From: an uncultured Gammaproteobacteria bacterium | GTDB lineage: Bacteria; Patescibacteriota; Patescibacteriia; UBA1558; GWA2-36-10 | NCBI GenBank assembly: GCA_964633905.1 | Contig: CAZWIT010000005.1 | Location: 26,610 to 90,609, forward strand | Direction: 5' to 3' | Length of the DNA: 64,000 bases | Shown: positions 1 through 64,000 of the stretch, one piece after another | Layout of the letters: every line of letters starts with the position of its first letter | Numbering within the stretch: the first letter of the stretch is position 1 | Made by a program: the position numbers and the translations under genes | Notes under the pieces: generated by a model | Told to the model about the DNA's origin: nothing | What the model saw: only the letters and a program-made list of their open reading frames with translations | The model's database searches: none

Positions 1-885
1 AGCATAAAAAGTCAATTCCGGACTAGGCTGAACAAGCGGAACCATTTCCACGAGCACGGGCTTGGTTCTGACAATGCTGCCAGCTTGCCAAGCTTGGAAA
101 ATATAAGTCGTACTTGCCAAAACTTCAACGGAAATAGTGCCGGACAAACCAATATTATTGTTATTAGCATAGCCAGCAATAGTCACGCTATCAGCATTAA
201 CCGAAGACCAACTCAAATCAACCATGGTGCTGGGCGGGGCTTGTACCTGACTAGCCCAAGCATTCAAGCTTACGGTCGGCAGATCTGCCGGATGAACAGA
301 AAAAGCTTCCCGACGTACCAGATATTGATTATCTTCGCCAATCACCGCAAAGCTAACAACAAACTCACCAATATGTTGCGGTTTGTAGGAAAAACTATGC
401 TCACCTGCTTGGACAAAAACGCCAAGCGGTTCGATAATACCAAGCAAAGCATTGCTATTAACATGAACCATAATTTCCTCACCAAGCTGGATATCATAAG
501 GATCAATCTCCAAGCTAGACCAGAGTTCCTCCGGTTCCGGCGGATCAACAGGCAAAGCTTCGAGATTTTCATTAACAGCAATATTGGTATCTCCCAAGGC
601 CAAGCGCAGGCCGTAAGCCTTGCTCTTGTAACCTTCCTGAGAGAAGACAACAGCATATGACTTAGCTTCAAGTTCCAAACCAATGACCGGCGTATGGCCA
701 GCGTAGCTCAGGTTCTTGTCCTGCGACAACTCAAACACCGAAACATCGGCGTCCGGGTTGCAATGAATATCAACGATGGGATTACCAGGAATCGGCGGCA
801 CATAAGGCTGATCGAATTCGCTTTCGCAGCCAACCATGGCAAGCAAAGCCAAGGCCAGCACACCCAACAGGACTCTGTTCTTCAT
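1..885 (-). CDS. Secreted lipoprotein (C-terminus truncated by window edge); high-GC foreign-looking gene
   Basis: Hand translation of the minus strand gives an uninterrupted frame from ATG (complement of 883-885) to position 1. The N-terminus MKNRVLLGVLALALLAMVGC is a signal peptide with a lipobox-like Cys. An AAGGAGG RBS sits 6 nt upstream (complement of about 891-897). It is absent from the ORF track because it has no in-window stop. Local GC is about 50% against a genome background of about 33%. Confidence 0.6.
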   Translation of the reverse strand, partial: MKNRVLLGVLALALLAMVGCESEFDQPYVPPIPGNPIVDIHCNPDADVSVFELSQDKNLSYAGHTPVIGLELEAKSYAVVFSQEGYKSKAYGLRLALGDTNIAVNENLEALPVDPPEPEELWSSLEIDPYDIQLGEEIMVHVNSNALLGIIEPLGVFVQAGEHSFSYKPQHIGEFVVSFAVIGEDNQYLVRREAFSVHPADLPTVSLNAWASQVQAPPSTMVDLSWSSVNADSVTIAGYANNNNIGLSGTISVEVLASTTYIFQAWQAGSIVRTKPVLVEMVPLVQPSPELTFYA

Positions 886-897
886 GGTTCCTCCTTG

Positions 898-1914
898 CTA
901 GAAGTAGAGGGTGGCCCCGGCACTTGCCGAGAGTTTGTTGACGCGACCGCTCTGGTAGTGATCCAAGGACTGGAAACCACCGGCAGCATGAATGTCCAAG
1001 TGATTGCAGCGATAGCGCAAGCCCAAATAGGGGCCATAGCCTTGCTGCAAATATTCATTAACGCTATCCACGGACATGCTGGAGTAAAGCAGTCCAGCTG
1101 TAGGGCCAAAGCTCTTGCCCTTAGGAAGCCAAGTTACGGTCCCAGCCAAGAGCTTGTGATTCTTGTCACCAAACTCACTCTTACCGTAGGGCAAGAACCC
1201 ACCGGTAATGGAATACAGCCAATCGTTCTGACGATAGGTCAGACTCAAAGCCGGCACAGCCAAAGGCTCGCCGTGATTGACCATGACTGCTTCCACACCC
1301 ACACCAAGCTGCAGACGATCTTCTTCCTGAATAACTTTGTATTCAGGCGCAGGCTTTTCCTGCAAGTGTCTATCGAAATCATCACGCAAAACCTGAAGAG
1401 AATCAGCAAGAACATTGCTAATATACAAAAGCTGATCAACGTTATCATTTTCTACCAGCTCAAAAGCCTGGTAATAAATAACAATAGAAGGTACGGCCGT
1501 AATATTACTACCAGCGTCCTCTGCAACCAAAGTACTAAGGCCCATTGCTTTCAAAATCCGAACACCGTTTTGAAAACGTCCGGCAAGAGCGGCAGCGTCA
1601 TAGACGCCATTAAGCCTAGCTCTTTCTTGTTGCGAAATATTCTGCAGACGCTGCACGATTTTCCAGCCCTTGGCACTCTTGGTGGCTTTTACCACCATTT
1701 GGCCTTCGCCATTATTGGCGCGCTCGATATAGGGCTGCAAAACTTGCAGCTCAGCGAACTGGCTGACCACAAGAGAGTCAGCTACATCACCGTGCGGCAG
1801 ATAGATCACAACGCTACTCTCGCTTGTGACCTTAACGCTGTAGTTGTGACTTGAGGCAAAAGCCTGACCACACACCAACAACATCAAGACCAACAAACCC
1901 AAATGCTTTTTCAA
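898..1914 (-). CDS. Secreted beta-rich protein with outer-membrane-protein-like C-terminus (ends ...GATLYF); TTG start
   Basis: The track ORF 898..1962 probably starts at TTG (complement of 1912-1914), preceded by AAGGAG (complement of 1921-1926), which gives MKKHLGLLVLMLLVCGQAFA, a signal peptide. The C-terminal alternating hydrophobic residues ending in Phe are typical of BAM-dependent beta-barrels. GC is about 50%, and the gene is co-oriented with and adjacent to the lipoprotein gene at 1-885. Confidence 0.55.
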   Translation of the reverse strand: MKKHLGLLVLMLLVCGQAFASSHNYSVKVTSESSVVIYLPHGDVADSLVVSQFAELQVLQPYIERANNGEGQMVVKATKSAKGWKIVQRLQNISQQERARLNGVYDAAALAGRFQNGVRILKAMGLSTLVAEDAGSNITAVPSIVIYYQAFELVENDNVDQLLYISNVLADSLQVLRDDFDRHLQEKPAPEYKVIQEEDRLQLGVGVEAVMVNHGEPLAVPALSLTYRQNDWLYSITGGFLPYGKSEFGDKNHKLLAGTVTWLPKGKSFGPTAGLLYSSMSVDSVNEYLQQGYGPYLGLRYRCNHLDIHAAGGFQSLDHYQSGRVNKLSASAGATLYF

Positions 1915-2173
1915 GGCAGTCTCCTTTCGTTCCGTTTGACACGTTTCAAGACGCAAACCCAAAAACAGCCAGCTCTATTTGATCCTCTTTTGATCAACGA
2001 GTTGGCTCAAGCGTAGTGTATATTCCACTATCAAAGAACAAATGTATTTTTACAAATAGACCCAATAGTCTAAAACAATTACATAATTATGTCAAGATTT
2101 GATTATCAATAATAACCAAAAAAGAGCAGCAACTGCTCTCTTTTAATTTTAAACATAGATATTAATAAAGCCC

Positions 2174-2407
2174 TTAAACTACTTGTTTAGATTTTTTAAG
2201 TAAAATAATGCTTAACACAAAGGCTAAAGTAAAAAATATAGCCCCATAAAAACATGGTGTTAAAAATGGATTATTAATACCTGGAACACAGCCTAAAGGA
2301 TTGGCTTTATTATTAAGCCAATTTTTTAACTCATAGCCAAAGTTGCCCCAAGCAAACAAAGTGCCTAAAAGTAAAACATAAAATTGAATAGTGATAAATT
2401 TTTTCAT
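2174..2407 (-). CDS. Small membrane protein, unknown function (2 predicted TM, 2 Cys)
   Basis: 77-aa ORF with two hydrophobic segments, located immediately downstream of trmD on the same strand. Confidence 0.35.
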   Translation of the reverse strand: MKKFITIQFYVLLLGTLFAWGNFGYELKNWLNNKANPLGCVPGINNPFLTPCFYGAIFFTLAFVLSIILLKKSKQVV

Positions 2408-2423
2408 AAATTTATATTAAAAT

Positions 2424-3092
2424 TTAAATTCGATATTTAGTTTGTTTGTCTCGCCACTCTTTTATTAACTGATGATTACCAGAAAGCAAAACTTTAGGAA
2501 CCTTTAATCCTTTAAATTCTACTGGCCGAGTATATTGAGGAAATTCAATATTAAATTTTTTATTCTGCTTGCTAAAATTAGAAAAAGATTCTTCTAAGAC
2601 CGATGCTTCTTTACCAACTACGCCTGGCACTAACCTGGCTACACTATCAACCACACAAGCAGCGGCTAGTTCGCCACCAGTTAAAATAAAATTACCTAAA
2701 GAAATTTTTTCATCAATAAATTTATCAATGCGCGCATCAATTGCTTCATAGTGTCCAGCAATTAAAATAAGTCTTTTGTATTTGGCTAGTTGTCTTACTT
2801 TATTTTGATCTAAAGTTTTCCCGCGGGGTGAAAGTAAAATAACTCTAGTATTTTTATTTTTTTGTTTATATATTTTTTTTAAAGTTTTATAAACCGGTTC
2901 AATTTTTAAAACCATACCTGGTCCACCACCATAAGGCGTATCATCAACGGTTTTTCTTTTGTCTGTAGTTTGCTCCCTAATATCAAAAGTATTGATACTA
3001 ATCAATTTTTTATCTTGCGCTCTTTTAATAATTGAAGAATTAAAATAGCTACTTAAACTGTCTGGGAAAATTGTTAAAATATCAAAACGCAT
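2424..3092 (-). CDS. trmD: tRNA (guanine37-N1)-methyltransferase TrmD
   Basis: The N-terminus MRFDILTIFP...YF and the central motifs (PYGGGPGMV, LIAGHYEAID, SGNH) are characteristic of TrmD. The gene lies in a conserved neighbourhood with rpsP and the KH-domain protein. Confidence 0.9.
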   Translation of the reverse strand: MRFDILTIFPDSLSSYFNSSIIKRAQDKKLISINTFDIREQTTDKRKTVDDTPYGGGPGMVLKIEPVYKTLKKIYKQKNKNTRVILLSPRGKTLDQNKVRQLAKYKRLILIAGHYEAIDARIDKFIDEKISLGNFILTGGELAAACVVDSVARLVPGVVGKEASVLEESFSNFSKQNKKFNIEFPQYTRPVEFKGLKVPKVLLSGNHQLIKEWRDKQTKYRI

Positions 3093-3093
3093 A

Positions 3094-3525
3094 TTATTTT
3101 ATATTATTTAAATCACCGTTCAAAACTACCGGCTGCATAGCTATTATTTCGTCACTATAATTTAGCTCTGGGATAGGATTAAGTAAAAATATTTTTTTAT
3201 TTAAAATAAAAGCAAAACCAATCTCTAAAAATACATTACCGCCAATATAATTTTTTATACCTTTTTTCTCATAATTTAAAACTAAAATCGCTTCTGATCT
3301 TTCTATTTTTTTATAATGCCTAATAATAGCATTATTTTTTATAACTCTATCTGCAGCTGAGCTGGATTCTTTTTCTTTTTTAATATCAAATACATCAATC
3401 TGCCCAGATAAAATCTGCTCAGCCGTAGACGGCACAAAAACTTCGTGCCCTAACTCTCTTAATTTTTCCGCCACTTCGCCTATTTCTTTAGAAAAGTACA
3501 GACTACTACAAATAGTTATTATCAT
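3094..3525 (-). CDS. Nucleoside 2-deoxyribosyltransferase-like protein (PF05014-like fold), function uncertain
   Basis: The N-terminal ...ELGHEVFVP and the motif VFLEIGFAFILNKKIFLL resemble the conserved Glu-containing E(I/L)G(F/Y)A motif of the N-deoxyribosyltransferase-like family. The gene occupies the position where rimM would normally sit. Confidence 0.4.
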   Translation of the reverse strand: MIITICSSLYFSKEIGEVAEKLRELGHEVFVPSTAEQILSGQIDVFDIKKEKESSSAADRVIKNNAIIRHYKKIERSEAILVLNYEKKGIKNYIGGNVFLEIGFAFILNKKIFLLNPIPELNYSDEIIAMQPVVLNGDLNNIK

Positions 3526-3660
3526 GGATTAAAGATACTACAAAATTAAGAAAAAACCAAATATTTTAAAAGATTATTGACTTTCTTAAAAAAATATTAT
3601 TAAATACATTTTTGCACCTTTAAATCACCCATAAAATCCCTCAAACAAAGGAGTTAGTTT

Positions 3661-4008
3661 GTGATAAATTTTAGTCGCCTAGTTGACTTAAGGCCTGGTA
3701 AATTATTTTTTTTAACAGCTGAAATGGTTGCACAGCTGCAAGAATCTAAAAACTACGGCCTATTTTCCGAAGCTTTACCGATGGTACTAGTGTTAAACAC
3801 TTTGAAAAAAAGCTACCCGCAAACACTTGTCATCTTACCAAAAGAAAAAAAAGATCGTGGCATTCATTTATTCTTACCAAAATGTAAAGCCTATACAACG
3901 CTGATTATCATTTGGCAAGAAGGCAACAATGCTGCTGCTATTACAACAAGCTCTTATTTTGAACTAGTGGCCAATAAAAAAATCAAAGCATTGCCAATAC
4001 CAAGGTGA
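3661..4008 (+). CDS. Hypothetical protein
   Basis: GTG start at 3661 preceded by AAAGGAG (3648-3654). 115-aa ORF followed by an intrinsic terminator hairpin at 4031-4053 plus a T-run. Confidence 0.4.
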   Translation: MINFSRLVDLRPGKLFFLTAEMVAQLQESKNYGLFSEALPMVLVLNTLKKSYPQTLVILPKEKKDRGIHLFLPKCKAYTTLIIIWQEGNNAAAITTSSYFELVANKKIKALPIPR

Positions 4009-4030
4009 TTATAAACCAAGCTTAAATCCG

Positions 4031-4062
4031 GCACCAGATAAATACTCTGGTGCTATTTTTTA
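4031..4062 (+). terminator. Rho-independent terminator for the 3661-4008 gene
   Basis: GCACCAGA / TCTGGTGC stem with a 7-nt loop, followed by TATTTTTT. Confidence 0.5.
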
Positions 4063-4063
4063 T

Positions 4064-4095
4064 AAAAAAACAAAAGACCGCTAGTTGCGGTCTTT
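4064..4095 (-). terminator. Rho-independent terminator for the KH-domain gene (minus strand)
   Basis: Hairpin AGACCGC-tagt-GCGGTCT at 4075-4095, followed on the minus strand by a U-run (complement of the A-run at 4064-4074). Together with 4031-4062 it forms a back-to-back convergent terminator pair. Confidence 0.5.
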
Positions 4096-4115
4096 TGTGT
4101 GATTTATAAAATAAC

Positions 4116-4421
4116 TTATAGTTTTAAATCATCTACTTCTTCGGCACGGGGTTCGCGATGCTGTTGTGGGCGACCTTCTTTATTTGGTTCGTAAACTTTT
4201 AAGTTTACATAGGAATTATTCCTGTTGCCAATGATACGCAATAAGGTGCGTAAAGCCCTAGCAGTTTGGCCCTGTTTGCCAATAATCTTACCCATTTCTT
4301 CTGGATTGACTTTTAAAGTCAAAAGAACACCTCTTTCGTCAATAACCCGTTCAACAACGACGTCTTCTGGTTTATCGACCAAAGCTTTAACAATAGTTTC
4401 TAAAAATTCTTTGTCCTGCAT
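4116..4421 (-). CDS. khpA: KH-domain RNA-binding protein (KhpA/YlqC family)
   Basis: The sequence includes IGKQGQTARALRTLL, containing the GXXG KH motif. The gene sits directly downstream of rpsP, as in the rpsP-ylqC-rimM-trmD cluster. Confidence 0.75.
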   Translation of the reverse strand: MQDKEFLETIVKALVDKPEDVVVERVIDERGVLLTLKVNPEEMGKIIGKQGQTARALRTLLRIIGNRNNSYVNLKVYEPNKEGRPQQHREPRAEEVDDLKL

Positions 4422-4510
4422 TTTTTTAAATTAATGATCTTATTAACTGCTGTTATCCTGATTTTAGAATAACTTTGAAATTATAAAATATTTTTTTAAA
4501 AAGGTCAAAT

Positions 4511-4861
4511 TTAAGCTGGATTTTCAACTGGAGCAGCTTTGGCAGCTTCGGCTTTTGCACTAGCAGCTTTGGCGGCAATTTTTACACTACGCTTTTTACT
4601 GATCGCTACAGCTTTAACCTTTTTTTCAGTAATTATTTTTTCTTTTACCAAAAGATTATGCATAGTAGCTGAAGTAGTAGCTCCGACTGAAAGCCAATAT
4701 TTTATCCGTTCTACCTTTAAATTGGCCACTTTGGTGTGTGGATTATAACTACCTAAAGATTCTAAATGATCACCGTACATATCACGGGTCTTATCAGAAA
4801 TCATCACACGATATAATGGCTGTCCTTTGCGACCAACTCTTTTTAATCTGATTGCTAACAT
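4511..4861 (-). CDS. rpsP: 30S ribosomal protein S16 with Ala/Lys-rich C-terminal extension
   Basis: The N-terminal half (MLAIRLKRVGRKGQPLYRVMISDKTRDMYGDHLESLGSYNP...) is recognisably bS16. The C-terminus carries a low-complexity AKAASAKAEAAKAAP tail. Confidence 0.9.
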   Translation of the reverse strand: MLAIRLKRVGRKGQPLYRVMISDKTRDMYGDHLESLGSYNPHTKVANLKVERIKYWLSVGATTSATMHNLLVKEKIITEKKVKAVAISKKRSVKIAAKAASAKAEAAKAAPVENPA

Positions 4862-4993
4862 CTTTGTCTATACAAAAAAATTAATTAAATAAGTGTCCCC
4901 AATATTACTATATTTAGATGATATTGTCAACCTAAACATTAACTTAAAATAAAAAGGGGCTTTATCTAGCCCCAAAATACTAATTTATCAGTA

Positions 4994-5410
4994 TTAAGAC
5001 CTGATAAAACAAGTGCCCTTGCGAGTTGGCACTTCTTCCAGTTTACCGTCATCTACTAGTATAAACAAAGCCTTCTTTATCAGTGCACGTGAATATCTTT
5101 TGCCCAATTTATAATAAACATCATCAGGCGAAAATTTACACTTAGGACGGAATTCCTGAGCAGCCTGATCAACGGTAATTAAAACATATTCGTGTACCGC
5201 TTCTTGGGCTGGTGGCGGATTCTTACCATTATAGTTATCAAACTTAGGCAAATTAACTTGTGACCGAATCTTAGCAACGCGCTTACGATAATCTCTTTCC
5301 AAGAAAAAAATCAAAGCAATAAAAAATAATAAACTAATAACTACGCCGACGGCAACCTCCTTATCAATTATTACCGTCTTCCCTCCGCTTAACAAAGCAA
5401 AAAATAACAT
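4994..5410 (-). CDS. Membrane-anchored hypothetical protein (N-terminal TM, C-terminal winged-helix-like region)
   Basis: ATG preceded by AAGGAGG (complement of about 5417-5423). One N-terminal hydrophobic segment and a basic C-terminal domain. Confidence 0.4.
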   Translation of the reverse strand: MLFFALLSGGKTVIIDKEVAVGVVISLLFFIALIFFLERDYRKRVAKIRSQVNLPKFDNYNGKNPPPAQEAVHEYVLITVDQAAQEFRPKCKFSPDDVYYKLGKRYSRALIKKALFILVDDGKLEEVPTRKGTCFIRS

Positions 5411-5508
5411 CTTGCCTGCCTCCTTGTGTGTGAGTGAACAAAACCGGCCTAGTGCCGTGAACTAGCTTAGATTAACGCTTATTTTTTTGAGTGTCAATAA
5501 TCTAAAAT

Positions 5509-8082
5509 TTAAGCGGCTATTTTATCAGCTTCATCAAAATTAACCGATAACAATTTGGAAACACTGTCATCACCCATGGTAACACCGTAAATAATCCTAG
5601 ATTGTTGCATGGTAGCGCGGTTATGAGTAATAGCAATAAATTGAGTTTTATTAGATAGCTCGGCTAAAATTTGACTAAACCTAACTGAGTTAGCTTCATC
5701 TAAAGCAGCATCCACTTCATCTAAAACTACAAAAGGCGATGGATTATTAGCAATAATAGCACAGATCAAAGCAATAGAAGTTAAAGCTTTTTCACCGCCT
5801 GATAACATATTAATACTAGATAAACGCTTACCCGGAGGCGTTGCTTTTATTTCAATACCATATTGTTTTCTAATTGCTGAATTACTATTTTTTTCTTGTG
5901 CCTCTGTCTCACCATTTTCTATTTCAATAGATTCATCTTTTACTTCTCTAATATCTAAAATTAATTCTGCCTTACCACCATTAAATAATTTTTTAAAATA
6001 AGTATCAAATAATTTATTTATATTATGAAAGGCCTGATCAAACTGCTCAGCAATGGCTTCATCTAAATCTTTGATAATTTTCTCTAAATGTTCAATGGCC
6101 TGTTCCAAATCTTTGCTTTGCTCGCTCAAAAAAGTAAAACGATCATTGACCTGAGTAAATTCAGAAGCAACCGTTGGATCAATACCACCAATAATCTGTA
6201 ATTGATTTTTTAAATTATTAATTTGTTGACGCACGCTATCAGCTTCTAAATCTTTGACAACTTGCACTTTAAGCTCTGGCATTTCCTCAGCAATTTCTGC
6301 TAGCAAATCTTCTTGCTTAGTTTCCAATTTAGCTAAAATTATTTTTACTTCATTTAAATGGGCATTTTTACTATTAAATTCTTGCTGAATATCGCGGAAA
6401 CTTTTTTGTGATTGCAATAAAGCTGAGCGTTTAGCCTCTTCTTCAGCATTAAAATTTTTAATCTGCTCTTCAATTTTAGCGATTACTAAAGACTGTTGAT
6501 TTATTTTATGATTAATATTATTTAGCTGTTCTTGCAATAATTTATTGTCAACTGATTTTTCTAAAATTAATTTACGATCATGTTCTAATTTTAATAATTC
6601 ATCTTTAATTGAGATAATTAGTTCTTCTGATTGTTTGATATTTTGATTAAAGCCAGACAAAGCCGCCCGAGCTTCGGCGATTTCTCCTACCAAAGTGTCC
6701 TTGTGTGTTAATAATTTATTAAAATCTTGTTGCCAATTTCCTTGCGAAATATCACTAGCTTGCTGCAAACGTTCGCCTAAATTTCTTAAACTCTTACTGA
6801 CCTGCTGACAAGTATGCTTTAAACTACTTAGCTCTTCTAGGCTTTCCATTTTATCTAAAGAGTCTTGCAAAGTCTGCTGATCATGAATAATACCCTCTAG
6901 TTCTTTAGCAATCTTAGCTGGAGACCAATTACCCTGCTGGTTGGACATTATCAATTTTTCCAATTTCTGAAAATCTTCGACTACCCGAGTCTGATTTTTT
7001 TCTAAAGTAACAAGTTCATCTTTTGCTTGTTGAGCCTGATGACGTTGGCTTTCTAATTTTAAATTAGCCTTATTTAATTGATTTTCTAAATCAGATACTC
7101 TTTTCTTTAACCAAACAATATCTGCTTGTCCACTAGCAAGCAATTTCAAATCCGACTGTCCTTCTAAAATTGTTTTATCTTTTAATAAAACATTGAGCTC
7201 GGCCTGTTCTTGGCTTAAGCTTTTTTGCAAAATTTCAAAATTATTCTGACGAGTGTTGGCCTTTGCTTCTTTATCTAAAGAGGTTTGTAAATCTACCAAC
7301 TGCTGATTCAATTCGGCTACTTGCGTTTGCCAAACATGATAATTGCTTCTGGCTTCTTTTAATTCTTTTTCTAAATTATTCTTCAAAAAATTATAATATT
7401 GCGTTTGCAATTCCTGTAATTCAAAAGTTATTTTTTCTCTTTTTTCTAAACGCCTTACCTGCCTAGTCAGACTGCGCAAATGTGGTTCTAATTCTAAAAT
7501 AATTTGCCTTGTTTGTTCTAAATTTTCCTTAGCACCATCTAGTTTAGAAATAGCCTGCTCTTTTTTGATTTGAAACTGACGTACGCCAGTTGCCTCATCG
7601 AAAAATTCTTTACGCTCAGCAGCTGATGATATTAAAATAGAATCAACTGTGCCCTGGCCGATTACGCTATAGGTTTTTTGACCAAAATTAGCTTTAGCCA
7701 AAAGCAATTGCACGTCTAATAATCTAACTTTATTGTTATTGATTAAATATTCTGAGCTAGCATCCCTATCTACCCGACGCGTAATAACTATTTGATCATA
7801 GTCTACGTCAGCTGATTTATCACTATTATTTAAATATAGACTTACTTCGGCAAATCCTAAGCGACTTTTTTTATCAGAGCCAACAAAAATAACATCTTCC
7901 GCTTTTTTGCCACGCAAAGTCTTACTACTCTGCTCACCCAAAACCCAACGCACTGCGTCAGCAATATTTGATTTGCCAGAACCATTAGGACCAACGATAG
8001 CCGTAAGCTCTCGATTAAAAACTAACTGACTATGCCTAGCAAAAGATTTAAAGCCTTGAATTTCTAATTTTTCTAAATACAT
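5509..8082 (-). CDS. smc: Chromosome segregation protein SMC (short form, 857 aa)
   Basis: N-terminal Walker A (GPNGSGKSNI), long heptad-rich coiled-coil arms, and a C-terminal signature LSGGEK plus a Walker B VLDEVDAALD. Confidence 0.85.
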   Translation of the reverse strand: MYLEKLEIQGFKSFARHSQLVFNRELTAIVGPNGSGKSNIADAVRWVLGEQSSKTLRGKKAEDVIFVGSDKKSRLGFAEVSLYLNNSDKSADVDYDQIVITRRVDRDASSEYLINNNKVRLLDVQLLLAKANFGQKTYSVIGQGTVDSILISSAAERKEFFDEATGVRQFQIKKEQAISKLDGAKENLEQTRQIILELEPHLRSLTRQVRRLEKREKITFELQELQTQYYNFLKNNLEKELKEARSNYHVWQTQVAELNQQLVDLQTSLDKEAKANTRQNNFEILQKSLSQEQAELNVLLKDKTILEGQSDLKLLASGQADIVWLKKRVSDLENQLNKANLKLESQRHQAQQAKDELVTLEKNQTRVVEDFQKLEKLIMSNQQGNWSPAKIAKELEGIIHDQQTLQDSLDKMESLEELSSLKHTCQQVSKSLRNLGERLQQASDISQGNWQQDFNKLLTHKDTLVGEIAEARAALSGFNQNIKQSEELIISIKDELLKLEHDRKLILEKSVDNKLLQEQLNNINHKINQQSLVIAKIEEQIKNFNAEEEAKRSALLQSQKSFRDIQQEFNSKNAHLNEVKIILAKLETKQEDLLAEIAEEMPELKVQVVKDLEADSVRQQINNLKNQLQIIGGIDPTVASEFTQVNDRFTFLSEQSKDLEQAIEHLEKIIKDLDEAIAEQFDQAFHNINKLFDTYFKKLFNGGKAELILDIREVKDESIEIENGETEAQEKNSNSAIRKQYGIEIKATPPGKRLSSINMLSGGEKALTSIALICAIIANNPSPFVVLDEVDAALDEANSVRFSQILAELSNKTQFIAITHNRATMQQSRIIYGVTMGDDSVSKLLSVNFDEADKIAA

Positions 8083-8140
8083 AAATAAAAAATAAACGCT
8101 ACTTTAAGCGCTCTTATTTTAACATATTTTGCCTGCTTTG

Positions 8141-8320
8141 ATAAATTAAAAACCTGTTGCTTAAAACGCAACAGGTCGGATAATAAGGCGCCGCCTCGTG
8201 TGTAACTCACAGGCACATGGCCTACGCTCCATTGTCATGGTTCGTGTCGAAACACGTACCGGAGTCAACAGCGTCAAGTCAGCTGTCTAGGTTTCACACT
8301 TAGCGGCGCCCATAGACTTA
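8141..8320 (-). ncRNA. GC-rich structured ncRNA candidate B (unknown family; 6S- or SRP-like possibilities untested)
   Basis: A roughly 60% GC block in a 33% GC genome. A terminal closing helix GGCGCCGC / GCGGCGCC pairs 8188-8195 with 8303-8310. An apical UUCG-tetraloop hairpin on the minus strand, CGUGU-UUCG-ACACG, lies at about 8238-8251. The element ends in a minus-strand intrinsic terminator, CCTGTTGC-loop-GCAACAGG at 8153-8175, followed by a U-run. No ORF is present. Confidence 0.45.
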
Positions 8321-8393
8321 AAGAAGAACAATCAAAGTATCATATACACTAACAAAAAATCTAAAATATGTCAAGATTAGCTACAAAAAACAA

Positions 8394-8565
8394 TAAAAAA
8401 AGAGTCGATCCGTAGATCGACTCACAAAATGGCGGCGGGTCTGCGAATGAGATAGGCTAGGGTTAAGGTGACGTGCACACTGTTAGGAGGCAATAGAGAT
8501 CAACTCGATTGAAAAACTGGCCTAGCCATCAAGGTTCCGCAGAACCCGCCAACGAACTTGTTTAC
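8394..8565 (-). ncRNA. GC-rich structured ncRNA candidate A (unknown family)
   Basis: A 13-bp closing helix GGCGGGUUCUGCG / CGCAGACCCGCC pairs about 8540-8552 with 8439-8450. An inner helix GGCUAGG / CCUAGCC is also present. The element ends in a strong minus-strand terminator, GAGTCGATC-cgta-GATCGACTC at 8402-8423, followed by U7. No ORF is present, and the GC content is far above the local background. Confidence 0.45.
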
Positions 8566-8653
8566 ATTAATATTATATATTACTAAATTTATTTTTGTCA
8601 AGAAAATAAAAAACCAAGCCTTATGCCTGGTTTATATATTATTATTTTTTATA

Positions 8654-9346
8654 CTACCAACCTTTATTAGCAAGAGCCGCAGCTGCAGCCTCGGTCTGAG
8701 CTTCTTGCTTGCTATAACCCTCGCCTTCAGCAATTAATTCTTTATCAAGGTAAACGCCAATTACAAATTTCTTGTGATGATCAGGACCAGATTCTGATAA
8801 TACCTTATAACGTGGAGTAATACCAACTTTTTCTTGAGACTTTTCTTGAAACAGACTCTTGGCATCCACATAAGATTTATCAGCAATCAACTTTTCTAAA
8901 TGAATCAAAATATTATCCTTAACAAATTTAGCAGCTGTTTTATAACCTTGGTCTAAATAAATAGCTCCAATCACTGCCTCCATAGCATTAGCTAAAATAT
9001 AACTACGTGCTTTTTTATTGGTATCTTGAGCTTCACCGCGACTTAGATATAAATAATCATAAAGTCCTAGATTTTCTCCTTGCGCGGCTAGTTGGGTAGC
9101 ATTTACTAAGCCTGAACGCCAATTAGTAAGGACTCCTTCTGGATCTGGATAGTTGCGATAAAGGTGATCAGTAACAGCTAATTCTAAAACTGCATCACCC
9201 AAAAACTCTAGACGCTCATTATGGTCAATGGCAAAATCCTTATGCTCATTAATATAAGAACGATGCACTAGAGCGTTTCTTAAAATATTTAGATCTTTAA
9301 AATCTACTGCTAATTTTTTTTGCAATAAGTCTAAATTCTTATTCAT
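8654..9346 (-). CDS. rnc: Ribonuclease III
   Basis: RNase III signature ERLEFLGDAVLEL with a C-terminal dsRBD; length 230 aa. Confidence 0.9.
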   Translation of the reverse strand: MNKNLDLLQKKLAVDFKDLNILRNALVHRSYINEHKDFAIDHNERLEFLGDAVLELAVTDHLYRNYPDPEGVLTNWRSGLVNATQLAAQGENLGLYDYLYLSRGEAQDTNKKARSYILANAMEAVIGAIYLDQGYKTAAKFVKDNILIHLEKLIADKSYVDAKSLFQEKSQEKVGITPRYKVLSESGPDHHKKFVIGVYLDKELIAEGEGYSKQEAQTEAAAAALANKGW

Positions 9347-9457
9347 CCCGTTAGAAATTTAAATAATAAAATTTTTGATTTTTGAGGTAAAATTTTGCTA
9401 ATAAACTTATGCGCATATTGCTAAACATTGTTTAGTGAATTTCGTACGGGATTCATA

Positions 9458-10327
9458 TTATTCTAAACCTAGTTTAGCCAAACCTTTGTGAAAAATATCT
9501 TTAGCATTTTCATAGCCAAAAGTAGAGAGAGCTTCTGACTGACTAAACCATTTTACTTCTTTAATTTCTGTAACATCTGCCGCGGGTTGAACTAACTCTG
9601 TATCTTTAGCTTCTACTAAATAATATTTTATCAATTTACGAAAAGGTTTAGCATCTGGCTTATGCACCTTTACTTCGGTTTCACCTAAATATTCAATAAC
9701 TTTTAATTTTTGCAAACCAGTTTCTTCTCTGAGTTCTCGTAGAGCTACCGTTTCCAAAGTTTCACCCTCTTCAACATGGCCCTTAGGGAAAGTCCATTTA
9801 CCATAAGCATCAAGCACTAAACAAAAATTATAGCCGAGCTCTGTTTTGTGATAAACCATACCGCCAGCAGAAATTTCTTTTATACCTTGGCTAGCCAGAG
9901 TTTGTTTTTCACCTTTACTCATCATTTCTTTATAAATGCTACCTAAAACACCATTAACAAATTTACCACTAGCATCACCGCCAAAAGCTTTAGCAAGCTC
10001 AATAGCCTCGTTGATTGCTACCTTGGGCGGTATTTCTTGGGATACTTTTAATTCATAAATGCCAATGCGTAAAACATTACGATCAACCATAGTAATCTGG
10101 TCTAGTGGCCATTCTGGTGCAAATTGGACAATTAATTTATCAATTTCACGTCTATTTTTAACCACTTGACGAACCAAATTTAAAGCAAATCCCTGATCGT
10201 CAAAATCAGGGGCAAATTCTTGCTGATCATAATCCAAAGACTCCAATACATCATGCTCAGCATTGGTAAAATCCCATTCAAACAAAGCCTGCAAAGCAAT
10301 GGTCCTAGCTAAGTGTCTGTTGGCCAT
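9458..10327 (-). CDS. nusB: NusB (transcription antitermination factor) fused to a C-terminal NUDIX hydrolase domain
   Basis: Residues 1-140 match NusB, including the C-terminal block KVAINEAIELAKAFGGDASGKFVNGVLG. Residues about 150-289 carry a perfect Nudix box, GHVEEGETLETVALRELREETGL (G-x5-E-x7-REUxEExGU). It is a single uninterrupted ORF. Confidence 0.8.
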   Translation of the reverse strand: MANRHLARTIALQALFEWDFTNAEHDVLESLDYDQQEFAPDFDDQGFALNLVRQVVKNRREIDKLIVQFAPEWPLDQITMVDRNVLRIGIYELKVSQEIPPKVAINEAIELAKAFGGDASGKFVNGVLGSIYKEMMSKGEKQTLASQGIKEISAGGMVYHKTELGYNFCLVLDAYGKWTFPKGHVEEGETLETVALRELREETGLQKLKVIEYLGETEVKVHKPDAKPFRKLIKYYLVEAKDTELVQPAADVTEIKEVKWFSQSEALSTFGYENAKDIFHKGLAKLGLE

Positions 10328-10334
10328 TTTATAT

Positions 10335-10505
10335 TTATTTTATTTTTTTCTCACCTTTGTAATAGCCACATTTAGCACAAGCTCGGTGTGGCATAATAGT
10401 TGCTCCACAATTTGAGCATTTGGTAGTGCTTTTTGGTTTTAAAGCAAAGTGTGAAGCTCGACGACGAGCTGATCCTTTTGTTCTTTTCTGTGTTTGTAAA
10501 GCCAT
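10335..10505 (-). CDS. rpmF: 50S ribosomal protein L32 (not in ORF track, 56 aa)
   Basis: Hand translation of the minus strand gives MALQTQKRTKGSARRRASHFALKPKSTTKCSNCGATIMPHRACAKCGYYKGEKKIK. The N-terminal basic block and the CxxC...CxxC zinc ribbon are typical of bL32. Confidence 0.75.
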   Translation of the reverse strand: MALQTQKRTKGSARRRASHFALKPKSTTKCSNCGATIMPHRACAKCGYYKGEKKIK

Positions 10506-10862
10506 AAATAGATATTTACGATTAAAATTATTGACCAGATTGTACCCGAAAAAAATAATATGGTCAAGAATAGTTTTTTTAGTCTTATCTGGCCTTAATT
10601 ATAACATTATATTTTATCCTTGACAATAGTAAAAAAACGTGATATTATTGTTTATCGATAAACAAAAACTAAAAAAATAGCTTATTTACAGCTAGTTCAT
10701 GAAATTTTCCCAGGCAACTGTGTCCACGACAAGCATGGGAATCATTTTTTCTGATCCTATTTGGTTCCGACTGAATATTTTCAAAAAATGGTTTTCTTGG
10801 GCACAGTTATTTGGGAAAATTAAAAAACCGCCCCTAATAAAGGCGATTTTTTTATTTAAAAA

Positions 10863-12770
10863 TTAATTAGTGCTAGTAGCCGGTGGTAAAACTGGAGGCG
10901 TAGTAGTACTACCAGGTACTACTGGTACTCCGCCATTTGCTTCAGCATCAATTTCTTCTTGGGTAGCGCCAACTAAACAAACTTCTTGCCAAGGCACATA
11001 ATGACTGGTAAAAGTTACTTTAGTAGCTTCTGCCTCTCCAGCTTTTTGCACAAAATAATCAAATTTAGCATCAGCACCGTTGTGCGCTCTTTCAGTACAT
11101 TTAATTTGCCCGACTGGCAGGGTTGTAGTTTTGCTTACTTTTTTTGCTGGTGGCGCTACTTGATTATAAATAATAGGCTTAGTAGTACTAGCCACACGAC
11201 CATCGGGTGTTCCCCAAAAATCAAAATAAATTTTCATACCCTCTATCCGTGATTGTATCAAAATATAATGACCCGTATCATTGATAAATTTTAAATCTGG
11301 TTTAGGCGAATAAATAGTAGCATCCATACCCGCTGGCTCATAATAAACTACTCGATAAGAATGATTGCGCCTTTCCGTAATAGGTAAGCCAGTGCCTAGA
11401 GCGGCTCGAAAAACTGTCGTGCCAATCTGACACAAACCACCACCATATTCGGGAACAGTTTTGTTGCCTTTAATAACTAGTTCTTGTTTATAACCATGCT
11501 CTCCATCAATTTCTCCCAAAGCAGTGATTAAAGAAAATTCTTCATCTGGTCTAATAAGTAATCCATTTAAAGATTCCGCCCCTACTTTAATATTGTGAAC
11601 ACGATTAACTGGACTACCCGTAAAATCAGATTCGCCAGTACCAATGACTTTTTTAATACCTAAGTCATTTACATCACCATTCATCACTCTTGGTTCTATT
11701 ACTTCTGTTGCCAAAGCTATTTTTAATTCAGCCTTATTATCATTTAAAACTTTATTTAAATTATCCAGCAGCTCTGTTTGCTTAATAGCCCTACCTTGCT
11801 GGCTACTCATAAACTCAGACACTTTGCCATTAGTTAATTTAAATTTTGCATCTTGCACCGGTATTTCTACTGCTTCATAAATACCACTATCCGTTAAATA
11901 CTTTTGCAAGCTTTCTTGATTAAAAGTTAATTCTATTTTATTATCTAATACTAACTTGAGCCAAGACTTCCAAGTGTTAGCTGGAATTGCCCAATCTTTA
12001 TCTTCCCAAGTCAGATGTAAATCACCACGATTAGGTAAAGCTAGTATTTGAGTTTGATGTTGTTTGATAATAGCCGCTGTAACCTGTGGTTCGTCAGCTA
12101 CTATTTTTAATGATATTTCCTTATTATCCAAATATTTAATACGATCCAAGGTGTCTTCTAAGGCCAACTGATAATCGAATGTTTGCCCTACTTTTTCTGG
12201 AACTATCTCTAGGTTATTTTCTCTAAAAGAAAAACTAGCTTCTTGCTTATCACTCAAGACATCATTAAGACTATCGCGTAAAATCTGAATATGCTGTTCT
12301 CGATCCCAAGTATAAGACAATGACCAATTCTTACCTTTAGCCCAAACATAGATTTTATTAACTAAATTCCCTAAACCATTATCAGCTTGCCAATTTTTAA
12401 TAGCTTGCAAACTATTTTCTGCCTGCCAAATAATAATTGGGTAAGAAATATCAGCCGATTCTGTTGAAGAAACCGAAGGTAGAATAGTAATCTTCTTATC
12501 ATTTAAACGATAAACTAAGCCCTGTCTATTAAGTTCATCAATCCTAGTCTGAACCTTAATTTTGGCTTGTTCCAAGTTTAGATTAGAAATATCCACCCCT
12601 CCTAAGCTAGTACCTGGCAAATAAACATCCTTGTATTTTGTATTAATGGAAGCATTAGCTGTCAAAACTATAGCTAATAAAAAAATAAGGACAATCAAAA
12701 TCCACAAAACTAATTTGATTATCTTTATATTTTTATCTTGACGCAAACTTTCTTTGATTTTATTTATCAT
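10863..12770 (-). CDS. VanW-domain membrane-anchored protein (YoaR-like)
   Basis: N-terminal TM segment and a C-terminal region with the VanW-family motif GGGLCQIGTTVFRAAL. Pro/Thr-rich C-terminal tail. Confidence 0.65.
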   Translation of the reverse strand: MINKIKESLRQDKNIKIIKLVLWILIVLIFLLAIVLTANASINTKYKDVYLPGTSLGGVDISNLNLEQAKIKVQTRIDELNRQGLVYRLNDKKITILPSVSSTESADISYPIIIWQAENSLQAIKNWQADNGLGNLVNKIYVWAKGKNWSLSYTWDREQHIQILRDSLNDVLSDKQEASFSFRENNLEIVPEKVGQTFDYQLALEDTLDRIKYLDNKEISLKIVADEPQVTAAIIKQHQTQILALPNRGDLHLTWEDKDWAIPANTWKSWLKLVLDNKIELTFNQESLQKYLTDSGIYEAVEIPVQDAKFKLTNGKVSEFMSSQQGRAIKQTELLDNLNKVLNDNKAELKIALATEVIEPRVMNGDVNDLGIKKVIGTGESDFTGSPVNRVHNIKVGAESLNGLLIRPDEEFSLITALGEIDGEHGYKQELVIKGNKTVPEYGGGLCQIGTTVFRAALGTGLPITERRNHSYRVVYYEPAGMDATIYSPKPDLKFINDTGHYILIQSRIEGMKIYFDFWGTPDGRVASTTKPIIYNQVAPPAKKVSKTTTLPVGQIKCTERAHNGADAKFDYFVQKAGEAEATKVTFTSHYVPWQEVCLVGATQEEIDAEANGGVPVVPGSTTTPPVLPPATSTN

Positions 12771-12984
12771 CCGAGTTCAATAATTCATTTAACAATTCTT
12801 TTTTATTTTCTAGGGAACTTAATAATGGGACCGAATCCATAGCTAGATAAACAATTTTCTGTCTATCAAAATCTCCAGGGAAAATATCGGCTGGAATTGC
12901 TATTTCAAAACCGTTATCAGTTGCAAAAATAAAATTTCCATTTTGCTCTTTGCTAAATTTTAGCAACAAATTTTTAATCACCAT
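12760..12984 (-). CDS. Hypothetical small protein
   Basis: 74-aa ORF between hsp20 and the VanW gene. It overlaps the VanW start by 11 nt, and no motif was recognised. Confidence 0.3.
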   Translation of the reverse strand: MVIKNLLLKFSKEQNGNFIFATDNGFEIAIPADIFPGDFDRQKIVYLAMDSVPLLSSLENKKELLNELLNSDDK

Positions 12985-12988
12985 AAAA

Positions 12989-13510
12989 TTATTCTTCTGC
13001 TTGAACCTTGATATTAATATCCTTATTACTTTTTGGCAAACTAATAGTTAAAACTCCGTTACGGATAGTGGCCTTTATTTTTTCAGCATTTACTGGTACT
13101 GGTAAAATAATTGAGCGTGAGAAACCACCCCAATAGCATTCCTGATAAAAATAATCTTCCTCGTCAATGGTGGTGTCTTTTTGTCTTTTGCCACGAATCG
13201 TCAACATGTCATTATCAAAAGTAATATCAATATCCTCTGGTTCGACTCCGGCAATAGTAGACTTGATAATGATATTATGTTTATCTTGCCAAACATCAAC
13301 TGAAAGCTGACCATCCTCACTTAACTCTTCTGTTTCACTTTCTTCATCTTGGTCAAAATCATCATCGCTAAGATTAAGCTCTTCTTTATCTTTTACTGCT
13401 TCGGATAGATTTTGTTCTTGTGGTGATTCATCAACAACATTAATACCATCAAGCTCTTCTTGCTTTTCTGTTTGTGAAACTTTTTTATTTTTCTTTTTAA
13501 ATCCTAACAT
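12989..13510 (-). CDS. Small heat-shock protein, Hsp20/alpha-crystallin family, with acidic N-terminal extension
   Basis: C-terminal alpha-crystallin domain (...DVWQDKHNIIIKSTIAGVEPEDIDITF...GVLTISLPK). N-terminal D/E-rich low-complexity region. Confidence 0.8.
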   Translation of the reverse strand: MLGFKKKNKKVSQTEKQEELDGINVVDESPQEQNLSEAVKDKEELNLSDDDFDQDEESETEELSEDGQLSVDVWQDKHNIIIKSTIAGVEPEDIDITFDNDMLTIRGKRQKDTTIDEEDYFYQECYWGGFSRSIILPVPVNAEKIKATIRNGVLTISLPKSNKDINIKVQAEE

Positions 13511-13533
13511 AAAATTAAAATGTTTATGCCTAT

Positions 13534-13562
13534 ATTATAATTTTTTATAGTATTTTTGTAAA
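13534..13562 (-). promoter_or_regulatory. Sigma70-like promoter for hsp20 (-35 TTTACA, 17-nt spacer, -10 TATAAT on the minus strand)
   Basis: On the minus strand the sequence reads TTTACA (complement of 13557-13562), then a 17-nt spacer, then TATAAT (complement of 13534-13539), about 25 nt upstream of the hsp20 ATG. Confidence 0.4.
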
Positions 13563-13570
13563 GAAAAAAT

Positions 13571-13593
13571 GGGGCTGAGGGATCTCAGCACCC
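13571..13593 (-). terminator. Intrinsic terminator downstream of the 13621-14028 gene
   Basis: The GCTGAG-ggat-CTCAGC hairpin is followed on the minus strand by CATTTTTTC. Confidence 0.35.
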
Positions 13594-13620
13594 ATAGATG
13601 CATTAAATAATGTTTTATTG

Positions 13621-14028
13621 TTATTTAAACTCTTTAACGCTAGTTGACCTAGACAATAGTTTCCTGTCTATATGTCTTTCCAAGGAATAGAGCTCGCTAT
13701 CAAAAACACCCGGCGACTTAGGCCACAGTACGTCCTTATTATTATTTAAAACATCCTTAAAGCTTTCTAGCTGCTCTGCAGACATATGGTGTAAATATTT
13801 TTTATCCAGCATTCTAATTACCGACAAACGACTAGTCACAGAAAGACTATTGTTTGCAGCTGCGCGTATAAGTTTATTAATCAAAATCGATCTTTTTACC
13901 TTGAATTCACAAAGTCTCTGAATCAAAAAAATCAAAATAACTATAATAAGTAATGCCAAAAAGAACCTCATAACAAGCTCCTCGGTTAGGGTGAATCTAA
14001 CGGGCTTTTCAATGAACTTTCTTAACAT
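13621..14028 (-). CDS. Hypothetical membrane-anchored protein
   Basis: 135-aa ORF with one TM segment; no recognisable motif. Confidence 0.35.
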   Translation of the reverse strand: MLRKFIEKPVRFTLTEELVMRFFLALLIIVILIFLIQRLCEFKVKRSILINKLIRAAANNSLSVTSRLSVIRMLDKKYLHHMSAEQLESFKDVLNNNKDVLWPKSPGVFDSELYSLERHIDRKLLSRSTSVKEFK

Positions 14029-14183
14029 AAAAATATACTACCTTTATTGATCTTTGTCCAATACCATCTATCTGCCCAATGCTATCTACCATTTAAAACT
14101 CTTGACCAATTTGGCAAATTTAGCTAGTGTGTTATATTAAATCTGAAGCAATTTCGCTCGTTCTTTAAAGGAGGTGTCACCAA

Positions 14184-14405
14184 ATGCCAAGAACTCTAAG
14201 CGTCAGAAGACAAATTAAGCAACTATTTATTACCCTGACTATTGTTTGTCTAATACAAATTATCTGTTCTTTTTTGCCTAATGACCTGGGCCTACGCCTA
14301 GGCTTGGGCACTTGCATTTTTGGTGGCTTGCTAATCCTCTTACAAATATTAGTGCTCTGTCTGCTCGTCCGCCAGAATTCACTTGGGCGTGATAAGCACG
14401 CCTAA
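14184..14405 (+). CDS. Small hydrophobic protein (2 TM), unknown function
   Basis: A strong RBS TAAAGGAGGTG lies 7 nt upstream of the ATG. 73-aa ORF, followed by a strong terminator at 14497-14535. Confidence 0.45.
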   Translation: MPRTLSVRRQIKQLFITLTIVCLIQIICSFLPNDLGLRLGLGTCIFGGLLILLQILVLCLLVRQNSLGRDKHA

Positions 14406-14496
14406 GCGCGCGCCTAAAAGTGTGTGGGGCACAAAGCGGGTGCGCAATACATTAACCCAAACCGGTTAAGAAGGGGTGAGCCAACAGGGATAGACC

Positions 14497-14535
14497 CCGC
14501 TACGTTCAACGTAACGGGGTTTTTTATTTTAAAAA
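14497..14535 (+). terminator. Rho-independent terminator (plus strand)
   Basis: CCCCGCTACGTT-c-AACGTAACGGGG hairpin followed by TTTTTTATTTT. Confidence 0.6.
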
Positions 14536-14536
14536 T

Positions 14537-14563
14537 GCTCTGCTTCGCGAAGAAGCAGAGCAA
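14537..14563 (-). terminator. Rho-independent terminator (minus strand) for the 14587-14994 gene
   Basis: Perfect 10-bp palindrome GCTCTGCTTC-gcga-GAAGCAGAGC. On the minus strand it is followed by ATTTTTAAAATAAAAAA. It lies back-to-back with the plus-strand terminator at 14497-14535. Confidence 0.5.
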
Positions 14564-14586
14564 ATACTCAAACGCTATCAATAGAC

Positions 14587-14994
14587 TTATTCCAAATAAA
14601 CAAAAAATGTCAGTTGTTTGAGTTGCCCTAAAAAGGAAATACTCAAAAACTCAGCATCGCCTTTTATCGGCATTGAAATAACTGTCCAGTTCTGGTCAGC
14701 TATCTCTAAACAGCAAACATTCCAATCCAAATGAAACTTAAGCCGGTATTCATCTACTTCCTGGCTTTGACTTGGGTCCAAAGGATGACTAAAAACAAAA
14801 TGTAACCAACCTGGTTCAAAAACCAATAGGTACTCAAAAGTCTCTTGGTAAGGAGGCCCGATAATGCCCCTGCCTCTGGCTAAATTTTGATATTTATCAC
14901 TAAAAGCCTGATAATCAGGGATAACTGACTCATGATTTGCTAAAACACAAGTAACAGAAAACAATAGATAAAGAAGAGCCAAACAAAGCTTCAT
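14587..14994 (-). CDS. Secreted hypothetical protein (signal peptide)
   Basis: N-terminus MKLCLALLYLLFSVTCVLA followed by a hydrophilic domain; 135 aa. Confidence 0.45.
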   Translation of the reverse strand: MKLCLALLYLLFSVTCVLANHESVIPDYQAFSDKYQNLARGRGIIGPPYQETFEYLLVFEPGWLHFVFSHPLDPSQSQEVDEYRLKFHLDWNVCCLEIADQNWTVISMPIKGDAEFLSISFLGQLKQLTFFVYLE

Positions 14995-15116
14995 AAGCGC
15001 ACCTCCTGTGCTGTTTATTGGACTTACAAGGAACGGGAAACAATTATCTAAACTAGCAAAAAAAGTGTTTTTTGTCCAATCATAAAACCACCTTAATGGT
15101 GGCCTATAAAATAAGG

Positions 15117-15193
15117 ATGGTGGGCATAAGAGGACTCGAACCTCTGACCCCTACAATGTCAATGTAGTGCTCTAACCAGCTGAGCTATATGCC
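15117..15193 (-). tRNA. tRNA-Val (anticodon GAC)
   Basis: The minus-strand sequence GGGCATATAGCTCAGCTGGTTAGAGCACTACATTGACATTGTAGGGGTCAGAGGTTCGAGTCCTCTTATGCCCACCA folds as a canonical cloverleaf. It has a 7-bp acceptor stem, a GTTCGAGTC T-loop, an anticodon loop TTGACAT, and an encoded CCA. Confidence 0.9.
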
Positions 15194-15216
15194 CTTAATA
15201 AAAAATAAAATGTACT

Positions 15217-15720
15217 CTATCTAATGTATAAATACATATCTGGTTGACCAACTACTTTATCAACCTTAGTTGCCTGCCAACCCTCTATAGGCCAAACATA
15301 AGCAATCACTTTAGTGCCTGGCTTCAATTCTTTTTCTAATTTTTGTTTTAACTCTGGATAAACTCTAGGAATCAAAAAGAAATATACTACATCTGCATCA
15401 CTCAAGTCAACCATCCAAAAATCTCTAAATTTAATTTGGGCCTTACTCCCAGAAAACAACTTTCTTAAGCAAGCAAGTAAAAATGGTATAACGGAAATTT
15501 CTAAACCAATTGACTTAGCATCAAGTTTGGCTGCTGCCATAACTAAGCGCCCATCACCACAACCTAAATCATAAACTGTTTGTCCTGCTTTGATTTCAGC
15601 TAAGGCTAAAAACCTTTTAATATCTTTTTGCCAAGTAGGCACCCAGCCAATACCACGCACCAAAGAATAAACAGCTGTTAAAAGTATTACGAAAATTAAA
15701 ATTAAAAAAAATGGCTGCAT
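15217..15720 (-). CDS. Class I SAM-dependent methyltransferase, membrane-anchored
   Basis: SAM-binding motif I VYDLGCGDGRLV after an N-terminal TM segment; 167 aa. Confidence 0.65.
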   Translation of the reverse strand: MQPFFLILIFVILLTAVYSLVRGIGWVPTWQKDIKRFLALAEIKAGQTVYDLGCGDGRLVMAAAKLDAKSIGLEISVIPFLLACLRKLFSGSKAQIKFRDFWMVDLSDADVVYFFLIPRVYPELKQKLEKELKPGTKVIAYVWPIEGWQATKVDKVVGQPDMYLYIR

Positions 15721-15732
15721 GATATATTTTTT

Positions 15733-15818
15733 GGTGCTGGGAGAGAGACTCGAACTCTCATTCCCTTTCGGGAACTAGCTCCTAAGGCTAGCGTGTCTAC
15801 CAATTTCACCACCCCAGC
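15733..15818 (-). tRNA. tRNA-Leu (anticodon TAG)
   Basis: The minus-strand sequence GCTGGGGTGGTGAAATTGGTAGACACGCTAGCCTTAGGAGCTAGTTCCCGAAAGGGAATGAGAGTTCGAGTCTCTCTCCCAGCACCA has a long variable arm typical of class II tRNA-Leu. The anticodon loop is CTTAGGA, and CCA is encoded. Confidence 0.9.
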
Positions 15819-15907
15819 ATAATAAATAACGTTCTATTTATACTAAAAATTAACAAAAAAGTCAACGCTTATTTAGAGCAAAAGTATAAAACTAGCCTAA
15901 GGCTGAT

Positions 15908-18409
15908 TTATTTTTTATTATTCCTTAAAAATTGCCAAGCTAAAATTATCACAATAATCAAAACAAAATATAATAAAACCCTCCTGCTTGCCAAGCGCCT
16001 ACTAAAAGATTCACTAATTACATTAGTACTAGTACTAAAATTACTATCTATTTTTTCTCCTAAAACTGTTTGTGATAATTTTAAATCTTGTGCTCTTAAA
16101 ACATTTAATTTAAATTGTTCGTCTACTAAACCTAAAACTCCACTAGCAATAATTTCCGTATCTTTTTTTAAATTTAAATCTTTAGTAGAAAAGTTCAAAC
16201 TTGCTCGTAATTTAATCTCGCCACCTTTTTCTTCTGCCAAATAAATATTGGTGCCTGACTTCTTTACTATCCAGGCATGCAAACTCAAATAAGCACCCAA
16301 ATCACTTTCTGAAAAATCACTAAGCTCTATTGTTTCTGGAGCAATCAAATCCAAACTATTACCAATTGACTGCAAGTCATTTTTATTTTTTATTTTGATT
16401 CTTAAAGGTTGATATTTATTATTTACTTGACCACTGACCCCAACTAAATCGCCAGCTAAAATTTGCGGCCAGTCTTTTTTACTATTATAAACTTCAATAA
16501 CATTTTCATAGTCTGGACTATTATCATTTAAAGGAGCAAAAAACAAACTGCGACTACTCGTGCTGCTTGGATTCAAAGCTAAACCGCTAAAACTAACCAG
16601 TTGTTTATCTTGCCAATTATCTCTAGCTATTATTATTTCCGAAACATCGGCTACTTGTAAATTAGGAGCTTGGGGACTCGGATTCTTAGTCAAAAACCAT
16701 TCTTGATTAGTTAAATCCCAAGCTTGACTCTCACCCTCTTTAGCTTGCTGATATTCAACTTTTTGCCAAACTTCACCCAAAGGAGTAATTAAACGCACAG
16801 CATCGGCCTGATTGTTTAAAGCTAATTTGCTTTCTTGTCTAGAAATTAACAAAAACTCTCCGGCAGCAATACTAGAACTGGCATTAAATAAATATGGCTT
16901 ACTGCCGCCCTCATCATCGTCTAGTTGCCAAGCACTTAAATTAATATTTTTAGCACTGGCATTATAGAGTTCAACCCATTCACCTTCATCACTACCCTCT
17001 GGATCTGGTAAAAATTCGCTAATCAATAAGTCGCCAGGCTGAAAATCAATTTTAGCAATATCTTGCAATTTTATTTCTGGGTCCAAACTCTGAATATCTA
17101 ATAAGCTGGTTGCTTCACTTGATAAGCCACTTGGATCTGTCACCCGCAGACGCAACAAGTATTTTCCCGCACTAGCATAAGTATGATTTTCCTTTTTTTC
17201 ATCAGCCGATAAGTCATCACCAAAGTCCCAAAAATATTTTAAAGCCCCTTCTTCAGGATCAGATGATTCTTCGGCTGATAAAATTATCTTCTGACCAGCT
17301 ATCAAATCTTTACTTAAAACTGAAATTTTTGCCTGCGGAGCTAGATTAGCTTCAATAATATTGGTAGCACCTGGGCTCAAACTACTAGTCCAAACAAAGT
17401 CATTGTTTAGTCTGGCATAACTTTTATTTTCTGGAGCGTTATCTAGATAAGAAATACTTTCTATTAAATTATTATTGGGATCATAAAATTTCACACTGTC
17501 TCCACCCGTATTATTTAAAGAAATGCCAGTTAAACTTTTAGCTAAAACTAAATACGCATTAGGAGCTATATTAAAATTACCTTCTTCTGGAATAGTAAAA
17601 ATCCTAGCTGAATTATCTTGTAATTTACAAGCCGCCAAATCAATACTGGTATTGCCAGAATTAAAAAGTTCAATCCACTCTCCCTCATCGCTGCCACTAG
17701 GATTAGGTAGAAATTCTGAAATTTTAACTTGGCCCCAATTATTACTAAGACCGCCTGAGCCTGGCTGAGACGGTGGATTGTCTTCATTGTTTTCTGGAGG
17801 ATCATCATCGTCGCCTGGTGGGTTATCATCAGGCGGCGTATCAGATGCTTGACTATTTATTTGACCAGGAGTGCCACCACTAATATTACTAACTTGCCAA
17901 TTTGATTGACTACTGTCTTGATTTAAAATAATTTTTTCTAAACTATTACCGTCACCAGCCGCTCCCCAAGTAGCTTCATAGCTAGCATTAATATTTTGAC
18001 TTTGCCCACCATCAAAACTAAGCGCAATTGTGCTACTACTATTTGGTAAATTCATTACCGTGTCAAAAACAGTAGCCGTAAAACCAGGGTGGTTAGTTAA
18101 AAATTGGTTAGCATCACTAGCAATAATAAAATATTCTTGGCTAGCGATGGTACTAGTGCCATTAACTAAATTTAAAAGATGATTAGCGCCATCCCAAAAA
18201 CGCCAAGTCTGCCCACCGCTGCCCGTCAATACTTCTACCACCTCTGCACCACCATTATAAACCTCAATCCACTCCTGACCGCTGTCCGAACCTTGCGCAT
18301 CGTACATAATTTCCGAAATCACCAAATCATTTGTGCTAGCTAAACTTATTTTTGGTAAAAATAAATTTAACAAAAATAAAATTAAAAATATTGTCGCTTT
18401 TCTTTTCAT
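15908..18409 (-). CDS. Large secreted surface protein with three lamin-tail-domain (LTD) repeats, a PKD-like domain and a C-terminal TM anchor
   Basis: Signal peptide MKRKATIFLILFLLNLFLPKISLA. Three LTD cores: LVISEIMYDAQGSDSGQEWIEVYN, VKISEFLPNPSGSDEGEWIELFN and LLISEFLPDPEGSDEGEWVELYN. PKD-like KYFWDFGDD...GKYLLRLRVTD. A Pro/Asp-rich linker, and a C-terminal hydrophobic segment plus basic tail. Confidence 0.65.
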   Translation of the reverse strand: MKRKATIFLILFLLNLFLPKISLASTNDLVISEIMYDAQGSDSGQEWIEVYNGGAEVVEVLTGSGGQTWRFWDGANHLLNLVNGTSTIASQEYFIIASDANQFLTNHPGFTATVFDTVMNLPNSSSTIALSFDGGQSQNINASYEATWGAAGDGNSLEKIILNQDSSQSNWQVSNISGGTPGQINSQASDTPPDDNPPGDDDDPPENNEDNPPSQPGSGGLSNNWGQVKISEFLPNPSGSDEGEWIELFNSGNTSIDLAACKLQDNSARIFTIPEEGNFNIAPNAYLVLAKSLTGISLNNTGGDSVKFYDPNNNLIESISYLDNAPENKSYARLNNDFVWTSSLSPGATNIIEANLAPQAKISVLSKDLIAGQKIILSAEESSDPEEGALKYFWDFGDDLSADEKKENHTYASAGKYLLRLRVTDPSGLSSEATSLLDIQSLDPEIKLQDIAKIDFQPGDLLISEFLPDPEGSDEGEWVELYNASAKNINLSAWQLDDDEGGSKPYLFNASSSIAAGEFLLISRQESKLALNNQADAVRLITPLGEVWQKVEYQQAKEGESQAWDLTNQEWFLTKNPSPQAPNLQVADVSEIIIARDNWQDKQLVSFSGLALNPSSTSSRSLFFAPLNDNSPDYENVIEVYNSKKDWPQILAGDLVGVSGQVNNKYQPLRIKIKNKNDLQSIGNSLDLIAPETIELSDFSESDLGAYLSLHAWIVKKSGTNIYLAEEKGGEIKLRASLNFSTKDLNLKKDTEIIASGVLGLVDEQFKLNVLRAQDLKLSQTVLGEKIDSNFSTSTNVISESFSRRLASRRVLLYFVLIIVIILAWQFLRNNKK

Positions 18410-18495
18410 ATTTTTAGCTTAGGCAAGGCCACCGGACACAGGCAAACCAGCGACCTTAGCCCAAGATAAAAATTATCTAGTTCGAACTATGTTAA

Positions 18496-18906
18496 TTAAT
18501 TATCTTCTTCAATCTGAATCTCCTCCACATCAATTTCTTCTTTGGCAGTTTCGTCACCTTTTACATCTTTTTTGTGACTACCGCCCAACATAATTAAATC
18601 TGAAGCAACTACCTCGGTGATGTAGCGAGTATTTTTATTTTTGTCTTGATAAGAACGATTTTGTAAACGACCCTCCAAAAATACTTTGGAGCCTTTCTTT
18701 AAATAGCTACTAATAATCTCTGCCAAATGACCCCAGGCCACTACTTTATGAAAATCCGCTCGGCTCTTTTTTTCTTTAGTGCGTACATCCTTCCAATTAT
18801 AATTGGTAGCTAGGGTAAATAAAGCTACGCTTTGACCAGAAGCTAGAGATTTGTTAACTGGATCACCCGTCAAATTGCCAATTAAACTTACTTTGTTTAA
18901 ATCCAT
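18496..18906 (-). CDS. ssb: Single-stranded DNA-binding protein
   Basis: OB-fold N-terminal region (MDLNKVSLIGNLTGDP...FTLATN...W...VVAWG) and an acidic C-terminal tail EEIDVEEIQIEEDN. Confidence 0.85.
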   Translation of the reverse strand: MDLNKVSLIGNLTGDPVNKSLASGQSVALFTLATNYNWKDVRTKEKKSRADFHKVVAWGHLAEIISSYLKKGSKVFLEGRLQNRSYQDKNKNTRYITEVVASDLIMLGGSHKKDVKGDETAKEEIDVEEIQIEEDN

Positions 18907-19001
18907 ATCGCTTTCCTTTCTTTTACTTTAATCAAAAAGTAAAAATAATTAATTAATGCCTGTTTTGCCAATAAAATTAAGCTTTCTACTTTAATTTAAG
19001 A

Positions 19002-19124
19002 TTGACAAATTTGATTATTTATTTTAATATAGGCAATGAGGCTTAGCATTCCGTAAGGAATAGTTATCCTCAAAATCGCTTTTCTTAGTAAGAGCCCTGC
19101 GCAAGCGGGGTTCTTGCTTTTTTA
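19002..19124 (+). ncRNA. Candidate small RNA with its own promoter and intrinsic terminator (about 88 nt transcript)
   Basis: -35 TTGACA (19002-19007), 17-nt spacer, -10 TAATAT (19025-19030). The predicted transcript contains a GAGG...GUAA...CCUC hairpin. It ends with the hairpin AAGAGCCC-loop-GGGTTCTT followed by GCTTTTTT (about 19089-19124). There is no ORF longer than 6 codons and no plus-strand gene nearby. Confidence 0.35.
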
Positions 19125-19341
19125 TATAAAAAAACAAATAATCGTCAAAATTATTTTGCAAATTTCTATTATAAAATTTTGCCTGCTTGATTTGAGTAAT
19201 CAAGTTTTTCATAATCGCTTTTCTTAAGCCGTCGGCTAAAAATTAGCCGTCTCGATTATGCTCATAATCTTAAATAATATTTTTTAGCTTGTCAAGAAAA
19301 ATAAAAACGCCTCTCCAACTTTTAGATGAAGAGGCGCAATA

Positions 19342-20400
19342 TTAATTTGTAGCCATCAACTTGGCCAAAGCTTCTGCCAATACCTTAGACATATCAACAT
19401 TGCGAATCAAGCCACCGGTAGTATTACGGTAAGAGCGGTAAATAGTATTGCCAGCCAAAATCATTTTAAAAGGGCTATCTTCGGGTTCAGCTACTTCTTC
19501 GCGCCAACCCGGTGAACAACAAGTGTGAGTTACAGCAAAAATAACTTGCTCAGCACCAAGCAACAAACACCAGCGCGCATTGCCAGCCGCTGTCCGACCA
19601 GTGTCAAGCTCATCATCGCGAATAATTACTGCTGACCCTAGTAACGCTTTTTCATAATCCTGCCAGATAATAGGAATACCGCTATCTGTTTGCAGTTGCT
19701 CAAGCAAGCGCAAAGTATCAGCTGTAAGCTCGACATTGATATTAATCTGCCCATTAGCCAGACGCTCTTTGGGTCTAAATAATACTGGAACAGATAGGGC
19801 CTTAGCTAGTTTTACGGCTCTTTCCAAAGATCCTTTGTCCGGAGAAAACACATAACATTGTTTATTGTTAGCCTTAATTTCTTCCATAAAATCAAGCAGA
19901 GAAGCAGCAAAAGCTGAAGTCGGATCAACATTAGTCATATTAAGACCTGCTTCCAAACCATTAATAATTGTTTGCTGCGAATGACAATCGCAAACAATCA
20001 AGCTATCAACGCCATTTTGTTTTAGGCTATGCAAAAACCAACGATTACGTTGAATCTCCTTAGGTTTTTCAGCGTGATCTTGGCGCCGATAAGCCATAAA
20101 AGGCATAACCACTGTTAGAGTTTTAGCCATATATTGGTGTTTGATGGCCCAAATAAGCTGGAGACCTTGCAAAACCAGGGAGCCACTGTGGCTAGCCATA
20201 AAAAATACTACGTGCTTGCCGGCAACATCAACAAACTTGGGAATTTTATCGTTAAATTCGCCATCACGCCAATTGGAATAATTAATGTGTGACAGCTTCA
20301 AATCGGGGTCATTCGGCCTAAGAGCATTTAAACGATCAATAATCCTAACTGCCAGATTATGCATCTCGCCTTCGCTGCAAAGCAAGACAAAGCCGGGCAT
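19342..20400 (-). CDS. prs: Ribose-phosphate pyrophosphokinase (PRPP synthetase)-family protein
   Basis: LTVVMPFMAYRRQDH resembles the PRPP synthetase flexible loop (PYFGYARQDRK). The C-terminal PRPP-binding motif is VIIRDDELDTGRT. GC is elevated (about 45%) relative to neighbouring genes. Confidence 0.65.
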   Translation of the reverse strand: MPGFVLLCSEGEMHNLAVRIIDRLNALRPNDPDLKLSHINYSNWRDGEFNDKIPKFVDVAGKHVVFFMASHSGSLVLQGLQLIWAIKHQYMAKTLTVVMPFMAYRRQDHAEKPKEIQRNRWFLHSLKQNGVDSLIVCDCHSQQTIINGLEAGLNMTNVDPTSAFAASLLDFMEEIKANNKQCYVFSPDKGSLERAVKLAKALSVPVLFRPKERLANGQININVELTADTLRLLEQLQTDSGIPIIWQDYEKALLGSAVIIRDDELDTGRTAAGNARWCLLLGAEQVIFAVTHTCCSPGWREEVAEPEDSPFKMILAGNTIYRSYRNTTGGLIRNVDMSKVLAEALAKLMATN

Positions 20401-20519
20401 GAAACACTCTCCTGGTTGAGGGTAAAAGCATGTGAAGGTACTAGAATTTGCCTTAATCTAAAAACATATTACTTACTTTGTCAAACTAAAAATAGCGCCT
20501 AAATTTAGGCGCTATTTTG

Positions 20520-22292
20520 TCAAGCTATAAATCCTCCTACTTGTTTAGACCACAAGCGTTTATAAAAACCATCTTTCTTTTTTAATAACTCTTGGTGACT
20601 ACCCGTTTCAATAATTCTACCCTGATCAATAACTACAATTCTATCCATCTTCATAATTGTTGATAAACGATGAGCAATAACAATTACAGTTTTGTCTTGC
20701 ATTAAATTAGCAAGTGCTTTTTGGATTAATTCTTCTGACTGCGAATCAAGACTTGAAGTAGCTTCATCTAAAACTAAGATTGGCGCATTCTTAATAATTG
20801 CCCGAGCAATTGCTACTCGTTGTCTTTCACCACCAGAAAGTCTAACACCCCTTTCTCCTACAAAAGTTTCGTAAGCCTCGGTAAACCCTTTAATAAAATC
20901 ATGAGCATGCGCAAGTTTAGCCGCCTTAATTACCTCTCCTTCACTTGCTCCCCACAAGCCATAGGCAATATTTTCACTTAAGGTACGATGAAATAATACT
21001 GGATCTTGATTTACTAAAGCAATATTTTCCCACAAGCTTTCCTGACTAACATTACTAATATTTTGTCCGTCGAGCAATATCTGTCCTTTGGTCAAATCAT
21101 GTTGGCGCAATAAAATACTAGCAATGGTTGATTTACCACCACCCGACGGACCAACAATGGCTACTTTTTCTTTAGGCTTGATGCTTAAATTAAAATCTTT
21201 AATAACTTTTCTAGTTTGATTATAACTAAAACTAACATTATTAAATTCAATTTTACCAGCTGATATCTGCAAACGTTTAGCTTTTGGCAAATCAATAATT
21301 TCATGAGGAGTTTCTAAGGCCTCGGTCATTTCTTGAGCATCAGCCATGGCTTCATAATAATATCTAATAATGCGACCAAAGTCCCACAGACGATCAAACA
21401 TATTAATTAAATAAGTTTGAATCAAAACAAAGTCACCAATAGTAATTAAACCAGCTTGCCATAATTTTATTGCATAAAACATCAAGCCGATTTCTAAACC
21501 GGTCATCATCAAAGTCTGCACACCATCAAAAATATTGGTTAGATTCCAAGAAAATTGACGAATAGCTTGTAGCTGAGAAGTAATTTTACGAAAAGCATTA
21601 TTTTCTCTGGTGTAACCGTTAAATAATTTAATATTCAGTTGGTTAGTAATTGTATCAGCCAATACTCCACTTACCTTGGAATCTAGTTCACTCCGCTTTA
21701 CATCGTATTTTAATTTATAACGGCTAAAGAAAAAATTAATTACACAAAATAATATTACCCAAACTAAAACTGCCAGACCTACCCAGACTTGGCGTTGCAT
21801 CAATACATAAACTATTAAAGATACACTAACTATACTCGGAATTAAACTCCAGATAAAAACCTCCATAACAGCGCCAAAGGAGTAAACAAAACGATTCACC
21901 TTTTTGACTAGTGAACCGGCAAAGTTATTATTAAAAAACGAAACTGAATGTTTATGTAAATAAGCAAAGCAAGAATTGAACAAATCAGCCATTACTCGTG
22001 TCTGAAAATAACTAGAAGTAAAGCTTAATACTCGCCAACAGGACCAGGTAAATAATTTAATCCCTAAAATAATAATCAACACTTCTGTAAATTGCCCCAA
22101 GCTAGCAGCTGAACCAGTTGTAGTAAGTAAATCAAAAAACTTTTTATAATAAATCGGGCTCAAGACATTGCCGGCTGAAGCTAAAATTACAAAAATAAAA
22201 ATAACAAAAAAAGCTACACGGTATTTTAATACGTGCTTAAAATAATAAGCAAAAGTTTGCTTAGTAAGGTTTTTCTTATTTGTTTTATTCAT
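20520..22292 (-). CDS. ABC transporter, fused permease/ATP-binding exporter (MsbA-like)
   Basis: Six-TM N-terminal domain followed by Walker A GPSGGGKST, the signature LSGGERQRVAIARA, and Walker B ILVLDEATS. Confidence 0.85.
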   Translation of the reverse strand: MNKTNKKNLTKQTFAYYFKHVLKYRVAFFVIFIFVILASAGNVLSPIYYKKFFDLLTTTGSAASLGQFTEVLIIILGIKLFTWSCWRVLSFTSSYFQTRVMADLFNSCFAYLHKHSVSFFNNNFAGSLVKKVNRFVYSFGAVMEVFIWSLIPSIVSVSLIVYVLMQRQVWVGLAVLVWVILFCVINFFFSRYKLKYDVKRSELDSKVSGVLADTITNQLNIKLFNGYTRENNAFRKITSQLQAIRQFSWNLTNIFDGVQTLMMTGLEIGLMFYAIKLWQAGLITIGDFVLIQTYLINMFDRLWDFGRIIRYYYEAMADAQEMTEALETPHEIIDLPKAKRLQISAGKIEFNNVSFSYNQTRKVIKDFNLSIKPKEKVAIVGPSGGGKSTIASILLRQHDLTKGQILLDGQNISNVSQESLWENIALVNQDPVLFHRTLSENIAYGLWGASEGEVIKAAKLAHAHDFIKGFTEAYETFVGERGVRLSGGERQRVAIARAIIKNAPILVLDEATSSLDSQSEELIQKALANLMQDKTVIVIAHRLSTIMKMDRIVVIDQGRIIETGSHQELLKKKDGFYKRLWSKQVGGFIA

Positions 22293-22415
22293 AAATACTA
22301 AGACGTTTTAACTAGTCTTATATTACAACTATTTTAGATTATTGACTACCTGTTAAAAAATTGCTAGATTTTTTAGGTTGTTTCCGTTATTTACCAAAAA
22401 CGCCAAGGAGCAGCC

Positions 22416-22607
22416 GTGCGCGAACAAAATCAAAGCACTTTGTCTGATATTTGTGACTGCGACTGCCATGAATATGGACATTTAAAACATTGTGAATGTT
22501 GTCTAATATGCCCTTATTGTCAACAAAAAATTAAACACTACTTTTACGAAGACCACATTAATAATAATTGCCCCATAAAAAGCATCCCCATCCAAAGACT
22601 AGAGTAG
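22416..22607 (+). CDS. Small Cys/His-rich putative metal-binding protein (63 aa)
   Basis: GTG start with AAGGAG 7 nt upstream. The sequence CDCDCHEYGHLKHCECCLICPYCQQ...C has 11 Cys and 5 His. It is followed by a terminator hairpin at 22633-22665. Confidence 0.45.
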   Translation: MREQNQSTLSDICDCDCHEYGHLKHCECCLICPYCQQKIKHYFYEDHINNNCPIKSIPIQRLE

Positions 22608-22632
22608 CTAAAATAAACTTGGCCAAAATAAA

Positions 22633-22665
22633 TAGCCCTGAACCATGCGGCACAGGGCTATTTTT
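22633..22665. terminator. Bidirectional intrinsic terminator between the Cys-rich ORF and gdh
   Basis: TAGCCCTG-loop-CAGGGCTA hairpin flanked by an A-run upstream and a T-run downstream. Confidence 0.5.
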
Positions 22666-22680
22666 AATTTTATTTAAAGA

Positions 22681-23910
22681 TTAAAGTTGAGTTTTGATAG
22701 CAGCGGCTAGTCTTTCAATAGCAGTTATAAAAGCTGCCTTGCGTAAATCAATTTTATATTTTTCGCTATTAGCATAAACACCCCCCCAAGCTGTCATCAT
22801 TTTTTCTTTTAGCTGAGTAGCCACCTCTTCAGCCGTCCAATAATTATTACTCAAATTTTGTAACCATTCAAAATAAGAAACAGTTACGCCCCCAGCGTTA
22901 GCTAAGACATCAGGGATCAGTAAAATATTTTTATCGTGTAAAATCTCATCTGCCTCTGGCAAAGTTGGACCATTCGCAAGCTCTAAAACAATTTTAGCTT
23001 TTATTTCTTTAGCAATCTCTGCATTAATTTGATTTTCTAAAGCTGCTGGAATAATAATATCAACCGGTAAAGCAAAAAATTCTTCTTTACTTAGTTTCTT
23101 AGGCCCAACAAAATTATCTAAATTGCCACCAGCTTGTTTATGTTTTTTGACTTCTTCTAAATCTAAACCTTTAGCATCATAAACAGCGGCCGATGAGTCA
23201 GCGATAGCTACCACCTTATAGCCATTAGCCTTTAGTAAATCGGCCATTACGCTACCAGCATTACCAAAACCCTGAATAGCAACATTTAAATTTTTAGCTT
23301 TTAATTTCAAACCTTCAACAGCTGCTTCTAAAACGTAAAAACCACCTTGAGCTGTAGCTGTACCTCTACCTAGGGAACCTCCTAGCTCTACGGGCTTACC
23401 AGTAACTACGCCCGGACTTTTTTCACCAACTAATTTTGAATATTCATCAGCAATCCAAGCCATAATTTCTGGTGTTGTATAAACATCAGGAGCAGGAATA
23501 TCTTTTTTTGGTCCAATTACATCGCGAAAGGCCCTTACCCAAGCGCGTGACAATTGCTCTAATTCATTTTTAGACAAACTTTTAGTATCAACAATAATAC
23601 CACCCTTACCACCGCCCATAGGAATATCAACCACCGCACATTTGATAGCCATCCAAAAAGCTAAAGCTTTAACTTCGGATAAATCAACTTGCGGATGAAA
23701 ACGTAAACCACCTTTGTAAGGACCGCGGCTACTATTATATTGTACACGATAAGCTTGAAACAACTGCCAAGAGCCATCATCGCGCCTTAAAGGTAAACTA
23801 GCATCGACTACCCTTTCTGGTTCTGACAAACGAAGCAATACCTCTTTGTCTAATTTCATTATTTGAGCAGCCTTTTCTAGCTGCCTTAAAGCATTATCAA
23901 AAGCATTCAT
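22681..23910 (-). CDS. gdh: Glutamate dehydrogenase (Glu/Leu/Phe/Val dehydrogenase family)
   Basis: Catalytic-region motif around K (GGGKGG) and an NAD(P)-binding GFGNAGS Rossmann motif; 409 aa. Confidence 0.85.
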   Translation of the reverse strand: MNAFDNALRQLEKAAQIMKLDKEVLLRLSEPERVVDASLPLRRDDGSWQLFQAYRVQYNSSRGPYKGGLRFHPQVDLSEVKALAFWMAIKCAVVDIPMGGGKGGIIVDTKSLSKNELEQLSRAWVRAFRDVIGPKKDIPAPDVYTTPEIMAWIADEYSKLVGEKSPGVVTGKPVELGGSLGRGTATAQGGFYVLEAAVEGLKLKAKNLNVAIQGFGNAGSVMADLLKANGYKVVAIADSSAAVYDAKGLDLEEVKKHKQAGGNLDNFVGPKKLSKEEFFALPVDIIIPAALENQINAEIAKEIKAKIVLELANGPTLPEADEILHDKNILLIPDVLANAGGVTVSYFEWLQNLSNNYWTAEEVATQLKEKMMTAWGGVYANSEKYKIDLRKAAFITAIERLAAAIKTQL

Positions 23911-23930
23911 ATTTTTTTGTTTAATATTTA

Positions 23931-24878
23931 TTATTTACCCCAATCCTGACCAACAAGTTTACCACCCTGTAAATATTTACAGGCCTGCAGAGCAGCCTTG
24001 GCTCCTTCGCCAGCAGATATTACTACTTGTTTATAAGTAATTTGAGTTAGATCGCCAGCAGCAAAAACACCAGCAGCACTAGTCTCATTATCAGCCGAGA
24101 CTAATACTTCATTGGCTGAATTTAAATTAAGTAAATCTTTTAACCAAGCTGTTTTAGCCAAGTGCCCAATCTCTACAAAGATACCGTCCACTGCTAATAT
24201 TTGTTCTTGTTGATTAGCATCAAAATAAACCATGGCCTCTACCTTGTTCTGCCCCTTTATTTCTTTACTAATTCCATTAAAGATAACTTTAATATTATCT
24301 GTGTGCAAAACCTGATCAATCAAAACTTGTTCGCCCCTAAACTGATCGCCGCGCACCAAAACATAAACTTGCTTAGCAATTTTACTTAAATATTCAGCAG
24401 CATCCAAAGCCGCATTGCCACCGCCAACCACCACCACATTTTTGCCTTTATATAAAGGGCCATCGCAGGTAGCACAGTAAGCAACTCCCTTACCGGTTAA
24501 TTCTTTTTCACCAGGCACATCTAAATTTCTAGGTGTTAAGCCAAAGGCTAAGATGACAGCTCGTGCATTGATCTGTTGACCATCAACAGTTTTAACTAGA
24601 AAATTATTTTCAACTTTTTCAATCTTGTCTACTTCACTAAAAATAAAATTTGCACCAAAACTCTCTGCCTGCTCTTTCATTTTTTGGGCAAGCTCTGGAC
24701 CAGAAATTTTTTCATAGCCTGGATAATTTTCAATATTTTCGGTTAAGGCCATTTGTCCACCAATGTCTTTACTAATTACCAAAGTTTTAAAAGCACGACG
24801 CACCGCATAAATAGCCGCGGCTAACCCTGCTGGACCAGCACCTACCACTACCACGTCGTAATTTAAATTGTCTGCCAT
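23931..24878 (-). CDS. trxB: Thioredoxin-disulfide reductase
   Basis: FAD motif VVVVGAGPAGLAAA, redox-active CATCDG and a second GGGNAALD dinucleotide motif. The start was chosen at MADNLNYD rather than at the upstream in-frame Met, which overlaps trxA. Confidence 0.85.
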   Translation of the reverse strand: MADNLNYDVVVVGAGPAGLAAAIYAVRRAFKTLVISKDIGGQMALTENIENYPGYEKISGPELAQKMKEQAESFGANFIFSEVDKIEKVENNFLVKTVDGQQINARAVILAFGLTPRNLDVPGEKELTGKGVAYCATCDGPLYKGKNVVVVGGGNAALDAAEYLSKIAKQVYVLVRGDQFRGEQVLIDQVLHTDNIKVIFNGISKEIKGQNKVEAMVYFDANQQEQILAVDGIFVEIGHLAKTAWLKDLLNLNSANEVLVSADNETSAAGVFAAGDLTQITYKQVVISAGEGAKAALQACKYLQGGKLVGQDWGK

Positions 24879-24882
24879 ATTT

Positions 24883-25209
24883 TTAGGCTGCAAACTTATT
24901 AATTTTTTCAAGCAAGCTAGCCTTGCCTTGCATACCAATCATTTCATCAACCACCTGACCATCTTTAAATAATTTTAAAGTAGGAATGCTCATAATTTGA
25001 AACTCTTGGGCTGTTTGTTGATTTTCATCAACATTAAGCTTGCTAATTTTTATATTTTCTTTAGCTTTTAATTCTTCTGCTAGAGCTTCAATAATAGGAC
25101 CTTGCATTTTACAAGGACCACACCAAGGTGCCCAAAAATCTACCAGGGCTACCCCCTTAAAATCTTTAATCTCTTTTGAAAAATTTTGATCAGTTAATTC
25201 TATTGCCAT
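24883..25209 (-). CDS. trxA: Thioredoxin
   Basis: WCGPC active site (WAPWCGPCK); 108 aa. Confidence 0.9.
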   Translation of the reverse strand: MAIELTDQNFSKEIKDFKGVALVDFWAPWCGPCKMQGPIIEALAEELKAKENIKISKLNVDENQQTAQEFQIMSIPTLKLFKDGQVVDEMIGMQGKASLLEKINKFAA

Positions 25210-25268
25210 AAATTTATTTTAAATTATTTATTTAATTATCTTTTAAAATTATTATTTACTTTATAAGT

Positions 25269-25532
25269 TTAGGTGTGCTGAAAAAAAGTGTCAATTAAAT
25301 CCAAAACCTCCTTGCGCTTCAACATTGTTTGTCCGCGATAACAACCATTTAACTTAGCCGCGATTAAATTTTTCGCCACCGCATCCAAAGACGCCCGCGA
25401 AGCAAAGGCTACTCTAATAATCTCTTCTACTGGCCTTTGATCAACATACATTTTTTCAATGGCCTTTACTTGGCCACTAATACGGTGCAGTTGTGCAATA
25501 ATTTTTTCTGGCTGACAAACTTGTGCTTTCAT
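25269..25532 (-). CDS. CsoR/RcnR/FrmR-family (DUF156) metal- or thiol-sensing transcriptional repressor
   Basis: The core LHRISGQVKAIEKM matches the family R(L/I)xRIEGQ(V/I)RGI signature. The protein has only two Cys (QVCQ and NGCY) and no His-x3-Cys, so it resembles the CstR/FrmR-like subset. The start is placed at MKAQV. Confidence 0.6.
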   Translation of the reverse strand: MKAQVCQPEKIIAQLHRISGQVKAIEKMYVDQRPVEEIIRVAFASRASLDAVAKNLIAAKLNGCYRGQTMLKRKEVLDLIDTFFQHT

Positions 25533-25553
25533 TTTTATAAAAATATTATTTGT

Positions 25554-25574
25554 ATATACCCCTATAGGGTATAT
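25554..25574. promoter_or_regulatory. Palindromic operator candidate (ATATACCC-N5-GGGTATAT), 22 nt upstream of the CsoR-family gene
   Basis: An 8-bp inverted repeat with a 5-bp spacer. Its GC-rich core is flanked by AT, resembling known CsoR-family operators (TACCC...GGGTA type). It overlaps the putative promoter. Confidence 0.45.
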
Positions 25575-25654
25575 TAGCACAAAATAAAAAAACGGTCAAA
25601 TAAAAAAGTCCTGCTAAAAAGCAGGACCAAAATAACAAGAAACGTTTATCTTGC

Positions 25655-26497
25655 TTAGGACGAAAAAACAGAAGTAAATTTTTGACAAGTACAGCCTCTC
25701 AAACAATCCGTTTTACTCAAATGTTGAATCGTTGCCAACAAAACCTGAGACAAGCGCACCATATTATCAGACATTACCCTCTTAACATGATCACCTTTTA
25801 AAGGATCGCCTGTTTCTGGACAAAGATTACTAACGCAAGCCAACAACCCATAGCTCATACCTGCTTCGCGCGCTAAAACTGCCTCTGGAAAACAAGTAGA
25901 CATACTCAAAAAATCAATTCCCTCTTTGCGGTATTTTTCAATTTCAGCCCTAGTTTCAAATCTAGGACCTGGCAAAGTAGATCCTAAAATTCCATTGTGT
26001 TCAATTTTGCCGTGGCTTACATTAAATACTATTTCTGCTATTTTACTACAAAACAAATCATCCATTGATCTGTGAAAATTAGCTGAGTCAACACCAACCA
26101 TATTAGCAAAAGTAAAAGGCAAAGCAGTATAATCAATTGCATCTACTGGGCAATAAATTTCGCCAGTCTGTGGAACACAAACATTAACACTATTTCTAAT
26201 AGCACCAACTGCTGAAGTGGCTAATACTACTTTTACACCCAAAATCTGAGACAAAAGATACATGTATTTTTGCTGCGCATTAGTCTTAAGCAATTGATGT
26301 GGTAAAGAAAAATCACCAAAACAATGATGCCTATCAATAAAATAAATTATGTCACTGCCAATTTCTAAGGCATAATAAAAAATGTCATCACCATAAATAT
26401 GTTCAAAACGCTTAGCTTTTTGAAGCTTACTACCGGCACCAATTAAACTAAAGAAAAATTGCTCCATACCAGTGCCACCAATTATGCCAATCTTCAT
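25655..26497 (-). CDS. Purine nucleoside / 5'-methylthioadenosine phosphorylase family protein
   Basis: N-terminus MKIGIIGGTGM and a PNP/MTAP-fold central region. The start is set at MKIG, which is preceded by AAGGAG. A Cys-rich C-terminal tail (CLRGCTCQ) is unusual. Confidence 0.7.
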   Translation of the reverse strand: MKIGIIGGTGMEQFFFSLIGAGSKLQKAKRFEHIYGDDIFYYALEIGSDIIYFIDRHHCFGDFSLPHQLLKTNAQQKYMYLLSQILGVKVVLATSAVGAIRNSVNVCVPQTGEIYCPVDAIDYTALPFTFANMVGVDSANFHRSMDDLFCSKIAEIVFNVSHGKIEHNGILGSTLPGPRFETRAEIEKYRKEGIDFLSMSTCFPEAVLAREAGMSYGLLACVSNLCPETGDPLKGDHVKRVMSDNMVRLSQVLLATIQHLSKTDCLRGCTCQKFTSVFSS

Positions 26498-26659
26498 TTT
26501 TACTCCTTGTCTGTTAAGGGACATCTTGCCGGGACAATAAAACATCCCTACCTTAAACATTTGCTAGCACTTTGTCAAACTTAAAGTTTTTATATTTAAA
26601 ATTTTTTAAATAATTTTACTAATATTAGCTAAAATAATAAATTTTACGCAGAATTAGCT

Positions 26660-26690
26660 ATTTTAAAAACCTCATTTTATTGAGGTTTTT
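26660..26690 (-). terminator. Intrinsic terminator for the 26695-27096 gene
   Basis: AAACCTCA-loop-TGAGGTTT hairpin followed by a T-run on the minus strand. Confidence 0.5.
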
Positions 26691-26694
26691 AATC

Positions 26695-27096
26695 TTATTT
26701 TATATATTTTTCTTCAAAAGCTTTTTGATCTCCAAATTCTACAAAATCCTTATGGTGTTCTGGTGGTATAAAATTATGATCAGCCTTGTGCTTTATACCA
26801 CACCAATATTTTTCTGTTTTTCCAGCTATGGTCAAAGAATAATGCAATAAACCATTAGCATATCCACAATAAATACAATTTAGCTTTTGGAACAAGTTTA
26901 AATACTTTAGTTTATATCTATCAATTTTTATATACTCAGAACGCTTAACTAATTCAAAACCATAAACTGGAAAACTAATGTGATGATAGATCTCTATAAA
27001 AATATCTAGAATTACTAGTGGTATAAAAACCATCCAAATGAGTGGAATTAATAAAACGTGAATAATTATCTTTTCTCGGTGTTTAAAATAGTCCAT
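26695..27096 (-). CDS. Hypothetical membrane protein with Cys/His cluster
   Basis: 133 aa. Two N-terminal TM segments, then CIYCGY...C...H motifs. Confidence 0.4.
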   Translation of the reverse strand: MDYFKHREKIIIHVLLIPLIWMVFIPLVILDIFIEIYHHISFPVYGFELVKRSEYIKIDRYKLKYLNLFQKLNCIYCGYANGLLHYSLTIAGKTEKYWCGIKHKADHNFIPPEHHKDFVEFGDQKAFEEKYIK

Positions 27097-27159
27097 TTTT
27101 TATTATTAACTAATTAGTTCAAAATTAAAGTAAAAATAAATAGCCACAAATAATTGGCC

Positions 27160-27234
27160 TGGTGTCCCCGAGAGGAATCGAACCTCTATTTAGGCCTTAG
27201 GAGAGCCTTGTTCTATCCATTGAACTACAAGGAC
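27160..27234 (-). tRNA. tRNA-Arg (anticodon CCT)
   Basis: The minus-strand sequence GTCCTTGTAGTTCAATGGATAGAACAAGGCTCTCCTAAGGCCTAAATAGAGGTTCGATTCCTCTCGGGGACACCA has the anticodon loop CTCCTAA, a GTTCGATTC T-loop, an A discriminator and an encoded CCA. The acceptor stem has two G-U pairs. Confidence 0.8.
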
Positions 27235-27314
27235 AAATATTAATACTAACTAAAATGTATTTTTTTACTTTAAAAAATTAGCTAATATTATATAATATTT
27301 TGTGTCGTATTATA

Positions 27315-27446
27315 TTATGGTAATAAATTTGTTAAGGCCGAAAAGTTGGCTTCTAAATAATACAAAATACCAAACAGAATAAAAATGCCCACAAATATCA
27401 ATCCTATTCTTTTTAAATCACTTTTTACAAAAGCTCTGTCTTCCAT
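27315..27446 (-). CDS. Possible 43-aa single-TM small protein
   Basis: Hand-translated minus-strand ORF MEDRAFVKSDLKRIGLIFVGIFILFGILYYLEANFSALTNLLP. The RBS is weak, so this may be spurious. Confidence 0.2.
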   Translation of the reverse strand: MEDRAFVKSDLKRIGLIFVGIFILFGILYYLEANFSALTNLLP

Positions 27447-27578
27447 CTTTTTAAATTAAATATTAATTAATAACGAGCTTATTTTAATATAAACAAGCAA
27501 AAATGTCTAGAAATTATTTTGACTTTTTTGCTTGTTTAATCTAAAATTTAAACACTTTAACCTTAACACAAAACTTTT

Positions 27579-28019
27579 ATGTTTAATAAAAATCAAGCCA
27601 TTGTCAATAATAAAAGCATTGAAACCATTATTGGCCCATCTGTAAGGGTTGAGGGTGACTTTAAAGGCGAGGGAGATCTTATTATTGAGGGTATTTTAGT
27701 TGGCAGTTTACAAACTAAAAATAACCTAAAAATTGGAGAAAACGCAGTAGTAGAAGCCGGCATTAAGGCTAATAATGCCTTTATTTCAGGAAAAGTTAAA
27801 GGAAATCTAGTAATTAAAGGCAAATTAGAAATCACTGGCACCGCTATTATATTGGGCGATATTAAAACTCAACTTATCTCTATTGAAAGTGGAGCTATTA
27901 TACAGGGTTCTGTTACTATGCCTGTTAATGATGTAAGTAAAGAAGAGTCTCGTAAAAATAAAGAAAAAATATCTGAAACAACAGTAGAGGATAATATTAA
28001 TACTGTTGATCAAGCTTAA
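27579..28019 (+). CDS. Bactofilin (DUF583) cytoskeletal protein
   Basis: Repetitive beta-helical segments (EGDLIIEGILVGSL...NAVVEAGIKANNAFISGKVKGNLVIKGKLEITGTAIILGDIKTQLISIESGAIIQGSV) typical of the bactofilin core. Confidence 0.7.
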   Translation: MFNKNQAIVNNKSIETIIGPSVRVEGDFKGEGDLIIEGILVGSLQTKNNLKIGENAVVEAGIKANNAFISGKVKGNLVIKGKLEITGTAIILGDIKTQLISIESGAIIQGSVTMPVNDVSKEESRKNKEKISETTVEDNINTVDQA

Positions 28020-28026
28020 ATAAACT

Positions 28027-28770
28027 ATGTATTTATATATATACGATAGTTTCCTCAACGACAAAAAATATAACGATTTACTAATACAAATTGAAAAAAG
28101 GATTACCGATTTAGGCATCAAAGGACGAGTCGCCAGGTTATCTATCTTAAAAAACATGAAAGAGCTAATTACGGACGCTGTTAAAGACGGCGTAAGCACC
28201 GTAGTTGTTATTGGTAATGTTCAAACTTTTGCTAAGGTTATTAATATTGTGGCTGATTTAGATGTGGTTTTAGGCTTAATTCCAGTGGATAATGACAACC
28301 GCATTGCTAAAATGCTTGGTATACCACCAAAGGTTTTGGCCTGTGATGTAATTGCTTCCCGTATTGTTAAAAAAATTGACCTTGGTATTATTAATAATCA
28401 TTATTTTATTGGCAGTGCTGAAATTAATAATAGTGAAGTATTCTTAGAAAATAATGGCTATACTATTCAACCTACTACTACCAACAATCGTATTGTAATT
28501 TATAATTTTGCTAGCCCCAGTGGAAACATTAGCTCAAGTCCCATTGATGGCATTTTAGAAGCCGTAATAACGCCCATTAAAAGCACCTGGTTGGGTAAAA
28601 AAGAGATTACTGGTACAGTTTTACCTTTTACTAGTTTGCGTATTGCTAGCCAAGCACAGGAGCAAGTTTCTATTTTAAGTGATGAACAAACTATCATGAA
28701 AACTCCGGCTGAAATAAAAATAGCCCCTCAAAAACTTAAAGTAATTGTGGGGCCAGAACGTTGTTTTTAA
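28027..28770 (+). CDS. Diacylglycerol/lipid kinase catalytic-domain-like protein with degenerate active-site motif
   Basis: YegS/BmrU-like layout (ARLSILKN...VVVIGNVQT...VLGLIPVDNDN). The canonical GGDGT is replaced by IGNVQT. Confidence 0.45.
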   Translation: MYLYIYDSFLNDKKYNDLLIQIEKRITDLGIKGRVARLSILKNMKELITDAVKDGVSTVVVIGNVQTFAKVINIVADLDVVLGLIPVDNDNRIAKMLGIPPKVLACDVIASRIVKKIDLGIINNHYFIGSAEINNSEVFLENNGYTIQPTTTNNRIVIYNFASPSGNISSSPIDGILEAVITPIKSTWLGKKEITGTVLPFTSLRIASQAQEQVSILSDEQTIMKTPAEIKIAPQKLKVIVGPERCF

Positions 28771-28802
28771 TTTTTTATCTAATATTAGCAAAAAAACAGC
28801 TT

Positions 28803-29501
28803 TTAAGCTGTTTTTTTATTATTTTTCCCTAAGATTAAATATTGTTGAAAAACAGAGAACAGAGTAGTAAATAACCAATACATGGTAAGCCCGGCTGGTA
28901 GACTAGAGCCAATAAAAATAGTAATTACTGGCATAAAATAAAGCATTTGTTTATTCATCATAGCGCTCATACCGCCAGTACTAGCATTTTTGCCACCTAA
29001 TAGCATTTTAGATTGCCAAAACTGAGCCAAACCAGCTAGTACTGCTAGTAAAATATTTTTATTAGCTAAATCAATAAAACCAAAAGCAATAGTATTTAAT
29101 GAGCCTGGGTTAGCCACGAAAGCATATAAAGCAGACAAACTACTTTCTTTGGTCAAACCATCATAAAAAACACGATAAATAGCAAATAAGAATGGTAATT
29201 GAATTAAGGTAGGCAAACAAGAAGCAAATGGATTGATCTTTCTTTCTTTATATAAAGACATTAGCTCTGGACCCATTTTTTCTTTATTGTCCTTGTATTT
29301 TTCTTTAAGAGCTTCTATTTCTGGTTGAATTAGCTGTAATTCTTTTTGAGACTTAATGGCTGATTTAGAAAGAGGATATAATATTAAACGAATTAAAAGG
29401 GTTAATAATAATATAGCCACACCCAAATCGTGTCCTGGAACACTATTGTATAAAAAAACTAGTAAATTAAAGATTGGTTGATAAAAAATTGTATGAAACA
29501 T
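28803..29501 (-). CDS. yidC: Membrane protein insertase YidC (short Gram-positive/CPR type)
   Basis: 232 aa with five TM segments. The first helix carries the conserved arginine (LIRLILYPLS), and the C2 loop is coiled-coil. The gene is adjacent to yidD, rnpA and rpmH. Confidence 0.85.
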   Translation of the reverse strand: MFHTIFYQPIFNLLVFLYNSVPGHDLGVAILLLTLLIRLILYPLSKSAIKSQKELQLIQPEIEALKEKYKDNKEKMGPELMSLYKERKINPFASCLPTLIQLPFLFAIYRVFYDGLTKESSLSALYAFVANPGSLNTIAFGFIDLANKNILLAVLAGLAQFWQSKMLLGGKNASTGGMSAMMNKQMLYFMPVITIFIGSSLPAGLTMYWLFTTLFSVFQQYLILGKNNKKTA

Positions 29502-29507
29502 AAATTT

Positions 29508-29768
29508 TTATTTAATTGGATCGTGACCACCTTTGGACCAGGGATGACAACGCAATAAACGATAAGAACACATAATTACACCCTTATAAGGACCATGTTT
29601 GCTTATTGCTTGCCGACAATATTCTGAACAATGTGGCTCAAAGCGACAAAATCCATAAGGATAAAATCCTTTTAATAAACCATCGTCTGGTGATAAGGTT
29701 TTTTGATAAATATTAATAATAAACAACAATATTTTCTTTAAAAACTCATTAAACCAGGAAAATATCAT
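29508..29768 (-). CDS. yidD: Membrane protein insertion efficiency factor YidD
   Basis: YQKTLSP...CRFEPHCSEYCRQAI...HPWSKGGHDP matches the conserved YidD family sequence. Confidence 0.8.
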   Translation of the reverse strand: MIFSWFNEFLKKILLFIINIYQKTLSPDDGLLKGFYPYGFCRFEPHCSEYCRQAISKHGPYKGVIMCSYRLLRCHPWSKGGHDPIK

Positions 29769-30115
29769 GATTTTTTATTCAATAGCTTAATTTGATTATA
29801 GGCAAATTCTATTTGTTTTTTTAATTCAACAAAATTTAGCTCTAAGGCACTTTTTTTAGCTATAATTAGCAAATTATATCCTGGTTTTAAGTCTTTTAAA
29901 AAACTTCTATTTATTTCTCTTAGTCGTCTTTTTAATAAATTTCTTCTACTTGCCCTTTTATCAACTTTATTTGAAACTATAAAACCAATCTTAATGTCCT
30001 TATCTTGATTAGCTAGATATTTTAAGGTTAGTTGCGGCAAAAAAAAGGTTTTACCAGATCGGATTAACCTTTTTATTTCTAAGTCAGTGTTTAATCTGTT
30101 GTTTTTGGCCAACAT
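29765..30115 (-). CDS. rnpA: Ribonuclease P protein component
   Basis: 116-aa basic protein. Its position between rpmH and yidD is universally conserved, and the RNR-like basic motif (KRASRRNLLKRRLREI) is present. Confidence 0.8.
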   Translation of the reverse strand: MLAKNNRLNTDLEIKRLIRSGKTFFLPQLTLKYLANQDKDIKIGFIVSNKVDKRASRRNLLKRRLREINRSFLKDLKPGYNLLIIAKKSALELNFVELKKQIEFAYNQIKLLNKKS

Positions 30116-30124
30116 AAGCCAAAA

Positions 30125-30265
30125 TTATACAGAAATTTTAGCCCTACCTTTAGCGCGACGACTTTTTAAAACCCTACGACCAGTTGCACTACTCATTCTC
30201 TTACGAAAACCGTGGCTTCTGGCTCTTTTTTTCTTTTTTGGTTGGTATGTTCTTTTAGTAGCCAT
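30125..30265 (-). CDS. rpmH: 50S ribosomal protein L34 (not in ORF track, 46 aa)
   Basis: Hand translation gives [46 protein letters not shown], which matches the bL34 consensus (KRT(F/Y)QP...R..HGFR.RM.T..GR.VL..RR.KGR..L). The plus-strand ORF 30087..30275 is its antisense shadow. Confidence 0.85.
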
Positions 30266-30432
30266 AATAAAATAATTAACTGTTTTAAGATAACATAAAA
30301 GCCTTATTTTTTCAAGGCTTAAGTTTTATCCACAAATATCAACAACTTATTCACAACTTGTAAACTATTGTGATTATTTGAGTTAATTATATTTTGTGCT
30401 ATATTTATAGCAGTTTTAAATAGGGGTGAAGC
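30266..30432. promoter_or_regulatory. oriC segment upstream of dnaA, containing DnaA boxes
   Basis: Perfect TTATCCACA at 30326-30334. TTATTCACA at 30347-30355. A two-mismatch box (complement TAATCACA) near 30369-30377. This is the rpmH-dnaA intergenic position classic for bacterial origins. Confidence 0.6.
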
Positions 30433-31809
30433 ATGGAAAATCGTGAAAAAATTTGGCAAAGTGTTTTGGGTCAATTAGAGCTACTAATTAGTCGCGCTAA
30501 TTTTACAACCTGGTTTAAAAATACTTTTTTAGCTGAACACAACGAACAACAAGTAATAGTAGGGGTTCCTAATTCCTTTACTAAAGTTTGGTTAGAAAAA
30601 AAATATCATGATCATATTACCAAATCTTTAGAAAATATCTTATCTATAAATAATCTACAGGTTATCTACAGGGTTGAAAATAGGGATATTGCACCTAATA
30701 TTAGCCAAAATATTGCTGAAATTAAAGAAGCAAATCAGACTCCTGTGCATAACCAAACAGTTATAAACAACAATAAAACCATTAATAAATTTGGTTTAAA
30801 TACTAGCTATAATTTTAGTAATTTTATTGTTGGGCCAGGCAATGAACTTGCTCAAGCAGCTTCTATGGCTTGTGCTCAAAAACCAGGTGAAACTTATAAT
30901 CCATTATTTATTTATGGCGGTGTGGGCCTTGGCAAAACCCACCTTGTTCAGGCTGTTGGAAACTATATTTTGGCTAAAAATCCACAAAAAAAGATACTTT
31001 ACATAAACAGTGAAAAATTTACTAATGACTTTATTTTTGCCATAAAAAGCGGCCACACTGATAAATTCAAAGAAATATATAGAAATGTTGATGTTTTATT
31101 AATAGACGATATTCAATTTATAGCCGGTAAAGAACAAACCCAGGAAGAGTTTTTCCATACTTTTAACGCTCTTCATCAAAATAACAAACAAATAGTCATC
31201 TCGTCAGACCGACCACCCAAGGCAATTGCCGGTATTGAAAACCGCTTAATTTCTCGTTTTGAATGGGGAATGATAGCTGATATTTCTTTTCCTGATTTAG
31301 AAACTAGAGTAGCAATTCTTGAAACTAAGTGCCAACAAAAAAATTATAATCTTGCTACTGAAATTATTCACCTAGTAGCTGAAAGTATCCAGGAAAATAT
31401 TCGTGAACTAGAAGGAGCTTTAAATAGAGTAATTGCTTTTCATCAGCTTAATAACACTCAACCAAGTCTAGAAAGCGTACGCGCCCTCTTAGGAGGAATT
31501 TCTGCTAATCCTAAAAAAGCTGGGCTTACTACTAAAAAATTATTAAAAACAGTAGCAGATTTTTTTGATATTTCCCTAGATGAATTGCTTGGTTCTAGTA
31601 GAAAAAAAGAATTGGTCGTACCTAGACAGATTGCCATGTTTTTGATGCGCGAACAATTAAAAAGTTCTTTTCCTAACATCGGACAAGAAATAGGGGGTAG
31701 GGATCACACTACTGCTATGCACGCTTGTTTAAAAATTTCAGACCTAATAACTAGTGATGAAAAAATGAAAAACGATCTGGCTGTTCTGCGTCAAAAACTA
31801 TATGAATAA
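30433..31809 (+). CDS. dnaA: Chromosomal replication initiator protein DnaA
   Basis: AAA+ Walker A GGVGLGKTHL, Walker B LLIDDIQF, sensor motifs, and a C-terminal DNA-binding domain with the DnaA signature. Confidence 0.95.
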   Translation: MENREKIWQSVLGQLELLISRANFTTWFKNTFLAEHNEQQVIVGVPNSFTKVWLEKKYHDHITKSLENILSINNLQVIYRVENRDIAPNISQNIAEIKEANQTPVHNQTVINNNKTINKFGLNTSYNFSNFIVGPGNELAQAASMACAQKPGETYNPLFIYGGVGLGKTHLVQAVGNYILAKNPQKKILYINSEKFTNDFIFAIKSGHTDKFKEIYRNVDVLLIDDIQFIAGKEQTQEEFFHTFNALHQNNKQIVISSDRPPKAIAGIENRLISRFEWGMIADISFPDLETRVAILETKCQQKNYNLATEIIHLVAESIQENIRELEGALNRVIAFHQLNNTQPSLESVRALLGGISANPKKAGLTTKKLLKTVADFFDISLDELLGSSRKKELVVPRQIAMFLMREQLKSSFPNIGQEIGGRDHTTAMHACLKISDLITSDEKMKNDLAVLRQKLYE

Positions 31810-32042
31810 ATTGTGTATAAATTACTAAAAGATTGTGTGTAAAAAAATTAAAAATATATTTTTAAACGCTTATCAACAGTCTGAATAAAATTTTTGCACA
31901 AGATAAAACCTGTTTATACACAAAAATAATATTGAAAAACTAGAAAAATAGCCAATAAAAATAAGTATTCTTAACACTTCTGCACATTTCCGCAATAGCC
32001 TATAACTACTACTTTATTTATAAATATATATATAATAATACT
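31810..32042. promoter_or_regulatory. Second oriC segment (dnaA-dnaN spacer) with DnaA boxes and AT-rich DUE
   Basis: One-mismatch DnaA boxes TTATCAACA (31870-31878), TTATACACA (31924-31932) and a minus-strand TTATACACA (31812-31820). A TA-repeat unwinding element, TTTATTTATAAATATATATATAATAATA, lies at about 32005-32040 immediately before dnaN. Confidence 0.55.
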
Positions 32043-33146
32043 ATGAAAATAATTTGCACCCAAGAAAATTTAAATAAAGGATTAAATTTAGTCTCCCACA
32101 TTGCAAATAAAAATAGTAATTTGCCAATCTTAAATAACGTATTATTTAAAGCTAATAAAGATGGTTTAACTTTAATTACCACTGATTTAGAAATTGGTAT
32201 AAAAGTATTTGTGCGTAGCAAGGTGGTAGAAGAAGGAGATTTTACCATTGATGCTAAACTATTAAATAATTATGTTAGTTTATTACCAAAAGAAAATATT
32301 GATTTAAATCTTAATGAAGGTTCTTTGGAAATAAAAAGTGCTAATCAAGAAACTAGTATAAAAGGTTTGGATGCCGAAGATTTTCCCTTAATACCAGAAA
32401 TTGAAAAGACCAACGAAGTTTTGATACCAGCTGCTGATTTAAAAAAAGCCCTAAATCAAGTTTTGTTTTCAGCCTCTTTGGATAGTTCTCGAATCGAAAT
32501 TAATGCTGTTAATTTTAATTTTTATAAAGAGAATTTAACCTTAGTCGCTACCGATAGCTATCGTTTAGCAGAAAAGAAAATAAAAATTAACAATCAGAGT
32601 AAAGAAGCAAATTTAATTATTCCTCTTAAAACACTACAAGAACTAAACAGGATTATAGCTGAACAACCTGGAGAAGATTTAAAATTATATTTTAATGAAA
32701 ATCAAATACTTTTTGTTTTTGATGGCGTGGAGCTTGTTTCTAGGGTAATAGATGGTCATTATCCTGATTACAAACAAATTATTCCCAGTAGTTTTGTGAC
32801 TAAAGTAAAATGTGATCTAAACAAGCTAATTCCAGCTATTAAGGCTGTTTCCTTGTTTTGTAAACAAGGAATTAATGATATTAAGTTGAGTTTTGAGGAA
32901 AAAAGCGGGGAAATAATAATATCAACAGCCTCTTCTTATACTGGTAATAGTATTGCCAGGATTCCAGCTGAAATAAAAGGGGAAAACAACGACATAGTCT
33001 TTAATTATCGTTATTTGTTAGATGGTTTAAATAATATTGATAGTAGCCAGGTTTATCTACAACTAAACAACAATGCTTCGCCTGGTCTTGTTCAACCAGG
33101 TGATAATCAAGAATATATATATTTAATTATGCCTATTAGACAATAG
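32043..33146 (+). CDS. dnaN: DNA polymerase III beta sliding clamp
   Basis: 367 aa with a three-domain beta-clamp layout, immediately downstream of dnaA. Confidence 0.9.
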   Translation: MKIICTQENLNKGLNLVSHIANKNSNLPILNNVLFKANKDGLTLITTDLEIGIKVFVRSKVVEEGDFTIDAKLLNNYVSLLPKENIDLNLNEGSLEIKSANQETSIKGLDAEDFPLIPEIEKTNEVLIPAADLKKALNQVLFSASLDSSRIEINAVNFNFYKENLTLVATDSYRLAEKKIKINNQSKEANLIIPLKTLQELNRIIAEQPGEDLKLYFNENQILFVFDGVELVSRVIDGHYPDYKQIIPSSFVTKVKCDLNKLIPAIKAVSLFCKQGINDIKLSFEEKSGEIIISTASSYTGNSIARIPAEIKGENNDIVFNYRYLLDGLNNIDSSQVYLQLNNNASPGLVQPGDNQEYIYLIMPIRQ

Positions 33147-33266
33147 CTTTTGCTATTTCTAATAAAATTTGGTATAATTTTAAGACCTTAATATTTGGCG
33201 TGTCGAACCCAAATTTTAAGACTTCAGAATAATCATAGATTTTTCTCGTATTGAGAAACTAAAAGC

Positions 33267-33297
33267 ACCTTAGCGCGATAAGGTGTTTTTTAGTTAA
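33267..33297 (+). terminator. Intrinsic terminator after dnaN
   Basis: CACCTTA-gcgcga-TAAGGTG hairpin followed by TTTTTT. Confidence 0.5.
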
Positions 33298-33302
33298 AAA
33301 AA

Positions 33303-33338
33303 CACCCAGCCAAAACCGGACTTTGGCGGGGTGTTAAG
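33303..33338 (-). terminator. Intrinsic terminator for the 33352-33927 gene
   Basis: Long hairpin AACACCC-A-GCCAAA-accggac-TTTGGC-G-GGGTGTT, followed on the minus strand by TTTTTTAACTAAAAAA. It lies back-to-back with the dnaN terminator. Confidence 0.5.
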
Positions 33339-33351
33339 GATTTTTGTATTT

Positions 33352-33927
33352 TTACAAGTCTTTATCAAAGAGGCAGATTAGGTATATGGCAATATAGGGT
33401 GCGCCAAGTAAAATCACGAAATATGGCAGGGCAATCAGAAATCCTTGTGATAAGCCTAGTCCGAACAAATATCCAGGCACCCAACCCAGTGTTTGGAAGG
33501 GTGCAGCTATAATAGATATTGGATCAAGGTAGTAGCCTTGGTGTTTTTCTTTAACAAAAACATATACAAATGGCCACAAAAAACACAAGACAGTTGCTGC
33601 CAGCGGCCCAATAAGACTTGTTGCTAGCAAATAAACAAAAGCACCAGCGGCAAATTGTCCCAAGGCCTCCTTGCGCATGTAAGAGTCTTTGGCAAAATTG
33701 TATAAGTGATACAAAAAAACAAAGATTAAGGCAAAGGGAAGAAGGTCGGAAATAGGACGAAGTAAGAGGGTTTTGGGTAGTTTTGAAAACAGTAGGTTGT
33801 CGTTGGCCCAACCCAGCAAGTAATTAATATTAAGAATGCTGAATAAAAAACTCAGACTGGTACAAGCGACAATGCCTAGGACAAAGGGTAAAAATAGTTT
33901 TTGTAAGAACCAGGCAAGGTGTTTCAT
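33352..33927 (-). CDS. Integral membrane protein, unknown function (5-6 TM)
   Basis: The start was chosen at MKHLAWFLQK, preceded by AAAGGAG. Highly hydrophobic throughout, with GC modestly above background. Confidence 0.45.
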   Translation of the reverse strand: MKHLAWFLQKLFLPFVLGIVACTSLSFLFSILNINYLLGWANDNLLFSKLPKTLLLRPISDLLPFALIFVFLYHLYNFAKDSYMRKEALGQFAAGAFVYLLATSLIGPLAATVLCFLWPFVYVFVKEKHQGYYLDPISIIAAPFQTLGWVPGYLFGLGLSQGFLIALPYFVILLGAPYIAIYLICLFDKDL

Positions 33928-34042
33928 GGTGTGGCTCCTTTTTAAGGTTGACAACGGACGCGGCAAACAGACTAATATTAACGATAATATCAAAATCTTG
34001 TCAATTGAATTAATTGGTTTTTTTTGTTAAGATGGCTTATAT

Positions 34043-34603
34043 ATGATTGCTTACATAAAAGGAGTAATTTTAGAAAAAACAGAGCGCTCAGCCATAGTTT
34101 TGACCAATGGCGTTGGTTATGAGGTTTTTTTAAGCTTGCGAGATCTACAAAAAGTAGAAAAAAGTAGTCAGCAAGAATTTTTTATTTACTCCTATATTAG
34201 GCAAGACAGTTTTGATTTATATGGTTTTCAAAATTTATCAGCCATAGATTTATTTAAAAAACTTTTGCTGGTTTCTGGTGTTGGTCCAAAAAGTGCAATT
34301 AATATTTTAGGTCTTGCCGAAGTCGATGATTTAAAAAAAGCTATTACCAGTGGTGATCCTAGTTTTTTTCAAAAAGTTTCTGGTGTTGGTAAAAAAACAG
34401 CCGAAAGAATTGTAGTAGAACTTAAAGAAAAATTTATTAATGACATTAGTAATATTGCTGGTCCTATTGGCGGTGATCGCCAAGTAATAGAGGCCCTACT
34501 TTCTTTGGGTTATAAAGAAAAAGAGGCTATGGAGATGGTTAAAAAATTACAAGGAGATGAGATTGATCTTTCGGCTAAAATAAAAAAAGTTTTGCAAAAT
34601 TAA
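34043..34603 (+). CDS. ruvA: Holliday junction branch-migration protein RuvA
   Basis: N-terminal OB domain (MIAYIKG...), two helix-hairpin-helix motifs (GVGPKSA, GVGKKTAERI) and a C-terminal domain III. Confidence 0.85.
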   Translation: MIAYIKGVILEKTERSAIVLTNGVGYEVFLSLRDLQKVEKSSQQEFFIYSYIRQDSFDLYGFQNLSAIDLFKKLLLVSGVGPKSAINILGLAEVDDLKKAITSGDPSFFQKVSGVGKKTAERIVVELKEKFINDISNIAGPIGGDRQVIEALLSLGYKEKEAMEMVKKLQGDEIDLSAKIKKVLQN

Positions 34604-34606
34604 TTT

Positions 34607-35614
34607 ATGGATGTTTTTTTAGATCAAAATTATCAAGATCAGTTTTTGGCTCAACAAAATATTTCAGGCGCTTTTTTACAAAGTAGGTCCTGGGAAAAAT
34701 TTTTAATTGCCCAAGGAAAAAATACCTGGCGTTTTAGTTTTAAAGAAAAAGATGAATTATTAGGAACTTGTCTTCTGTATGAAAACAAACTCTTACTAGG
34801 CAAGAGCTACTTAATGGCCGCCAAAGGACCAATTTTTTATAAGGAATTAACAGAAGAAAAAAAAATAGAGTTGGTAGAATTATTTTTTTCCAGCATTAGA
34901 GACATAACAATAAAGACAAAAAAATATCAAGAATTATTTTTTCGAATTGAGCCAAAACATTTTTTAAAAATTAAAGAATTACAACGCAGCTTAGACGTGG
35001 ATCCGCGCGAAACATGGTTAAGTGATATTAGTAGGCCATTGCCCGAAGTTTTACAAGATAGTCACCCTAAAACTAGATATAATATCGCCTTGGCACAAAA
35101 AAAGGGGGTAGAAGTAAGTTTTAGTAGCGATAAAAAAGATATTATTGTTTTTTTAGATCTTTTAAACAAAACTGCTCAGCGCCAAAAAATAGGAATTCAT
35201 CCCCAAAAATATTTTGAGCTTTGGGCAGAAACACTTTTTGCTAATAATTTTAGTGAACTTGCTATTGCCAGTATTGCTGGGCAGCCGGTAGCAGCTAATT
35301 TAATGGTGGGTTTTGGTAATATTGTTACTTATGTACACGGTGCTTCTGATTATGCGGCTCGGACCAGTATGGCACCACACTATCTGCATTGGTCTTGCTT
35401 AAAAAGATATCAAGAGCAAGGCTATAAATTTTATGATTGGTGGGGCATTGCTCCGCAAGACGGTAGCAAGCCTTCTTTAGAAGGAGTGAGTAGGTTTAAA
35501 ATGGGTTTTGCGGGCTCAAGACAAATAGCATCTGGTACTTATGATTTTGTGTATGAGGATTCTTGGTACAAGGCTTATCAGGTTTTTCGTAAGTTACGCA
35601 GAAAGTTAAAATAA
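34607..35614 (+). CDS. FemAB-family peptidoglycan aminoacyltransferase (FemX/MurM-like)
   Basis: Size and layout match the FemAB family (two GNAT-like halves). The gene is immediately upstream of a Mur ligase gene. Confidence 0.65.
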   Translation: MDVFLDQNYQDQFLAQQNISGAFLQSRSWEKFLIAQGKNTWRFSFKEKDELLGTCLLYENKLLLGKSYLMAAKGPIFYKELTEEKKIELVELFFSSIRDITIKTKKYQELFFRIEPKHFLKIKELQRSLDVDPRETWLSDISRPLPEVLQDSHPKTRYNIALAQKKGVEVSFSSDKKDIIVFLDLLNKTAQRQKIGIHPQKYFELWAETLFANNFSELAIASIAGQPVAANLMVGFGNIVTYVHGASDYAARTSMAPHYLHWSCLKRYQEQGYKFYDWWGIAPQDGSKPSLEGVSRFKMGFAGSRQIASGTYDFVYEDSWYKAYQVFRKLRRKLK

Positions 35615-35615
35615 T

Positions 35616-36923
35616 ATGATTAAAAAAACTATAAAAAAATTATTACCTAAAAAAATATTATTTTTTTATCACTGGTTTTTAGCACAAAGTGCCAGTTTTT
35701 ATTATGGCATGCCCAGCGAAAAATTAATTGTCATCGGCGTAACTGGTACCAATGGCAAAACCACCACGGTTAATTTTATTGGCCAATATTTAGAAGCCCT
35801 AGGTCAAAAGGTAGGTTTTATTTCAACTGTTAATTTTAAAATAAATGAAAAAGAATGGTTGAATGATAAAAAAATGACAATGCTGGGTCGCTTTGCTACG
35901 CAAAAACTTTTAAAGCAAATGCTAAAAGCTGGCTGTAAATATGTAGTTATTGAAAGCTCTTCTCAGGGCATAGAACAATATCGTCATGTTGGTATAAATT
36001 ATGATGTTTTGGTTTTTACTAATTTGACACCAGAACATATCGAGGCCCATGGTGGTTTTGAAAAATATCGAGCAGCTAAAGAAAAACTATTTTATCATCT
36101 AGGTAGATGTCGCCATAAAAAAATTGCTGGCAAAAAAATTGCCAAAGTAATTATTAGTAATAATGACGATGCGGAGACAGAGCGTTTGCGCAAAGTAAAG
36201 AGTGATAATTTTTTTACTTACGGCATTAAAACAAAGGCAGACTATTTTGCTACTAATATTATTAGTCAAGAAAATAAATTGAGCTTCCAACTCAAGGAAG
36301 TGTTGGTGGAAAATAATTTTTTAGGCGATTTTAATATTTATAATACTTTGGCAAGCATTAGCGCGGTTTCTATTTTAGGTTTTAATTTAAAACAAATTGC
36401 CGAAAAAAAATTAAAAGGAGTTCCTGGTAGACAGGAGTGGATTGAAACAGGCCAAAACTTTTCAATTTTAATTGACTATGCTCCAGAGCCAGAAAGCTTA
36501 AAACAGCTTTATCAATCTTTAAATCATATAATGTACAAACATTTGATTCATGTGATTGGCTCTTGTGGTGGTGGTAGGGATAGGGCTCGTCAGCCAATTT
36601 TAGGTAAAATGGCAGCCCAAAAGGCAGATATTGTAATTGTAACTAATGAAGATCCTTACGATGATGATCCAGAGGCGATTATTGCCAATGTTGCGCAAGG
36701 AGCCCTGGAGAGTGGTAAGATATTAAACGAAAATTTGTTTAAGGTTTCAGAGAGACGAGATGCCATTAAAATGGCTCTTAGATTAGCCAAAAAAGAAGAC
36801 TTGATCTTAATTACAGGTAAGGGCGCAGAACAATTTATTTGTGTTGCTAATGAAGAAAAAATTCCCTGGGACGATAGAGCGGTGGTTAGAGAAGAGCTTC
36901 AAAAAATAAGTCTAGAGGTTTAG
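35616..36923 (+). CDS. murE: Mur ligase family protein (MurE-like UDP-MurNAc-tripeptide synthetase)
   Basis: ATP-binding P-loop VIGVTGTNGKTTT, a central Mur ligase domain, and a C-terminal domain containing DDDP/GKGAE motifs. Confidence 0.7.
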   Translation: MIKKTIKKLLPKKILFFYHWFLAQSASFYYGMPSEKLIVIGVTGTNGKTTTVNFIGQYLEALGQKVGFISTVNFKINEKEWLNDKKMTMLGRFATQKLLKQMLKAGCKYVVIESSSQGIEQYRHVGINYDVLVFTNLTPEHIEAHGGFEKYRAAKEKLFYHLGRCRHKKIAGKKIAKVIISNNDDAETERLRKVKSDNFFTYGIKTKADYFATNIISQENKLSFQLKEVLVENNFLGDFNIYNTLASISAVSILGFNLKQIAEKKLKGVPGRQEWIETGQNFSILIDYAPEPESLKQLYQSLNHIMYKHLIHVIGSCGGGRDRARQPILGKMAAQKADIVIVTNEDPYDDDPEAIIANVAQGALESGKILNENLFKVSERRDAIKMALRLAKKEDLILITGKGAEQFICVANEEKIPWDDRAVVREELQKISLEV

Positions 36924-37342
36924 TTTAGCTAAAAGTCTTATTTTATTGATTATTATTTAGCATTTTGTTTGTATTTGACATGTATTGTGGATAACTTGTA
37001 TATAAAACCTTATTTTTGTGTATAATTTCGCTTAAATAAGGCTAAAAAATATATAATTTGACAAAAATTTATTTTTATATATAGTGATTTTTTGTCTAAT
37101 ATTAGCAATTTAATGCGCCAGAAAAGAGTCAATAAGTCTTTTTGGGCCCTAAGTCCTTGACAAGGAGCCTTTATTTTGGTAGCATTCAGGCATGAATTTT
37201 TCCTGGGCTAAGCTACTTTAGTCTTAATTTAATTAAATAACTGACCCAAATAGTACGGGTGAGTTTATTTTTTTGCGCCATAAAATTTATTAAAATATTA
37301 GCCACCTTTTTGGCTAAATTATAAATATCAACCAATATTTTT

Positions 37343-40300
37343 ATGCCTCAAACCAAACTTGCGACTGCTCGCAAATTTTTTACGCCACAACAAGAAGCTA
37401 TTCCATTACCAGACTTAGTGGAAGTGCAAAAAAAATCATATAATTGGTTTTTTTCAGAAGGCTTAAAAGAATTATTTGAAGAGATATCGCCGATTAGGGA
37501 TTTTATTGGTCGCGATTTAGAACTTTATTTCTTGGATTATTATTTGGACGAACCAAAATTTGACGAGGTTACTGCCAAGTCTAAAAATCTAACCCACGAA
37601 GCTCCTTTGCGTGTTAATATTCGTTTGGTAAACAAACGTACTAATGAGGTTAAAGAACAGGAAATATATTTAGGAGACTTTCCTATTATGACTGAGCGCG
37701 GCACCTTTATTGTTAATGGTGTTGAGCGTGTTGTTGTTTCTCAATTAATCAGAAGCGCTGGTGTGTTCTTTACTTCTGAAGTGCATCGTGGTCGTCGTTA
37801 TTATGGTGCTAAAATTATTCCTAATCGCGGTGCTTGGTTGGAAATTGAAACCGATGCTTCTAATGTTATTTATGTAAAAATTGATCGTAAGCGCAAGGTG
37901 CCAATTACAGCCTTGCTTAGGGCTTTAGGTAAAGGTACTAATGAAGAAATTTCTCAACTCTTTAGCGACGTGGATAATCATCCAGAAGTTAAATTTATAA
38001 AGAGCACCTTAGATAAAGATATTTCTCATAATGAAGCTGAAGGTTTGCGCGAAGTTTATCGCCGTATTCGTCCAGGTGATTTAGCAACCACTGATAATGC
38101 CAGGAGTTTAATTCACTCTATGTTTTTTGATTTTGATCGTTATGATTTTGGTAGAGTTGGTCGTTATAAAATAAATGCTCGTTTCAGCTTAGACCTTCCT
38201 AATAATAAAGAAACCAGAGTGTTGCGAGTTGATGATTTAGTTTTAGTAATCAAGGAAATTATTAGACTTAACCTTACTCAAGAAGAGGCTGATGATATTG
38301 ATCACTTGGGTAATCGTCGTGTTCGAGCTATTGGTGAATTAGTCCAAGGTCGTTTTCGTATCGGCTTGGCTCGTATGGAAAGAATTGTTAAAGACCGCAT
38401 GAGCACTTTGGATATTAATAGTCTTACTCCTAATCAATTAATAAACGCCCGTCCAGTTATTGGTGTAATTAAAGAGTTTTTTATGAGCTCTCAGCTTTCT
38501 CAATTCATGGATCAGGTGAATCCTTTGGCTGAACTAGAACATAAGCGTCGTTTATCAGCCATGGGTCCAGGTGGTTTATCTAGAGAAAGAGCTGGTTTTG
38601 AAGTTAGAGACGTGCACCGCACTCACTATGGTCGTATTTGTCCTATTGCTACTCCCGAGGGTCCAAACATTGGTTTGGTGGGACACCTAGCTTCTTATGC
38701 TCGGGTTAACGATTTTGGTTTTATTGAAACACCATTTTGTCGAGTTTTGCATGATATAGAAAATGATCCCAAGGTTACTGAAAATAAAATTGCTAGAATT
38801 GATATCGTTGATCCAGATAGCAAAAATATTATTGTAAAAGCCGGAGAAAAAATAAGCGCGAGCAAAGCCAAGGAACTGGCTCACTATAAAAATATCAACG
38901 TCGTTCCTATTAAGCCAATAGTAACTAAAGAAATTGTATATTTTGATGCTTTTGAAGAAGAAAAATATAACACAGCCGCGGCCACTACCCCAATTGACGA
39001 AGAGGGATATTTTGTTAATGAGTATGCAGAAATTAGGGTAAAAGGAAATCCAGCCTATGATAAAGTAGAAAAAATTGATTTACTAGATGTTGCCCCTAAT
39101 CAGATTGTTAGTATTGCTACTTCTTTAATTCCATTTTTAGAACATGACGATGCTGTGCGTGCTTTGATGGGAACAAACATGCAGCGCCAAGCAGTTTCTT
39201 TAATTAAACCAGAAGCACCTGTTGTGGGAACTGGTGTGGAAGCAAAAGCTGCCATTGACTCTGGTCAGGTAATTGTAGCTAAAGAAGATGGCGAGGTAAG
39301 TATGGTAGACAGTTGTCATATTGAAGTTACTAATAAAGATGGAGTTGTTACTCAATACAATTTAAATAAATTTGCCCGCTCCAATACTTCTACTAGTATG
39401 AATCAACATCCAATTGTTGATAAGGGTGAAAAGATTAAACGTGGTCAAGCTCTAGCCGATGGTGCTGCTACTGATCACGGTGAGTTAGCACTAGGTCGCA
39501 ATGTTTTGGTTGCTTATATGACTTGGGATGGTGGTAACTACGAAGATGCTATTTTAATTTCGGAAAGAGTTGTTAAAGGTGATTTTTATACATCTATCAG
39601 CATTGAAGATTATTCTATTGATGTTCGCGATACAAAACTTGGACCAGAAGTAATTACGCGCGACATTCCTAATGTTAGTGAAGAAAAATTAAAAGATTTA
39701 GATAGAGAAGGTATAGTTCGTATTGGTGCTAACGTTTCTTCTGGCGATATTTTAGTTGGAAAAATTACACCTAAGGGCGAAACTGAGCTTTCAGCTGAAG
39801 AAAAATTATTACGCGCCATTTTTGGTGAAAAAGCCAAAGATGTCAGGGACACTTCTTTATACTTGAAACACGGTGAACGAGGCAAGATTATTGATGTTAA
39901 AATATTTTCTCGTGACAAGGGTGATAAATTGCCAGCCGGCGTTATAAAAACTATTCAAGTAACTATTGCTCAGCTACGTAAAATTCAAGTAGGTGATAAA
40001 ATGGCTGGTCGTCATGGTAACAAAGGTGTTATTTCTCGCGTTGTGCCTGAGGCTGATATGCCATTTTTAGCTGACGGTACACCAGTTGACGTTATTTTAA
40101 ATCCCTTGGGCGTTATTTCTCGTATGAACTTGGGTCAATTACTCGAAACCCATTTGGGCTTAGCTGCTCGCACCTTGGGAATTAAAGTTGCAAGTCCAGC
40201 CTTAAATGGAGTGCCAGAAGAAATTATTAGAGAGCAATTGAAAAAAGCTGGTTGGCCAGAAGGTGGTAAAATACAATTATATGATGGTCGAACCGGACAA

Positions 40301-40783
40301 CCTTTTGCTAACAAGAGTACGGTCGGCGTTTCTTATATTTTGAAATTAAACCACTTAGTAGAAGATAAAATTCACCAACGTTCTATTGGTCCTTACTCAT
40401 TGGTTACTCAACAACCATTGGGCGGTAAAGCCCAATTTGGCGGACAAAGATTAGGAGAAATGGAAGTTTGGGCACTTGAAGCTTATGGTGCTTCTAATAC
40501 TTTGCAAGAAATGATTACCATTAAATCAGACGATGTACCTGGTCGCTCTAAAGCTTACGAGGCAATTATTAAGGGCGAGCCAATTAGACGCTTGAATATT
40601 CCAGAATCTTTTAATGTCTTGGTAAGAGAATTAAAAGGCCTGGGCTTAGAAGTGGAGTTAATTGGCCAAAGAGAACGCAAGGTAGAAGACGTTGATTCAG
40701 AGACTAGGGAAATATTAGAAGAAGAAGCCCCTATTATTATTGATGCCGTTGCCTCCCCAGAAACAGATGCCGTAGGCGAATAA
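37343..40783 (+). CDS. rpoB: DNA-directed RNA polymerase subunit beta
   Basis: 1146 aa with conserved beta-subunit blocks (the rifampicin-region [21 protein letters not shown], NPLGVxSRMN). Confidence 0.95.
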
Positions 40784-40834
40784 TTTTTATAATTTTATTA
40801 CAAGCTTAAAATAATAAGCTAAGAGCAAAAAAAT

Positions 40835-43800
40835 ATGCCAACACCATCATCAACCAAGACAACTTTTGTGGCTCCAGACAAGAATACTGTTCTAGAGTTT
40901 GATGCGATTAAATTAAGACTCGCTTCCCCTGAAGACATTCACAACTGGTCACACGGCGAAGTTTTGAAGCCAGAAACTATTAATTATCGTACTCAAAAGC
41001 CAGAAAAAGACGGTTTGTTTTGTGAAAAAATATTTGGACCAACCAAAGATTGGGAGTGTTATTGTGGTAAGTATAAAAGAATTCGTTATAAAGGTATTAC
41101 TTGTGATAAGTGCGGTGTCGAAGTGACTAGAGCAGTGGTAAGGCGTGAGCGCATGGGTCACATTGACTTGGCAGCTCCAGTATCGCACATTTGGTTTTTG
41201 CGAGGTATACCATCTAAGATTGGTTTGGTTTTAGATCTCAGCATTCAATCTCTAGAAAAGGTAATTTACTTTGCTTCTTTTATTATTAATTATGTTGATG
41301 AAGCTGCTAGACAAGAAACAATCGAGCAGATTAAAAATGAATTAAAGAATAAGCGTAAACAAATTGATAACGAATTTAATCAACGTCAACAAGAAATTAA
41401 TCGCCGCAAAGTTAAACTTTTAGCAGAAGGTGATCACAAAGATAAGATTGAAAAAAGTATTGAGCAAGAATTAGTTGCTTTAAATGTTGCCAAGATTGAT
41501 AAAATTAAAACTTTAGAAGAAGCGGCTGAAATAGCTTTGCGCGAGCTAAAAGATTTGAAAGAATTGCAAATTATTTCTGAAAATAAATATCAAGAACTTT
41601 CTTTGCGCTATGGTCATGTTTTTGAAGCCGGTATTGGCGCTGAAGCTGTTAAAGAATTATTAAAGAAGATAGACTTAAAAAAACTTTACGACGACTTAGA
41701 AAAAGAAATTATTACTGCCATTCCTTCTAAGACTAAAAAATTAATTAGACGTTCTCGTTTAGTTAAAAGTTTGTTAATCAATCATATTAGGCCAGAGTGG
41801 ATGATTATGGATGCGGTACCAGTTATTCCTCCGGACTTGCGTCCCATGGTTCAGCTTGACGGCGGTCGTTTTGCTTCCTCTGATTTAAATGATTTATATC
41901 GTCGGGTAATCAATCGCAATAATCGTTTAAAGAGATTAAAGGAATTAAATGCTCCTGAAGTTATTCAACGCAACGAAAAGCGTATGTTGCAAGAAGCGGT
42001 TGATGCTTTGATTGATAATAATGCTCGTCATGGTAAAACCGTAACTGCTTCCACTGGTCAACGTAGAATGTTGAAGAGTATTGCCGACATGTTAAAAGGT
42101 AAACAGGGTCGTTTCCGCCAAAATTTATTAGGTAAACGTGTTGACTATTCTGGCCGTTCTGTAATTGTTATTGGTCCTCATTTAAAGTTGTATCAATGTG
42201 GTCTGCCAAAAACAATGGCCTTGGAGCTTTTTAGACCATTTGTTATTTCTAAATTAATTAAAGCTGAGTTGGTTCATAATGTTCGTTCAGCTAATCGTTA
42301 TATTGAGTCTGGTCAACCAGAAGTTTGGGCTATTTTAGAAGACATTATCAGAGGAGCTCATGTCATGTTAAACCGCGCTCCTACTTTGCATCGTCTAGGG
42401 ATTCAAGCCTTTCAGCCAGTTTTAATTGAAGGTAAGGCTATTCAATTACATCCTTTGGTTTGTGCGGCTTTTAATGCTGACTTTGATGGTGACCAAATGG
42501 CCGTGCATGTTCCTTTGACTGAGGAGTCAAAACAAGAGGCAGCCGAAATAATGTTGTCATCTAAGAACTTATTAAAACCAGCCACTGGTGAACCAGTGAC
42601 TATTCCTAACCAAGACATTGTTTGGGGTGGTTATTATTTAACTTATGTTAAAGCTGGCGCCAAAGTAGTAAAAGCTTTTAGCGATGAAGATGAGGCTGAA
42701 AAAGCATTTGCCCTAGGTATTGTAAATATTCAAGATTTGATAAAGGTAAGAATTGCTAAACTTAATAATCAAATCGTGGAAACTTCAGTAGGCAGAATTT
42801 TATTTAATAAAATTTTACCAACCGAAATAGCTTATATTAATGAAACTTTGGACAAAAAAGGTTTGAAAAATATTATTGCTGAATCTTTCCGTCGCTTGCC
42901 ACATGACACTACTGTTAAACTGTTGGACGATATTAAAGACTTGGCTTTTAAATATATTACTACTTCTGGACTTTCTTGGGGTATGGAGGATATTCCAAAA
43001 TTATCCGCTAAACCATCTTTAATTAAAGAGGGGGAAAAGAAAGTAGAAGAAATAAAAGAGCAATATCAAAACGGTTTGCTTACTAATCGGGAAAGGTATA
43101 TTAAAGTTATTGAAGTTTGGAATGATATCAAAAATCGTATTAGCGAACAATGCAAGCCATTACTTGATCCACAAAATTCTATTGCAGGTATTATTAATTC
43201 TGGCGCCAGAGGTTCATGGGCACAGATGATTCAGATCATGGGTATTAAAGGTATGGTGGTAAACCCAGCCGGTGATGTTATGGAATTGCCAGTCAAAGCT
43301 TCTTTTCAAGAAGGCCTGGACGTTTTGGAATATTTTATTTCTACTCACGGAACTAGAAAAGGTTTGTCAGACACTGCTTTGCGTACAGCTTCGGCTGGCT
43401 ATTTGACCAGAAGAATGGTTGACGTTTCTCAAGATGTGGTCATTTTGGAAGACGACTGTCATGATAAAGAAGGTTTGGTCATTACTCGCGAAGAAAGCAA
43501 GCTTTTAAATGAGCCGCTGCACGAAAGAATAATTGGTCGATTTTTAATAGATGATATTAAAGATGCTGACGGCAAGGTTTTAATCAAAAAGAATGTCTTG
43601 GTCACCAAAGAAATGGCCGAACATATTATTAAAGCCAATCCAGAAAAAGTTAAGGCTAGATCAGTTTTGACTTGTAAGGCAGTGCGCGGTATTTGTAAGC
43701 ATTGTTATGGTTATGATTTGGGCTATAATAAATTAGTAGAAGCAGGAACGGCTGTTGGTATTGTGGCTGCTCAAAGTATTGGTGAGCCTGGTACTCAGCT

Positions 43801-44716
43801 TACCATGCGTACCTTCCACACTGGCGGTGTTGCTGAAGGTGATATTACCCAGGGTTTACCAAGGGTAGAAGAACTATTTGAAGCTCGTCCACCTAAAAAA
43901 TCAGCCATTCTAGCCCCAGTTACAGGTATCGTTAGTATTGAAGACAACAATAGACTGGTTAGTAAAGATAATCGTTTAGTTAAAATTCAACCTCAGGGCT
44001 CAAGAATTGCTAAATATGAATTAGAAAAAGGCTTAGAACTCAAGGTAAAAGATGGTGACGAAGTGATAAAAGACCAACTCTTATTTGTTAATGAGGACGA
44101 AGAAGTTAGAGCTGGCTTTAAGGGCGTAGTAAAATTGACCAGTGACCAACTTCAAGTTATGACTAATAAGGATGAGGTGCAGGAAGTTATTATTCCAGCT
44201 GGTTACAGCTTGTGGGTGAGAGATAAAGATCTAGTAACAGAAGGTCAGCAATTGACTGAGGGTAGTATTGATTTACACGAGCTTTATAGCTTGCAAGGCA
44301 AATTGGCAGTTCAGAAATATATTATCAAAGAAATTAAACATATTTATTCTTCCCAAGGTCAAAATCTAAATGATAAACACGTAGAGTTAATTGTTAGACA
44401 GATGTTTTCTCGTATTTTAATCAAAGATGTGGGTGAGACCGAATTGTTGCCAGGCGAAGTAATTACCAATACTCAATTTATGGAAGCAAATATTAAATCC
44501 AGTGGCCAATCAGCTAGAGGCGAAATATTATTGTTAGGCATTACTAAAGCAGCCCTGACATCAGACTCTTTCTTGTCAGCTGCTTCTTTCCAGGAAACAG
44601 CTCGCGTCTTAATCGATGCTGCTATTACTGGTAAGATAGATCATCTAAAAGGCTTAAAAGAAAATGTAATTATTGGCCGTAAAATACCAGCTGGTACCGG
44701 CTTTCAAAACAGATAA
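40835..44716 (+). CDS. rpoC: DNA-directed RNA polymerase subunit beta'
   Basis: Zn-finger C..C..C..C near the N-terminus, the catalytic NADFDGD motif, and trigger-loop and bridge-helix blocks; 1293 aa. Confidence 0.95.
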
Positions 44717-44722
44717 ATAATA

Positions 44723-44760
44723 AGAAAACCCTTTGTTTTTAAACAAGGGGTTTTTTGTTT
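44723..44760 (+). terminator. Intrinsic terminator after rpoC
   Basis: AAACCCTTTGTTT-loop-AAACAAGGGGTTT hairpin followed by TTTTGTTTATTTTTTTT. Confidence 0.55.
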
Positions 44761-44818
44761 ATTTTTTTTCTAAAACGTGATAAAATAGAGACGATTTAAC
44801 GATTTTTATTAGTCATTT

Positions 44819-47020
44819 ATGGCAAAAAATAACAAAAAAAATCAGCCCCTAGACTTAGTAAAAGCTGAAAAATTTAACATGAACCCCAACACTAAGGGGG
44901 CAATTTTTACTATCATTGTTTTCTTAATCGCCTTTTTATCGGTTTTATCCTTATTTAATTTAGCTGGTCCTTTTGGTCAAGCTTTAAGTTATGGCTTGGG
45001 TTTTTTGTTTGGTTGGTCAGATTGGTTATTTATTCTTTTATTATTATTAGTTGGTTATTGGTTACTTAAAAGCCCTGACCATAAGATAAAAATTATAACC
45101 TATATTGGTTTATTTATTTTAATTTTTTCAGTTACTGGTTTACTTAATTTTTTTGTGTCAGATTTTACTTTTAAAGAGATTGTCAGTGCTGGTGATGGCG
45201 GTGGTGCTTGTGGTTGGGCTATGGGCTGGTTGCTTACTAAGTTTTTAGGGTTTTGGGGTAGTTTATTGGTATTTTTAGGATTATTTTTGGTAGGATTATT
45301 TTTGGCATTTAATACTTCGTTTAAAGATTTACACGAAAAAACAAAGTCTTTAGGCCTATTAAAGGAAAAGGTAATGCCAGTAATTGATGAAAATAGTGAA
45401 GAAGAAGATGAAGAAGAGTTTGAGAGTGTAGAGCCAGAAGACAATGCAGACAAATATTCAGAAGATATAAAAGAAGAGGCAGTTGAAGAAAGTGATGACG
45501 ATGAAGATGAGAGTGTAGCGACTAACAGTAGAAAAACTAATTCAAAAAAAATTGTAGTACCAATTGATCTACTTAAAGGCTCAACTAGCAAGCCAGACTC
45601 TGGTGATATTGATGCTAATATGCAGAAGATCAAAAAGACTTTTGAAAATTTTGGTATTTCAGTAGAAATGGGAGAGGTGAATGTTGGTCCAACTGTAACT
45701 CAATATACTTTGCGTCCAGCCGAAGGCGTGCGTTTGGCTCAGGTTTTGACCTTGCAAAATGATTTAGCCTTAGCTTTGGCTGCTCACCCAATTCGTATGG
45801 AAGCGCCGATTCCAGGTAAATCTTTGGTGGGTATTGAGGTGCCAAATCAAAGTGTGGCCACAGTAAAATTAAGAGACATATTAGAAAGTCAGGCTTATTC
45901 CAAGCGTAAGGGCAATTTATACATAGTTTTAGGTAAAGATGTGTCTGGTGCTCCGATCATGGCTAACCTAGCTAGTATGCCACATTTATTAATTGCTGGC
46001 TCTACTGGCTCTGGTAAATCAGTTTGTGTAAATAATATTATTTTAAGTTTAATTTACGAAAACTCGCCAGCAGACTTACAATTTATTTTAATAGATCCTA
46101 AGAGAGTAGAGCTTTCGGCTTATAAAGACATTCCTTATTTATTAGCCCCAGTATTAAATGATACTGATAAAATTATTAATTCTTTGCGTTGGGTAGTAAA
46201 AGAAATGCAAGAACGTTATAAGTTGTTGCAAGCTGCTAATAAAAGAAATTTAGATGCCTATAACAAGGCAGTAATTGTTAATCGTTTGCCTTACTTGGTG
46301 GTTATTATTGATGAGTTTGCCGCCTTGATGTCACTAGCTTCTAAAGAAGTAGAAGCGGCGGTAGTAAGTCTTGCGCAACTTGGTAGAGCAGCTGGCATTC
46401 ATTTGATTTTAGCTACCCAAAGACCATCAGTCGATGTTATTACTGGCTTGATCAAAGCTAATATTGGGTCACGTATTGCTTTTGCCGTTGCTTCAGCAAT
46501 GGACTCTCGTACTATTATTGATTCATCGGGAGCAGAAAAACTTTTAGGCAAAGGCGATATGTTGTTTATGACTACCGAATCTTCCAAAGTTAAACGTATT
46601 CAAGGTGCTTATGTTACTGACGAAGAAATAAATGATATTACTGAATTTTTAAGACAACAAGGAGAACCAAGTTACAATAATGATGTTACCGAGAAAATGG
46701 CTGGTAGTAGTGTTATGGGAGTGGGTCGTGAAAATAGAGCAGATGAATTATTAGAAGAAGCAAAAGAAATTGTAGTAAGGAGCGGTAAGGCATCAGCTAC
46801 CCTATTACAAAGACGTTTACGTATAGGTTATGCTCGAGCGGCTGGTTTACTTGATTCATTAGAGCAGCAGGGAGTAGTTGGTCAAGCGCAAGGTGCTAAG
46901 GCTAGGGAAGTTTTAATTTCCCAAGATGATTTAGAAAATAATTTTAGCTCATCTCTAGATGAAACAGAAGAAGATGATCTTGATGATAATGAAGAAAAGG
47001 TTTTAGCAGATAGCGATTAA
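44819..47020 (+). CDS. ftsK: DNA translocase FtsK/SpoIIIE
   Basis: N-terminal 4-TM domain, an acidic linker, a motor domain with Walker A GSTGSGKS and Walker B VVIIDEFA, and a C-terminal gamma winged-helix domain. Confidence 0.9.
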   Translation: MAKNNKKNQPLDLVKAEKFNMNPNTKGAIFTIIVFLIAFLSVLSLFNLAGPFGQALSYGLGFLFGWSDWLFILLLLLVGYWLLKSPDHKIKIITYIGLFILIFSVTGLLNFFVSDFTFKEIVSAGDGGGACGWAMGWLLTKFLGFWGSLLVFLGLFLVGLFLAFNTSFKDLHEKTKSLGLLKEKVMPVIDENSEEEDEEEFESVEPEDNADKYSEDIKEEAVEESDDDEDESVATNSRKTNSKKIVVPIDLLKGSTSKPDSGDIDANMQKIKKTFENFGISVEMGEVNVGPTVTQYTLRPAEGVRLAQVLTLQNDLALALAAHPIRMEAPIPGKSLVGIEVPNQSVATVKLRDILESQAYSKRKGNLYIVLGKDVSGAPIMANLASMPHLLIAGSTGSGKSVCVNNIILSLIYENSPADLQFILIDPKRVELSAYKDIPYLLAPVLNDTDKIINSLRWVVKEMQERYKLLQAANKRNLDAYNKAVIVNRLPYLVVIIDEFAALMSLASKEVEAAVVSLAQLGRAAGIHLILATQRPSVDVITGLIKANIGSRIAFAVASAMDSRTIIDSSGAEKLLGKGDMLFMTTESSKVKRIQGAYVTDEEINDITEFLRQQGEPSYNNDVTEKMAGSSVMGVGRENRADELLEEAKEIVVRSGKASATLLQRRLRIGYARAAGLLDSLEQQGVVGQAQGAKAREVLISQDDLENNFSSSLDETEEDDLDDNEEKVLADSD

Positions 47021-47027
47021 AATTAAT

Positions 47028-47705
47028 TTGAATATGGCTAGTTGGCAACAAAAAAATATTAATCGCTCGCAAACCTTGGCAGAAAAAATCAAACAGACGC
47101 GTTTGGATATGGGTTTAGAATTGGCTAATATTAGCAAAAAAATAAACATACCCCTTAAATATCTAGAATTACTGGAAGCTGGAGAATATCAGTCTTTGCC
47201 AGGGGATATTTATGCTCGGGCTTGGTTAAAAAAATATGCTAAAGTTCTAGCTCTTGATACAGATGACTTGTTGGTAGATTTTCAAATTGAAAAAAATATT
47301 AATAAAAAAATAGAAGCTATTGGTCAGGACAAGAAAAAACGTTTAAATTGGACATGGCTAAGACCGTATTTATTACGTTGGTTAATGATTGTGATTGTTG
47401 CAGGCGCTCTGCTTAGTTATTTGGTGTGGGAAATATTTAATATTGTTCAGGCTCCAAAATTAGTATTATTAGAACCAAATAATAATCATAAGACCATAGA
47501 GGCTAGCATTGATATTAGTGGTCAAACCGAGCCAGAAGTGCAATTGAATATTAATGGTGAGCAGGTTCTTTTAGATAATCAAGGATATTTTAAAAAAAAT
47601 ATTAATTTAGCGCTTGGCTTGAATAATTTAGAAATAAGTGCTAAAAAGAAACATAGTCGAACCCGTTATTTACAGGTAGTAATTTTGCGGGAAAATTTAG
47701 ATTAA
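47028..47705 (+). CDS. rodZ: RodZ-like HTH (XRE-type) membrane protein
   Basis: The N-terminal HTH (LAEKIKQTRLDMGLELANISKKINIPLKYLELLEAGEYQSLPGDIYARAWLKKYAKVL) matches the RodZ N-terminus pattern. A single TM segment follows, then a C-terminal extracytoplasmic domain. Confidence 0.6.
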   Translation: MNMASWQQKNINRSQTLAEKIKQTRLDMGLELANISKKINIPLKYLELLEAGEYQSLPGDIYARAWLKKYAKVLALDTDDLLVDFQIEKNINKKIEAIGQDKKKRLNWTWLRPYLLRWLMIVIVAGALLSYLVWEIFNIVQAPKLVLLEPNNNHKTIEASIDISGQTEPEVQLNINGEQVLLDNQGYFKKNINLALGLNNLEISAKKKHSRTRYLQVVILRENLD

Positions 47706-47759
47706 TTATTTATAGCAGGCTTGGATTAACACGGGCAGTTTGCTAAACGAGGAAAAAAT

Positions 47760-48776
47760 ATGGCAACAGATAAAAAAGTAAAACACAATTTTGATCGGGC
47801 AACCACTGAAGCGATAGAGCAAATCCGTAGCCGTTTTGGTGATGGGGCAATTATGAGCTTAGGCGATGCTAAGGCTATGAATGTTGAGGCGGTCAGCACC
47901 GGCTGTTTGTCTCTTGATTTAGCGCTTGGTGTTGGCGGTGTGCCCAAGGGTAGAGTTATAGAAATTTATGGGCCAGAGTCTTCAGGCAAAACAACTCTCG
48001 CTCAGCACATTGTAGCCGAAGCACAGCGTCAAGGCGGCATTGCTGCTTTTGTAGATGCAGAACACGCTTTGGATCCAGATTATGCTCGTCGCATTGGTGT
48101 TAATATTGACGAATTATTAATTTCACAACCAGACACTGGCGAACAAGCTTTAGAAATAGTAGAAACTTTAGTACGCTCAAATAGTGTTAGTGTAATTGTG
48201 GTTGACTCAGTTGCAGCTTTAGTGCCGAAGGCAGAGATAGAGGGCGACATGGGTGATTCACACATGGGTTTGCAGGCAAGATTAATGAGTCAAGCTTTAC
48301 GAAAACTTGCTGGCATTGTTCATAAGAGTAATACGATAGTTATTTTTATTAATCAGATTCGCATGAAGATTGGTGTATTTTTTGGTAATCCAGAAACTAC
48401 ACCTGGTGGTAATGCTTTAAAATTTTATTCATCAGTACGTATTGAAGTTAGACGCTCAGCTCAGATTAAACAAGGAGAAAAAATTATTGGTAATCAGGTA
48501 AAGGCTAAAATCGTTAAAAATAAAGTGGCCGCTCCTTTTAAAACAGCTACCTTTGATATTATGTATAATGAGGGCATTTCCGTTGCAGCTGATGCTATTG
48601 ATACTGGTCTTGCCCTAGGCGTTGTTACTAAAGCTGGTAACTCCTATTCTTGTGGTGATACAAAACTAGGAGTCGGTAGAGAAAATGCTAAAAATTATCT
48701 AAAAGAAAATCCAGAGCTTCTAGACAAGATAAAAAAAGATGTATGGACAAGCTATAAATCTCAAGAAATAGAATAG
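47760..48776 (+). CDS. recA: Recombinase RecA
   Basis: Walker [10 protein letters not shown], the loops L1/L2, and high overall conservation; 338 aa. Confidence 0.95.
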
Positions 48777-48789
48777 AATATATGAAACA

Positions 48790-48830
48790 ATCTCGAACAT
48801 TCGGGATTGTTTTTTTTATGGCTGCTTAGT
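48790..48830 (+). terminator. Intrinsic terminator after recA
   Basis: ACAATCTCG-aacatt-CGGGATTGT hairpin followed by TTTTTTTTAT. Confidence 0.5.
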
Positions 48831-48841
48831 ATAATAGCCCT

Positions 48842-50275
48842 ATGTCGCAAGCCCATAAAATTTTCACCAATACTGTCTGGCAAATAGTTATTCGCTTTTT
48901 TGACGTTGTTTTAGGAGTAGTTAATCTTGGTCTGATTGCTCGCCTTTTGGGCACAACTCAATTTGGCTACTATACTACTATTTTTGTCTTTTTGCAGACA
49001 ATAGTTACCATTGCCGATTTTGGTTTATTTTTAGCCTTGCTTAATGAAATTTCAAGCACTGACGATAAACAGCTAGAGGCCAAAAGGCTTAATAATATTT
49101 TTACTATTCGGGTAGTTTCTATTTTATTATTTTTAGCCTTGTCGCCACTGCTTATCAAAGCATTTCCTTTTAGTAGTTTTGTTAAGGGAGGGGTAGTATT
49201 TTTGTTAGGAGCTTATTTTTGGCAGAGTCTGATATCTACCTTGACTGCTGTTTTTTCAAAATATTTAGATATGGCTAAAGCTACTTTAGTTTATGTCGTG
49301 GCTAAGGCTATTTATTTCTTTTGTTTGTTATATTTATTTTTTAATCATGGCACCCTGAATCAGATTTTGCTTTGGAATTCGATTAGTACTGGCTTTGGTT
49401 TTTTATTACTGTATATTTTTTTAAGGCGCTATCAAAAATTAAGGCTAGCCTGGGATTTTGTTTATTGGCGACATGTTTTTAAAATTGCTTGGCCACTGGC
49501 CATTGGTGTGGTTTTGAATCTATTATATTTTAAAGCTGATACTTTAATTTTGTCAGCTTATCATTCGGCTGATAAGGTTGGTTTATATGGTGCGGCTTAT
49601 AAAGTGCTAGAGGTTTTGACAACTTTCCCGCATATGTTTATGAGTTTGATTTTACCATTATTTACATTGGCTTGGGCTAAGCAGGATTTTAAAAAATTAA
49701 ATCAAATTGAGCAAAATACTTACGATTTTTTTGCTATTATTAATATTTGGGTAGTTTTAGTGGTTTGGTTGGCAAGTAAGCCGATTATGATTTTATTGAC
49801 TGGGCAAGAATTTGTTTTGGCTGGCTCTATTTTAAACGTGCTTATTTTAGCAGTCGTAGCTATATTCTTTGGTACCATGTTCACTTATTTAGTAGTGGCT
49901 ATGGGTTTGCAAAGAGCTATGGTTAAATATTATTTACTGGCAGCTATTCTTGGCTTGGGGGCTTATTTTATTTTTATACCAAAATATTATTATTGGGCAG
50001 CAGCTATTATCACGGTTTTAATTGAGGGCTTAATTTGGTTTTGGGCTTGGCGCTTAGTAAGTAAAAAAATTAAAATTAAATTAAGTAATCTAGTATTAGG
50101 ACGCAGTCTACTGTCGGCTTTGGTTGTTTTTTTATTTTTTTATAAATTTAGATTTTTGCCAGTTGTTTTGTTGGTAGTCCTAGCCAGTCTTAGTTATTTT
50201 GTTTTATTATTTTTATTTAAAGCAGTTGATAAAAATAAAATTAGGCTTATCTTAGGAAAGGATAAATATGTTTAA
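48842..50275 (+). CDS. Polysaccharide/oligosaccharide flippase (Wzx-like, MOP superfamily)
   Basis: 477 aa with about 12-14 TM segments. The N-terminal region is typical of the polysaccharide biosynthesis protein family. The gene overlaps the next gene by 8 nt. Confidence 0.6.
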   Translation: MSQAHKIFTNTVWQIVIRFFDVVLGVVNLGLIARLLGTTQFGYYTTIFVFLQTIVTIADFGLFLALLNEISSTDDKQLEAKRLNNIFTIRVVSILLFLALSPLLIKAFPFSSFVKGGVVFLLGAYFWQSLISTLTAVFSKYLDMAKATLVYVVAKAIYFFCLLYLFFNHGTLNQILLWNSISTGFGFLLLYIFLRRYQKLRLAWDFVYWRHVFKIAWPLAIGVVLNLLYFKADTLILSAYHSADKVGLYGAAYKVLEVLTTFPHMFMSLILPLFTLAWAKQDFKKLNQIEQNTYDFFAIINIWVVLVVWLASKPIMILLTGQEFVLAGSILNVLILAVVAIFFGTMFTYLVVAMGLQRAMVKYYLLAAILGLGAYFIFIPKYYYWAAAIITVLIEGLIWFWAWRLVSKKIKIKLSNLVLGRSLLSALVVFLFFYKFRFLPVVLLVVLASLSYFVLLFLFKAVDKNKIRLILGKDKYV

Positions 50276-51578
50276 TATTATTTTAGGTTTTATTGCACAA
50301 TTAGGTTTTATTAGTATAAGTTGGCGTAAACCAATTTATGGTTTGTGTTTAATTATTATTTTATTGCCAAGTTATCTGTGGCGTTTTGACCTAGTTGGTT
50401 TGCCTACAACTTTTTTAGAAATAATAATTTGGTGGTTACTTATTATTTGGTTAATTAAAGAGCAACGTTGGCAAAGAATAAATTGGCTTTTTAACAAGTC
50501 AACTGAAAATTTAGTACCAAAAATTTGGCGTTATTTAATTTCAGCTTGGTTAATTATTAGTATTATTGCCTGTCTGCATAATCCAAGTTTAACAGCCTTA
50601 GGTTTATGGAGAGCTTATTTTTTAGAGCCAATTTTATTTTTTATTATATTTATTTATTTAATAAAAGATCAGACAGATCTAAAGCTAGTTATCAAATCCT
50701 TAGGTTTATTATTGTTTGGCTTATTTATAGTAGCTATTTATCAAAATTTTAGTGCTTGGAATTTGCCTTTAGCTTACGACCTTCCTAATGTGAGGCGTTT
50801 AACAGCGGTATTTTCTTATCCTAACGCTCTAAGTCTTTTAGTGGCGCCCATAACCGCCTTTTTTGCAGGTTTATACTTAGTACAGCGTCGACATAATTAT
50901 TTATATTTAACCTTATTTTTTGTAGGTTTTTTACTAATTTGGTGGACAGTAAGCCAAGGCGCAATAGCCGGGGTTATTTTTAGCATTATGGTTTATGGCT
51001 TTTATTTGATTAATAAATTTTTGCAAAGTCGTTATAGCTTTAGAACTAGGGGCGTAGTTTATACTTTTATTTTATTAGTTTTATTGGTTTTTTGGCTTAA
51101 GCATCCCCTGGCCTTAAAGTTTCAACAAGAATTATTCCAGCCAGAATTAAATTTAGCAGCCAGTTCTTTAGAAATTCGCAGTAATCAATGGCAGGAAACA
51201 TTGCTAATGTTAAGAGATCATTGGTGGTCCGGAGCAGGATTAGCTGCTTATCAAATAAACATGATTCCTTATCATCACCTAGATTGGTTAGAAATATATT
51301 TATATCCTCATAATTTATTTTTAAATTTTTGGAGTGAATTAGGTCTCTTGGGATTATTATGTTTTTTGGCTATTTTATTTTTTATAGCACGCGAATTTAA
51401 ATTTTTATTTGAAAATAAACAAGTCTTAGCTTGGCCGCTACTGCTAATGTGGCTTACTTGGTTTGTTCAGGGCTTGGTGGACGTGCCATATTTTAAAAAC
51501 GATTTGAGTATTTTATTTTTCATACAATTAGGCTTTTTACTTGTTAGTAAAAGACTAAATAATAGATTTACACTTTAG
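50268..51578 (+). CDS. O-antigen ligase (Wzy_C/WaaL/PglL) family membrane protein
   Basis: Polytopic protein with an extracytoplasmic loop carrying the family motif ...WWSGAGLAAY...HHLDWLEIYLYPHNLFLNFWSELGLLG (H-N-x-(F/Y)-L-x3-E-x-G-x2-G). Confidence 0.6.
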   Translation: MFNIILGFIAQLGFISISWRKPIYGLCLIIILLPSYLWRFDLVGLPTTFLEIIIWWLLIIWLIKEQRWQRINWLFNKSTENLVPKIWRYLISAWLIISIIACLHNPSLTALGLWRAYFLEPILFFIIFIYLIKDQTDLKLVIKSLGLLLFGLFIVAIYQNFSAWNLPLAYDLPNVRRLTAVFSYPNALSLLVAPITAFFAGLYLVQRRHNYLYLTLFFVGFLLIWWTVSQGAIAGVIFSIMVYGFYLINKFLQSRYSFRTRGVVYTFILLVLLVFWLKHPLALKFQQELFQPELNLAASSLEIRSNQWQETLLMLRDHWWSGAGLAAYQINMIPYHHLDWLEIYLYPHNLFLNFWSELGLLGLLCFLAILFFIAREFKFLFENKQVLAWPLLLMWLTWFVQGLVDVPYFKNDLSILFFIQLGFLLVSKRLNNRFTL

Positions 51579-51670
51579 TTAAATTTTAGTATAATATAGT
51601 TAATACTATTATAAATTTACAAGCTTTAAGCGGCTATAAAAGTATTTAGTTTAAATTATTATAATTAATA

Positions 51671-52549
51671 ATGTTGATCTCTAAAAAGGTAAGTAAAATT
51701 CGTAAGGCAATTGTGGCTGTTGCTGGTTCCGGAACTAGGTTGTTACCAGCTACCAAAAGCATGCCTAAAGAAATGTTGCCTATAGTTGATAAACCGGTAA
51801 TTCAGTTAGTAGTAGAAGAATTAGTATCAGCTGGCATTGAAGATATTATTTTAGTAACCAAGTGGGATAAAAAACCACTAGAAGATCACTTTGATCATTC
51901 TTGGGCTTTAGAGAGTGAACTTGCTAAAGCTGGTAAAAAAGAGAAGTTAAGGGAGATTCAAAAGATCTCAGAGATGGCTAATTTTATCTATATCAGACAA
52001 AAAGGTCCTTATGGTAATGGCACACCGGTGCTTTCGGCTGCCAGCCTGGTAGATGATGAGCCGTTTATGTATGTTTGGGGAGATGATTTAGTAAAATCCA
52101 AAATACCATTTGCCAAACAAATGATTGATGAATATTATAAAACAGGTCATTTGATGATAGGTGTGCAAGAAGTAGATCGTAAACAGGTGGATAGATATGG
52201 CATTGTCAGTATTAAAGATAAAAAGACAATGCAGATTGATGACATTGTAGAAAAGCCAAGTGTCAAAACAGCCCCTTCTTGTTTAGCTGATTTTGGTAGG
52301 ATGATTTTGAATCAAGAAATTATTGATATTTTAAAAAAGACACGCTTAGGCAAAGGTAACGAACTTTGGATAGTTGATGCTATTAGGAGCTATATTAAAG
52401 CAGGGGGTAAATTTTATGCCAAAGAGATAAAAGATGGTAAGTGGCTCACTACTGGTGATTCCTTGAATTTATTAAAAACAACTCTAGAGTATGCTTGGGA
52501 TAGAAAAGAGTTGAAGGATTTTTTACAAAATTATTTAAAAAATAAATAG
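51671..52549 (+). CDS. galU: UTP--glucose-1-phosphate uridylyltransferase
   Basis: N-terminal AIVAVAGSGTRLLPATKSMPKEMLPIVDKPVIQ matches the GalU nucleotide-binding signature. Confidence 0.8.
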   Translation: MLISKKVSKIRKAIVAVAGSGTRLLPATKSMPKEMLPIVDKPVIQLVVEELVSAGIEDIILVTKWDKKPLEDHFDHSWALESELAKAGKKEKLREIQKISEMANFIYIRQKGPYGNGTPVLSAASLVDDEPFMYVWGDDLVKSKIPFAKQMIDEYYKTGHLMIGVQEVDRKQVDRYGIVSIKDKKTMQIDDIVEKPSVKTAPSCLADFGRMILNQEIIDILKKTRLGKGNELWIVDAIRSYIKAGGKFYAKEIKDGKWLTTGDSLNLLKTTLEYAWDRKELKDFLQNYLKNK

Positions 52550-52553
52550 AAAA

Positions 52554-53927
52554 ATGGCTAGGTTAAAAATTTTTACACTTGGTATTTTAGGCATCTTTAT
52601 GATGACCACTGGTTTTGGTTGTAAAGGTATCCAAGGTTGTAGTATCAAAAAGCCACCAGAAGCTCAGCCTGTTACTTTAGAATACTGGGGTGTATGGGAC
52701 AGTCCAGATCAGATAGCTCCTCTAATCGGCGCTTATCATTCTACTCATCCCACTATTAATATTAATTATCGACAATTACGCTACGAAGAATACGAGCGCA
52801 AGCTACTTGAAGCTTGGGCTGATGATAGAGGGCCAGACGTTATGGCTATACCAGTTAGTTGGTTAAATCGTTATAAGGATAGATTAACACCGCTGCCAGC
52901 AGTGATGTCGATACCAGTAAAGGAAGTTACTGGCACTATTAAAAAGGAAACAATCACTTCTTTACAGGAGATAAATGGCTTGTCGATTGGTGATATTAAA
53001 TCAAAATATGTAGACGTTGTTTATAATAACGTTATTAAAGATAATAGTATTTATGCCTTGCCTTATTCTGTCGACACCCTGATTACTTTTTATAATCTAG
53101 ATTTGTTGGAGGCAGCCGGCATTCCACAACCAATGAATAATTTTTCAGAGCTAATAGATCAGGTGCCAAAATTAACTAAAGTTAGTGCTGATAATAAAAT
53201 ATATCAAGCTGGTGTAGCTTTGGGGGGCACTGATAATATCCCGCGTTATTTTGATATTATTTCTAATCTAATGTTGCAAACTAATGTAGAAGTCAAAGGT
53301 AGCAGCTTTAATCCTAATGCTAAAGCTGAATCAGCAGCTAATTTTGTTAGAGTTTTTGGTTTTTATACTGATTTTACTAGACCAGGATTAGCTAGCTATA
53401 GCTGGGACAGTAGTATGCCTAATGCTTTGGATATGTTTATGCAAGGTAATTTAGCTTATTTTTTTGGCTATAGTTATAATGCTGATGCTATTAGGGCAAA
53501 AGGAGTTTCGTTTGACTGGGGTATTACTAAATTTCCCCAGCCAGCCGGTGCCCAAGGCGATAAATATTATTCAGATTATTGGGTTAATGTGGTACCAAAA
53601 AAATCTAAAAATGTTAATGCTGCTTGGAATTTTGTACAAACAACAGCCAGTACTGATTTAGTAAAAGTTTATTTAGATACTAATAAGAGACCAACTGCTT
53701 TGCGCGCCTTGATCAATGAACAAAAAGCCAATCAAGATTTGGCAGTTTCTGCTAACCAAGTTTTAGCAGCTGATAATTGGTACGGTGGCTATGATTATAA
53801 TTTAGCGGAACAGTATTTCAAAAATTTTATTGATGGTATTCTAGATGGACAAATAGATATGAATAATAGAGAGCACACTAATCTTTTTATAGAACGAATT
53901 AATCAGACTTACTATAAACAACAATGA
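52554..53927 (+). CDS. Extracellular solute-binding lipoprotein (ABC-type sugar-binding family 1), orphan
   Basis: Signal peptide with lipobox TTGFGC. The SBP_bac_1-like sequence TLEYWGVWDSP... follows. No cognate permease or ATPase genes are adjacent. Confidence 0.55.
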   Translation: MARLKIFTLGILGIFMMTTGFGCKGIQGCSIKKPPEAQPVTLEYWGVWDSPDQIAPLIGAYHSTHPTININYRQLRYEEYERKLLEAWADDRGPDVMAIPVSWLNRYKDRLTPLPAVMSIPVKEVTGTIKKETITSLQEINGLSIGDIKSKYVDVVYNNVIKDNSIYALPYSVDTLITFYNLDLLEAAGIPQPMNNFSELIDQVPKLTKVSADNKIYQAGVALGGTDNIPRYFDIISNLMLQTNVEVKGSSFNPNAKAESAANFVRVFGFYTDFTRPGLASYSWDSSMPNALDMFMQGNLAYFFGYSYNADAIRAKGVSFDWGITKFPQPAGAQGDKYYSDYWVNVVPKKSKNVNAAWNFVQTTASTDLVKVYLDTNKRPTALRALINEQKANQDLAVSANQVLAADNWYGGYDYNLAEQYFKNFIDGILDGQIDMNNREHTNLFIERINQTYYKQQ

Positions 53928-54541
53928 TTAGGTTTTTATTTTTATTATTAATATTGATCTGGCCAGAAACAGGTAGAGCAGCTGGATTTTTGGATAGTGT
54001 AGCTTGTATAGAGGCTGGTAATTGCGATTTACCAGATGTTGTTACTGGCTTAGTCTATTTAATTAGATTAATGCTGGGTGGCATGGGCTCGGTAGCTTTA
54101 ATCTATTTAGTAATCGGTGGTTTGCAGTGGTTAACCAGCTCCGGTAGCCCTGATAAGGTAAAGAAGGGTAAGGATATTATAATGAATACAATTTTTGCTT
54201 TAGCCTTGGCTTTCAGTAGTTATGTTGTTTTGGATCTTTTTGTTAATAAAATTTTAGCAGTTAAGCCAGAATACAGCGGTGTTAAAACCGCTCCAGTTGG
54301 GCGTTGCGGTGTTGATGTGCGAGCCGAAGGTTTAGCCTGTGAGCTTCCTACTAAAAATAAAGTTTGTTATAAGGGACAGTGTAAAATTGAGTGTGATATT
54401 CGAAAAGAAGAGTCTGGTGAAAATTGGCACTGTGCCATAATAGATCTTAATGATCCGACTAGTCCTTATTCTGAGGCAAATGGTAATTTAATAACTGGCT
54501 TGTGTCCAGATCCAATTAATAATGTCTGTATTAAAGATTAA
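53924..54541 (+). CDS. TrbC/VirB2-like pilin paralog 1 with C-terminal Cys-rich (10 Cys) extension
   Basis: Signal peptide, then a hydrophobic hairpin core LGGMGSVALIYLVIGGLQWLTSSGSPDKVKKGKDI...ALALAFSSYVVLDL shared with the five downstream paralogs. A C-terminal 80 aa carries 10 Cys. The gene overlaps the upstream gene by ATGA. Confidence 0.6.
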   Translation: MIRFLFLLLILIWPETGRAAGFLDSVACIEAGNCDLPDVVTGLVYLIRLMLGGMGSVALIYLVIGGLQWLTSSGSPDKVKKGKDIIMNTIFALALAFSSYVVLDLFVNKILAVKPEYSGVKTAPVGRCGVDVRAEGLACELPTKNKVCYKGQCKIECDIRKEESGENWHCAIIDLNDPTSPYSEANGNLITGLCPDPINNVCIKD

Positions 54542-54550
54542 TATTTATTT

Positions 54551-54904
54551 ATGAAAAAGATTTTAAAATTTTTACCAACATTTTTATTATTATTACCATC
54601 ATTAGTTTTAGCTGCTGAAGATCCTGCCCCAAATACAAATTCAACTATTCCTTTGGACAATCCTTTGGGTGCCAGTGATGTTGGCGGTTTTATAGGCAAT
54701 GCCATTAATGGCGTCCTAGGTGTAGTTGGCGCCTTATCTTTATTTTATTTTGTTTTAGGCGGCTTGACTTGGATGACATCTCAAGGTAGTCAAGAAAAAG
54801 TAAAAAGGGGTAAAGAGACCTTAATTTGGGCTACTTTTGGTTTAGCTATGATATTTTTTAGTTATGCCTTAGTTAATTTTGTCTTAAAAAAATTGGTTAG
54901 TTGA
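54551..54904 (+). CDS. TrbC/VirB2-like pilin paralog 2
   Basis: Signal peptide, then the core LGVVGALSLFYFVLGGLTWMTSQGSQEKVKRGKETL...FGLAMIFFSYALVNF. Confidence 0.6.
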   Translation: MKKILKFLPTFLLLLPSLVLAAEDPAPNTNSTIPLDNPLGASDVGGFIGNAINGVLGVVGALSLFYFVLGGLTWMTSQGSQEKVKRGKETLIWATFGLAMIFFSYALVNFVLKKLVS

Positions 54905-54913
54905 TAACTTTAC

Positions 54914-54942
54914 TTGAAAGAAATACACTTTTGTTGTATAAT
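54914..54942 (+). promoter_or_regulatory. Sigma70-like promoter upstream of pilin paralog 3
   Basis: TTGAAA (54914-54919), a 17-nt spacer, and TATAAT (54937-54942). A strong RBS AAGAAGGGGGGTG precedes the ATG at 55027. Confidence 0.45.
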
Positions 54943-55026
54943 TTTAAGTGGATAATAGTTCATATAGTCAATATTTTGTTTAATTATTATTTATTATTAA
55001 AATAATAAAAGAAGGGGGGTGAAACA

Positions 55027-55401
55027 ATGAAAAAATTATTAGCCTTTTTATTGTTGTTAGGACCAGCTTTAGCAGCCAGTCCAGCTTCAGCCACTGCTAC
55101 CATAAATGATTTTGGTGTCAACCAAATGAGAAATTTATCAACTTTCTCTACCAGAAGCGTTTATGATACTATTGCCGGTATTATTAACATCATTTTAGGA
55201 TTTTTAGGTACCATTGCCGTGTTGTTATTCTTATTTGGAGGTTTCAAGTGGGTAACTTCACAAGGTGAGTCTAATAAGATTGACGAAGCTAAGAAATTAA
55301 TGGGTGCTGCTGTTGTAGGTATTGCCATTATCTTTGCCTCATACGCCGTATCTCAATTTATTATTTCTCAACTTTATCAGAATACAATCCAAGGCGGTTA
55401 G
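55027..55401 (+). CDS. TrbC/VirB2-like pilin paralog 3
   Basis: Signal peptide, then FGVNQMRNLSTFSTRSVYDTI, then the core ILGFLGTIAVLLFLFGGFKWVTSQGESNKIDEAKKLMGAAVVGIAIIFASYAVSQF. Confidence 0.65.
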   Translation: MKKLLAFLLLLGPALAASPASATATINDFGVNQMRNLSTFSTRSVYDTIAGIINIILGFLGTIAVLLFLFGGFKWVTSQGESNKIDEAKKLMGAAVVGIAIIFASYAVSQFIISQLYQNTIQGG

Positions 55402-55498
55402 TATTTATTTTAATTTTCATAGACCTTATAGTCTAGACTATAGCAGCCCAAATTTTGGGCTGCTGAGGCGTGGACTTTATCAACCTTTATAGAAGCTT

Positions 55499-55858
55499 GT
55501 GAGAATAGTATTTGTTTTTGTACTATTATTAATGCCAAAGATGGTTTTGGCTACTGATATTAGCTCTTTTGGTGTGAATCAAATGAGAAATTTATCCACG
55601 TATTCTACGAGAAGTGTTTATGACACTATCTCTGGCATAGTTAACATTATTTTAGGATTTTTAGGTACCATTGCCCTGTTATTAATCTTATTTGCTGGAT
55701 TTTTATGGCTAACTTCTCAAGGGGATTCTGCTAAGATTGATCAAGCTAAAAAATTAATAGGCGCGGCAGTGGCTATGATGGTGGTTGTCTTTTCTTCTTA
55801 TGCCATAGCTCAATTTATAATTACCCAGCTTTATCAGAATACAATCCAAGGCGGGTAG
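55499..55858 (+). CDS. TrbC/VirB2-like pilin paralog 4 (GTG start)
   Basis: Same layout as paralog 3 but more divergent at the nucleotide level (core ILGFLGTIALLLILFAGFLWLTSQGDSAKIDQAKKLIG...). Confidence 0.55.
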   Translation: MRIVFVFVLLLMPKMVLATDISSFGVNQMRNLSTYSTRSVYDTISGIVNIILGFLGTIALLLILFAGFLWLTSQGDSAKIDQAKKLIGAAVAMMVVVFSSYAIAQFIITQLYQNTIQGG

Positions 55859-55921
55859 TATTTTTAACTAGTAATTATTAATTATATTAATTATTTATCA
55901 TATAATATATAAAAGAATTTT

Positions 55922-56284
55922 ATGAAAAAAGCATTAGTATTTTTTTTGTTATTAGCACCAAGTATGGCTTCAGCTACGGCTAGTCTCAATGATTTTGGTG
56001 TTAATCAAATGAGAAATCTATCTACTTTTTCTACGAGAAATGTTTATGATACTATTTCTGGTATTGTTAACATTATTTTAGGATTTTTAGGTACCATTGC
56101 CGTGTTGTTATTCTTATTTGGAGGTTTCAAGTGGGTAACTTCACAAGGTGAGTCTAATAAGATTGACGAAGCTAAGAAATTAATGGGTGCTGCTGTTGTA
56201 GGTATTGCCATTATCTTTGCCTCATACGCCGTGTCTCAATTTATTATTTCCAAGCTTTACGAGAATACAATCCAAGGTGGTTAG
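55922..56284 (+). CDS. TrbC/VirB2-like pilin paralog 5 (3' half near-identical to paralog 3)
   Basis: The core and C-terminus are nearly identical to paralog 3 at the DNA level. The N-terminal mature region is a diverged FGVNQMRNLSTFSTRNVYDTI. Confidence 0.65.
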   Translation: MKKALVFFLLLAPSMASATASLNDFGVNQMRNLSTFSTRNVYDTISGIVNIILGFLGTIAVLLFLFGGFKWVTSQGESNKIDEAKKLMGAAVVGIAIIFASYAVSQFIISKLYENTIQGG

Positions 56285-56348
56285 TATTCTTTATAATTTT
56301 GGCTTTGTTAAAATAAGTGTGGACTTTATGAATAATTATTTTATAGCT

Positions 56349-56744
56349 ATGCGTAAATATTTTATTTTAGCCTTGTTGGGCTTTTTACTATTGCCACACA
56401 TCTCATTTGCCTTGACTGATCCGATGAGCAGTTTAGAGGAGGCTGGTAGGCGGTCTGGTTTAAATACTAACTTATCAGCAACTGATATTATTGCCCGCAC
56501 TATTAATGCAATTTTAGGTTTGGTTGGCTCGGTTTTTGTGGTTTTGATTATTTGGTCTGGTTTTCGTTGGATGACTTCAGCTGGTAATACTGATCAGATT
56601 AAAAAAGCCAAAGAAACCATGATTAATTCAGTAATTGGTTTAGCTATTATTGTTGCTTCTTATGTTATTAGCTACACTATTTTAACAGTTTTAGTTGAAG
56701 GCAGGTTGCCCGGTGGTGGTGGCGGTATGGGTGGTACTCCTTAA
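56349..56744 (+). CDS. TrbC/VirB2-like pilin paralog 6 with Gly-rich C-terminal tail
   Basis: The start is placed at MRKYFILALLGFLLLPHISFA (a signal peptide); an alternative ATG lies at 56328. The core is ILGLVGSVFVVLIIWSGFRWMTSAGNTDQIKKAKETM...GLAIIVASYVISY. The tail is GGGGGMGGTP. Confidence 0.55.
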   Translation: MRKYFILALLGFLLLPHISFALTDPMSSLEEAGRRSGLNTNLSATDIIARTINAILGLVGSVFVVLIIWSGFRWMTSAGNTDQIKKAKETMINSVIGLAIIVASYVISYTILTVLVEGRLPGGGGGMGGTP

Positions 56745-56764
56745 TAAAATTTAATTTAAAAAAA

Positions 56765-56802
56765 CGCCCCGGTCTCACACGCGTGAGACCGGGGCTTTTG
56801 TT
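56765..56802. terminator. Strong bidirectional intrinsic terminator between the pilin array and the high-GC lipoprotein gene
   Basis: Perfect 13-bp stem GCCCCGGTCTCAC-acgc-GTGAGACCGGGGC flanked by A7 upstream and TTTTGTTT downstream. Confidence 0.65.
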
Positions 56803-56815
56803 TAGCGCTGAGTTA

Positions 56816-57499
56816 CTAGCGCTGATTTGGGTAGATGAAAACATTCCAACCTAGGAGGTGTTCGACGCCGTTGTCGTCAACCCAGATCACATTGTCTGGA
56901 TTATCGTCGATAATCATATAGTAACTGCGCACGCCGCCGCTATAACCACCGTAGCAGTTTTCCAGCGGGTAGGCATAGAAGGTTACAGGGCCCGGTTGCA
57001 GTTTGCGGATCTTGGTCGACTGTCCAGGGTAGAGGATGCCGTAGTCGTTGTTACGGTCATCGGTAACATGGAAGCTACAAACTTCCTTGTTCATGATCAC
57101 ACCCAACTGCGGCACTTTGCCCCGCAAGAAGAAGTCGTCAACGTAGATTACGTCTCCAGGAAAGACTCCGGTACGAGTAAGTTCAAGTTCGTCCAGGGTC
57201 TCGTTTACGCCCTTCTTTCGCGGAAAGACGATAGTCCAACGTTCCTCTCGATCCGACCTACGGTGGAAAGTGTGGCTAGTGCCTGGCAGTATCTCGATGC
57301 GGCTTTCGTTTTCCGGCCCAACGAAAAAGGGGCCGGTACCGGTGTTTACCCAGGCCTTGTCGATAGAGACAGCCGGATCTGACCTGGGAAAGGTCAGACT
57401 GTCGCCATGCTCGTTCAGGAGCCGCGGGCCAGCGCAGGCGCTGAGGAGCGTGAGCAGTCCAAGGGCCAGCGCAAACAGCAAGTAAGTCTTGTATTTCAT
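56816..57499 (-). CDS. High-GC (about 52%) secreted lipoprotein, unknown function; compositionally foreign
   Basis: MKYKTYLLFALALGLLTLLSAC is a signal peptide with a lipobox. Codon usage is rich in CTG, GCC and CGC, unlike all neighbouring genes. Confidence 0.6.
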   Translation of the reverse strand: MKYKTYLLFALALGLLTLLSACAGPRLLNEHGDSLTFPRSDPAVSIDKAWVNTGTGPFFVGPENESRIEILPGTSHTFHRRSDREERWTIVFPRKKGVNETLDELELTRTGVFPGDVIYVDDFFLRGKVPQLGVIMNKEVCSFHVTDDRNNDYGILYPGQSTKIRKLQPGPVTFYAYPLENCYGGYSGGVRSYYMIIDDNPDNVIWVDDNGVEHLLGWNVFIYPNQR

Positions 57500-57638
57500 T
57501 GTCTTACCTCTTTTCTGTTAAGGAGCCAGTGCCATCACTAGGTATTAGGATGGCATTTTGAGTTAACATTATATTATATACTATTTTTATGTTTTTGTCA
57601 ATAGATAAACTAAAATAATCTTATGTTATAATGTTATT

Positions 57639-59567
57639 ATGTTTTTTAATAAAATTAAAAATAAGCTCTCTAATTTTATTTTAGATAAAAAAATAGAGAA
57701 AAAGACTCTAAGGCTATTGTGGCTTTTTATTTTATTATATATTGCCATTTTTTTATTTTTGGTATTTAAGCGCTATCATTATTTTACTTATAATATCAGT
57801 GATCTGGCTATTTTTAATCAAACTTTTTTTAATACTATACATGGTCGCTGGTTTGATGAAACCGTAACTTTAAATAATTATTTTGCCGACCACTTTTCGC
57901 CTATCATTTTTTTGTTATTACCTTTTTATTTTTTATTACCCTCACCTCTTACTCTACTTAGTCTGCAAACTATTGGCTTGGGGCTAGCTGCTTGGCAACT
58001 TTTTTATTTAAGCAGAGAAATTAGCAAAAATGATAAAGTGTCTTTGTTGGTAGCTACTATTTGGTTATTGAATCCAATGCTACAAGCAGCTAATCTGGAT
58101 GAGAACCATTTATTGTATTTGGTGCCAGGCTTAGTTTTTGCTACAGCTTATTTTTATTTAAAAAATAGATTTTCTTATTTTCTATTATTTTTTATTTTAG
58201 CTTTATTAATACGAGAAGACATTGCTTTAATCATGCTCATGTGGTCTGTGCTAGCTAAACTTGATAAAAAAGATAAACAGTGGATTATTAGCCCGCTAGT
58301 ATTAGCTTTAACATATTTTATATTGGCTATTAGTATTATTAAATCTTTGGCTAGCAATGATAGTTATAAATTTTTTAATTATTATAACTGGCTAGGCGGG
58401 GACGATTTATTTAGTATTATAGCTAGTTGGCTTACTCATCCTTTGGCAGTTATGCAACATTTATTAAGTTGGAATAATATTTCGGGTATTTTGATAATAT
58501 TATTACCTCTTTTATATTTACCACTTATAAAACCAAAATATTTATTGCTATCGCTATTAACTTTTTTACAGCTAGCTATGACTACTAGAGGCTTTAGTAG
58601 TGTAGCTTATATGACTCGTTTTTCCCTTTTGCTTTTACCTAGTATTTTTATTTCTTTTATTTTTTCTTTAGACTATATTCAAGCTAAAAAAGGTTTTTTG
58701 TTTAGTAATTTTATTTATAAGAATTTCGCTTTTAGTAAATTTTTGATGTTTTTTACTGTGCTTTATTTTTTTATCTTTTTATCACCAGCCAGACATGTAG
58801 CTTTTAAAAAATATGACCAAGAGCAAAGGCTAAATCAGTATTCAATGCTACAGGCTGTACCAGCAGACAAGAGCATTACTGCTACTAATAATTTTTTGCC
58901 GCAATTAAGCAATCGACAATTTCTTTATAATATTGATTATGTTTATTTTAGACGTACGCAATTTAGTCAGGCAGTATTTAAGCCAATTGATACGGATTAT
59001 CTTTTACTTGATTATAGCGATTTTTTGACTACTATTGCTGATGCTAAAAGTAGCATTGCTTTGGCAGAATATTGGCCTAATATGCCTTTAGAGTGGCGTG
59101 AATTTTTACAAAATTACTCTTTAATTAAGGCAGAAAATAATGTCTTGTTATGGCAAATAAAAAACCAGGCTAATGGTTCTGGTTTAAAGCTTTATGAACT
59201 ACAAGACAAGGATCAATTACAAGCAGCTAATAATTTTTTATTTAGTAAAGCTAGCATTTTAAATCAGAGCCACAGAGTTTTGAAATTGACTATCCAAGAT
59301 ATTGGCAATGTCGATAATTCTTATTTGATTCGTTTTTATAGTCGGAATAGTTATTTTGACATGCCCTTGGACTACGGTCTAATGACAAGCGTTGATTGGC
59401 AACAAAAAATAGCCAGCTTTTATTATTATCTTAATCCCAGCGTAGAGAATTATCAGATTTTTTCCTGGCAGGGTATTAATAAATTAGGTCTAGAACAACA
59501 AGTTTATCTAGATAAAAAGCTGGAAAAAATCACTGATAAGATTGCTTTTACTGATAATGAGTTTTGA
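57639..59567 (+). CDS. Polytopic membrane protein with large C-terminal extracytoplasmic domain (GT-C-like glycosyltransferase candidate)
   Basis: 642 aa. About 10-12 N-terminal TM helices are followed by an approximately 250-aa soluble domain. The layout matches GT-C-fold enzymes. Confidence 0.45.
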   Translation: MFFNKIKNKLSNFILDKKIEKKTLRLLWLFILLYIAIFLFLVFKRYHYFTYNISDLAIFNQTFFNTIHGRWFDETVTLNNYFADHFSPIIFLLLPFYFLLPSPLTLLSLQTIGLGLAAWQLFYLSREISKNDKVSLLVATIWLLNPMLQAANLDENHLLYLVPGLVFATAYFYLKNRFSYFLLFFILALLIREDIALIMLMWSVLAKLDKKDKQWIISPLVLALTYFILAISIIKSLASNDSYKFFNYYNWLGGDDLFSIIASWLTHPLAVMQHLLSWNNISGILIILLPLLYLPLIKPKYLLLSLLTFLQLAMTTRGFSSVAYMTRFSLLLLPSIFISFIFSLDYIQAKKGFLFSNFIYKNFAFSKFLMFFTVLYFFIFLSPARHVAFKKYDQEQRLNQYSMLQAVPADKSITATNNFLPQLSNRQFLYNIDYVYFRRTQFSQAVFKPIDTDYLLLDYSDFLTTIADAKSSIALAEYWPNMPLEWREFLQNYSLIKAENNVLLWQIKNQANGSGLKLYELQDKDQLQAANNFLFSKASILNQSHRVLKLTIQDIGNVDNSYLIRFYSRNSYFDMPLDYGLMTSVDWQQKIASFYYYLNPSVENYQIFSWQGINKLGLEQQVYLDKKLEKITDKIAFTDNEF

Positions 59568-59570
59568 GCA

Positions 59571-61151
59571 TTAAGGCTCAAGTACTTTTAGTAAAATAAA
59601 ACGTTCATTATTGATCATTGTTTGCAGATAGGGCTCATTACTAAGCCATTTTTTTTCATTAAAATCAGAAACAAAGTCACTGCTAATAAAAATATAATCA
59701 ATACTTCTTTCCCTTAGCCAAGCGCTGATATCATGAGCTTCTGCCAAGAGCCCTTCAAGCTCTTGGTTTTTTTTATCAAATTCCCAAGTTTGCATGCGGT
59801 GACCAATATAAACATTTCTAGCAGTAAAAGCCGGTATTTGAATACCATCGTTGGGGTAGCTCAAAAAAACATCACCAGGCTTTGATTCTTGTTTTATTAT
59901 TTGCCAAATATTTTTGCGCCCATTATCAAAAAACATCATGTTATTATAAGCCTCTAGATAATAGATGGGCACAATTGTTTTTAACAAAGTATCAAAAAAA
60001 ATAAAAAAAGCGATAATAGACAGGTAAATATATTTTAGCTTTGATTTTTTATTTAAATATTTTATTCCATAAAAAGCAATAATACACAAAGCAATATGCC
60101 AGCCATTGCTGAGGCGACGATTAAAATCTAGGGGCAAATAAACCAAGATAAAACCAAGCAATGACCAAAGGCAAGTTAGCAGTAGGTAGTTATTTTTTAA
60201 AATAAGCTCTTTATTTTTCTTGATATATACTAAGCCCAAGATAAAAAGTAACAAGATCAGACCATAACCAATGATATAGGATAAAAGATTTGGCGATTTT
60301 AGTATATTTTGTTGATGATGTTCAGACATTACCGGATCTTGTAATAGCCACCAGTAATAATAAGCCATAGGCAGTGATGTGAATAGCAGGATTAAATAAT
60401 AAGAAATTATTTTTTTTGACTTATTTAAATACATGATGCACAGGCTAGTAAGTCCGGCAACGCTTAATATGATTGGTATATCGTAAGGATGGATTAAACT
60501 CAAAAATAGATTGCTAATAAACAATAATATGATATAGATTGTTTTTTTACTTTCATAAGCCTTAATAAACAATGAAAATGTCAGTAATATCAGGGTTTGT
60601 GACATGATAAATAGTGGTGACTGGGTCAAAGCATCAAAGGTAATGCTCTCCGGCATCCAAATGCTAGTAGGCAGGATATTGTGTTGCTCTAAGGAGGGGT
60701 AGGCTAGGTAGGCAAAGCCATTAGAAAATAATATAAAAAGCAGGGGCCAAAATATTTTGGCACCAAATATTTTTTTTAAAAGCCAGATCAATATCAAAAT
60801 AAATATTAGGCTTGTAATTAATCTAATAATAAAATAGCTAACAATGCTCGAGTTAAACAAATTACTAAATTGCCCCATCAAATACCAGTGGGGAGCAAAT
60901 AAATCTCGGTTTTGTGCTTTGTAATTATATAGGTTATCGATAAATATTTTACCTTGGGCACCTTGTTCGATATTGGATAAATAAACAAAGTGATCGCCAC
61001 TATTAACAAAAGGTATAGATAGGTAGTTTAGACCTTTATTATAAGCAGTATAAAAACCAATAATATGATTTAAATTATTACTGATTAAAAAAGTTAAAAT
61101 TAATAAAATTAGTTTCCAATTATGCTTTAAGTAAGAACTAATACTTCTCAT
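59571..61151 (-). CDS. Polytopic membrane protein with C-terminal extracytoplasmic domain (GT-C/PMT-ArnT-like candidate)
   Basis: 526 aa. The first extracytoplasmic loop contains an acidic segment (SGDHFVYLSNIEQG). Multi-TM N-terminal half and a soluble C-terminal domain. Confidence 0.45.
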   Translation of the reverse strand: MRSISSYLKHNWKLILLILTFLISNNLNHIIGFYTAYNKGLNYLSIPFVNSGDHFVYLSNIEQGAQGKIFIDNLYNYKAQNRDLFAPHWYLMGQFSNLFNSSIVSYFIIRLITSLIFILILIWLLKKIFGAKIFWPLLFILFSNGFAYLAYPSLEQHNILPTSIWMPESITFDALTQSPLFIMSQTLILLTFSLFIKAYESKKTIYIILLFISNLFLSLIHPYDIPIILSVAGLTSLCIMYLNKSKKIISYYLILLFTSLPMAYYYWWLLQDPVMSEHHQQNILKSPNLLSYIIGYGLILLLFILGLVYIKKNKELILKNNYLLLTCLWSLLGFILVYLPLDFNRRLSNGWHIALCIIAFYGIKYLNKKSKLKYIYLSIIAFFIFFDTLLKTIVPIYYLEAYNNMMFFDNGRKNIWQIIKQESKPGDVFLSYPNDGIQIPAFTARNVYIGHRMQTWEFDKKNQELEGLLAEAHDISAWLRERSIDYIFISSDFVSDFNEKKWLSNEPYLQTMINNERFILLKVLEP

Positions 61152-62743
61152 AGTTCGATTTTATAAATATTAAAATAAGCATCTTTATATAACAAGGGTA
61201 AATTAGGATCCTGGTCCAAGGCCTGAATTAATTTTTCATGGTCTTTTTTTTCAACAAAAATATATTCAGCTCGGTAGTTATCTTTTATTTCTTTAGCTAG
61301 ATTAACCCGAATATTGCCTCTGGTAATATCACTATATTTTTGTTGCAGCTGGGGGTCATAGTTGTACATGAAAGTAAAATCTAGACCAATGATATAGCGA
61401 TTATGATCATTAAAATAAAACAACATTGGCCATTCGTCCCAATCGCTATGGAAAACAATACTATCTTTAGGGGTATTCTGTTTTAGCCAGTTACTTGCTG
61501 CTTGATAGCGTAGGCGAGGATGTTCGCTTGGTATATTAGTATTTAGTATCTGCTGATAGATGATGGGCATTAACAATGTTCCTAATACAAATAAGCTGCT
61601 CAAGAGGAATGTTTTTAGCTGCCAACTTAAGTCTTGCCAAATATCTGATATTTTTTGCCACTTAAAAATTTTTATAATATCACTAGTACCGCTAGCGACA
61701 AATAGTAATAAGAAAGGAGAATAGTATTCGGTATAGCGAATTGATTTTAAGCTTAAAAATAAAAAAGCAAAGCTTAATAAAAAACTAAACCAGCTTAAAC
61801 GGCTGATTTTTTTGATATTAAAAAATAATAAAACAAAGATTATACTAGCCATTATAAAAATTAGTAGAGAGGTGCTAGCGAGGATTGAGTGAAAACTAGC
61901 TCCGTACCATTCACCACCAACTGGAAATTGGCCGCTTTTGTTGATTAAACCGATTTGAAAAAATTGTTGGTAGTAAGCATAGGTGTTTTGAGGGAAGTAA
62001 GGATTGATGATAATTCCGCTTAGCAAACCAGCCAGTAGATATCGGGCTAATTTTTTGAGGTCAAAGTGTTCGTGGACGCTATTTAAAATAATGACAATTT
62101 TATTATGAAATAATTTTATTTTCTGGTGATGGATAAAAGCGTAGATATAATCGGCTAGATAAAATATTATAAAAATAAAAATAGCCAATGGCCAGCCGCC
62201 ATAGAGCCAGACATAGATAAATCCCAGGGCAGCTAAGGTTTTATATTTTTTTTGGAAAAAAGCATAAATAAGCAGCCAGACCATAATCAGCGACAAGCCG
62301 GTAATTTTTATTAAGGACAAGCGGAAACTTAAGGCAGGTAGGATAATCAGTAATAAACTAAAAAACCAAGGCCAGGATATTTTGAATTTTTTTAGTAGCC
62401 AATAAAAAACCAAGGCTTGAGCAGTGGCAAAAATAACAGCTGATATTTTTACACCTAAAAGAGGGTCGTTGTTAATGAGGGTAAGTGGTGCTTGGAGCAA
62501 ATGGTATAGTAAATGCTGGTCCGTAAAATTATCACGCAGGCTGCTAAATTGCATCCAGGGCATGGATTTCAAGAAATGGCCGTGAGCAAGCAAGTTAGCT
62601 AGTTTAGCATGAAAAAAACCATCTGGATCACCAATATAATCGTTCCATTGTAGCCTAGTATAGTGAGCAACTATAAATAAGCCTAATACTATATAATCAA
62701 GCTTAAGACTATTTAATATTTTTTTAGTTTTGCCGACAGTCAT
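61148..62743 (-). CDS. Polytopic membrane protein with C-terminal extracytoplasmic domain (GT-C/PMT-ArnT-like candidate)
   Basis: 531 aa. The first loop carries DYIGDPDGFFHAKL, an acidic DxD-like motif. Same layout as the upstream paralog, and the gene overlaps it by 4 nt. Confidence 0.45.
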   Translation of the reverse strand: MTVGKTKKILNSLKLDYIVLGLFIVAHYTRLQWNDYIGDPDGFFHAKLANLLAHGHFLKSMPWMQFSSLRDNFTDQHLLYHLLQAPLTLINNDPLLGVKISAVIFATAQALVFYWLLKKFKISWPWFFSLLLIILPALSFRLSLIKITGLSLIMVWLLIYAFFQKKYKTLAALGFIYVWLYGGWPLAIFIFIIFYLADYIYAFIHHQKIKLFHNKIVIILNSVHEHFDLKKLARYLLAGLLSGIIINPYFPQNTYAYYQQFFQIGLINKSGQFPVGGEWYGASFHSILASTSLLIFIMASIIFVLLFFNIKKISRLSWFSFLLSFAFLFLSLKSIRYTEYYSPFLLLFVASGTSDIIKIFKWQKISDIWQDLSWQLKTFLLSSLFVLGTLLMPIIYQQILNTNIPSEHPRLRYQAASNWLKQNTPKDSIVFHSDWDEWPMLFYFNDHNRYIIGLDFTFMYNYDPQLQQKYSDITRGNIRVNLAKEIKDNYRAEYIFVEKKDHEKLIQALDQDPNLPLLYKDAYFNIYKIEL

Positions 62744-63014
62744 TAGAGGTTTTTAGGCTAGTAATATCTCTTTGCTTAAAATAATACTCCTTTATTCTAT
62801 CAAAAAAGTACTTTTTAATAAAGAAAAAGATCCCCGCCAGGCATGGATACGGGGATCAAGATATACTCAATAATAATGGAACTAATTCTTTCAGATTTAG
62901 TTTATTCTTTATTCTAAAGCTAGTCAAGGGCCTAGTAGTTTTTGGGTTGATTTTTTGCTTGATAATTGATAAGATAGACCTAAACTATGATTAATTTTTG
63001 TAATTATTTTATCT

Positions 63015-63719
63015 ATGAGTGGACATTCCAAATGGGCAACAACTAAACGTGCTAAAGCGGTTACTGATTCTAAGCGTAGCAGCTTATTTACTAAGTTATC
63101 AAAAAATATTACGGTTGCAGCCAGAGATGGCGCTGATCCAGCTACTAATTTTAAACTACGCATTGCCATTGATCAGGCTCGTAATTTTAATATGCCTAAA
63201 GATAATGTTGAAAGGGCTATTAATAAGGCAAGTGGTCCTGGCACGGGAGCTATTTTGGAAAGTTTATTATATGAAGCCTATGGTCCAGACGGGATTGCTA
63301 TTTTGATAGAAGTAGTAACTGATAATCGCAATAGAACCGTATCTAATTTAAAACATATTTTAAATAAATACGATGGCAGCTTGGCAGGTGCTGGCAGTGT
63401 AATGTGGATGTTTGATACGCGGGGACAAATTATATTAGAAACTAAAGATTTGAGCGAAGCGGATGAGCTGGATGTTATTGAAGCTGGCGCCATTGATATT
63501 ATTCGGGACGATCAAGTAAAAGTAATTACTGGCATTAATGATTTAGAAAAAGTAAAAAATATTATCCAAGCTAAAAATATAAAAATCTCTGCTTCCGAAT
63601 TAGTCTATTTAGCAAAAACTTTAGTAGAGCCCAAAGACTCAGAAAAACTTTTAAAGCTTTTAGATACTATTGATGATGACGATGACGTTAATAATATCTA
63701 TACCAACGCCAATATTTAA
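63015..63719 (+). CDS. yebC: YebC/PmpR-family transcriptional regulator
   Basis: The N-terminus MSGHSKWATTKRAKAVTDSKR and the overall 234-aa YebC layout match the family, and ruvC lies immediately downstream, which is the conserved yebC-ruvC arrangement. Confidence 0.85.
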   Translation: MSGHSKWATTKRAKAVTDSKRSSLFTKLSKNITVAARDGADPATNFKLRIAIDQARNFNMPKDNVERAINKASGPGTGAILESLLYEAYGPDGIAILIEVVTDNRNRTVSNLKHILNKYDGSLAGAGSVMWMFDTRGQIILETKDLSEADELDVIEAGAIDIIRDDQVKVITGINDLEKVKNIIQAKNIKISASELVYLAKTLVEPKDSEKLLKLLDTIDDDDDVNNIYTNANI

Positions 63720-63721
63720 TC

Positions 63722-64000
63722 ATGGCAAATAATATAAAAATTTTAGGTTTAGATCCAGGTTTTGCGGACACTGGTTTTGGTTTAATTACTAAAACAGATA
63801 GAGAAATAAAATTAGTAGCCGTTGGTACTATTAGGACAGCTGCTATTTTAAGTTTTTCTAAAAGGCTAGCTGAAATTTATCAAGAAGTAAAATCTTTATT
63901 AGAGCAATATCAGCCAGATTTAGTGGCTATTGAAAAGCTTTATTTTGCTACTAATACTAAAACTGCTTTAGATGTTGGCCACGCCCGCGGCGTTATTTTA
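63722..64000 (+). CDS. ruvC: Crossover junction endodeoxyribonuclease RuvC (N-terminal fragment; continues beyond window)
   Basis: Hand translation gives MANNIKILGLDPGFADTGFGLI...LVAIEKLYFATNTKTALDVGHARGVIL, carrying the catalytic Asp in LGLDPG and Glu in AIEKLYF. It is absent from the ORF track because there is no in-window stop. Confidence 0.8.
   Translation, partial: MANNIKILGLDPGFADTGFGLITKTDREIKLVAVGTIRTAAILSFSKRLAEIYQEVKSLLEQYQPDLVAIEKLYFATNTKTALDVGHARGVIL

Follow-up and report, generated by a model that had tools for sequence, protein, structure and literature searches.

The analysed stretch of DNA, called here the window, is 64,000 nucleotides long and begins with a GC-rich island that encodes two proteins on the minus strand, on which the other parts of the A-B unit described below are located as well. 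Gene A (898..1914) codes for a protein of 338 residues and starts with a TTG codon at 1914-1912 rather than with ATG. A 12-nt spacer separates it from gene B, a lipoprotein gene that is cut by the window start, so that its first 295 codons (1..885) are included; its ATG start codon is located at 885-883. Both genes are preceded by strong ribosome-binding sites, AAGGAG for gene A (1921..1926) and AAGGAGG within the spacer for gene B (890..896), in agreement with the original prediction. A sigma-70-like promoter of the A-B operon is proposed at 2067..2095 from a consensus match only (TTGACA-17-TAGACT, 10/12). The putative 5' leader of the transcript (1915..2060), the start of which is placed according to the promoter match, contains the palindrome TTGATC...GATCAA. 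The promoter is conserved in relatives, with TATATT in the L004-L006 lineage. A terminator-like hairpin of the upstream gene, which encodes 77 residues, forms the upstream limit of the A-B unit (2114..2148).

The A-B operon is positioned between trmD and the 16S rRNA gene, approximately 28 kb from the dnaA/dnaN origin region. The rRNA operon adjoins the A-B operon in the same orientation, and the neighbours of the island are housekeeping genes and the rRNA operon. An Rfam scan identified no RNA family in the island or the leader. Open reading frames on the plus strand at 85-660 and 694-1854 were considered as antisense overlapping genes. Such frames are expected in GC-rich DNA, and they were rejected as genes because they are broken up in L006.

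The GC content is 0.484 at positions 1-1960 and 0.343 in the rest of the window (48.4% versus 34.3%), which confirms the GC-rich window start. Stretches of 1960 bp elsewhere in the window have a mean GC of 0.344 with a standard deviation of 0.026 and reach at most 0.411; the island is therefore positioned about 5.4 standard deviations out. The content drops sharply from 0.50 at 1651-1950 to 0.29 at 1951-2250. The boundary had been placed at the start of gene A, and its sharpness is borne out, but not its exact position, since the raised GC continues for approximately 100 nt into the 5' leader, to about 2010. The entire island is about 2.7 kb long and ends at the terminator after gene B, just past the window start, beyond which low-GC sequence returns and the 16S gene follows. 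In 5/5 lineages in which the end of B is available, the GC content rises approximately 100 nt before the start of A, and it falls less than 100 nt after the B terminator. Third codon positions have a GC content (GC3) of 0.53 in gene A and 0.46 in gene B, as compared to a mean of 0.27 in the 53 other open reading frames. Both genes indeed use GC-rich codons, and a comparison with the rest of the window identifies their codon usage as deviant. The first and second positions of A are also enriched in GC (0.47-0.49 versus approximately 0.39). The A-B island is not the sole case, as a second GC-rich gene unit is located at 56816-57499 on the minus strand.

The product of gene A is composed of a signal peptide, an N-terminal domain, a variable linker, and a C-terminal β-barrel. 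The signal peptide (residues 1-20; 1855..1914) has the sequence MKKHLGLLVLMLLVCGQAFA|SS, with the cleavage site AFA|SS assigned from the sequence pattern, and hydrophobic N-termini are conserved across the family alignment. The database version of the protein is longer, 354 residues, owing to an extended TTG-start call. The C-terminus is GATLYF. The terminal residue is phenylalanine in 18/22 aligned family members, and leucine or a short extension in the remaining 4/22. The protein had been described as a signal-peptide protein ending in phenylalanine with the signature of an outer-membrane barrel; both features are present in the sequence, and structure prediction agrees with the barrel. The models were calculated by AlphaFold from shallow alignments of 16-21 sequences, and the model of the full protein has a pLDDT of 81. 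The C-terminal domain (residues 198-338; 901..1323) is predicted to form a barrel of eight strands, 12-16 residues each, with a pLDDT of approximately 90. A hydrophobic face of the strands alternates with a face of glycines and polar residues. The best Foldseek matches of the barrel in the PDB are NspA, OmpW, Ail, the N-terminal domain of OprF, OmpX, and OmpA (including 1p4t with an E-value of 1.1e-5, 2f1v, 3qrc, and 1qj9), and 14/14 matches with E <= 1e-3 are outer-membrane barrels.

The N-terminal domain (residues ~23-152; 1459..1848) was modelled with a pLDDT of 89.8 and a pTM of 0.83. The model contains the β-α-β-α-β fold of the peptidoglycan-binding domain and resembles OmpA_C, MotB, Pal, and SiiA. 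Its Foldseek matches in the PDB include SiiA (6qvp, E 1.4e-4), MotB, PA0833, the C-terminal domain of OprF (5u1h), and Pal (4b5c), and the TM-scores to the top matches SiiA, MotB, PA0833, OmpA-C, and OprF-C are 0.56-0.59. The Foldseek scores for A are moderate overall, with E-values of 1e-5 to 1e-4 and TM-scores of 0.4-0.6. Domains of the OmpA type bind the peptide stem through a conserved aspartate and arginine (TD...N-x-x-L-S-x-x-R-A), and residues D106 and R113 are invariant in the A family. In a non-significant hhalign alignment, R113 is opposite the second arginine of the OmpA motif ERRA, but its distance from the ND(P)T motif is not the same. The linker between the domains (residues ~153-197; 1324..1458) was modelled as a helix of low confidence (pLDDT 48-58 over residues 151-200) and corresponds to a length-variable region of the family alignment. 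Sequence comparisons of A with known protein families are negative. Scans of Pfam and NCBIfam gave no match at E <= 1, including OmpA (PF00691) and, for the barrel, OmpA_membrane, OMP_b-brl, OmpW, and Ail_Lom. When the profile of A was compared by hhalign to OmpA-C, Pal, and MotB of E. coli, the probability was 1-3%, which is not significant, and a PDB sequence search with the full-length profile found no match. Designer PPR repeat proteins, the only matches in a PDB search with the N-domain profile, were dismissed as an artefact of summed weak repeat matches.

In the models, protein A thus consists of two modules, an OmpA/MotB/Pal-like domain and, behind it, an eight-stranded barrel of the outer-membrane type. 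Both predicted modules are shared by fold with the OmpA/OprF family, and so are the signal peptide and the C-terminal aromatic residue. The domain order is, however, the reverse of that in OmpA, with the wall-binding-like domain first and the barrel last, and an insertion of about 25 residues separates the ND(P)T and N-x-A-R motifs. Furthermore, all members of the A family were found in Patescibacteria, a group considered to be monoderm. NspA, OmpX, Ail, and OmpW, the closest structural matches of the barrel, are similar to it in strand length and in the pattern of faces. These proteins are stand-alone barrels of diderms assembled by BAM, whereas the barrel of A is fused behind an N-terminal part of 175 residues.

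Gene B encodes a protein with the N-terminus MKNRVLLGVLALALLAMVGC|ESE. The predicted lipobox, MVGC, is present within the sequence LAMVGC, and relatives have canonical lipoboxes (LAGC, LTGC, LGAC, FGAC, MSAC, or LSAC). The complete protein has 528 residues in L001, and a full-length gene is also available in L006. Only the signal peptide with the lipobox and the Cys-Glu-Ser-Glu start are kept across lineages, and the mature part is hypervariable. The gene is GC-rich even in lineages in which the mature sequence is non-homologous. Scans of Pfam and NCBIfam gave no match above the threshold, only a sub-threshold one to PEGA (E 0.047), and a word-indexed search with the partial protein identified only one distant relative. 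Genes for Lgt and Lsp are not present in the window and its flanks. Surface lipoproteins of Bacteroidetes carry an export signal, K-(D/E)2 or Q-A-(D/E)2, after the lipidated cysteine (PMC5080379). Protein B similarly keeps an acidic motif directly after the lipobox while the rest of the protein changes. The motif and the phylum differ, and the protein of gene C, described below, does not have the motif; the likeness is no more than a resemblance.

At least five independent assemblies, which derive from different samples and have diverged in sequence, share the gene order SMC-S16-KH-TrmD-77aa-A-B-16S rRNA. The junction and the GC jump occur together in L001, L004, L005, and L006, a 10-kb ENA contig has the same gene order, and the junction proteins of these assemblies are 83-100% identical. 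The longer order VanW-L32-NusB/NUDIX-RNaseIII-SMC-S16-KH-TrmD-A-B-16S is kept in L010, L011, and L012. The trmD-A-B-16S order was identified in the window lineage (L001, L006), L010-L012, and L021, and its trmD-A-B part also in L009, L013, and JGI 3300072015. It persists in Parcubacteria lineages in which A is only 29-35% identical. Identities of L010 and L013 to the window are 29-31% for A, 59% for SMC, and 76-79% for TrmD, and the 5' part of the 16S gene of L006 is 84-88% identical to those of L010 and L021. L007 is the only lineage with the A-B pair at a different locus.

The raised GC is conserved together with the locus. GC3 of A and B is 0.46-0.53 in the window, 0.52-0.60 at the loci of L010-L013, L021, and JGI 3300072015, and 0.73-0.79 in L007, as compared to 0.18-0.36 in the neighbouring genes of every lineage. 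L008 exhibits the same jump in total GC (approximately 0.56 versus 0.28-0.41 upstream). The A family comprises 20 matches among 1.84 billion representatives, and its named members belong to Ca. Parcubacteria, Ca. Paceibacterota, and the Patescibacteria group. A scan of viral contigs and PHROGs gave no relatives of A or B. No locus was found in the first scan of JGI metagenomes, and the second scan provided two true loci, of which one was already known, and a false one (L022), which was discarded.

The second GC-rich unit of the window contains gene C (56816..57499, minus strand), which encodes an orphan lipoprotein of 227 residues (LLSAC|AGP) and has a GC content of 0.537 and a GC3 of 0.654. 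Scans of Pfam, NCBIfam, and PHROGs gave no match for C above the threshold. The unit includes an AT-rich promoter region of its own and a terminator that is rich in GC. Orthologs of gene C are syntenic between DUF2079 and T4SS-pilin genes, and their GC3 is 0.55-0.74 versus 0.23-0.36 in the flanks. Gene C is a second conserved locus that behaves like A-B. The adjacency of the rRNA operon was considered as the cause of the high GC and rejected, because the L007 pair and gene C are GC-rich away from rRNA genes.

The two genes of the island form a native operon of tiny low-GC CPR bacteria (Parcubacteria/Paceibacterota), and the island is neither foreign DNA nor an assembly error. The original prediction had proposed one or the other. 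According to the first proposal, the genes were acquired recently from a donor of higher GC that was probably a diderm, such as a bacterium hosting an episymbiont, and the composition is a signature that has not yet been ameliorated. The atypical GC and codon usage, the sharp borders, the outer-membrane-type architecture of A, unexpected in CPR, and the L007 pair, which is at a different locus and has a still higher GC, are in line with a transfer. However, related genomes of low GC, distant ones included, have homologs with equally raised GC at this locus, and homologs of equal GC in such genomes had been named beforehand as evidence against a foreign origin. Conservation of the locus extends over lineages in which synonymous divergence is saturated. 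The dS values of A (0.55) and B (0.47), with a range of 0.46-0.55 over both genes, equal those of the flanking genes TrmD (0.57) and SMC (0.81). Polarised synonymous changes in A and B are balanced, 91 from GC to AT and 90 from AT to GC, and the composition of the island is therefore at equilibrium. A ratio of about 3:1 would be expected for decay toward the genome GC3 of approximately 0.25 (binomial P = 7.5e-13). The search for a donor lineage found no donor homolog, and none outside Patescibacteria-type contexts, among the 1.84 billion representatives. No tRNA gene was found near the island, no integrase or mobility genes at its borders, and no convincing direct repeats or att-like sites; the only border repeats are short AT-rich chance ones. 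Gene C is alike at a second conserved locus. Recent acquisition is close to refuted by these data and is, in our estimate, highly improbable. The fold may have come from a diderm by a transfer in the distant past, but this would leave the present composition unexplained.

The second proposal, a chimera that was created during assembly or binning at the end of the contig, was suggested by the change of composition near the window edge. The window is, however, a slice of a 106-kb contig, and low GC and the 16S gene resume past gene B. The same passage from low to high GC recurs in no fewer than five independent assemblies, and the junction was identified in Logan, ENA, JGI, and GTDB assemblies of different samples and in distant lineages. 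A chimeric join is refuted for practical purposes. The dN/dS values of A (0.17) and B (approximately 0.12) identify them as real genes, and both are under purifying selection. The A-B island resembles horizontally acquired islands in its abrupt edges, its unusual GC and codon usage, and its orphan surface proteins, but differs from them in its deeply conserved locus, synonymous flux at equilibrium, dS equal to that of the flanks, and the absence of mobility machinery and a donor. It is a clean counter-example to the equation of atypical GC with foreign DNA, since a compositional island may well be old and syntenic, with its base composition at mutational-selective equilibrium. Tools for island finding and for decontamination of metagenome-assembled genomes would wrongly flag or remove such a locus.

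The high GC is an equilibrium property of the A-B transcription unit, maintained in every lineage, and not a leftover of a transfer. Third positions of the island genes are poor in adenine (0.09-0.17 versus 0.31). The share of TTA decreases from 47% to 1% in the island, that of CCA from 51% to 4%, and that of AAA from 77% to 30%. Relative to block-wise synonymous shuffles, the predicted mRNA folding of nine island genes from five lineages gains on average 3.7 kcal/mol per 120 nt in stability (mean z -3.7). The corresponding values for 15 control genes are 0.7 kcal/mol and -0.9 (Mann-Whitney P = 2e-4 for island versus controls). The mRNA-structure signal is statistical and has exceptions, as z reaches -3.4 in one E. 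coli control gene and is just -1.2 in gene C. In A, stretches without synonymous changes do not exceed the length expected by chance. The third-position pyrimidine choice varies widely among lineages (C3 0.19-0.53) and is predicted by no simple model. High expression alone is not the cause, since the genes for S16, RpoB, RpoC, and RecA have no rise in GC3. Selection on the mRNA itself is proposed as the most likely cause of the high GC. The adenine-poor third positions and stable folding would be appropriate if abundant envelope proteins were made from a message that persists for long or is translated slowly. The ompA and lpp mRNAs of E. coli are unusually stable envelope messages that owe their long life to RNA structure, and their stabiliser is the 5' UTR. 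The island transcripts are comparable in that they probably encode envelope proteins and have excess predicted structure. However, the coding sequence of E. coli ompA has no excess folding (z -0.05), whereas the island is recoded over the whole coding region.

Three other causes of the high GC were weighed against selection on the mRNA. GC-biased gene conversion could act if the locus were a recombination hot spot, at which a fast-evolving surface-antigen locus is often exchanged between strains and biased repair raises its GC. The replacement of the B passenger domain by non-homologous sequence between lineages and the evolution of A, about three times faster than that of its neighbours, suit frequent recombination; the raised GC of first and second positions of A points in the same direction, and the balance of substitutions fits a conversion bias equally well as selection. 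A recombination tract has no reason, however, to track the transcription unit at both ends in five lineages. At third positions, the window lineage shifts from A to G far more than from T to C, an asymmetry not predicted by strand-symmetric conversion, and the sense strand has, on average, more of the excess folding. We consider gene conversion unlikely. A translational cause at the codon level, either optimal codons for very high expression of envelope proteins or codons rare in the genome that slow or gate translation in favour of export or condition-dependent expression, would agree with the switch of all lineages to TTC, TAC, AAC, ATC and AAG, CAG, CTG, with the strong ribosome-binding sites of both genes, and with the existence of tRNAs for G-ending codons (tRNA-Leu TAG, tRNA-Arg CCT). 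Translational selection appears weak genome-wide, though, because the genes for S16, RpoB, RpoC, RecA, and SSB stay AT-rich. Moreover, the untranslated leader is also raised in GC, the favoured pyrimidine endings vary by lineage, and nearby secreted proteins and lipoproteins are not GC-rich (T4SS pilins and an SBP lipoprotein in L014), which makes this cause rather improbable. The third candidate is very heavy transcription, which could leave the non-template strand open to deamination from A to G and from C to T. The confinement of the signature to the transcription unit, the A-poor, G-enriched, and still T-rich coding strand of the window lineage, and the position of the operon near oriC and beside the rRNA operon in the same orientation are compatible with such a mutation bias. 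It is nevertheless very unlikely, since L007 and L015 have C3 of approximately 0.5 and T3 of approximately 0.13-0.16, the opposite of C-to-T pressure, the bias would have to far exceed that in rpoB and rpoC, and the excess folding over composition-matched shuffles would be left unexplained.

Taken as a whole, the A-B locus is probably a native, vertically inherited operon of Parcubacteria, which encodes a reversed OmpA-type protein and a variable lipoprotein and has its GC at an mRNA-linked equilibrium. Genes A, B, and C have GC3 of 0.46-0.79 in genomes at approximately 0.25, over a divergence that saturates synonymous sites. They provide a natural system for the study of what maintains synonymous GC, be it the structure or stability of the mRNA, a conversion bias, or translation gated by codons.

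The operon would be expressed from its own promoter, with a leader, two strong ribosome-binding sites, and a terminator, and we hypothesize that it constitutes an envelope or host-interface module. The barrel of A may reside in a lipid layer, with the OmpA-like domain as its anchor in the cell wall. Protein B would be a fast-evolving surface lipoprotein that works alongside A, its passenger part being freely replaced. CPR bacteria are regarded as monoderm (10.1101/2021.05.31.446380; PMC8871954), and no outer-membrane biogenesis genes, including those of BAM, were found in the window and its flanks; both points were counted against the barrel reading. A bolder and doubtful reading is that some Parcubacteria have or exploit a second lipid layer, and that A-B is a reversed OmpA-type staple. 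Its codon usage would be kept far from that of the genome by selection for a highly structured, long-lived mRNA, which, if true, would amount to a gene-specific, heritable GC set-point of a kind not known to have been described in bacteria. The barrel would then be inserted either in a layer of the epibiont that resembles an outer membrane or in the host's outer membrane, the N-terminal domain would grip the epibiont wall, and the hypervariable lipoprotein B could mediate host specificity. Protein A represents a Parcubacteria-specific family with both structural modules of OmpA, including the outer-membrane-type barrel. The family is a concrete target for study, since little is understood of how CPR bacteria, which are taken to be monoderm, attach to their hosts.

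The GC-rich island at window positions 1–1960 belongs to an envelope operon that is conserved in Parcubacteria and specific to this lineage, and whose atypical composition is actively maintained. Its GC content is 48.4%, compared with 34.3% in the other 62 kb, and 1960-bp stretches outside it reach 41.1% at most (mean 34.4%, sd 2.6%). At the 5′ side of gene A, GC falls from 0.50 at 1651–1950 to 0.29 at 1951–2250 in adjoining 300-bp windows. Gene A (898–1914, minus strand) starts with TTG rather than ATG and is preceded by the ribosome-binding site AAGGAG (1926–1921, minus strand). The 338-residue product has the N-terminus MKKHLGLLVLMLLVCGQAFA followed by SS, and the C-terminus GATLYF. Gene B (minus strand) starts with ATG at 885, has the ribosome-binding site AAGGAGG (896–890, minus strand), and encodes a lipoprotein with the N-terminus MKNRVLLGVLALALLAMVGC followed by ESE. 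B is truncated by the window start; its complete length of 528 residues was read on the closely related locus L001, and the complete island unit of ~2.7 kb ends just beyond the window. GC3 is 0.53 in A and 0.46 in B, whereas 53 other window ORFs average 0.27 (sd 0.07). The original prediction of a high-GC island with a sharp boundary, strong ribosome-binding sites and GC-rich codons in both genes was thus borne out, and its calls of a lipoprotein (B) and an OMP-like protein with a signal peptide (A) were supported and sharpened.

The proposal that the island is a chimeric assembly or binning join is rejected. The window is part of a 106-kb NCBI contig, and the order SMC-S16-KH-TrmD-77aa-A-B recurs in independent assemblies from other samples: Logan SRR13355620 (L001), ENA ERZ27282891 (L004), Logan SRR6837549 (L005), a GTDB representative MAG (L006), and a 10-kb ENA contig known by gene order only. 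A is 83–100% identical to the window copy across these assemblies, and every assembly represented by DNA sequence shows this step in GC. Past the 3′ end of B, GC drops in a ~400-bp AT-rich spacer, which is followed by a 16S rRNA gene in the same orientation. The housekeeping proteins of L006 (CAZHLU010000020.1) are 95% identical to those of the window. This identity, together with gene content, synteny and a 16S fragment, places L006 among the Parcubacteria-type genomes, and its public label 'uncultured Gammaproteobacteria bacterium' looks wrong.

An exhaustive phmmer search with A against 1.84 billion representatives returned only 20 relatives, which are 300–390 residues long, save one 154-residue fragment. 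The named ones belong to Candidatus Parcubacteria, Candidatus Paceibacterota or "Patescibacteria group" MAGs. A lipoprotein gene follows A in every relative with readable context, and the pair lies mostly at one locus. The order VanW-L32-NusB/NUDIX-RNaseIII-SMC-S16-KH-TrmD-A-B-16S is found in the more distant loci L010, L011 and L012, and the trmD-A-B arrangement also in L013, L021 and JGI 3300072015, and partially in L009. Identity to the window in L010 and L013 is 29–31% for A, 59% for SMC and 76–79% for TrmD, and over its first 350 nt the 16S gene of L006 shares 84–88% identity with that of L010 or L021; synonymous divergence between such lineages has reached saturation in A as well as in housekeeping genes. 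GC3 of A and B in these syntenic lineages is 0.52–0.60, compared with 0.21–0.36 in the flanks. In L007, the pair is located elsewhere, between thioredoxin and CorA/Zip genes, with GC3 of 0.73–0.79 against ~0.25 in neighbouring genes. L008 has the same GC jump at A-B.

Recent horizontal acquisition from a higher-GC donor, the other origin initially suggested, is rejected too. The locus is shared, the search for donor homologs yielded named relatives of Patescibacteria type exclusively, and related low-GC genomes carry homologs with the same raised GC, an observation named at the outset as one that would refute this origin. Among three close lineages (window, L002 and L006), dS is 0.51–0.66 for A and 0.46–0.48 for B, similar to TrmD (0.57) and SMC (0.81). 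The dN/dS values of 0.17 for A and 0.12 for B indicate that both genes are under purifying selection. Synonymous changes polarised on the three-taxon tree are balanced, with 91 GC-to-AT and 90 AT-to-GC. Drift of GC3 from ~0.5 to the genome's 0.25 would produce a roughly 3:1 GC-to-AT excess, which this balance rejects (P = 7.5e-13). Therefore, the composition of A-B is an equilibrium state. No tRNA gene, integrase or convincing flanking repeat was found at the island, and no viral relatives or PHROG matches were found for its proteins. Conserved synteny, equilibrium composition and borders free of mobility signs led us to reject a foreign origin. A stable gene-specific GC set-point is unusual, and no description of one was found in the literature searched.

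The GC rise begins ~100 nt 5′ of the A start codon, within the predicted leader. The predicted A-B promoter, TTGACA-17-TAGACT, is at 2095–2067, and the predicted terminator of the gene upstream of A is at 2148–2114, both on the minus strand. The rise stops less than 100 nt past the terminator hairpin of B in all five lineages covering the B end, and a conserved TTGACA-17-TAATAT rRNA promoter comes next in the four lineages with 16S downstream of B. The ~145-nt leader of A (1915–2060, minus strand) holds the perfect palindrome TTGATC-AAAAGAG-GATCAA and shows good conservation when the window is compared with the L004–L006 lineage. It has no Rfam match, and may act in the 5′ UTR to regulate or stabilise the transcript.

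B is GC-rich even in lineages with unrelated B protein sequences, and in L010 it combines an ordinary GC12 of 0.39 with a GC3 of 0.58. Therefore, the GC signal is largely synonymous and belongs to the transcript. Third-position A is 0.09–0.17 in island genes of all lineages, compared with 0.31. In the island, TTA accounts for 1% of Leu codons rather than 47%, CCA for 4% of Pro codons rather than 51%, and AAA for 30% of Lys codons rather than 77%; the use of C versus T endings varies widely between lineages. Mildly raised GC3, between the genome norm and the island, occurs in the gene of a polytopic membrane protein that matches no Pfam family (33352–33993, minus strand; 0.42) and a PRPP-synthetase-like protein (19342–20400, minus strand; 0.37).

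A GC3 scan over all window ORFs identified a second GC-rich unit, gene C (56816–57499, minus strand; GC 0.537, GC3 0.654). It encodes a 227-residue orphan lipoprotein with the N-terminus MKYKTYLLFALALGLLTLLSAC followed by AGP, and has a promoter region of its own, which is AT-rich, as well as a strong terminator rich in GC. Its orthologs, 47–79% identical, occupy the same site between DUF2079 membrane protein and T4SS-pilin genes, with GC3 of 0.55–0.74 versus 0.23–0.36 in the flanks. The secreted proteins beside C and another lipoprotein (SBP_bac_8) lack high GC; therefore, the property is one of particular transcription units, not of exported proteins generally. The adjoining T4SS_pilin (PF18895) cluster (53924–56744, plus strand) comprises four to five small signal-peptide proteins and is kept in L014–L018.

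The folding of island mRNAs was assessed as mean minimum free energy in 120-nt windows, relative to synonymous-codon permutation inside 40-codon blocks. For nine island genes, drawn from five lineages, native sequences exceed the shuffled ones in stability by a mean of 3.7 kcal/mol (mean z −3.7, with single genes between −1.2 and −4.9), and this excess is on average greater on the sense than on the antisense strand. Fifteen controls, composed of ten E. coli genes of ~50% GC, ompA included, and five window genes, have means of −0.7 kcal/mol and z −0.9 (Mann-Whitney P = 2e-4, island versus control). In global shuffles, z is −5.8 to −6.9 for A, B and the A gene of L007, compared with −2.1 to +0.3 for twelve window controls. 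No long stretches without synonymous change were found in A.

We infer that selection on the mRNA, through structure, stability or translation pacing, would hold A-B GC-rich, since the transcript-limited extent, sense-strand bias and excess folding fit such selection. The main rival is biased gene conversion, acting on a surface-antigen locus that recombines. It would fit the turnover of B, but neither the transcript-shaped GC borders nor the lopsided shift in purine and pyrimidine endings. Since S16, RpoB, RpoC and RecA retain AT-rich usage, codon optimisation driven by expression is unlikely. The C-rich third positions of L007 and of another related locus, L015, do not fit transcription-linked deamination.

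Protein A has no match to Pfam, NCBIfam or PDB sequences. In an AlphaFold model based on an alignment of 21 family sequences (pLDDT 81), residues 201–337 form eight antiparallel strands of 12–16 residues each (pLDDT ~90), in which a hydrophobic face alternates with a Gly/Ser/polar face. Most of the family ends in Phe. Foldseek matches to the PDB at E ≤ 1e-3 are exclusively outer-membrane barrels, the best being eight-stranded NspA (E 1.1e-5), OmpW, Ail, OprF-N and OmpX, with OmpA-TM (1bxw, E 1.0e-3) next. The N-terminal 130 residues, modelled separately (pLDDT 89.8, pTM 0.83), best match OmpA-like peptidoglycan-binding domains: SiiA (E 1.4e-4), MotB, PA0833, OmpA-C, OprF-C (TM 0.56–0.59) and Pal. 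Alignment of the family to E. coli OmpA-C, Pal and MotB by hhalign has a probability of 1–3% and does not establish sequence-level membership; in this low-probability alignment, the invariant Arg113 lands on the second Arg of the ERRA motif of OmpA. By its modelled fold, A carries the same two modules as OmpA, but in reverse order and with a highly diverged sequence. The literature regards CPR bacteria as monoderm (10.1101/2021.05.31.446380), although descriptions of their envelopes are few (PMC8871954); the conservation of an OmpA-type barrel family in Parcubacteria is therefore unexpected in this phylum. No outer-membrane biogenesis genes were found in the 64-kb window and its flanks.

Between lineages, lipoprotein B keeps only its signal peptide, its lipobox and a few residues next to the Cys, which read C-E-S-E-A/F, or C-S-E-A in L009. 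Its length is 207, 221, 443, 528 or 719 residues, depending on the lineage, and the mature part is not alignable between distant lineages. The acidic motif resembles the Bacteroidetes lipoprotein export signal (PMC5080379), as a resemblance only. The lipoprotein in the B slot of L010 (10940–11605, plus strand) consists almost wholly of short Y-D-S/T-x-x-V/I-I/V repeats (…VIYDTLVIYDTLVIYDSITVYDTLVV…) and is unrelated to window B save for the CESE start.

The window is core chromosome, with yidC (28803–29501) and rnpA (29765–30115) on the minus strand, dnaA (30433–31809) and dnaN (32043–33146) on the plus strand, recA, ftsK, and rpoB and rpoC (37343–44716; assigned by ORF lengths and by the name that a source gives to a protein clustering with the first of these ORFs). 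Gene strands flip from minus to plus at ~30.2 kb, which places the island ~28 kb from the likely oriC and co-oriented with replication. The window also carries FemAB, a Mur ligase, VanW, and an 833-residue protein (15908–18409, minus strand) that combines a PKD domain with three lamin-tail (LTD) domains. This is probably a large protein of the cell surface, and its GC3 of 0.24 is ordinarily low. A single 289-residue protein (9458–10327, minus strand) is a fusion of NusB and NUDIX hydrolase domains, also kept at L010, L011 and L013. The 16S gene of L010 (12001–13380) has GTGCCAGCAGCAGCGGTAA at the 515F site in place of ...GCCGCGGTAA, and GGCTGCAGTCAAGAATCTT at the 341F site. Such mismatches can lead standard amplicon surveys to under-count this clade.

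Follow-up and report, generated by a model that had tools for sequence, protein, structure and literature searches.

The question raised by this locus is what a Patescibacteria genome, of a kind that is otherwise reduced, keeps in the spacer between rnc (encoding RNase III) and smc. To our knowledge, almost nothing is known about the non-coding RNAs of Patescibacteria (CPR), and in the published work on small, 6S or structured RNAs of this group we found no description of RNAs such as those considered here. The original prediction for this spacer had proposed two terminator-delimited structured RNAs of no known family, and this proposal held, with negative Rfam results and conserved homologous spacers. 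Judged on their anatomy alone, the two elements, which we call RNA A and RNA B, are very probably two independent genes for stable small RNAs. The families to which they belong are new and lineage-restricted; small RNAs that have a promoter and a terminator of their own are a familiar kind of gene. What is unusual for a reduced genome is the combination of features in RNA B and RNA A, that is, a GC clamp, fast-changing interiors, zero to four tandem copies and a boxA-like leader. We infer expression, transcript ends, recruitment of Nus factors and the molecular target from the DNA sequence.

We analysed a stretch of 64,000 nucleotides, referred to as the window. The minus-strand genes run in the order VanW-like gene, L32, NusB-NUDIX fusion, rnc, spacer, smc, 138-aa ORF, S16, KhpA and trmD. 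The rnc gene (8654-9346, minus strand) was named from its homologues, and among the matches listed the best named matches of its RNase III protein are in metagenome genomes labelled Parcubacteria, Komeilibacteria and Nomurabacteria. The smc gene (5509-8082, minus strand) starts with ATG at 8082, and the NusB-NUDIX gene (9458-10327, minus strand), which contains a NusB domain, is located two genes upstream of the spacer. The spacer itself is 571 nt long. It holds no ORF longer than 47 aa. It carries two GC-rich bodies on the minus strand, RNA B and then RNA A, each ~125-135 nt without its terminator. The bodies had been described as about 60% GC; the measured values were lower, ~51-54% with a maximum of 57% over 80 nt, compared with 34.8% for the window.

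Folding energies were calculated against dinucleotide shuffles. The bodies without terminators gave z values of -4.0 and -5.0, and none of 200 shuffles folded equally well; with the terminators included, the values were -6.0 and -5.6. The plus strand folds about as well, both strands lying ~5-6 standard deviations beyond the shuffles. Since folding energy is alike on both strands, the strand of the RNAs was decided by the promoters and terminators, which occur on the minus strand only and are conserved in relatives. The terminator scan found five terminator-like sites in 900 nt where 0.6 were expected, and zero on the plus strand of the scanned spacer. Both minus-strand terminators of the original prediction were recovered, that of RNA A at 8177..8151 and that of RNA B at 8423..8402, followed by U7. 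The scan also placed an intrinsic terminator of rnc at 8602..8633 (stem 8633..8611 plus a T-run, minus strand), which stops right before the RNA B promoter.

The promoter of RNA B, TTGACA-18-TATAAT (-35 at 8601..8596, -10 at 8577..8572, minus strand), agrees with the consensus at 12 of 12 positions and is also present in the relatives L082, L084 and L176. From the promoter spacing, the transcript would start near 8565, and together with the fold and the terminator this gives a predicted RNA of ~170 nt (8395..8565, minus strand). Near its 5' end is the motif GUUCGU (8557..8552, minus strand). The sequence and the fold agree on the closing helix P1, in which GGCGGGUUCUGCG (8550..8538) pairs with CGCAGACCCGCC (8445..8434) on the minus strand. 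In the predicted fold a second minus-strand helix, P2 (GAUGGCUAGG with CCUAGCC-UAUC), forms a stem together with P1; an open apical region of ~58 nt containing CCUCCUAA comes next, and beyond this apex there is just a hairpin of 4+3 bp.

RNA A is built along similar lines. Its promoter, TTGACA-17-TAGTGT (-35 at 8374..8369, -10 at 8351..8346, minus strand), has TGT before the -10 box, which makes it extended -10-like, and L082 carries TTGACA-17-TAGTAT at the matching position. Transcription probably begins near 8339, and from folds, promoter and terminator we predicted a transcript of ~190 nt (8146..8339, minus strand). Its AU-rich leader includes GUUCUUCUUUAAG, with GUUCUU at 8329..8324 (minus strand). 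The body is closed by GGGCGCCGCU with GGCGGCGCCU on the minus strand; in the closing helix, GGGCGCCGC(U) (8311..8302) pairs with (G)GCGGCGCC (8195..8186), with a GCGCC/GGCGC core. The closing helices of both blocks are thus present on the minus strand as they had first been written, and across all units they are long (10-21 bp), nearly perfect and GC-rich. The interior of RNA A is GC-rich and multi-branched in the predicted fold. A UUCG hairpin had been assigned to the apex of one block; such a hairpin exists, CGUGU-UUCG-ACACG at ~8258..8245, and forms when folded alone, but it belongs to the block at 8188-8310 and is absent from the minimum-energy fold of the whole RNA.

Just 3' of the RNA A terminator, smc has its own promoter, TTATCA-17-TAAAAT with TG, an extended -10 promoter at 8144..8116 (minus strand), and a short leader hairpin (8113..8094, minus strand) follows just before the smc ATG. 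The promoter block TATGTTAAAATAA is kept nearly base for base in L082, L085, L086, L172, L168, L170 and L174. Because this separate promoter is downstream of it, RNA A lies outside the smc transcription unit. This bears on the idea that RNA A is a cis-acting leader of smc, a riboswitch or attenuator with read-through of the terminator, for which the order of promoter, folded domain, terminator and gene is the classic one. We consider this highly improbable and rejected it as a candidate, as the conserved smc promoter is located past the terminator and the interior of RNA A, the would-be ligand pocket, is only 43% identical in a genome whose rnc is 98% identical. In addition, no alternative anti-terminator pairing was noticed in RNA A, and the smc gene of L088 does without any such element.

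For the search of known RNA families, Rfam 15 was run at gathering thresholds over the whole window, which returned three tRNAs and nothing else. At E≤10, positions 8050-8680 of the window gave chance-level matches only, so the spacer has no family at either setting, and at E≤5 the spacers of L082, L084, L085 and L086 contained nothing apart from a tRNA. ARAGORN reported three tRNAs only and no tmRNA in the window, and no tmRNA in L082 or L084-L087. The original prediction had found no convincing RNase P RNA, tmRNA or SRP RNA, and these searches agree with it. RNase P RNA has no model match at E≤10, and RNA A and RNA B are far too short for it; tmRNA is matched neither by ARAGORN nor by Rfam; and no SRP-family model matches at E≤10 in the window or at E≤5 in the relatives. 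The apices of RNA A and RNA B are their least conserved parts, which is the opposite of SRP RNA.

The 6S RNAs (ssrS; RF00013 and related) were the class to which the original prediction had likened the two elements. Like them, the units here are small and independently transcribed and have a closing stem that joins the two ends; 6S RNAs also evolve fast in sequence, being conserved mainly in shape, and occur in two copies in some bacteria. RNA B can moreover be drawn as a closing stem, a bubble and a small apical hairpin, so that the spacer might hold two divergent 6S copies sequestering RNA polymerase holoenzyme. The details do not favour this, and we regard it as very unlikely. No Rfam 6S model matches at E≤10 in the window or at E≤5 in four relatives, and the bodies of ~125-135 nt are shorter than the roughly 180 nt of 6S. 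The 6S rod consists of a closing stem, a large central bubble and a long apical stem, and the predicted folds differ from it: RNA A is branched, and RNA B is not a rod, without a long apical stem past its open region and hence without a central bubble between two long stems. The conserved part of the units is the closing helix, not sequences flanking a bubble. Finally, also unlike 6S, the number of units varies from 0 to 4 in the close relatives listed, with zero in L088.

This variation was seen in a small and close set of relatives, namely, among the matches listed, contigs whose RNase III is 73-98% identical, together with L088 at 70%, which yielded 5-7 distinct sequences per RNA family. 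Where rnc is 73-98% identical, the gene order is kept and the long rnc-smc spacer contains one to four similarly built units. L082 (rnc 98%) has RNA B, followed by a single unit that combines a tRNA-like gene, located in the RNA A leader, with RNA A. L084 and L176 (93%) have RNA B, after which comes the contig end in L084 and a protein gene in L176. L085 (87%) has one A-type unit only, L086 (84%) a B-like unit plus an A-type unit, and L178 (78%) three units. L172 (73%) has one B-type unit and two A-type modules within one unit, and L168, L170 and L174 (72-73%) have one to four units of other sequence types. In L088 (70%) there are zero units, and the rnc terminator abuts the smc promoter. Relatives of the A type are accordingly L082, L085, L086, L178 and L172, the last with two copies. 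Similarity at the level of RNA sequence was detectable only at an rnc identity of at least ~93%. When 80 GTDB representative loci with rnc at most 65% identical were searched by nhmmer for RNA A and RNA B, there was no match, and 160 more distant rnc loci, among the matches listed, contained no detectable homologue. The units are an island of a narrow clade, with a copy number of 0-4 among the relatives listed. A copy number of 0-4 in close relatives fits a housekeeping RNA poorly, and the narrow clade and variable copy number together argue against a universal housekeeping role.

We compared the rate of change in the units with that of their surroundings. Between the window and L082, ~41% of fourfold-degenerate sites differ (rnc 34/82, smc 86/205, nusB 38/102), which sets the neutral expectation at ~59% identity, and the smc promoter block and flanking genes are ~90% identical. 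The two ends of RNA A are 79-83% identical to those of L082, compared with 43% for the 83-column interior. In RNA B, the 5' stem strand is 97%, the 3' stem strand 86% and the apex 68% identical. Where rnc is 93% identical, RNA B has had its interior replaced as well, yet UUGGCGGGUUC...GAAYCCGCCGCC is retained. The interiors thus diverge at least as fast as synonymous sites; in every genome they are nevertheless 51-64% GC within loci of 35-43% GC, and they fold strongly. These rates indicate that what selection keeps is a stable fold rich in GC, together with the signals and the closing helix, and not most of the interior sequence.

The closing helices were examined for covariation in related rnc-smc spacers, as the original prediction had proposed, and were found to be conserved and to covary. 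In the A-type helix, over seven aligned sequences, five pairs are invariant (GCGCC with GGCGC) and 9 of the 10 flanking pairs change on both sides with pairing preserved. In this alignment 83.8% of cells are paired, a share that drops to 34-57% if the 3' partners are shifted by 1-3 columns, and the covariation score was reached by none of 500 shuffles; the alignment comprises the helix strands only of seven sequences, and its manual anchoring on the helix biases the result towards the helix. The same helices were recovered by RNAalifold from full-length sequences, in which hairpins further inside the A-type and B-type RNAs also show compensatory changes. P1 is kept by the RNA B orthologues in L082, L084, L176 and L172, and pairing in the RNA B stems survives changes from A-U to G-C and from G-C to G-U.

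These compensatory changes in the closing helix also bear on whether the units are inert GC-rich inverted-repeat DNA that folds by chance, for example a recombination scar or a miniature transposable element. The terminal inverted repeats around a variable interior, located in a spacer that is itself a variable region, have the look of such an element. In the searches, however, it proved extremely improbable. Each unit occurs once in the 64 kb, which led us to reject a miniature inverted-repeat transposable element, and the GGCGCC pair is intergenic only here. When the pattern GGCGCC...GGCGCC was searched in 273 loci, it recurred only at the orthologous site or within coding sequence. The orthologous position is fixed, with promoter, motif and terminator conserved, and the high GC is upheld against a strong AT bias. 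Phage, plasmid and viral collections gave no match to the units: BLAST with the RNA units found none in phages or plasmids, and a scan of viral contigs with a 15-mer of RNA B returned 95 matches, which we attribute to chance, since the 3' half of the helix is missing from all of them.

A different reading of the open apex of RNA B is that the units are base-pairing small RNAs, in which the apical CCUCCUA, resembling an anti-Shine-Dalgarno sequence, represses mRNAs with GGAGG ribosome-binding sites. CCUCCU lies in the open apical region of the predicted fold and recurs in one unit each of L082, L086, L178 and L168, and the few Shine-Dalgarno genes in the window would form a small set of candidate targets, namely the gene that begins at 1962 and a small ORF at 14184. 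On the other hand, the motif is missing in the RNA B orthologues of L084, L176 and L172, and in a target search of the window, a 19-mer of the RNA B loop found no site other than its own when up to 3 mismatches were allowed. In RNA A no single-stranded stretch is conserved, and its interior is as divergent as described above. A Shine-Dalgarno sequence is missing from most genes of the window, several of which look leaderless, and this makes a general anti-Shine-Dalgarno role unlikely; we rate the base-pairing reading as a whole as fairly unlikely. Duplex folding of RNA A with RNA B gave no consistent signal of pairing between the two.

Three elements of the locus were missing from the original prediction, namely the dedicated RNA promoters, the separate smc promoter and a common 5' GUUCYU motif. 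When the units were anchored on their -10 boxes, the motif had the consensus (U)GUUCYU(Y)(G). Of 22 units, 16 carry the pattern G[TC]TC[TCG]T with its first base 6-18 nt past the -10 box, compared with ~2.7% expected from flanking DNA, an enrichment with a binomial tail of 4e-21 that ignores the shared ancestry of the units. Of the six units without it, five differ from it at a single base, and the remaining one is the unit with the tRNA-like gene at its start. The window has 22 promoter-like sites, and the motif lies within 30 nt of just two of them, the RNA promoters; the tRNA promoters of the window have none. A third site is the minus-strand promoter at 2095, where UUGUUCUUUGAUAG lies at +27 within a long 5' UTR that belongs to a gene for a secreted protein, and the motif is also found on two protein genes inserted in the island (L174, L176). 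Its variable distance from the -10 box and its occurrence both in RNA genes and in long 5' UTRs suggest an RNA-level signal rather than a promoter element or a regulatory seed.

The last distinction matters for the comparison with sibling small RNAs such as Qrr and OmrA/B, which likewise form tandem units with their own promoters and terminators, variable copies and a short 5' motif. In those sibling RNAs the common segment is the seed that pairs with mRNAs. The units here differ in that the common segment is also found in the 5' UTRs of protein genes (the 2095 promoter, L174, L176), and for this reason a transcription or processing signal fits better than a seed.

A known signal of this kind is boxA. 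It protects untranslated CRISPR arrays from Rho, and in the rRNA of Gram-positive bacteria it reads UGUUCUUUGAAAA. The gamma-proteobacterial boxA consensus is GYTCTTTAANA (PMC5725501), and at boxA the NusB-NusE dimer starts the assembly of the rRNA transcription complex, a complex that is also a chaperone of RNA folding (PMC8632103). The motif of the units agrees with the first six or seven positions of this consensus, which is gamma-proteobacterial and may not be that of this clade. The 3' half is poorly matched, RNA A having GUUCUUCUUUAAG and RNA B GUUCGUUGG. Elsewhere in Patescibacteria, the full published boxA is matched by GTTCTTTAAAA and GCTCTTTAAAA in the 5' UTRs of other loci (L046 and L030); a clear GUUCUU is missing from the 16S leaders of two distant Patescibacteria (L051, L057). 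The RNA B copy of the motif runs into the beginning of the closing helix and may there be the counterpart of the L086/L178-type helix strand GGUCGUUGC rather than a boxA. The NusB-domain protein encoded two genes upstream of the spacer would fit a boxA. The identity of the motif with boxA is put forward here as a hypothesis.

The same features invite a comparison with an rRNA operon leader, which shares with the units a strong sigma-70 promoter, an early GYUCUU-type motif and a long helix that joins the ends around a structured RNA; the L082 unit even contains a tRNA-like gene. The units differ from such a leader in that the enclosed RNA is ~100 nt without an rRNA match and each has its own intrinsic terminator, in that no boxB or boxC was recognised, and in that the motif is only the 5' half of the published boxA. 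From this likeness comes the reading that the units are RNase III substrates or decoys, or degenerate processing stems of an rRNA or tRNA operon, with the helices as cleavage sites. They lie directly downstream of rnc in all genomes having them, and their long, nearly perfect, GC-rich closing helices suit RNase III. Strong promoter, boxA-like leader and end-joining helix together resemble an rRNA leader-trailer (PMC8632103), and the tRNA-like gene of L082 sits in an RNA A leader. The adjacency to rnc, however, may reflect a spacer that tolerates insertions, as protein genes have been inserted there in L170, L174 and L176, and Rfam detected no rRNA similarity in the spacer or in four relatives. 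RNase III usually prefers roughly two helical turns, and several of the closing helices fall below this. Taken by itself this reading is unlikely, and it overlaps the explanation that we favour more than it contradicts it.

Y RNA/YrlA, which is associated with Ro60/Rsr, was a further candidate. The likeness is in the length of ~100-130 nt, the conserved helix between the two ends with a variable remainder, and the tRNA-like module associated with the L082 unit. We rejected it, as there is no Rfam match over the spacer, which is telling if Rfam 15 holds Y models, and a Pfam scan of 36 ORFs of the window showed no TROVE (Rsr) domain; nor is the bulged Ro-binding helix typical of these RNAs evident.

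The explanation that we favour is an island of fast-evolving small-RNA genes with a variable copy number, maintained between rnc and smc by a narrow clade of Patescibacteria, to which RNA A and RNA B both belong. Each unit has the layout of a miniature stable-RNA gene. A near-consensus sigma-70 promoter is followed by a short leader with the boxA-like GUUCYU, a GC-rich helix clamps the 5' and 3' ends of the body around a GC-rich interior that is predicted to be branched, and an intrinsic terminator ends the unit. Selection appears to preserve the signals, the helix and the fold but not most of the interior sequence, and this suggests that the RNAs work in trans by way of their shape and closing helix. 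They may be scaffolds or decoys that bind proteins, or substrates for RNase III-type processing. A function seated in the closing helix and the fold would make protein binding or RNase III-type processing likelier than pairing with mRNAs. The leader motif, for its part, would recruit NusB/NusE and so allow RNA polymerase to reach the end of these transcripts, which fold strongly and are not translated, much as happens with rRNA. We hold this Nus step only tentatively, at somewhat less than an even chance. The overall account, of stable RNAs from a fast-turnover island with a function in fold and closing helix and possibly Nus-assisted transcription, we put at roughly an even chance.

A more far-reaching version, which we think quite unlikely, is that the units represent an undescribed class of miniature stable RNAs, transcribed with Nus/boxA assistance, whose GCGCC/GGCGC clamp is bound by a dedicated protein or by RNase III and whose interior is diversifying. 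If this were true, the interior would be a fast-evolving specificity module, guide- or decoy-like, perhaps engaged in conflict with a host or phage. Alternatively, the units would titrate Nus factors and so feed back on the adjacent nusB-rnc genes.

The tiny genomes of CPR bacteria have little space for dispensable DNA, yet this clade keeps up to four GC-clamped RNAs, strongly promoted units at one locus that are upheld against the AT bias and quickly turned over. If the leader motif is a working boxA, small RNAs would join rRNA, a few mRNAs and CRISPR arrays as products of Nus-assisted transcription, and this would account for the way in which these organisms complete transcripts that are untranslated and fold strongly. 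The conserved clamp with its fast-changing interior may be a lead to a new RNA-protein partnership in bacteria that have not yet been grown alone.

Two loci around the rnc gene of related genomes (L168 and L170; rnc 72-73% identical to that of the window) carry several units, each consisting of a promoter, a folded RNA body and a terminator, in the rnc-smc spacer. Within each spacer, unit 1 contains GAUGUGCCUGGGU, and units 2 and 3 contain the complement (C)CCAGGCACAUC (L168:3245-3740; L170:3240-3545 and 4478-4625). This complementarity of 12-15 nt is retained in both loci, and at the level of sequence it hints at pairing between the RNAs of one island. RNA A, one of the two predicted structured RNAs of the window, contains the related sequence AUGUGCCUGUGAG, for which no partner sequence was found in RNA B of the window.

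The same spacer has also received protein genes in different relatives. Two are of unknown function, one of 225 aa on the opposite strand (L170:3602-4279) and one of 192 aa (L176:2464-3042); the third encodes a biotin/lipoyl-domain protein (L174:2705-3196). These gains mark the spacer as a general hot spot for the acquisition of genes. In the closest relative, L082, a tRNA-like gene of 75 nt (L082:3999-4073) sits between the promoter and the body of RNA A; L081 and L083 share this gene, which is missing from the window. ARAGORN called it as tRNA-Leu(UAA), and its Rfam score was 47.8 bits. Unlike bacterial tRNA-Leu, it has no long variable arm, and its position 37 would be U. The gene may be an odd tRNA, or else a tRNA-like processing handle.

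On the other side of rnc, the window encodes a 289-aa fusion of NusB with a NUDIX hydrolase domain (9458-10327, minus strand), and this fusion is kept in all close relatives compared. In the window, an AT-rich gap of 111 nt (9347-9457) lies between nusB-NUDIX and rnc. Since the two genes directly adjoin in L082, the gap represents an indel between two genomes with 98% identity in rnc.

The best sequence in the window resembling boxA, the NusB/NusE binding element, is UUGUUCUUUGAUAG, at +27 from a promoter predicted from sequence (TTGACA-17-TAGACT; 2028-2095, minus strand). It lies within the ~130-nt 5' UTR of a minus-strand gene whose product has a signal peptide; this gene has a TTG start at 1962 and the Shine-Dalgarno sequence AAAGGAGA. 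In two distant Patescibacteria (L051 and L057), a 16S rRNA gene is located 2-3.5 kb downstream of rnc. In their 16S leaders (L051:8046-8265 and L057:6560-6804), a shared long hairpin, GGCUGGGAUUGC...GCAAUCCCAGCU, precedes GUUAUU and the conserved GUGAUUUCUUAUCGUUAACCAGAAUCA.

Besides the tRNAs and the rnc-smc spacer, the sole GC-rich intergenic island of the window belongs to an unlisted small gene (14111-14530, plus strand), whose promoter reads TTGGCA-16-TATATT and whose Shine-Dalgarno sequence, AAGGAGGUG, is strong. Its ORF (14184-14405, plus strand) encodes a 73-aa hydrophobic protein; downstream lie a GC-rich 3' region of ~100 nt as well as a terminator near 14495-14525. Most gene starts in the window lack a Shine-Dalgarno sequence, and several genes have a TATAAT-like box just 5-8 nt ahead of the ATG (e.g. 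32043, 48842, 51671 and 57639), the position of which suggests that leaderless mRNAs are widespread in the window.

Because gene orientation switches between yidC (minus strand, within 28803-33146) and dnaA-dnaN (plus strand, 30433-31809 and 32043-33146), the replication origin probably lies near 29.5-30.4 kb of the window. The rnc-smc island would then be situated ~22 kb from the origin and be co-oriented with replication.

Follow-up and report, generated by a model that had tools for sequence, protein, structure and literature searches.

The window, i.e. the whole stretch of 64,000 nucleotides that was analysed, has a G+C content of 34.8%. On its minus strand, which carries all of the features described below, an open reading frame (ORF) with an ATG start codon is found at positions 9458..10327 and encodes 289 amino acids followed by a stop codon. 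The ORF had been reported earlier (the original prediction); it is present, it is now assigned to the minus strand, and both of the sequence blocks quoted at that time lie inside it. The gene is located between rpmF for ribosomal protein L32 (10335..10505; PF01783 and TIGR01031, E-value for L32 2.4e-15) and rnc for RNase III (8654..9346; TIGR02191, 223 bits), in agreement with the position originally described. The end of rpmF is separated from the ATG by 7 nt, the stop codon of the ORF is separated from the start of rnc by 111 nt, and smc is the next gene after rnc. A further NusB or Nudix gene was not found within the 64-kb window.

A consensus scan found a promoter-like site (TTGTCA-17-TATAAT, with TG) at 10598..10626 upstream of rpmF and a terminator-like hairpin followed by a T-run at 8611..8633, directly after rnc. 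The first is a possible operon start and the second a possible operon end. The pattern is compatible with a three-gene unit comprising rpmF, the ORF and rnc, as a pattern match only.

NusB is a highly conserved bacterial transcription factor and usually a bare RNA-binding protein of 130–150 amino acids. It pairs with NusE (S10) and binds boxA RNA, and functions in rRNA and lambda-N antitermination. The original prediction described the product of the ORF as a NusB domain joined in frame to a complete Nudix domain with a perfect Nudix box, and this description was borne out by Pfam and NCBIfam models and by an exact match of the box. The NusB domain comprises residues 1–138 (9914..10327). Pfam model PF01029 covers residues 7–133 (E-value 1.6e-36; 126 bits against a cut-off of 23.1), and the NCBIfam equivalog TIGR01951 for nusB covers residues 4–134, corresponding to profile positions 2–130/131 (136.4 bits against a cut-off of 88.35). 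Matches to NusB sequences in the PDB have E-values of 2e-22 to 3e-15, and Foldseek aligns this half with the NusB structures of T. maritima and Aquifex at TM scores of 0.84–0.90 and rmsd values of 1.5–2.0 Å. In an AlphaFold2 (AF2) model that was built with 85 family sequences, residues 1–138 are predicted with pLDDT values >90 as the seven helices of the all-alpha NusB fold, the last of which, α7, comprises residues 118–138. The boxA-contacting residues F122 and E81, of α7 and α4, map in a pairwise alignment to F123 and D82 of the protein studied here, and both F123 and D82 are invariant in family alignments of 22 and 85 members. Residue Y18 of NusB, the NusB5 site, has a nearly invariant phenylalanine, F16, as its counterpart.

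The protein thus shares with canonical NusB the full fold, the boxA-contacting phenylalanine, an acidic residue at position 82, and the position of the gene. However, canonical NusB proteins stop shortly past α7 (139–156 amino acids among the PDB matches), whereas here a linker and an enzyme domain of 139 residues are added. Since NusB-only orthologues lie in the same slot, rpmF-nusB-rnc-smc, the gene is the organism's nusB orthologue and not an additional paralogue.

A NusB-fold RNA-binding module that brings an enzyme to rRNA has a precedent in the rRNA m5C methyltransferase RsmB/Sun, which differs from the present protein in that the enzyme is a methyltransferase, and not a hydrolase carried by the orthologous NusB proper. 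Membership of the RsmB family was rejected; its models cover only residues 7–142 and reach 57 bits where 319 are required, and the C-terminal half is a Nudix domain. The gross layout also resembles that of Dcp2, in which a helical regulatory N-terminus is followed by a hinge and a Nudix decapping domain. Like that with RsmB, this likeness is an architectural analogy only; the helical domain of Dcp2 is unrelated to the NusB half, and the Foldseek alignment with Dcp2 spans both halves (242–260 columns) at rmsd values of 13–16 Å and identities of 13–16%.

The linker includes residues 139–150 (GEKQTLASQGIK; 9878..9913) and combines low model confidence with conservation in the clade to which the protein from the window belongs. 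In that clade, the motif GEKQxLxSQGIKE is conserved, with E140 invariant and almost no variation at G139, K141 and E151. In the AF2 model, which has a mean pLDDT of 91 and a pTM of 0.54, helices lie within residues 2–138 and the Nudix fold within residues 151–285, and the pLDDT decreases to about 58 in block 141–150 and to <50 at residues 144–146. The model thus predicts two independent domains on a short flexible tether that lack a fixed packed interface. Given this prediction (pTM 0.54), any coupling between the two domains would be by the tether only.

The Nudix domain comprises residues 151–289 (9461..9877) and is of the Ap4A/ApnA-hydrolase type. Pfam model PF00293 (NUDIX) covers residues 175–277 (E-value 2.7e-20; 73 bits against a cut-off of 21), and the Nudix box GHVEEGETLETVALRELREETGL at residues 183–205 (9713..9781), as read from the sequence, is an exact match to the consensus GX5EX7REUXEEXGU. 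The top PDB sequence match of this half is the Ap4A hydrolase of Aquifex (3i7u; aq_158) with an E-value of 3e-15 and 33% identity, and Foldseek superimposes the two with a TM score of 0.89 and rmsd values of 1.5–1.8 Å. The relatives ranked next are Ndx1 of Thermus (an Ap6A hydrolase), CT771 of Chlamydia, the Ap4A hydrolases of C. elegans and human (NUDT2), and the mycobacterial MutT1/Rv2985. The asymmetric Ap4A/ApnA hydrolases are therefore the nearest relatives of the Nudix half in both sequence and predicted structure. This half has in common with them the canonical Nudix box and a WxFPKG motif ahead of the box, but the Ap4A/ApnA hydrolases stand alone or, as MutT1, carry another fused domain, and none is joined to a transcription factor.

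This half stays below the cut-off of every curated NCBIfam Nudix equivalog, the best being NF041652 with 38.5 bits against 200, and none of the 25 families listed is named Ap4A hydrolase. Membership was rejected for RppH (PRK00714 models, the best with 36.8 bits against 118), for YtkD (TIGR02705, 31.7 bits against 154.4) and for MutT (TIGR00586/PRK10776, 26–30 bits against cut-offs of 98–148), and RppH of B. subtilis (4jzu) is matched in the PDB with an E-value of only 1.9e-4 across 44 residues. The suggestion that the Nudix half is RppH-like could not be maintained, as the cut-offs for RppH and MutT were failed and Ap4A/ApnA hydrolases are closest. RppH and YtkD belong to the same superfamily and carry out the role that was originally proposed, the removal of 5'-PPi and of Np4 caps; the protein from the window may act similarly, yet by score it lies outside their family.

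When the Nudix half was used as the query of an exhaustive search, 8813 representatives were obtained at E ≤1e-3. The best 150 of these are mostly stand-alone proteins of 130–175 amino acids that share 35–45% identity with the query; few are fused to NusB, and others are tandem Nudix proteins or are joined to unrelated partners. The presence of a diverged NusB domain in long representatives with approximately 140–240 extra N-terminal residues was considered and rejected, since these are the tandem Nudix proteins and those with unrelated partners. The fused Nudix domains are acidic (charge of about –4), whereas the split relatives (see below) and those with N-terminal extensions are basic, the extensions being rich in Lys and Arg.

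The combination of the two domains recurs widely. Both Pfam domains are present in 120/120 of the best database homologues, which come from many independent assemblies and are 285–303 amino acids long with 54–100% identity, and an identical protein occurs in public data on independent contigs. Where these homologues are named in the source annotation, they appear just as "NusB" and the second domain is overlooked. One genome per species was then scanned, and of at least 584 loci that encode NusB, 80 were re-analysed ORF by ORF. This survey of NusB architectures, which had been suggested with the original prediction, revealed a single uninterrupted NusB-Nudix ORF of 286–324 amino acids in 53 of the 80 species-representative loci, a nusB gene followed by an adjacent separate Nudix gene in four (L066, L067, L072 and L074), and NusB only, of 141–201 amino acids, in the remaining 23. 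The slot rpmF-nusB(-nudix)-rnc-smc is kept in nearly all 80 loci, with the rpmF neighbour detected in most of them and rnc downstream in nearly all. Hence, the NusB-Nudix association exists in both a fused form and a split, neighbouring form, and the pairing is confirmed as real and conserved across many Patescibacteria, the ultra-small bacteria to which the organism belongs. A description of this architecture was not found in the literature searched.

Two clades of fusions were distinguished, named here, like the other groups, from record titles, some of which, such as TPA titles reading "uncultured Gammaproteobacteria", are plainly unreliable. The clade of the window (55–69% identity) includes Komeilibacteria, and the second (38–45% identity; Paceibacteria-type below) includes Campbell-, Taylor- and Nomurabacteria and Paceibacterota. 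Split loci include those of Saccharimonadales and Saccharibacteria, and NusB-only loci those of Buchanan- and Kerfeldbacteria. In the split loci, a nusB gene encoding a Lys-rich tail ends with a TAA or TAG stop codon and is followed by a Nudix ORF of 166–189 amino acids, which has a basic N-terminal extension and the canonical box, and then by rnc. The two genes are in the same frame in 4/4 cases, but programmed read-through was judged unlikely given the TAA/TAG stop codons and the presence of four stop codons in the spacer of L072.

In a neighbour-joining (NJ) tree of Nudix domains, the Komeilibacteria-type and Paceibacteria-type copies adjoin each other, and the split copies fall with stand-alone proteins that have N-terminal extensions. 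As the split group is not placed as sister to the fused copies in this weakly resolved tree, the tree is weak evidence for an origin shared by all of them. In the NusB-domain tree, which is also distance-based, the NusB-only sequences mostly cluster together next to the clade of the window, and two (L050 and L073) are nested inside that clade; support for the clade uniting fused and NusB-only sequences is low (15/40 bootstraps). Parsimony on the NusB tree rooted on the split group gave presence of the Nudix domain as the ancestral state, with about 6 changes. One NusB-only protein (L077) retains a linker-like tail, NGEKQNMES. An old NusB-Nudix association with later losses of the Nudix domain is the favoured history. 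The apparent loss of the domain in many close relatives suggests that it is dispensable in some lineages.

Loss of residues required for catalysis had been named as an outcome that would count against the original prediction. In the clade of the window, G183, R197, E198, E201 and E202 of the box are invariant and E189 is ≥90% conserved among 85 family proteins, and E254, which aligns with a glutamate of the Aquifex Ap4A hydrolase, is invariant as well; the box ligands and E254 are thus retained. The canonical box is also present in 15/15 Komeilibacteria-type genomic copies and in 4/4 split copies. Judged from these residues, the Nudix half in the clade of the window is apparently catalytically competent.

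The Paceibacteria-type fusions present a different pattern. The glutamate of the "RE" pair is replaced in 24/39 copies (by K in 14, A in 5, V in 4 and G in 1), the first glutamate of the "EE" pair in 5/39, and the arginine in 6/39. In the structures of DHNTPase, RppH and the Ap4A hydrolase of C. elegans, the RE glutamate binds the metal directly (PMC5526541). Parsimony on an NJ tree requires the box of this clade to have changed between the canonical and the degenerate state at least 9–10 times independently. The Nudix halves of close pairs with degenerate boxes have dN/dS ratios of 0.046 (L034/L044), 0.069 (L021/L026) and 0.071 (L031/L039), which are similar to those of the NusB half and indicate strong purifying selection (omega 0.05–0.09), and several motifs outside the box are >90% conserved in Paceibacteria-type Nudix domains. 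Repeated replacement of a metal-ligand glutamate under purifying selection implies that hydrolysis is not the sole reason for keeping the fusion, and in the Paceibacteria-type clade the force that keeps Nudix on NusB is probably not canonical hydrolysis. Replacement of box residues is, however, no proof of inactivity.

BoxA lies along α7 in the Aquifex NusB-NusE-boxA structure, where G9 is contacted by K118 and C6 by S128, and F122 stacks on U8 (PMC3177189). These contacts indicate that α7 runs 3'-to-5' along boxA. By analogy with that structure, we infer that the C-terminal end of α7, where the linker of the fusion begins, would face the 5' side of boxA. Human NUDT2, which is among the nearest relatives of the Nudix half, converts PPP-RNA to P-RNA (PMC8616924), and Np4 caps, which occur in bacteria, are taken off by enzymes of the Nudix and Ap4A-hydrolase classes (PMC8833179, PMC7044304, PMC13010140). 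Another enzyme-fold protein in this setting is SuhB, which is reported to belong to the E. coli rRNA antitermination complex with NusB, NusE and boxA (PMC6614801, PMC6614797); it differs in having an unrelated fold, that of inositol monophosphatase, and in being a separate polypeptide.

From the NUDT2 activity on PPP-RNA, the occurrence of Np4 caps in bacteria and the charge pattern of the Nudix domains, we propose that the fusion protein may be a NusB-tethered hydrolase that acts on 5'-polyphosphates, Np4 caps or local Np4N at nascent RNA bearing boxA. This main reading is tentative, with a probability of about 0.35. The functional idea of the original prediction, in which hydrolysis of 5' ends, caps or alarmones is coupled to the antitermination complex, is plausible. 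Binding of NusB-NusE to boxA on the nascent transcript would set the tethered Nudix domain 5' of boxA, where it would hydrolyse the 5'-terminal Np4 cap that results from Np4A-primed initiation, or a 5'-triphosphate; alternatively, the substrate would be free Np4N close to the polymerase. The result would be processing or clearance of the 5' end coupled to rRNA-type antitermination, from an operon shared with RNase III. In Saccharimonadia, the same enzyme would act as the product of a separate neighbour gene that has a basic N-terminal extension of its own. An acidic fused domain, as opposed to the basic extensions of the split relatives, is what would be expected if the tether to RNA comes from NusB, and the adjacent separate genes in four loci add a gene-neighbour signal to the fusion signal for the pairing.

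Several observations stand against the tethered-hydrolase reading. The model has no fixed interface (pTM 0.54), scores for RppH are low, the RE glutamate is replaced in most Paceibacteria-type boxes, many close relatives lack the domain, and boxA is at chance level: the motif GCTCTTTAACAA with ≤2 mismatches occurs 16 times in the window against 15 expected. A search for 16S and 23S gene starts, and thereby for an rRNA leader, found none in the window and none across the 80 loci.

The absence of an inter-domain interface in the AF2 model, the existence of a split state with adjacent genes, and the predominance of stand-alone proteins of 130–175 amino acids among the nearest relatives, in a family that joins many unrelated partners, would also suit a rival explanation. 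In that case the Nudix half would be a housekeeping hydrolase of Ap4A/NpnN or of another small nucleotide, such as an oxidised NTP, and neighbouring genes of one operon would have been joined by loss of a stop codon, with co-expression as the only consequence. The apparent repeated loss of the domain among close relatives is consistent with such a role, as is the acidic character of the fused domain, which is unlike that of typical RNA-binding Nudix enzymes. However, the pairing, whether fused or neighbouring, is kept over deep divergence (identity classes of 34–69%), the linker residues are conserved throughout the clade of the window, and strong purifying selection on fusions with degenerate boxes is hard to explain by a housekeeping activity. 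A housekeeping role is a possible explanation, only slightly less probable than the tethered hydrolase.

The switches of the Paceibacteria-type box and the replacement of its RE glutamate in most copies fit a sensor or scaffold, in which the Nudix fold would mainly serve the antitermination complex by binding a nucleotide or alarmone, the 5' end of RNA or a protein partner, and hydrolysis would be secondary or serve to reset the signal. Purifying selection on this half at the level of the NusB half and the strong conservation of several motifs outside the box point in the same direction, and SuhB provides a precedent for an enzyme-fold subunit in the rRNA antitermination complex. Altered boxes, however, fall short of proving inactivity, and the catalytic residues are kept in the split genes and throughout the clade of the window, which argues for real catalysis there; we regard the sensor or scaffold reading as unlikely. 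An assembly artefact, in which separate genes are seemingly joined by a frameshift or a missed stop codon, as the original prediction had cautioned, has a negligible probability, as the identical protein is found on independent contigs and the 120 homologues and 53 species loci each have one ORF with a conserved linker, and no support for it was found, the Saccharimonadia split showing only that separate genes can occur.

A broader form of the tethered-hydrolase reading can be outlined, although it is unlikely. The Nudix domain would provide a so far unrecognised subunit activity of the bacterial rRNA antitermination machinery, namely that of a polymerase-proximal reader or eraser of 5' Np4 caps, 5'-triphosphates or Np4N that is delivered by NusB and boxA, and in Paceibacteria it would repeatedly have become a non-hydrolysing reader, i.e. 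a pseudoenzyme. If this were true, rRNA synthesis would be tied directly to nucleotide stress signals or to the status of the 5' end, in organisms whose regulatory repertoire is minimal.

An enzyme placed on the boxA-binding helix of NusB offers a testable handle on the co-transcriptional handling of caps, triphosphates and dinucleoside polyphosphates. The loss of catalytic residues under selection in the sister clade is a natural experiment that may separate catalytic from binding roles. The fusion also bears on how genome-reduced bacteria pack RNA-processing functions together, here in one rpmF-nusB::nudix-rnc unit.

The Nudix box region was compared across the Paceibacteria-type fusions (loci L015-L065 and L070; n=39), the second fused clade. 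In 24 of these 39 proteins, the metal-ligand Glu of the RE pair is replaced by K, A, V or G, and the replacement requires at least 9-10 independent switches. Despite this replacement, purifying selection acts strongly on the Nudix domain (omega 0.05-0.09), which includes the additional conserved motifs VHDxFGxWTLSKG, NEYxAxxPExGKxRKQVxYFLAE, GGLDxAxWF and LNFYxDILPIxTKA. The Paceibacteria-type Nudix domains look like the products of repeated pseudoenzyme conversion.

Four Saccharimonadia-type loci carry nusB and an adjacent, separate Nudix gene (L066, 5995-6984; L067, 5995-7014; L072, 5995-6999; L074, 5995-7005). In all four, the two ORFs share one reading frame and are separated by a TAA or TAG stop, with four stops in the L072 spacer. 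The tail of NusB is rich in Lys, and the N-terminal extension of the Nudix ORF is rich in Lys and Arg. The common frame is probably a trace of ancestry, with a fused gene as either the forerunner or the descendant of the split pair, and not a sign of read-through. Among the relatives encoding NusB only, the C-terminal tails of L037, L051, L055, L057, L058, L069, L071 and L077 were compared. A short C-terminal motif, GE[AV]PI[ST]E, is common to NusB-only relatives, and the L077 tail retains NGEKQNMES, which is similar to the window-type linker GEKQxLxS. These tails may be relics of a lost Nudix domain.

Several records of the TPA_asm series, L001, L003, L005, L007 and L008 among them, contain loci typical of Patescibacteria under the title "uncultured Gammaproteobacteria bacterium" or, in other cases, "uncultured Candidatus Saccharibacteria bacterium". 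The taxon labels of this series are untrustworthy for claims of distribution.

In the window, where the genes lie on the reverse strand, a terminator-like hairpin follows rnc (8611-8633, reverse strand) and is itself followed immediately by a sigma-70-type promoter match (TTGACA-18-TATAAT, 12/12 perfect; 8572-8601, reverse strand) just before smc. This arrangement suggests that smc is a transcription unit separate from rpmF-nusB-rnc. Upstream of rpmF, a gene for a 635-aa VanW / PG_binding_4 protein (10863-12770, reverse strand) is divided from the rpmF unit by a further terminator-like hairpin at about 10820-10846. Of the 14 Komeilibacteria-type loci, 9 have a VanW-type match upstream; no such match was found at the loci of more distant relationship.

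Foldseek aligned the predicted structure of the window protein (model m72f4be4011dd) with the eukaryotic decapping enzyme Dcp2 (PDB 5n2v, 5j3t, 6am0 and 5kq4) over both halves, spanning 242-260 columns but at an rmsd of 13-16 Å. In gross architecture, both have a helical N-domain, a hinge and a Nudix domain; this likeness of overall layout is not evidence for N-domain homology.

Relatives of the Nudix half occur fused to many other partners or in tandem (P0189, P0150, P0153, P0214, P0228, P0124, P0167 and P0267). The partners of this small Nudix family include sigma70_r4 with DnaA_C, TPR with PDZ, and an NAD-dependent epimerase, and tandem Nudix domains are also found; in P0214 and P0228, Nudix is joined to C-terminal portions of radical-SAM and EPSP-synthase domains. 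It seems that the Nudix domain of the window protein's family often serves as a module in fusions.

Follow-up and report, generated by a model that had tools for sequence, protein, structure and literature searches.

Which signal does a repressor of the CsoR family answer to when its gene stands directly in front of the genes for thioredoxin and thioredoxin reductase, and how far does its control reach? This question is raised by a locus within the 64-kb stretch of patescibacterial DNA analyzed here, the whole of which is called the window below. To our knowledge, gene regulation and redox biology of the Patescibacteria are almost unknown. Members of the CsoR/RcnR/FrmR superfamily are homotetramers, arranged as a dimer of dimers, and bind DNA without a classical DNA-binding domain. 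The genes of the locus and a hairpin behind them are found on the reverse strand:

25269 to 25532, reverse strand: CsoR-family repressor gene, 87 aa, ATG start, PF02583, sensor pattern C6 / V35 / K60 / C64.
24883 to 25209, reverse strand: trxA, thioredoxin (WCGPC); PF00085 with 109 bits, TIGR01068 with 120 bits, above the cut-off.
23931 to 24878, reverse strand: trxB, low-molecular-weight thioredoxin reductase (CATC); PF07992 with 148 bits, TIGR01292 with 341 bits (cut-off 343).
22681 to 23910, reverse strand: gdh, glutamate dehydrogenase, assigned by PF00208, PF02812 and synteny.
22621 to 22637, reverse strand: weak terminator-like hairpin with a stem of only 5 bp, 44 nt after gdh, of low confidence.

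The first-pass annotation had placed a gene of the DUF156 family at 25269-25532, on the same strand as trxA and trxB and directly upstream of them. This is borne out by the match of its product to Pfam PF02583 (Trns_repr_metal, DUF156), which covers residues 9-80 with 48.5 bits at a cut-off of 22.8. The phmmer matches of the regulator in the PDB are InrS, CsoR, CstR and FrmR. The single-chain AF2 model (pLDDT 82.9) contains helices at residues 8-30, 35-61 and 73-85, which is the three-helix protomer of the superfamily, an a1-a2 hairpin followed by a3. A Foldseek comparison of this fold with the PDB returned CsoR-family chains throughout the top 18 matches, with probabilities of 0.97-1.00. None of the curated NCBIfam models was matched at E<=1e-5, therefore no ready-made name exists for the protein.

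A longer ORF of 103 aa, which begins with the GTG at 25580, was considered as the true regulator gene and rejected as a mechanical ORF with its GTG upstream of the real start. It runs across the operator, its first codon precedes the predicted start of transcription, and the N-termini of the orthologs line up on M-x(3-4)-C. The boundary at 25580 given in the first-pass annotation is the GTG of this longer ORF.

The gene order regulator-trxA-trxB-gdh is present in about 60 loci, nearly all of them from named Patescibacteria. Here, trxA follows immediately downstream of the regulator in all 24 genome loci, and trxB is present in 20 of the 21 loci with enough sequence. The linkage regulator-trxA(-trxB-gdh) extends to all nine distant subtypes that were looked up and to another 31 metagenome loci. 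Beyond gdh on the 3' side the genes vary between loci. In one locus (L032) a glutaredoxin gene lies ahead of the regulator, and in two others (L006, L017) a malic enzyme is inserted between trxB and gdh; these accessory genes share a redox theme, in line with a thiol switch.

Within the window, the gaps measure 59 nt between regulator and trxA, 4 nt between trxA and trxB and 20 nt between trxB and gdh. The regulator-trxA spacer contains no terminator-like site, which agrees with the initial observation that the first three genes are not separated by a terminator. In 19 of 25 loci this spacer is shorter than 40 nt, and no internal promoter or terminator is conserved. We propose from this arrangement that regulator, trxA, trxB and gdh are co-transcribed as one operon, and the hairpin at 22621-22637 is its possible end. 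The architecture of the operon csoR-like-trxA-trxB, as first suggested, was retained, but its extent was not, since gdh belongs to it as conserved fourth gene. A promoter-like sequence in the 3'-terminal part of the regulator gene (TTGACA-17-TAAACT, 25294-25266) was discarded as a feature of the system. Outside the window it recurs only in L001, a locus of 95% identity; seven loci contain no promoter-like site before trxA, and none of the sites is positionally conserved. This site might allow a basal expression of trxA independent of the operator.

The control region upstream of the regulator comprises three elements:

25607 to 25628, reverse strand: GGTCCTGC-TTTT-TAGCAGGACT with a T run behind it, the intrinsic terminator belonging to the PNP/MTAP-like gene upstream.
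25571 to 25599, reverse strand: near-consensus sigma-70-type promoter with the -35 box TTGACC (25599-25594), a 17-nt spacer and the extended -10 element TGcTAATAT.
25554 to 25574, without strand: operator, a perfect palindrome ATATACCC-N5-GGGTATAT, which extends over the last bases of the -10 box and across the expected start of transcription.

The terminator shields the trx operon from upstream transcription, and a hairpin with a T run ahead of the -35 box is also seen in many orthologous loci. The -10 hexamer of the promoter occupies 25576-25571. In an alignment of 24 orthologous promoters, 83-100% preserve TTGACA as well as the TG and T/A of the -10 box.

The operator reads ATATACCC-TATAG-GGGTATAT on the coding strand, with arms at 25554-25561 and 25567-25574, which are complementary in 8/8 positions and separated by a 5-nt spacer, and with a 17-bp core ATACCC-N5-GGGTAT at 25556-25572. 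A palindrome had already been noted at this place as near-perfect and 22 nt upstream of the start; it is in fact perfect and lies 21 nt from the ATG. Its letters had been given for the plus strand. The GC-core, AT-flank architecture attributed to it is recognizable as well, since the predicted operator carries a G/C tract between AT-rich inverted repeats on the regulator's own promoter.

The first-pass annotation had let this palindrome stand or fall with its conservation upstream of orthologs, and the 12 bases of the ATACCC-N5-GGGTAT arms are exact in 25 of 25 orthologous promoters, in comparison to 33-50% identity in the adjoining columns. Across these 25 loci, whose proteins are 48-95% identical, the place of the operator relative to the -10 box is fixed, and its distance to the start codon varies from 0 to 23 nt. 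Invariant arms at a variable distance from the ATG show that the site is tied to the promoter and not to translation. For exact copies of ATACCC-N5-GGGTAT, the chance expectation in the 64-kb window is about 0.002, and no further copies were found in it with up to 2-3 mismatches. Furthermore, the operator type depends on the regulator: all 25 regulators of the K/R type use ATACCC-N5-GGGTAT (type 1), whereas the C-C-E-C regulators on the same operon have TACT...AGTA sites in 16 of 16 cases and a type-1 site in none of the 16. The latter is the type-2 operator TACT-G7-AGTA, which is typical of RcnR and FrmR. Operator type and regulator subtype thus co-vary strictly, which suggests a cognate pairing.

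With respect to the signal, the residues at the sensory positions are of main interest. The regulator contains two cysteines, Cys6 near the N-terminus (C-x-P) and Cys64 at the Z position, and its W-X-Y-Z pattern is C-V-K-C. In the alignments with the PDB proteins, Val35 takes the place of the X Cys, Lys60 that of the Y His and Cys64 that of the Z Cys; residues 2 and 3 are Lys and Ala. The two cysteines and the missing His-x3-Cys site for Cu(I), in the place of which K60-x3-C64 is found, had been seen correctly from the start, and also in the alignment with Cu-sensing CsoR, proposed at that time as a check, the regulator does not align as a Cu sensor. The closer affinity to CstR or FrmR that had been assumed could not be maintained, since the X Cys of both classes and Pro2 are absent and the cysteine pair is Cys6 and Cys64.

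Both cysteines are invariant in all 60 unique members of the subfamily, the X position is V, I or L in the same 60, and Lys60 is invariant within the subfamily as well. In a set of 27 members with 23-70% identity, Cys6 and Cys64 are two among just seven invariant columns. Among 160 proteins with an N-terminal Cys, the Z Cys is kept in 159, but the X Cys in only 70, and its loss includes swaps of C to S and C to A between otherwise near-identical sequences. Relatives on the same operon display the patterns C-C-E-C, C-I-Y-C, x-C-x-C or the Z Cys only. Here, the trx-linked relatives L054-L066 possess X and Z Cys without an N-terminal Cys, and L067 and L077 the Z Cys alone. This indicates that the N-terminal Cys is not needed universally and that the partner of Cys64 may vary by lineage or may be another molecule.

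In the AF2 model, Cys6 lies just before helix 1 (8-30) and Cys64 just after helix 2 (35-61), which puts both on one end of the hairpin. These helix boundaries, together with the analogy to RcnR and InrS, suggest that both residues could be close to each other; in the latter proteins the W ligand near the N-terminus shares one site with the Z ligand, according to a 2021 survey of the CsoR family (PMC8643695). The classes named there, x-C-H-C, x-C-H-H, H-C-H-H, P-C-H-x, H-C-H-C and x-C-x-C, all have a Cys at the X position (PMC8643695). The cysteine arrangement C-V-K-C falls outside these named classes, and some of the proteins that carry it may sit in one of the survey's uncharacterised clusters. 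The literature searched on the CsoR/FrmR family in connection with thioredoxin, Patescibacteria/Candidate Phyla Radiation or disulfide stress does not describe such a system, the cluster logos and neighborhoods of the survey being outside the scope of this search. The window displays the three traits by which we propose to delimit a trx-linked group, namely a regulator directly before trxA(-trxB-gdh), an invariant Z Cys and a palindrome on the -10 box. We consider it fairly probable that the regulator is a repressor with a cysteine-oxidation switch, which derepresses trxA-trxB-gdh and in which Cys6 and Cys64 sense thiol oxidation and not a metal.

Other signals have to be weighed against this. 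CstR (S. aureus, E. faecalis, S. pneumoniae/S. mitis; PDB 7MQ1-3) has in common with the regulator the fold, the Pfam family, a Cys-based site without metal-binding His and the Z Cys, C59 of SpCstR corresponding to C64. A CstR-like sensor of persulfides or reactive sulfur species, in which di-, tri- or tetrasulfide bridges would link both cysteines and Trx would reduce protein persulfides, is nevertheless unlikely in our view. It would fit the dithiol without His and the existence of trx-linked x-C-x-C relatives. It would also fit the operators, since the S. mitis cst operator ATATACCCTTATGGGGTATAT, as printed in the survey, and that of the window, ATATACCCTATAGGGGTATAT, are identical in 18 of 21 positions, with all differences in the spacer (PMC8643695), and thioredoxin-like proteins of S. 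aureus reduce persulfides (PMC6196236). However, the X Cys of CstR (SaCstR C31, SpCstR C30) is Val35 in the regulator, and precisely this X Cys is described in the survey as the reactive one in CstR and as the sole invariant Cys of its cluster 10 (PMC8643695). CstR is characterized by a reactive X Cys that pairs with the Z Cys of a second protomer, and this pairing is therefore missing. Cys9 of SpCstR, tried as a candidate equivalent of the invariant Cys6, does not correspond to it, since it aligns with Gln14 inside helix 1. CstR controls sulfide-oxidation genes, in contrast to trxA-trxB-gdh in Patescibacteria, and no rhodanese, CoA-persulfide reductase, SQR, persulfide dioxygenase or TauE gene was found in the operon among about 60 loci. 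A metal as the signal, for example Cu(I) on two thiolates or on three in the C-C-E-C relatives, is suggested by names, since the Pfam family is called after metal sensing and relatives appear in databases as 'metal-sensing transcriptional repressor'. Two thiolates could indeed bind Cu(I), and the three Cys of the C-C-E-C relatives could make an S3 site. The Cu(I)-sensing CsoR proteins (x-C-H-C; B. subtilis, M. tuberculosis, Geobacillus 4M1P, S. lividans 4ADZ) are of the same family and fold and are autoregulated with the regulator gene first, as predicted for the window operon, and the classical CsoR-type site in the control locus L058 has the same type-1 ATACCC/GGGTAT arms. We still judge a metal sensor to be very improbable: X Cys, Y His and copZA of these systems are all missing in the window, the Y His is exchanged for Lys, Glu or Tyr in the group, and losses of the X Cys have occurred repeatedly. 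Neither copA/copZ nor rcnA nor any other efflux gene was found in any locus examined, the regulated genes being those for Trx, TrxR and GDH, and classical x-C-H-C CsoR-like control genes adjoin trxA in none of 27 loci. Of the RcnR/InrS ligands (H-C-H-H, H-C-H-C; His at W, X Cys, Y His, Z His or Cys) the regulator has the Z Cys only; Cys6 stands instead of His3, and the efflux pump gene is absent.

The numbering of FrmR (P-C-H-x) and that of RcnR are collinear with the regulator (X=35, Y=60, Z=64; residues 9-62 of FrmR on 9-62). Like RcnR and InrS, FrmR has an N-terminal W residue in its sensory site, comparable to Cys6, and the participation of this residue of FrmR in sensing is stated in the survey (PMC8643695). 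An aldehyde or electrophile could thus alkylate Cys64 or bridge it by a methylene group to an amine in its vicinity (Lys60 or one from the N-terminal region) and release the DNA, and the invariance of Lys60 in the subfamily would suit this chemistry. Such a sensor remains quite improbable, because neither Pro2 nor Cys35, the residues of the methylene bridge in FrmR, is present (Lys2, Val35), relatives controlling the same operon have Glu or Tyr at position 60, and the operon contains no aldehyde dehydrogenase or frmA-like gene, the formaldehyde dehydrogenase gene being the neighbor of FrmR. Finally, the palindrome might be the site of another factor or form an RNA hairpin, in which case the regulator would act elsewhere or only as a non-sensing autoregulator. 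Generic 8-5-8 inverted repeats are indeed frequent in the window (six), and due to this the reality of the operator rests on its conservation in the 25 loci. The invariant arms show no compensatory changes, the operator type follows the regulator subtype (25/25 vs. 0/16), and an Rfam E-value scan of 22000-27000 brought no family near its gathering score. Where the palindrome abuts the ATG, there is no T-run terminator context, and an RNA hairpin is disfavored since the left arm lies in and beside the -10 box and would not be transcribed. Against a non-sensing autoregulator stands the invariance of both cysteines. We regard a palindrome foreign to the regulator as the least probable of these readings, with hardly any weight.

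The oxidation switch on Cys6 and Cys64 would work as follows. The reduced repressor would bind ATACCC-N5-GGGTAT over the -10 box and the start of transcription at its own promoter and shut off a single transcript for itself, thioredoxin, thioredoxin reductase and glutamate dehydrogenase. Having no metal site, the regulator would sense by cysteine chemistry on Cys64 together with Cys6. Thiol oxidation, as disulfide or other S-modification, would weaken the affinity for DNA and derepress the operon, which would make it responsive to thiol stress. The induced Trx/TrxR would re-reduce cellular thiols and probably the repressor too, which would close a feedback loop, and GDH, in some relatives together with malic enzyme, may provide the NAD(P)H used by TrxR.

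Thiol-disulfide switches with homeostatic feedback on the thioredoxin system are known from RsrA-SigR (Streptomyces trxBA), Spx (Firmicutes trxA/trxB) and OxyR. RsrA is an anti-sigma factor, Spx an RNAP-binding ArsC-like protein and OxyR a LysR activator, and thus their families and mechanisms are unrelated to CsoR. Spx, for instance, activates trxA (PMC2801614), whereas a CsoR-type repressor would act by promoter occlusion.

A wider reading is offered tentatively, as possible although not quite probable. Patescibacteria and some relatives would harbor an undescribed thiol-switch class of the CsoR family on a self-contained 'reducing-power' operon of Trx, TrxR and, as source of NAD(P)H, GDH or malic enzyme. 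The cysteine pair would have migrated from x-C-x-C (inter-protomer X-Z) via C-C-E-C as a three-Cys intermediate to C-V-K-C (N-terminal/Z) in the window, and the repressor would be re-reduced by its own thioredoxin. It would then be the first CsoR-family sensor without an X-position Cys, and the operon a main regulon for redox stress in these reduced genomes. Since the proteins are small and easily expressed, the hypothesis is directly testable in vitro.

For one of the few transcription factors of the Patescibacteria, a plausible function and a precise predicted operator are now at hand, and the database names 'metal-sensing repressor' and 'FrmR family' are corrected for the trx-linked regulators. 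The fixed linkage of trxA-trxB to gdh, and sometimes to malic enzyme, suggests a route of NAD(P)H to thioredoxin reductase in metabolically minimal cells. For the family, a conserved group without the X Cys, in which an N-terminal Cys is fixed instead, would mean that the CsoR scaffold can rebuild its sensory site. The natural series of x-C-x-C, C-C-E-C, C-h-K/Y-C and Z-only regulators represents material for studying the evolution of allosteric thiol switches.

The relevant genes at this locus are all encoded on the minus strand. Following the direction of transcription, the features are:

26560-25655, minus strand: PNP/MTAP-like phosphorylase gene, the upstream neighbour
25628-25607, minus strand: clear intrinsic terminator ending the phosphorylase gene
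25599-25571, minus strand: near-consensus promoter (TTGACC, 17 nt, TGcTAATAT) directly 3' of this terminator
25554-25574: perfect palindrome ATATACCC-N5-GGGTATAT, overlapping the -10 hexamer; candidate operator
25532-25269, minus strand: gene of the 87-aa PF02583 (CsoR/RcnR/FrmR) regulator (48.5 bits, cut-off 22.8)
25209-24883, minus strand: thioredoxin gene trxA (WCGPC; TIGR01068 above cut-off)
24878-23931, minus strand: thioredoxin reductase gene trxB (CATC; TIGR01292, 341 bits vs 343)
23910-22681, minus strand: glutamate dehydrogenase gene gdh, the fourth gene after regulator, trxA and trxB

The intergenic gaps regulator/trxA, trxA/trxB and trxB/gdh measure 59, 4 and 20 nt, and a terminator/promoter scan returned no terminator-like site in the first of them. 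Together with the PF02583 and TIGR01068 matches this bears out the first-pass annotation, which had placed trxA and trxB downstream of the regulator on the same strand without an intervening terminator. Its boundary at 25580, however, only reflects the GTG start of a mechanical, longer ORF reading through the operator. Two ORFs without a Pfam match are found nearby: a small 63-aa candidate convergent with gdh (22416-22607, plus strand), which contains 11 cysteines and the motifs CDCDC and CECCLICPYC, and a 133-aa ORF (26695-27096, minus strand) whose N-terminus has a stretch predicted to be hydrophobic and which carries Cys/His motifs (CIYCGYANG...YWCGIKH).

The left arm of the palindrome begins within the -10 hexamer, and the palindrome therefore covers the expected transcription start. 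The first-pass annotation had correctly seen it upstream of the regulator; its arms are perfect rather than near-perfect, the spacer quoted was the plus-strand reading, and 21 nt, not 22, separate it from the regulator ATG. At 34.8% GC, chance alone would give about 0.002 exact copies of ATACCC-N5-GGGTAT in the window, and no second site was found in the 64 kb, even at 2-3 mismatches. The window holds six inverted repeats of comparable size, so such repeats as a class are not rare and conservation is the real test of the palindrome. Inside the regulator gene, at its 3' end, a promoter-like site (TTGACA-17-TAAACT; 25266-25294, minus strand) overlaps the stop codon. This site is common only to the window and the 95%-identical locus L001, and could drive operator-independent basal trxA expression.

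A scan using one genome per species yielded 24 loci with relatives of the regulator at 48-95% identity. Their named hosts are Patescibacteria, Parcubacteria or Komeilibacteria, and the remainder carry generic metagenome labels. Eight MAG records (L001, L003, L005, L010, L012, L019, L021 and L024) are titled 'uncultured Gammaproteobacteria bacterium' despite a Patescibacteria-type operon, a title that is probably either generic or taxonomically wrong. The proposed operator is conserved upstream of the orthologs: the same 12 arm bases are present in 24/24 loci and the window (scored directly in 24 promoters and read from the sequence at locus L008, where the start codon lies within the palindrome), while the neighbouring columns are just 33-50% identical. 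The promoter (TTGACA-17-TG-n-TAATAT) is conserved too, with the palindrome invariably located directly downstream of its -10 box, and the distance from the palindrome to the start codon ranges from 0 to 23 nt. This ties the palindrome to the promoter and not to the ribosome-binding region. An RNA hairpin is disfavoured by the invariant arms; no compensatory variation was seen and the left arm would fall outside the transcript, which argues for a protein-binding DNA site. No Rfam family was found at threshold at the palindrome locus. The start codon of L008 (about 150-190; protein P0007) falls in the middle of the palindrome, at a distance of 6-7 nt from the -10 box, which makes a leaderless mRNA probable. 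Four further loci have the palindrome immediately next to the ATG, and here the GGG half may also serve as a Shine-Dalgarno-like element.

The gene order of the operon is conserved as well. trxA directly follows the regulator in 24/24 loci and trxB follows trxA in 20 of the 21 loci having enough sequence, the exception being L012 (4266-5833), in which gdh comes directly after trxA and trxB is missing from the operon. gdh is next in order in nearly all loci, making it a fixed fourth gene. The regulator-trxA spacer is shorter than 40 nt in 19/25 loci, and no positionally conserved internal promoter before trxA was found across the loci. In nine of nine context look-ups spanning all subtypes, the regulator is again followed by trxA, with trxB-gdh next wherever the contig continues. 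Two loci harbor a short malic enzyme gene between trxB and gdh (L006, 5566-6711; L017, 5595-6728), whose best NCBIfam similarity is to the NADP-dependent malic enzyme. The fixed gdh and the occasional malic enzyme suggest that Patescibacteria transcribe thioredoxin reductase together with dehydrogenases that regenerate NAD(P)H. In locus L032 a glutaredoxin gene (103-351) lies directly upstream of the regulator, resulting in a grx-regulator-trxA-trxB-gdh operon, and the palindrome CCCTATAC-TG-GTATAGGG is located at the promoter in front of grx. Near the operon, a bactofilin gene is followed by a DAGK-like kinase gene (27579-28770 of the window, plus strand); these genes also neighbour the operon in the distant relatives L025, L030, L033 and L034, only the bactofilin gene being identifiable in L034. 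This indicates that the wider synteny around the locus is conserved in Patescibacteria.

The AF2 model of the window protein (pLDDT 82.9) displays helices 8-30, 35-61 and 73-85; when it was compared with the PDB, each of the 18 best matches was a CsoR-family structure. In alignments to solved structures, ungapped through the sensory positions, Val35 aligns with the X-position Cys of InrS (C53), Geobacillus CsoR, CsoR-Gz and S. pneumoniae CstR (C30), Lys60 with the Y-position His (Asn55 in SpCstR) and Cys64 with the Z-position Cys. Cys6 belongs to a C-x-P motif ahead of helix 1. Residues 9-62 pair with residues 9-62 of FrmR, so that the two proteins share a collinear numbering. The pattern is thus C-V-K-C, and no NCBIfam model recognises the protein. 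The classes described in a family-wide survey are x-C-H-C, x-C-H-H, H-C-H-H, P-C-H-x, H-C-H-C and x-C-x-C, every one with Cys at X (PMC8643695). Val35 at X and Lys60 at Y confirm that the protein is not a Cu(I) CsoR; the closeness to CstR or FrmR that had been suggested does not hold, since it is neither by their defining residues.

An exhaustive profile search revealed a small close subfamily (two 50%-identity clusters >100 bits), grading into a large protein set, mostly from Patescibacteria. When sensor types were assigned by alignment to the subfamily profile, the Z Cys was kept in 159 of 160 unique proteins with an N-terminal Cys and the X Cys in only 70, the main types being C-C-E-C, C-[VIL]-K-C and C-[IV]-Y-C. 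C-[VIL]-K-C, the type of the window protein, comprises 60 unique sequences, with both the N-terminal and the Z Cys in 60/60. Among otherwise near-identical C-C-E-C sequences, the X Cys is replaced in isolated cases by Ser, Ala or Gly. Across 27 members (23-70% identity) just seven columns are invariant, two of which are Cys6 and Cys64.

A metagenome scan added 55 further loci (19 with N-terminal Cys, 12 more distant without it and 27 non-trx-linked). trxA is the next gene in 19/19 loci of the first group and lies downstream in 12/12 of the second (ten x-C-x-C, two Z-Cys-only); at locus L065 it is found about 1 kb downstream of the regulator, with space for one gene between. Neither trxA, trxB nor gdh was present in the examined flank of the 27 other members, about half of which are classical x-C-H-C. 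Therefore, the trx linkage is specific to this branch of the CsoR family, and the Z Cys is the sole residue common to all its trx-linked members. The trx-linked regulators of L067 and L077 possess this single Cys, a Pro at X and no N-terminal Cys, together with the ATACCC-N5-GGGTAT operator of the window. Such a version must work differently, perhaps via a Z-Z' disulfide or S-thiolation.

Operator and regulator co-vary. ATACCC-N5-GGGTAT is present for 25/25 unique K/R-type regulators, whereas 16/16 C-C-E-C regulators have TACT...AGTA-type sites instead, for example ATACT-G7-AGTAT (the RcnR/FrmR 'type 2' pattern), ATACTACCTACCAGTA or the long palindrome ATACTATATACTAGTATATAGTAT; for both types the site lies on or just after the -10 box in every case. 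Of the available evidence, this co-variation speaks most strongly for the palindrome being read by the regulator encoded next to it, and it contradicts binding by a different factor. Compared with the S. mitis cst operator used in experiments, ATATACCCTTATGGGGTATAT (PMC8643695), the window site differs in three spacer bases and nothing else, and the classical CsoR-like gene of control locus L058 has an upstream site with the same arms. The closest rival is a CstR-like persulfide sensor, with which operator and thiol chemistry are in common, but the defining reactive Cys and sulfide-detoxification genes are absent. A metal sensor is unlikely, since the His is absent, the X Cys is dispensable, efflux genes are absent and true x-C-H-C genes never adjoin trxA. 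An FrmR-like aldehyde sensor would have to act without Pro2, Cys35 and the target gene.

The analysis shows the family and fold, the geometry of promoter and operator, the gene order, the conservation and the co-variation, and a mechanism of thiol-responsive autorepression would build on these. Here, the reduced tetramer would occlude the -10 box and transcription start and repress its own operon. Thiol or oxidative stress would oxidise Cys64, with Cys6 as partner in this subfamily, and the modified protein would leave the DNA. Induced TrxA/TrxB would restore thiol homeostasis and probably also reduce the repressor, creating negative feedback, and GDH, plus malic enzyme where present, would regenerate NAD(P)H for TrxB. 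In the AF2 model, both cysteines are at one end of the antiparallel hairpin, Cys6 two residues ahead of helix 1 and Cys64 three beyond helix 2; in RcnR and InrS the N-terminal W ligand and the Z ligand form one site (PMC8643695). From these two arguments, proximity of Cys6 and Cys64 is predicted. Since relatives with the x-C-x-C and Z-only patterns belong to the same operon, the Z Cys is flexible in its partner over evolution, and the chemistry may be an intra-chain disulfide, an inter-chain disulfide, S-thiolation or a persulfide bridge.

In a full-text literature search, no paper was found that connects a CsoR-family regulator with trxA/trxB or describes regulators of this kind from Patescibacteria/CPR. 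Several CsoR-family clusters are left uncharacterised by the 2021 survey, and the present sequences may sit in an unnamed one (PMC8643695). Scaffold and operator type are already known; the sensory-residue arrangement, the regulon of thioredoxin system and dehydrogenases, and the phylum are new. The proposed thioredoxin-operon repressor is not a paradigm-changing finding; it is a clean, strongly conserved and immediately testable one.
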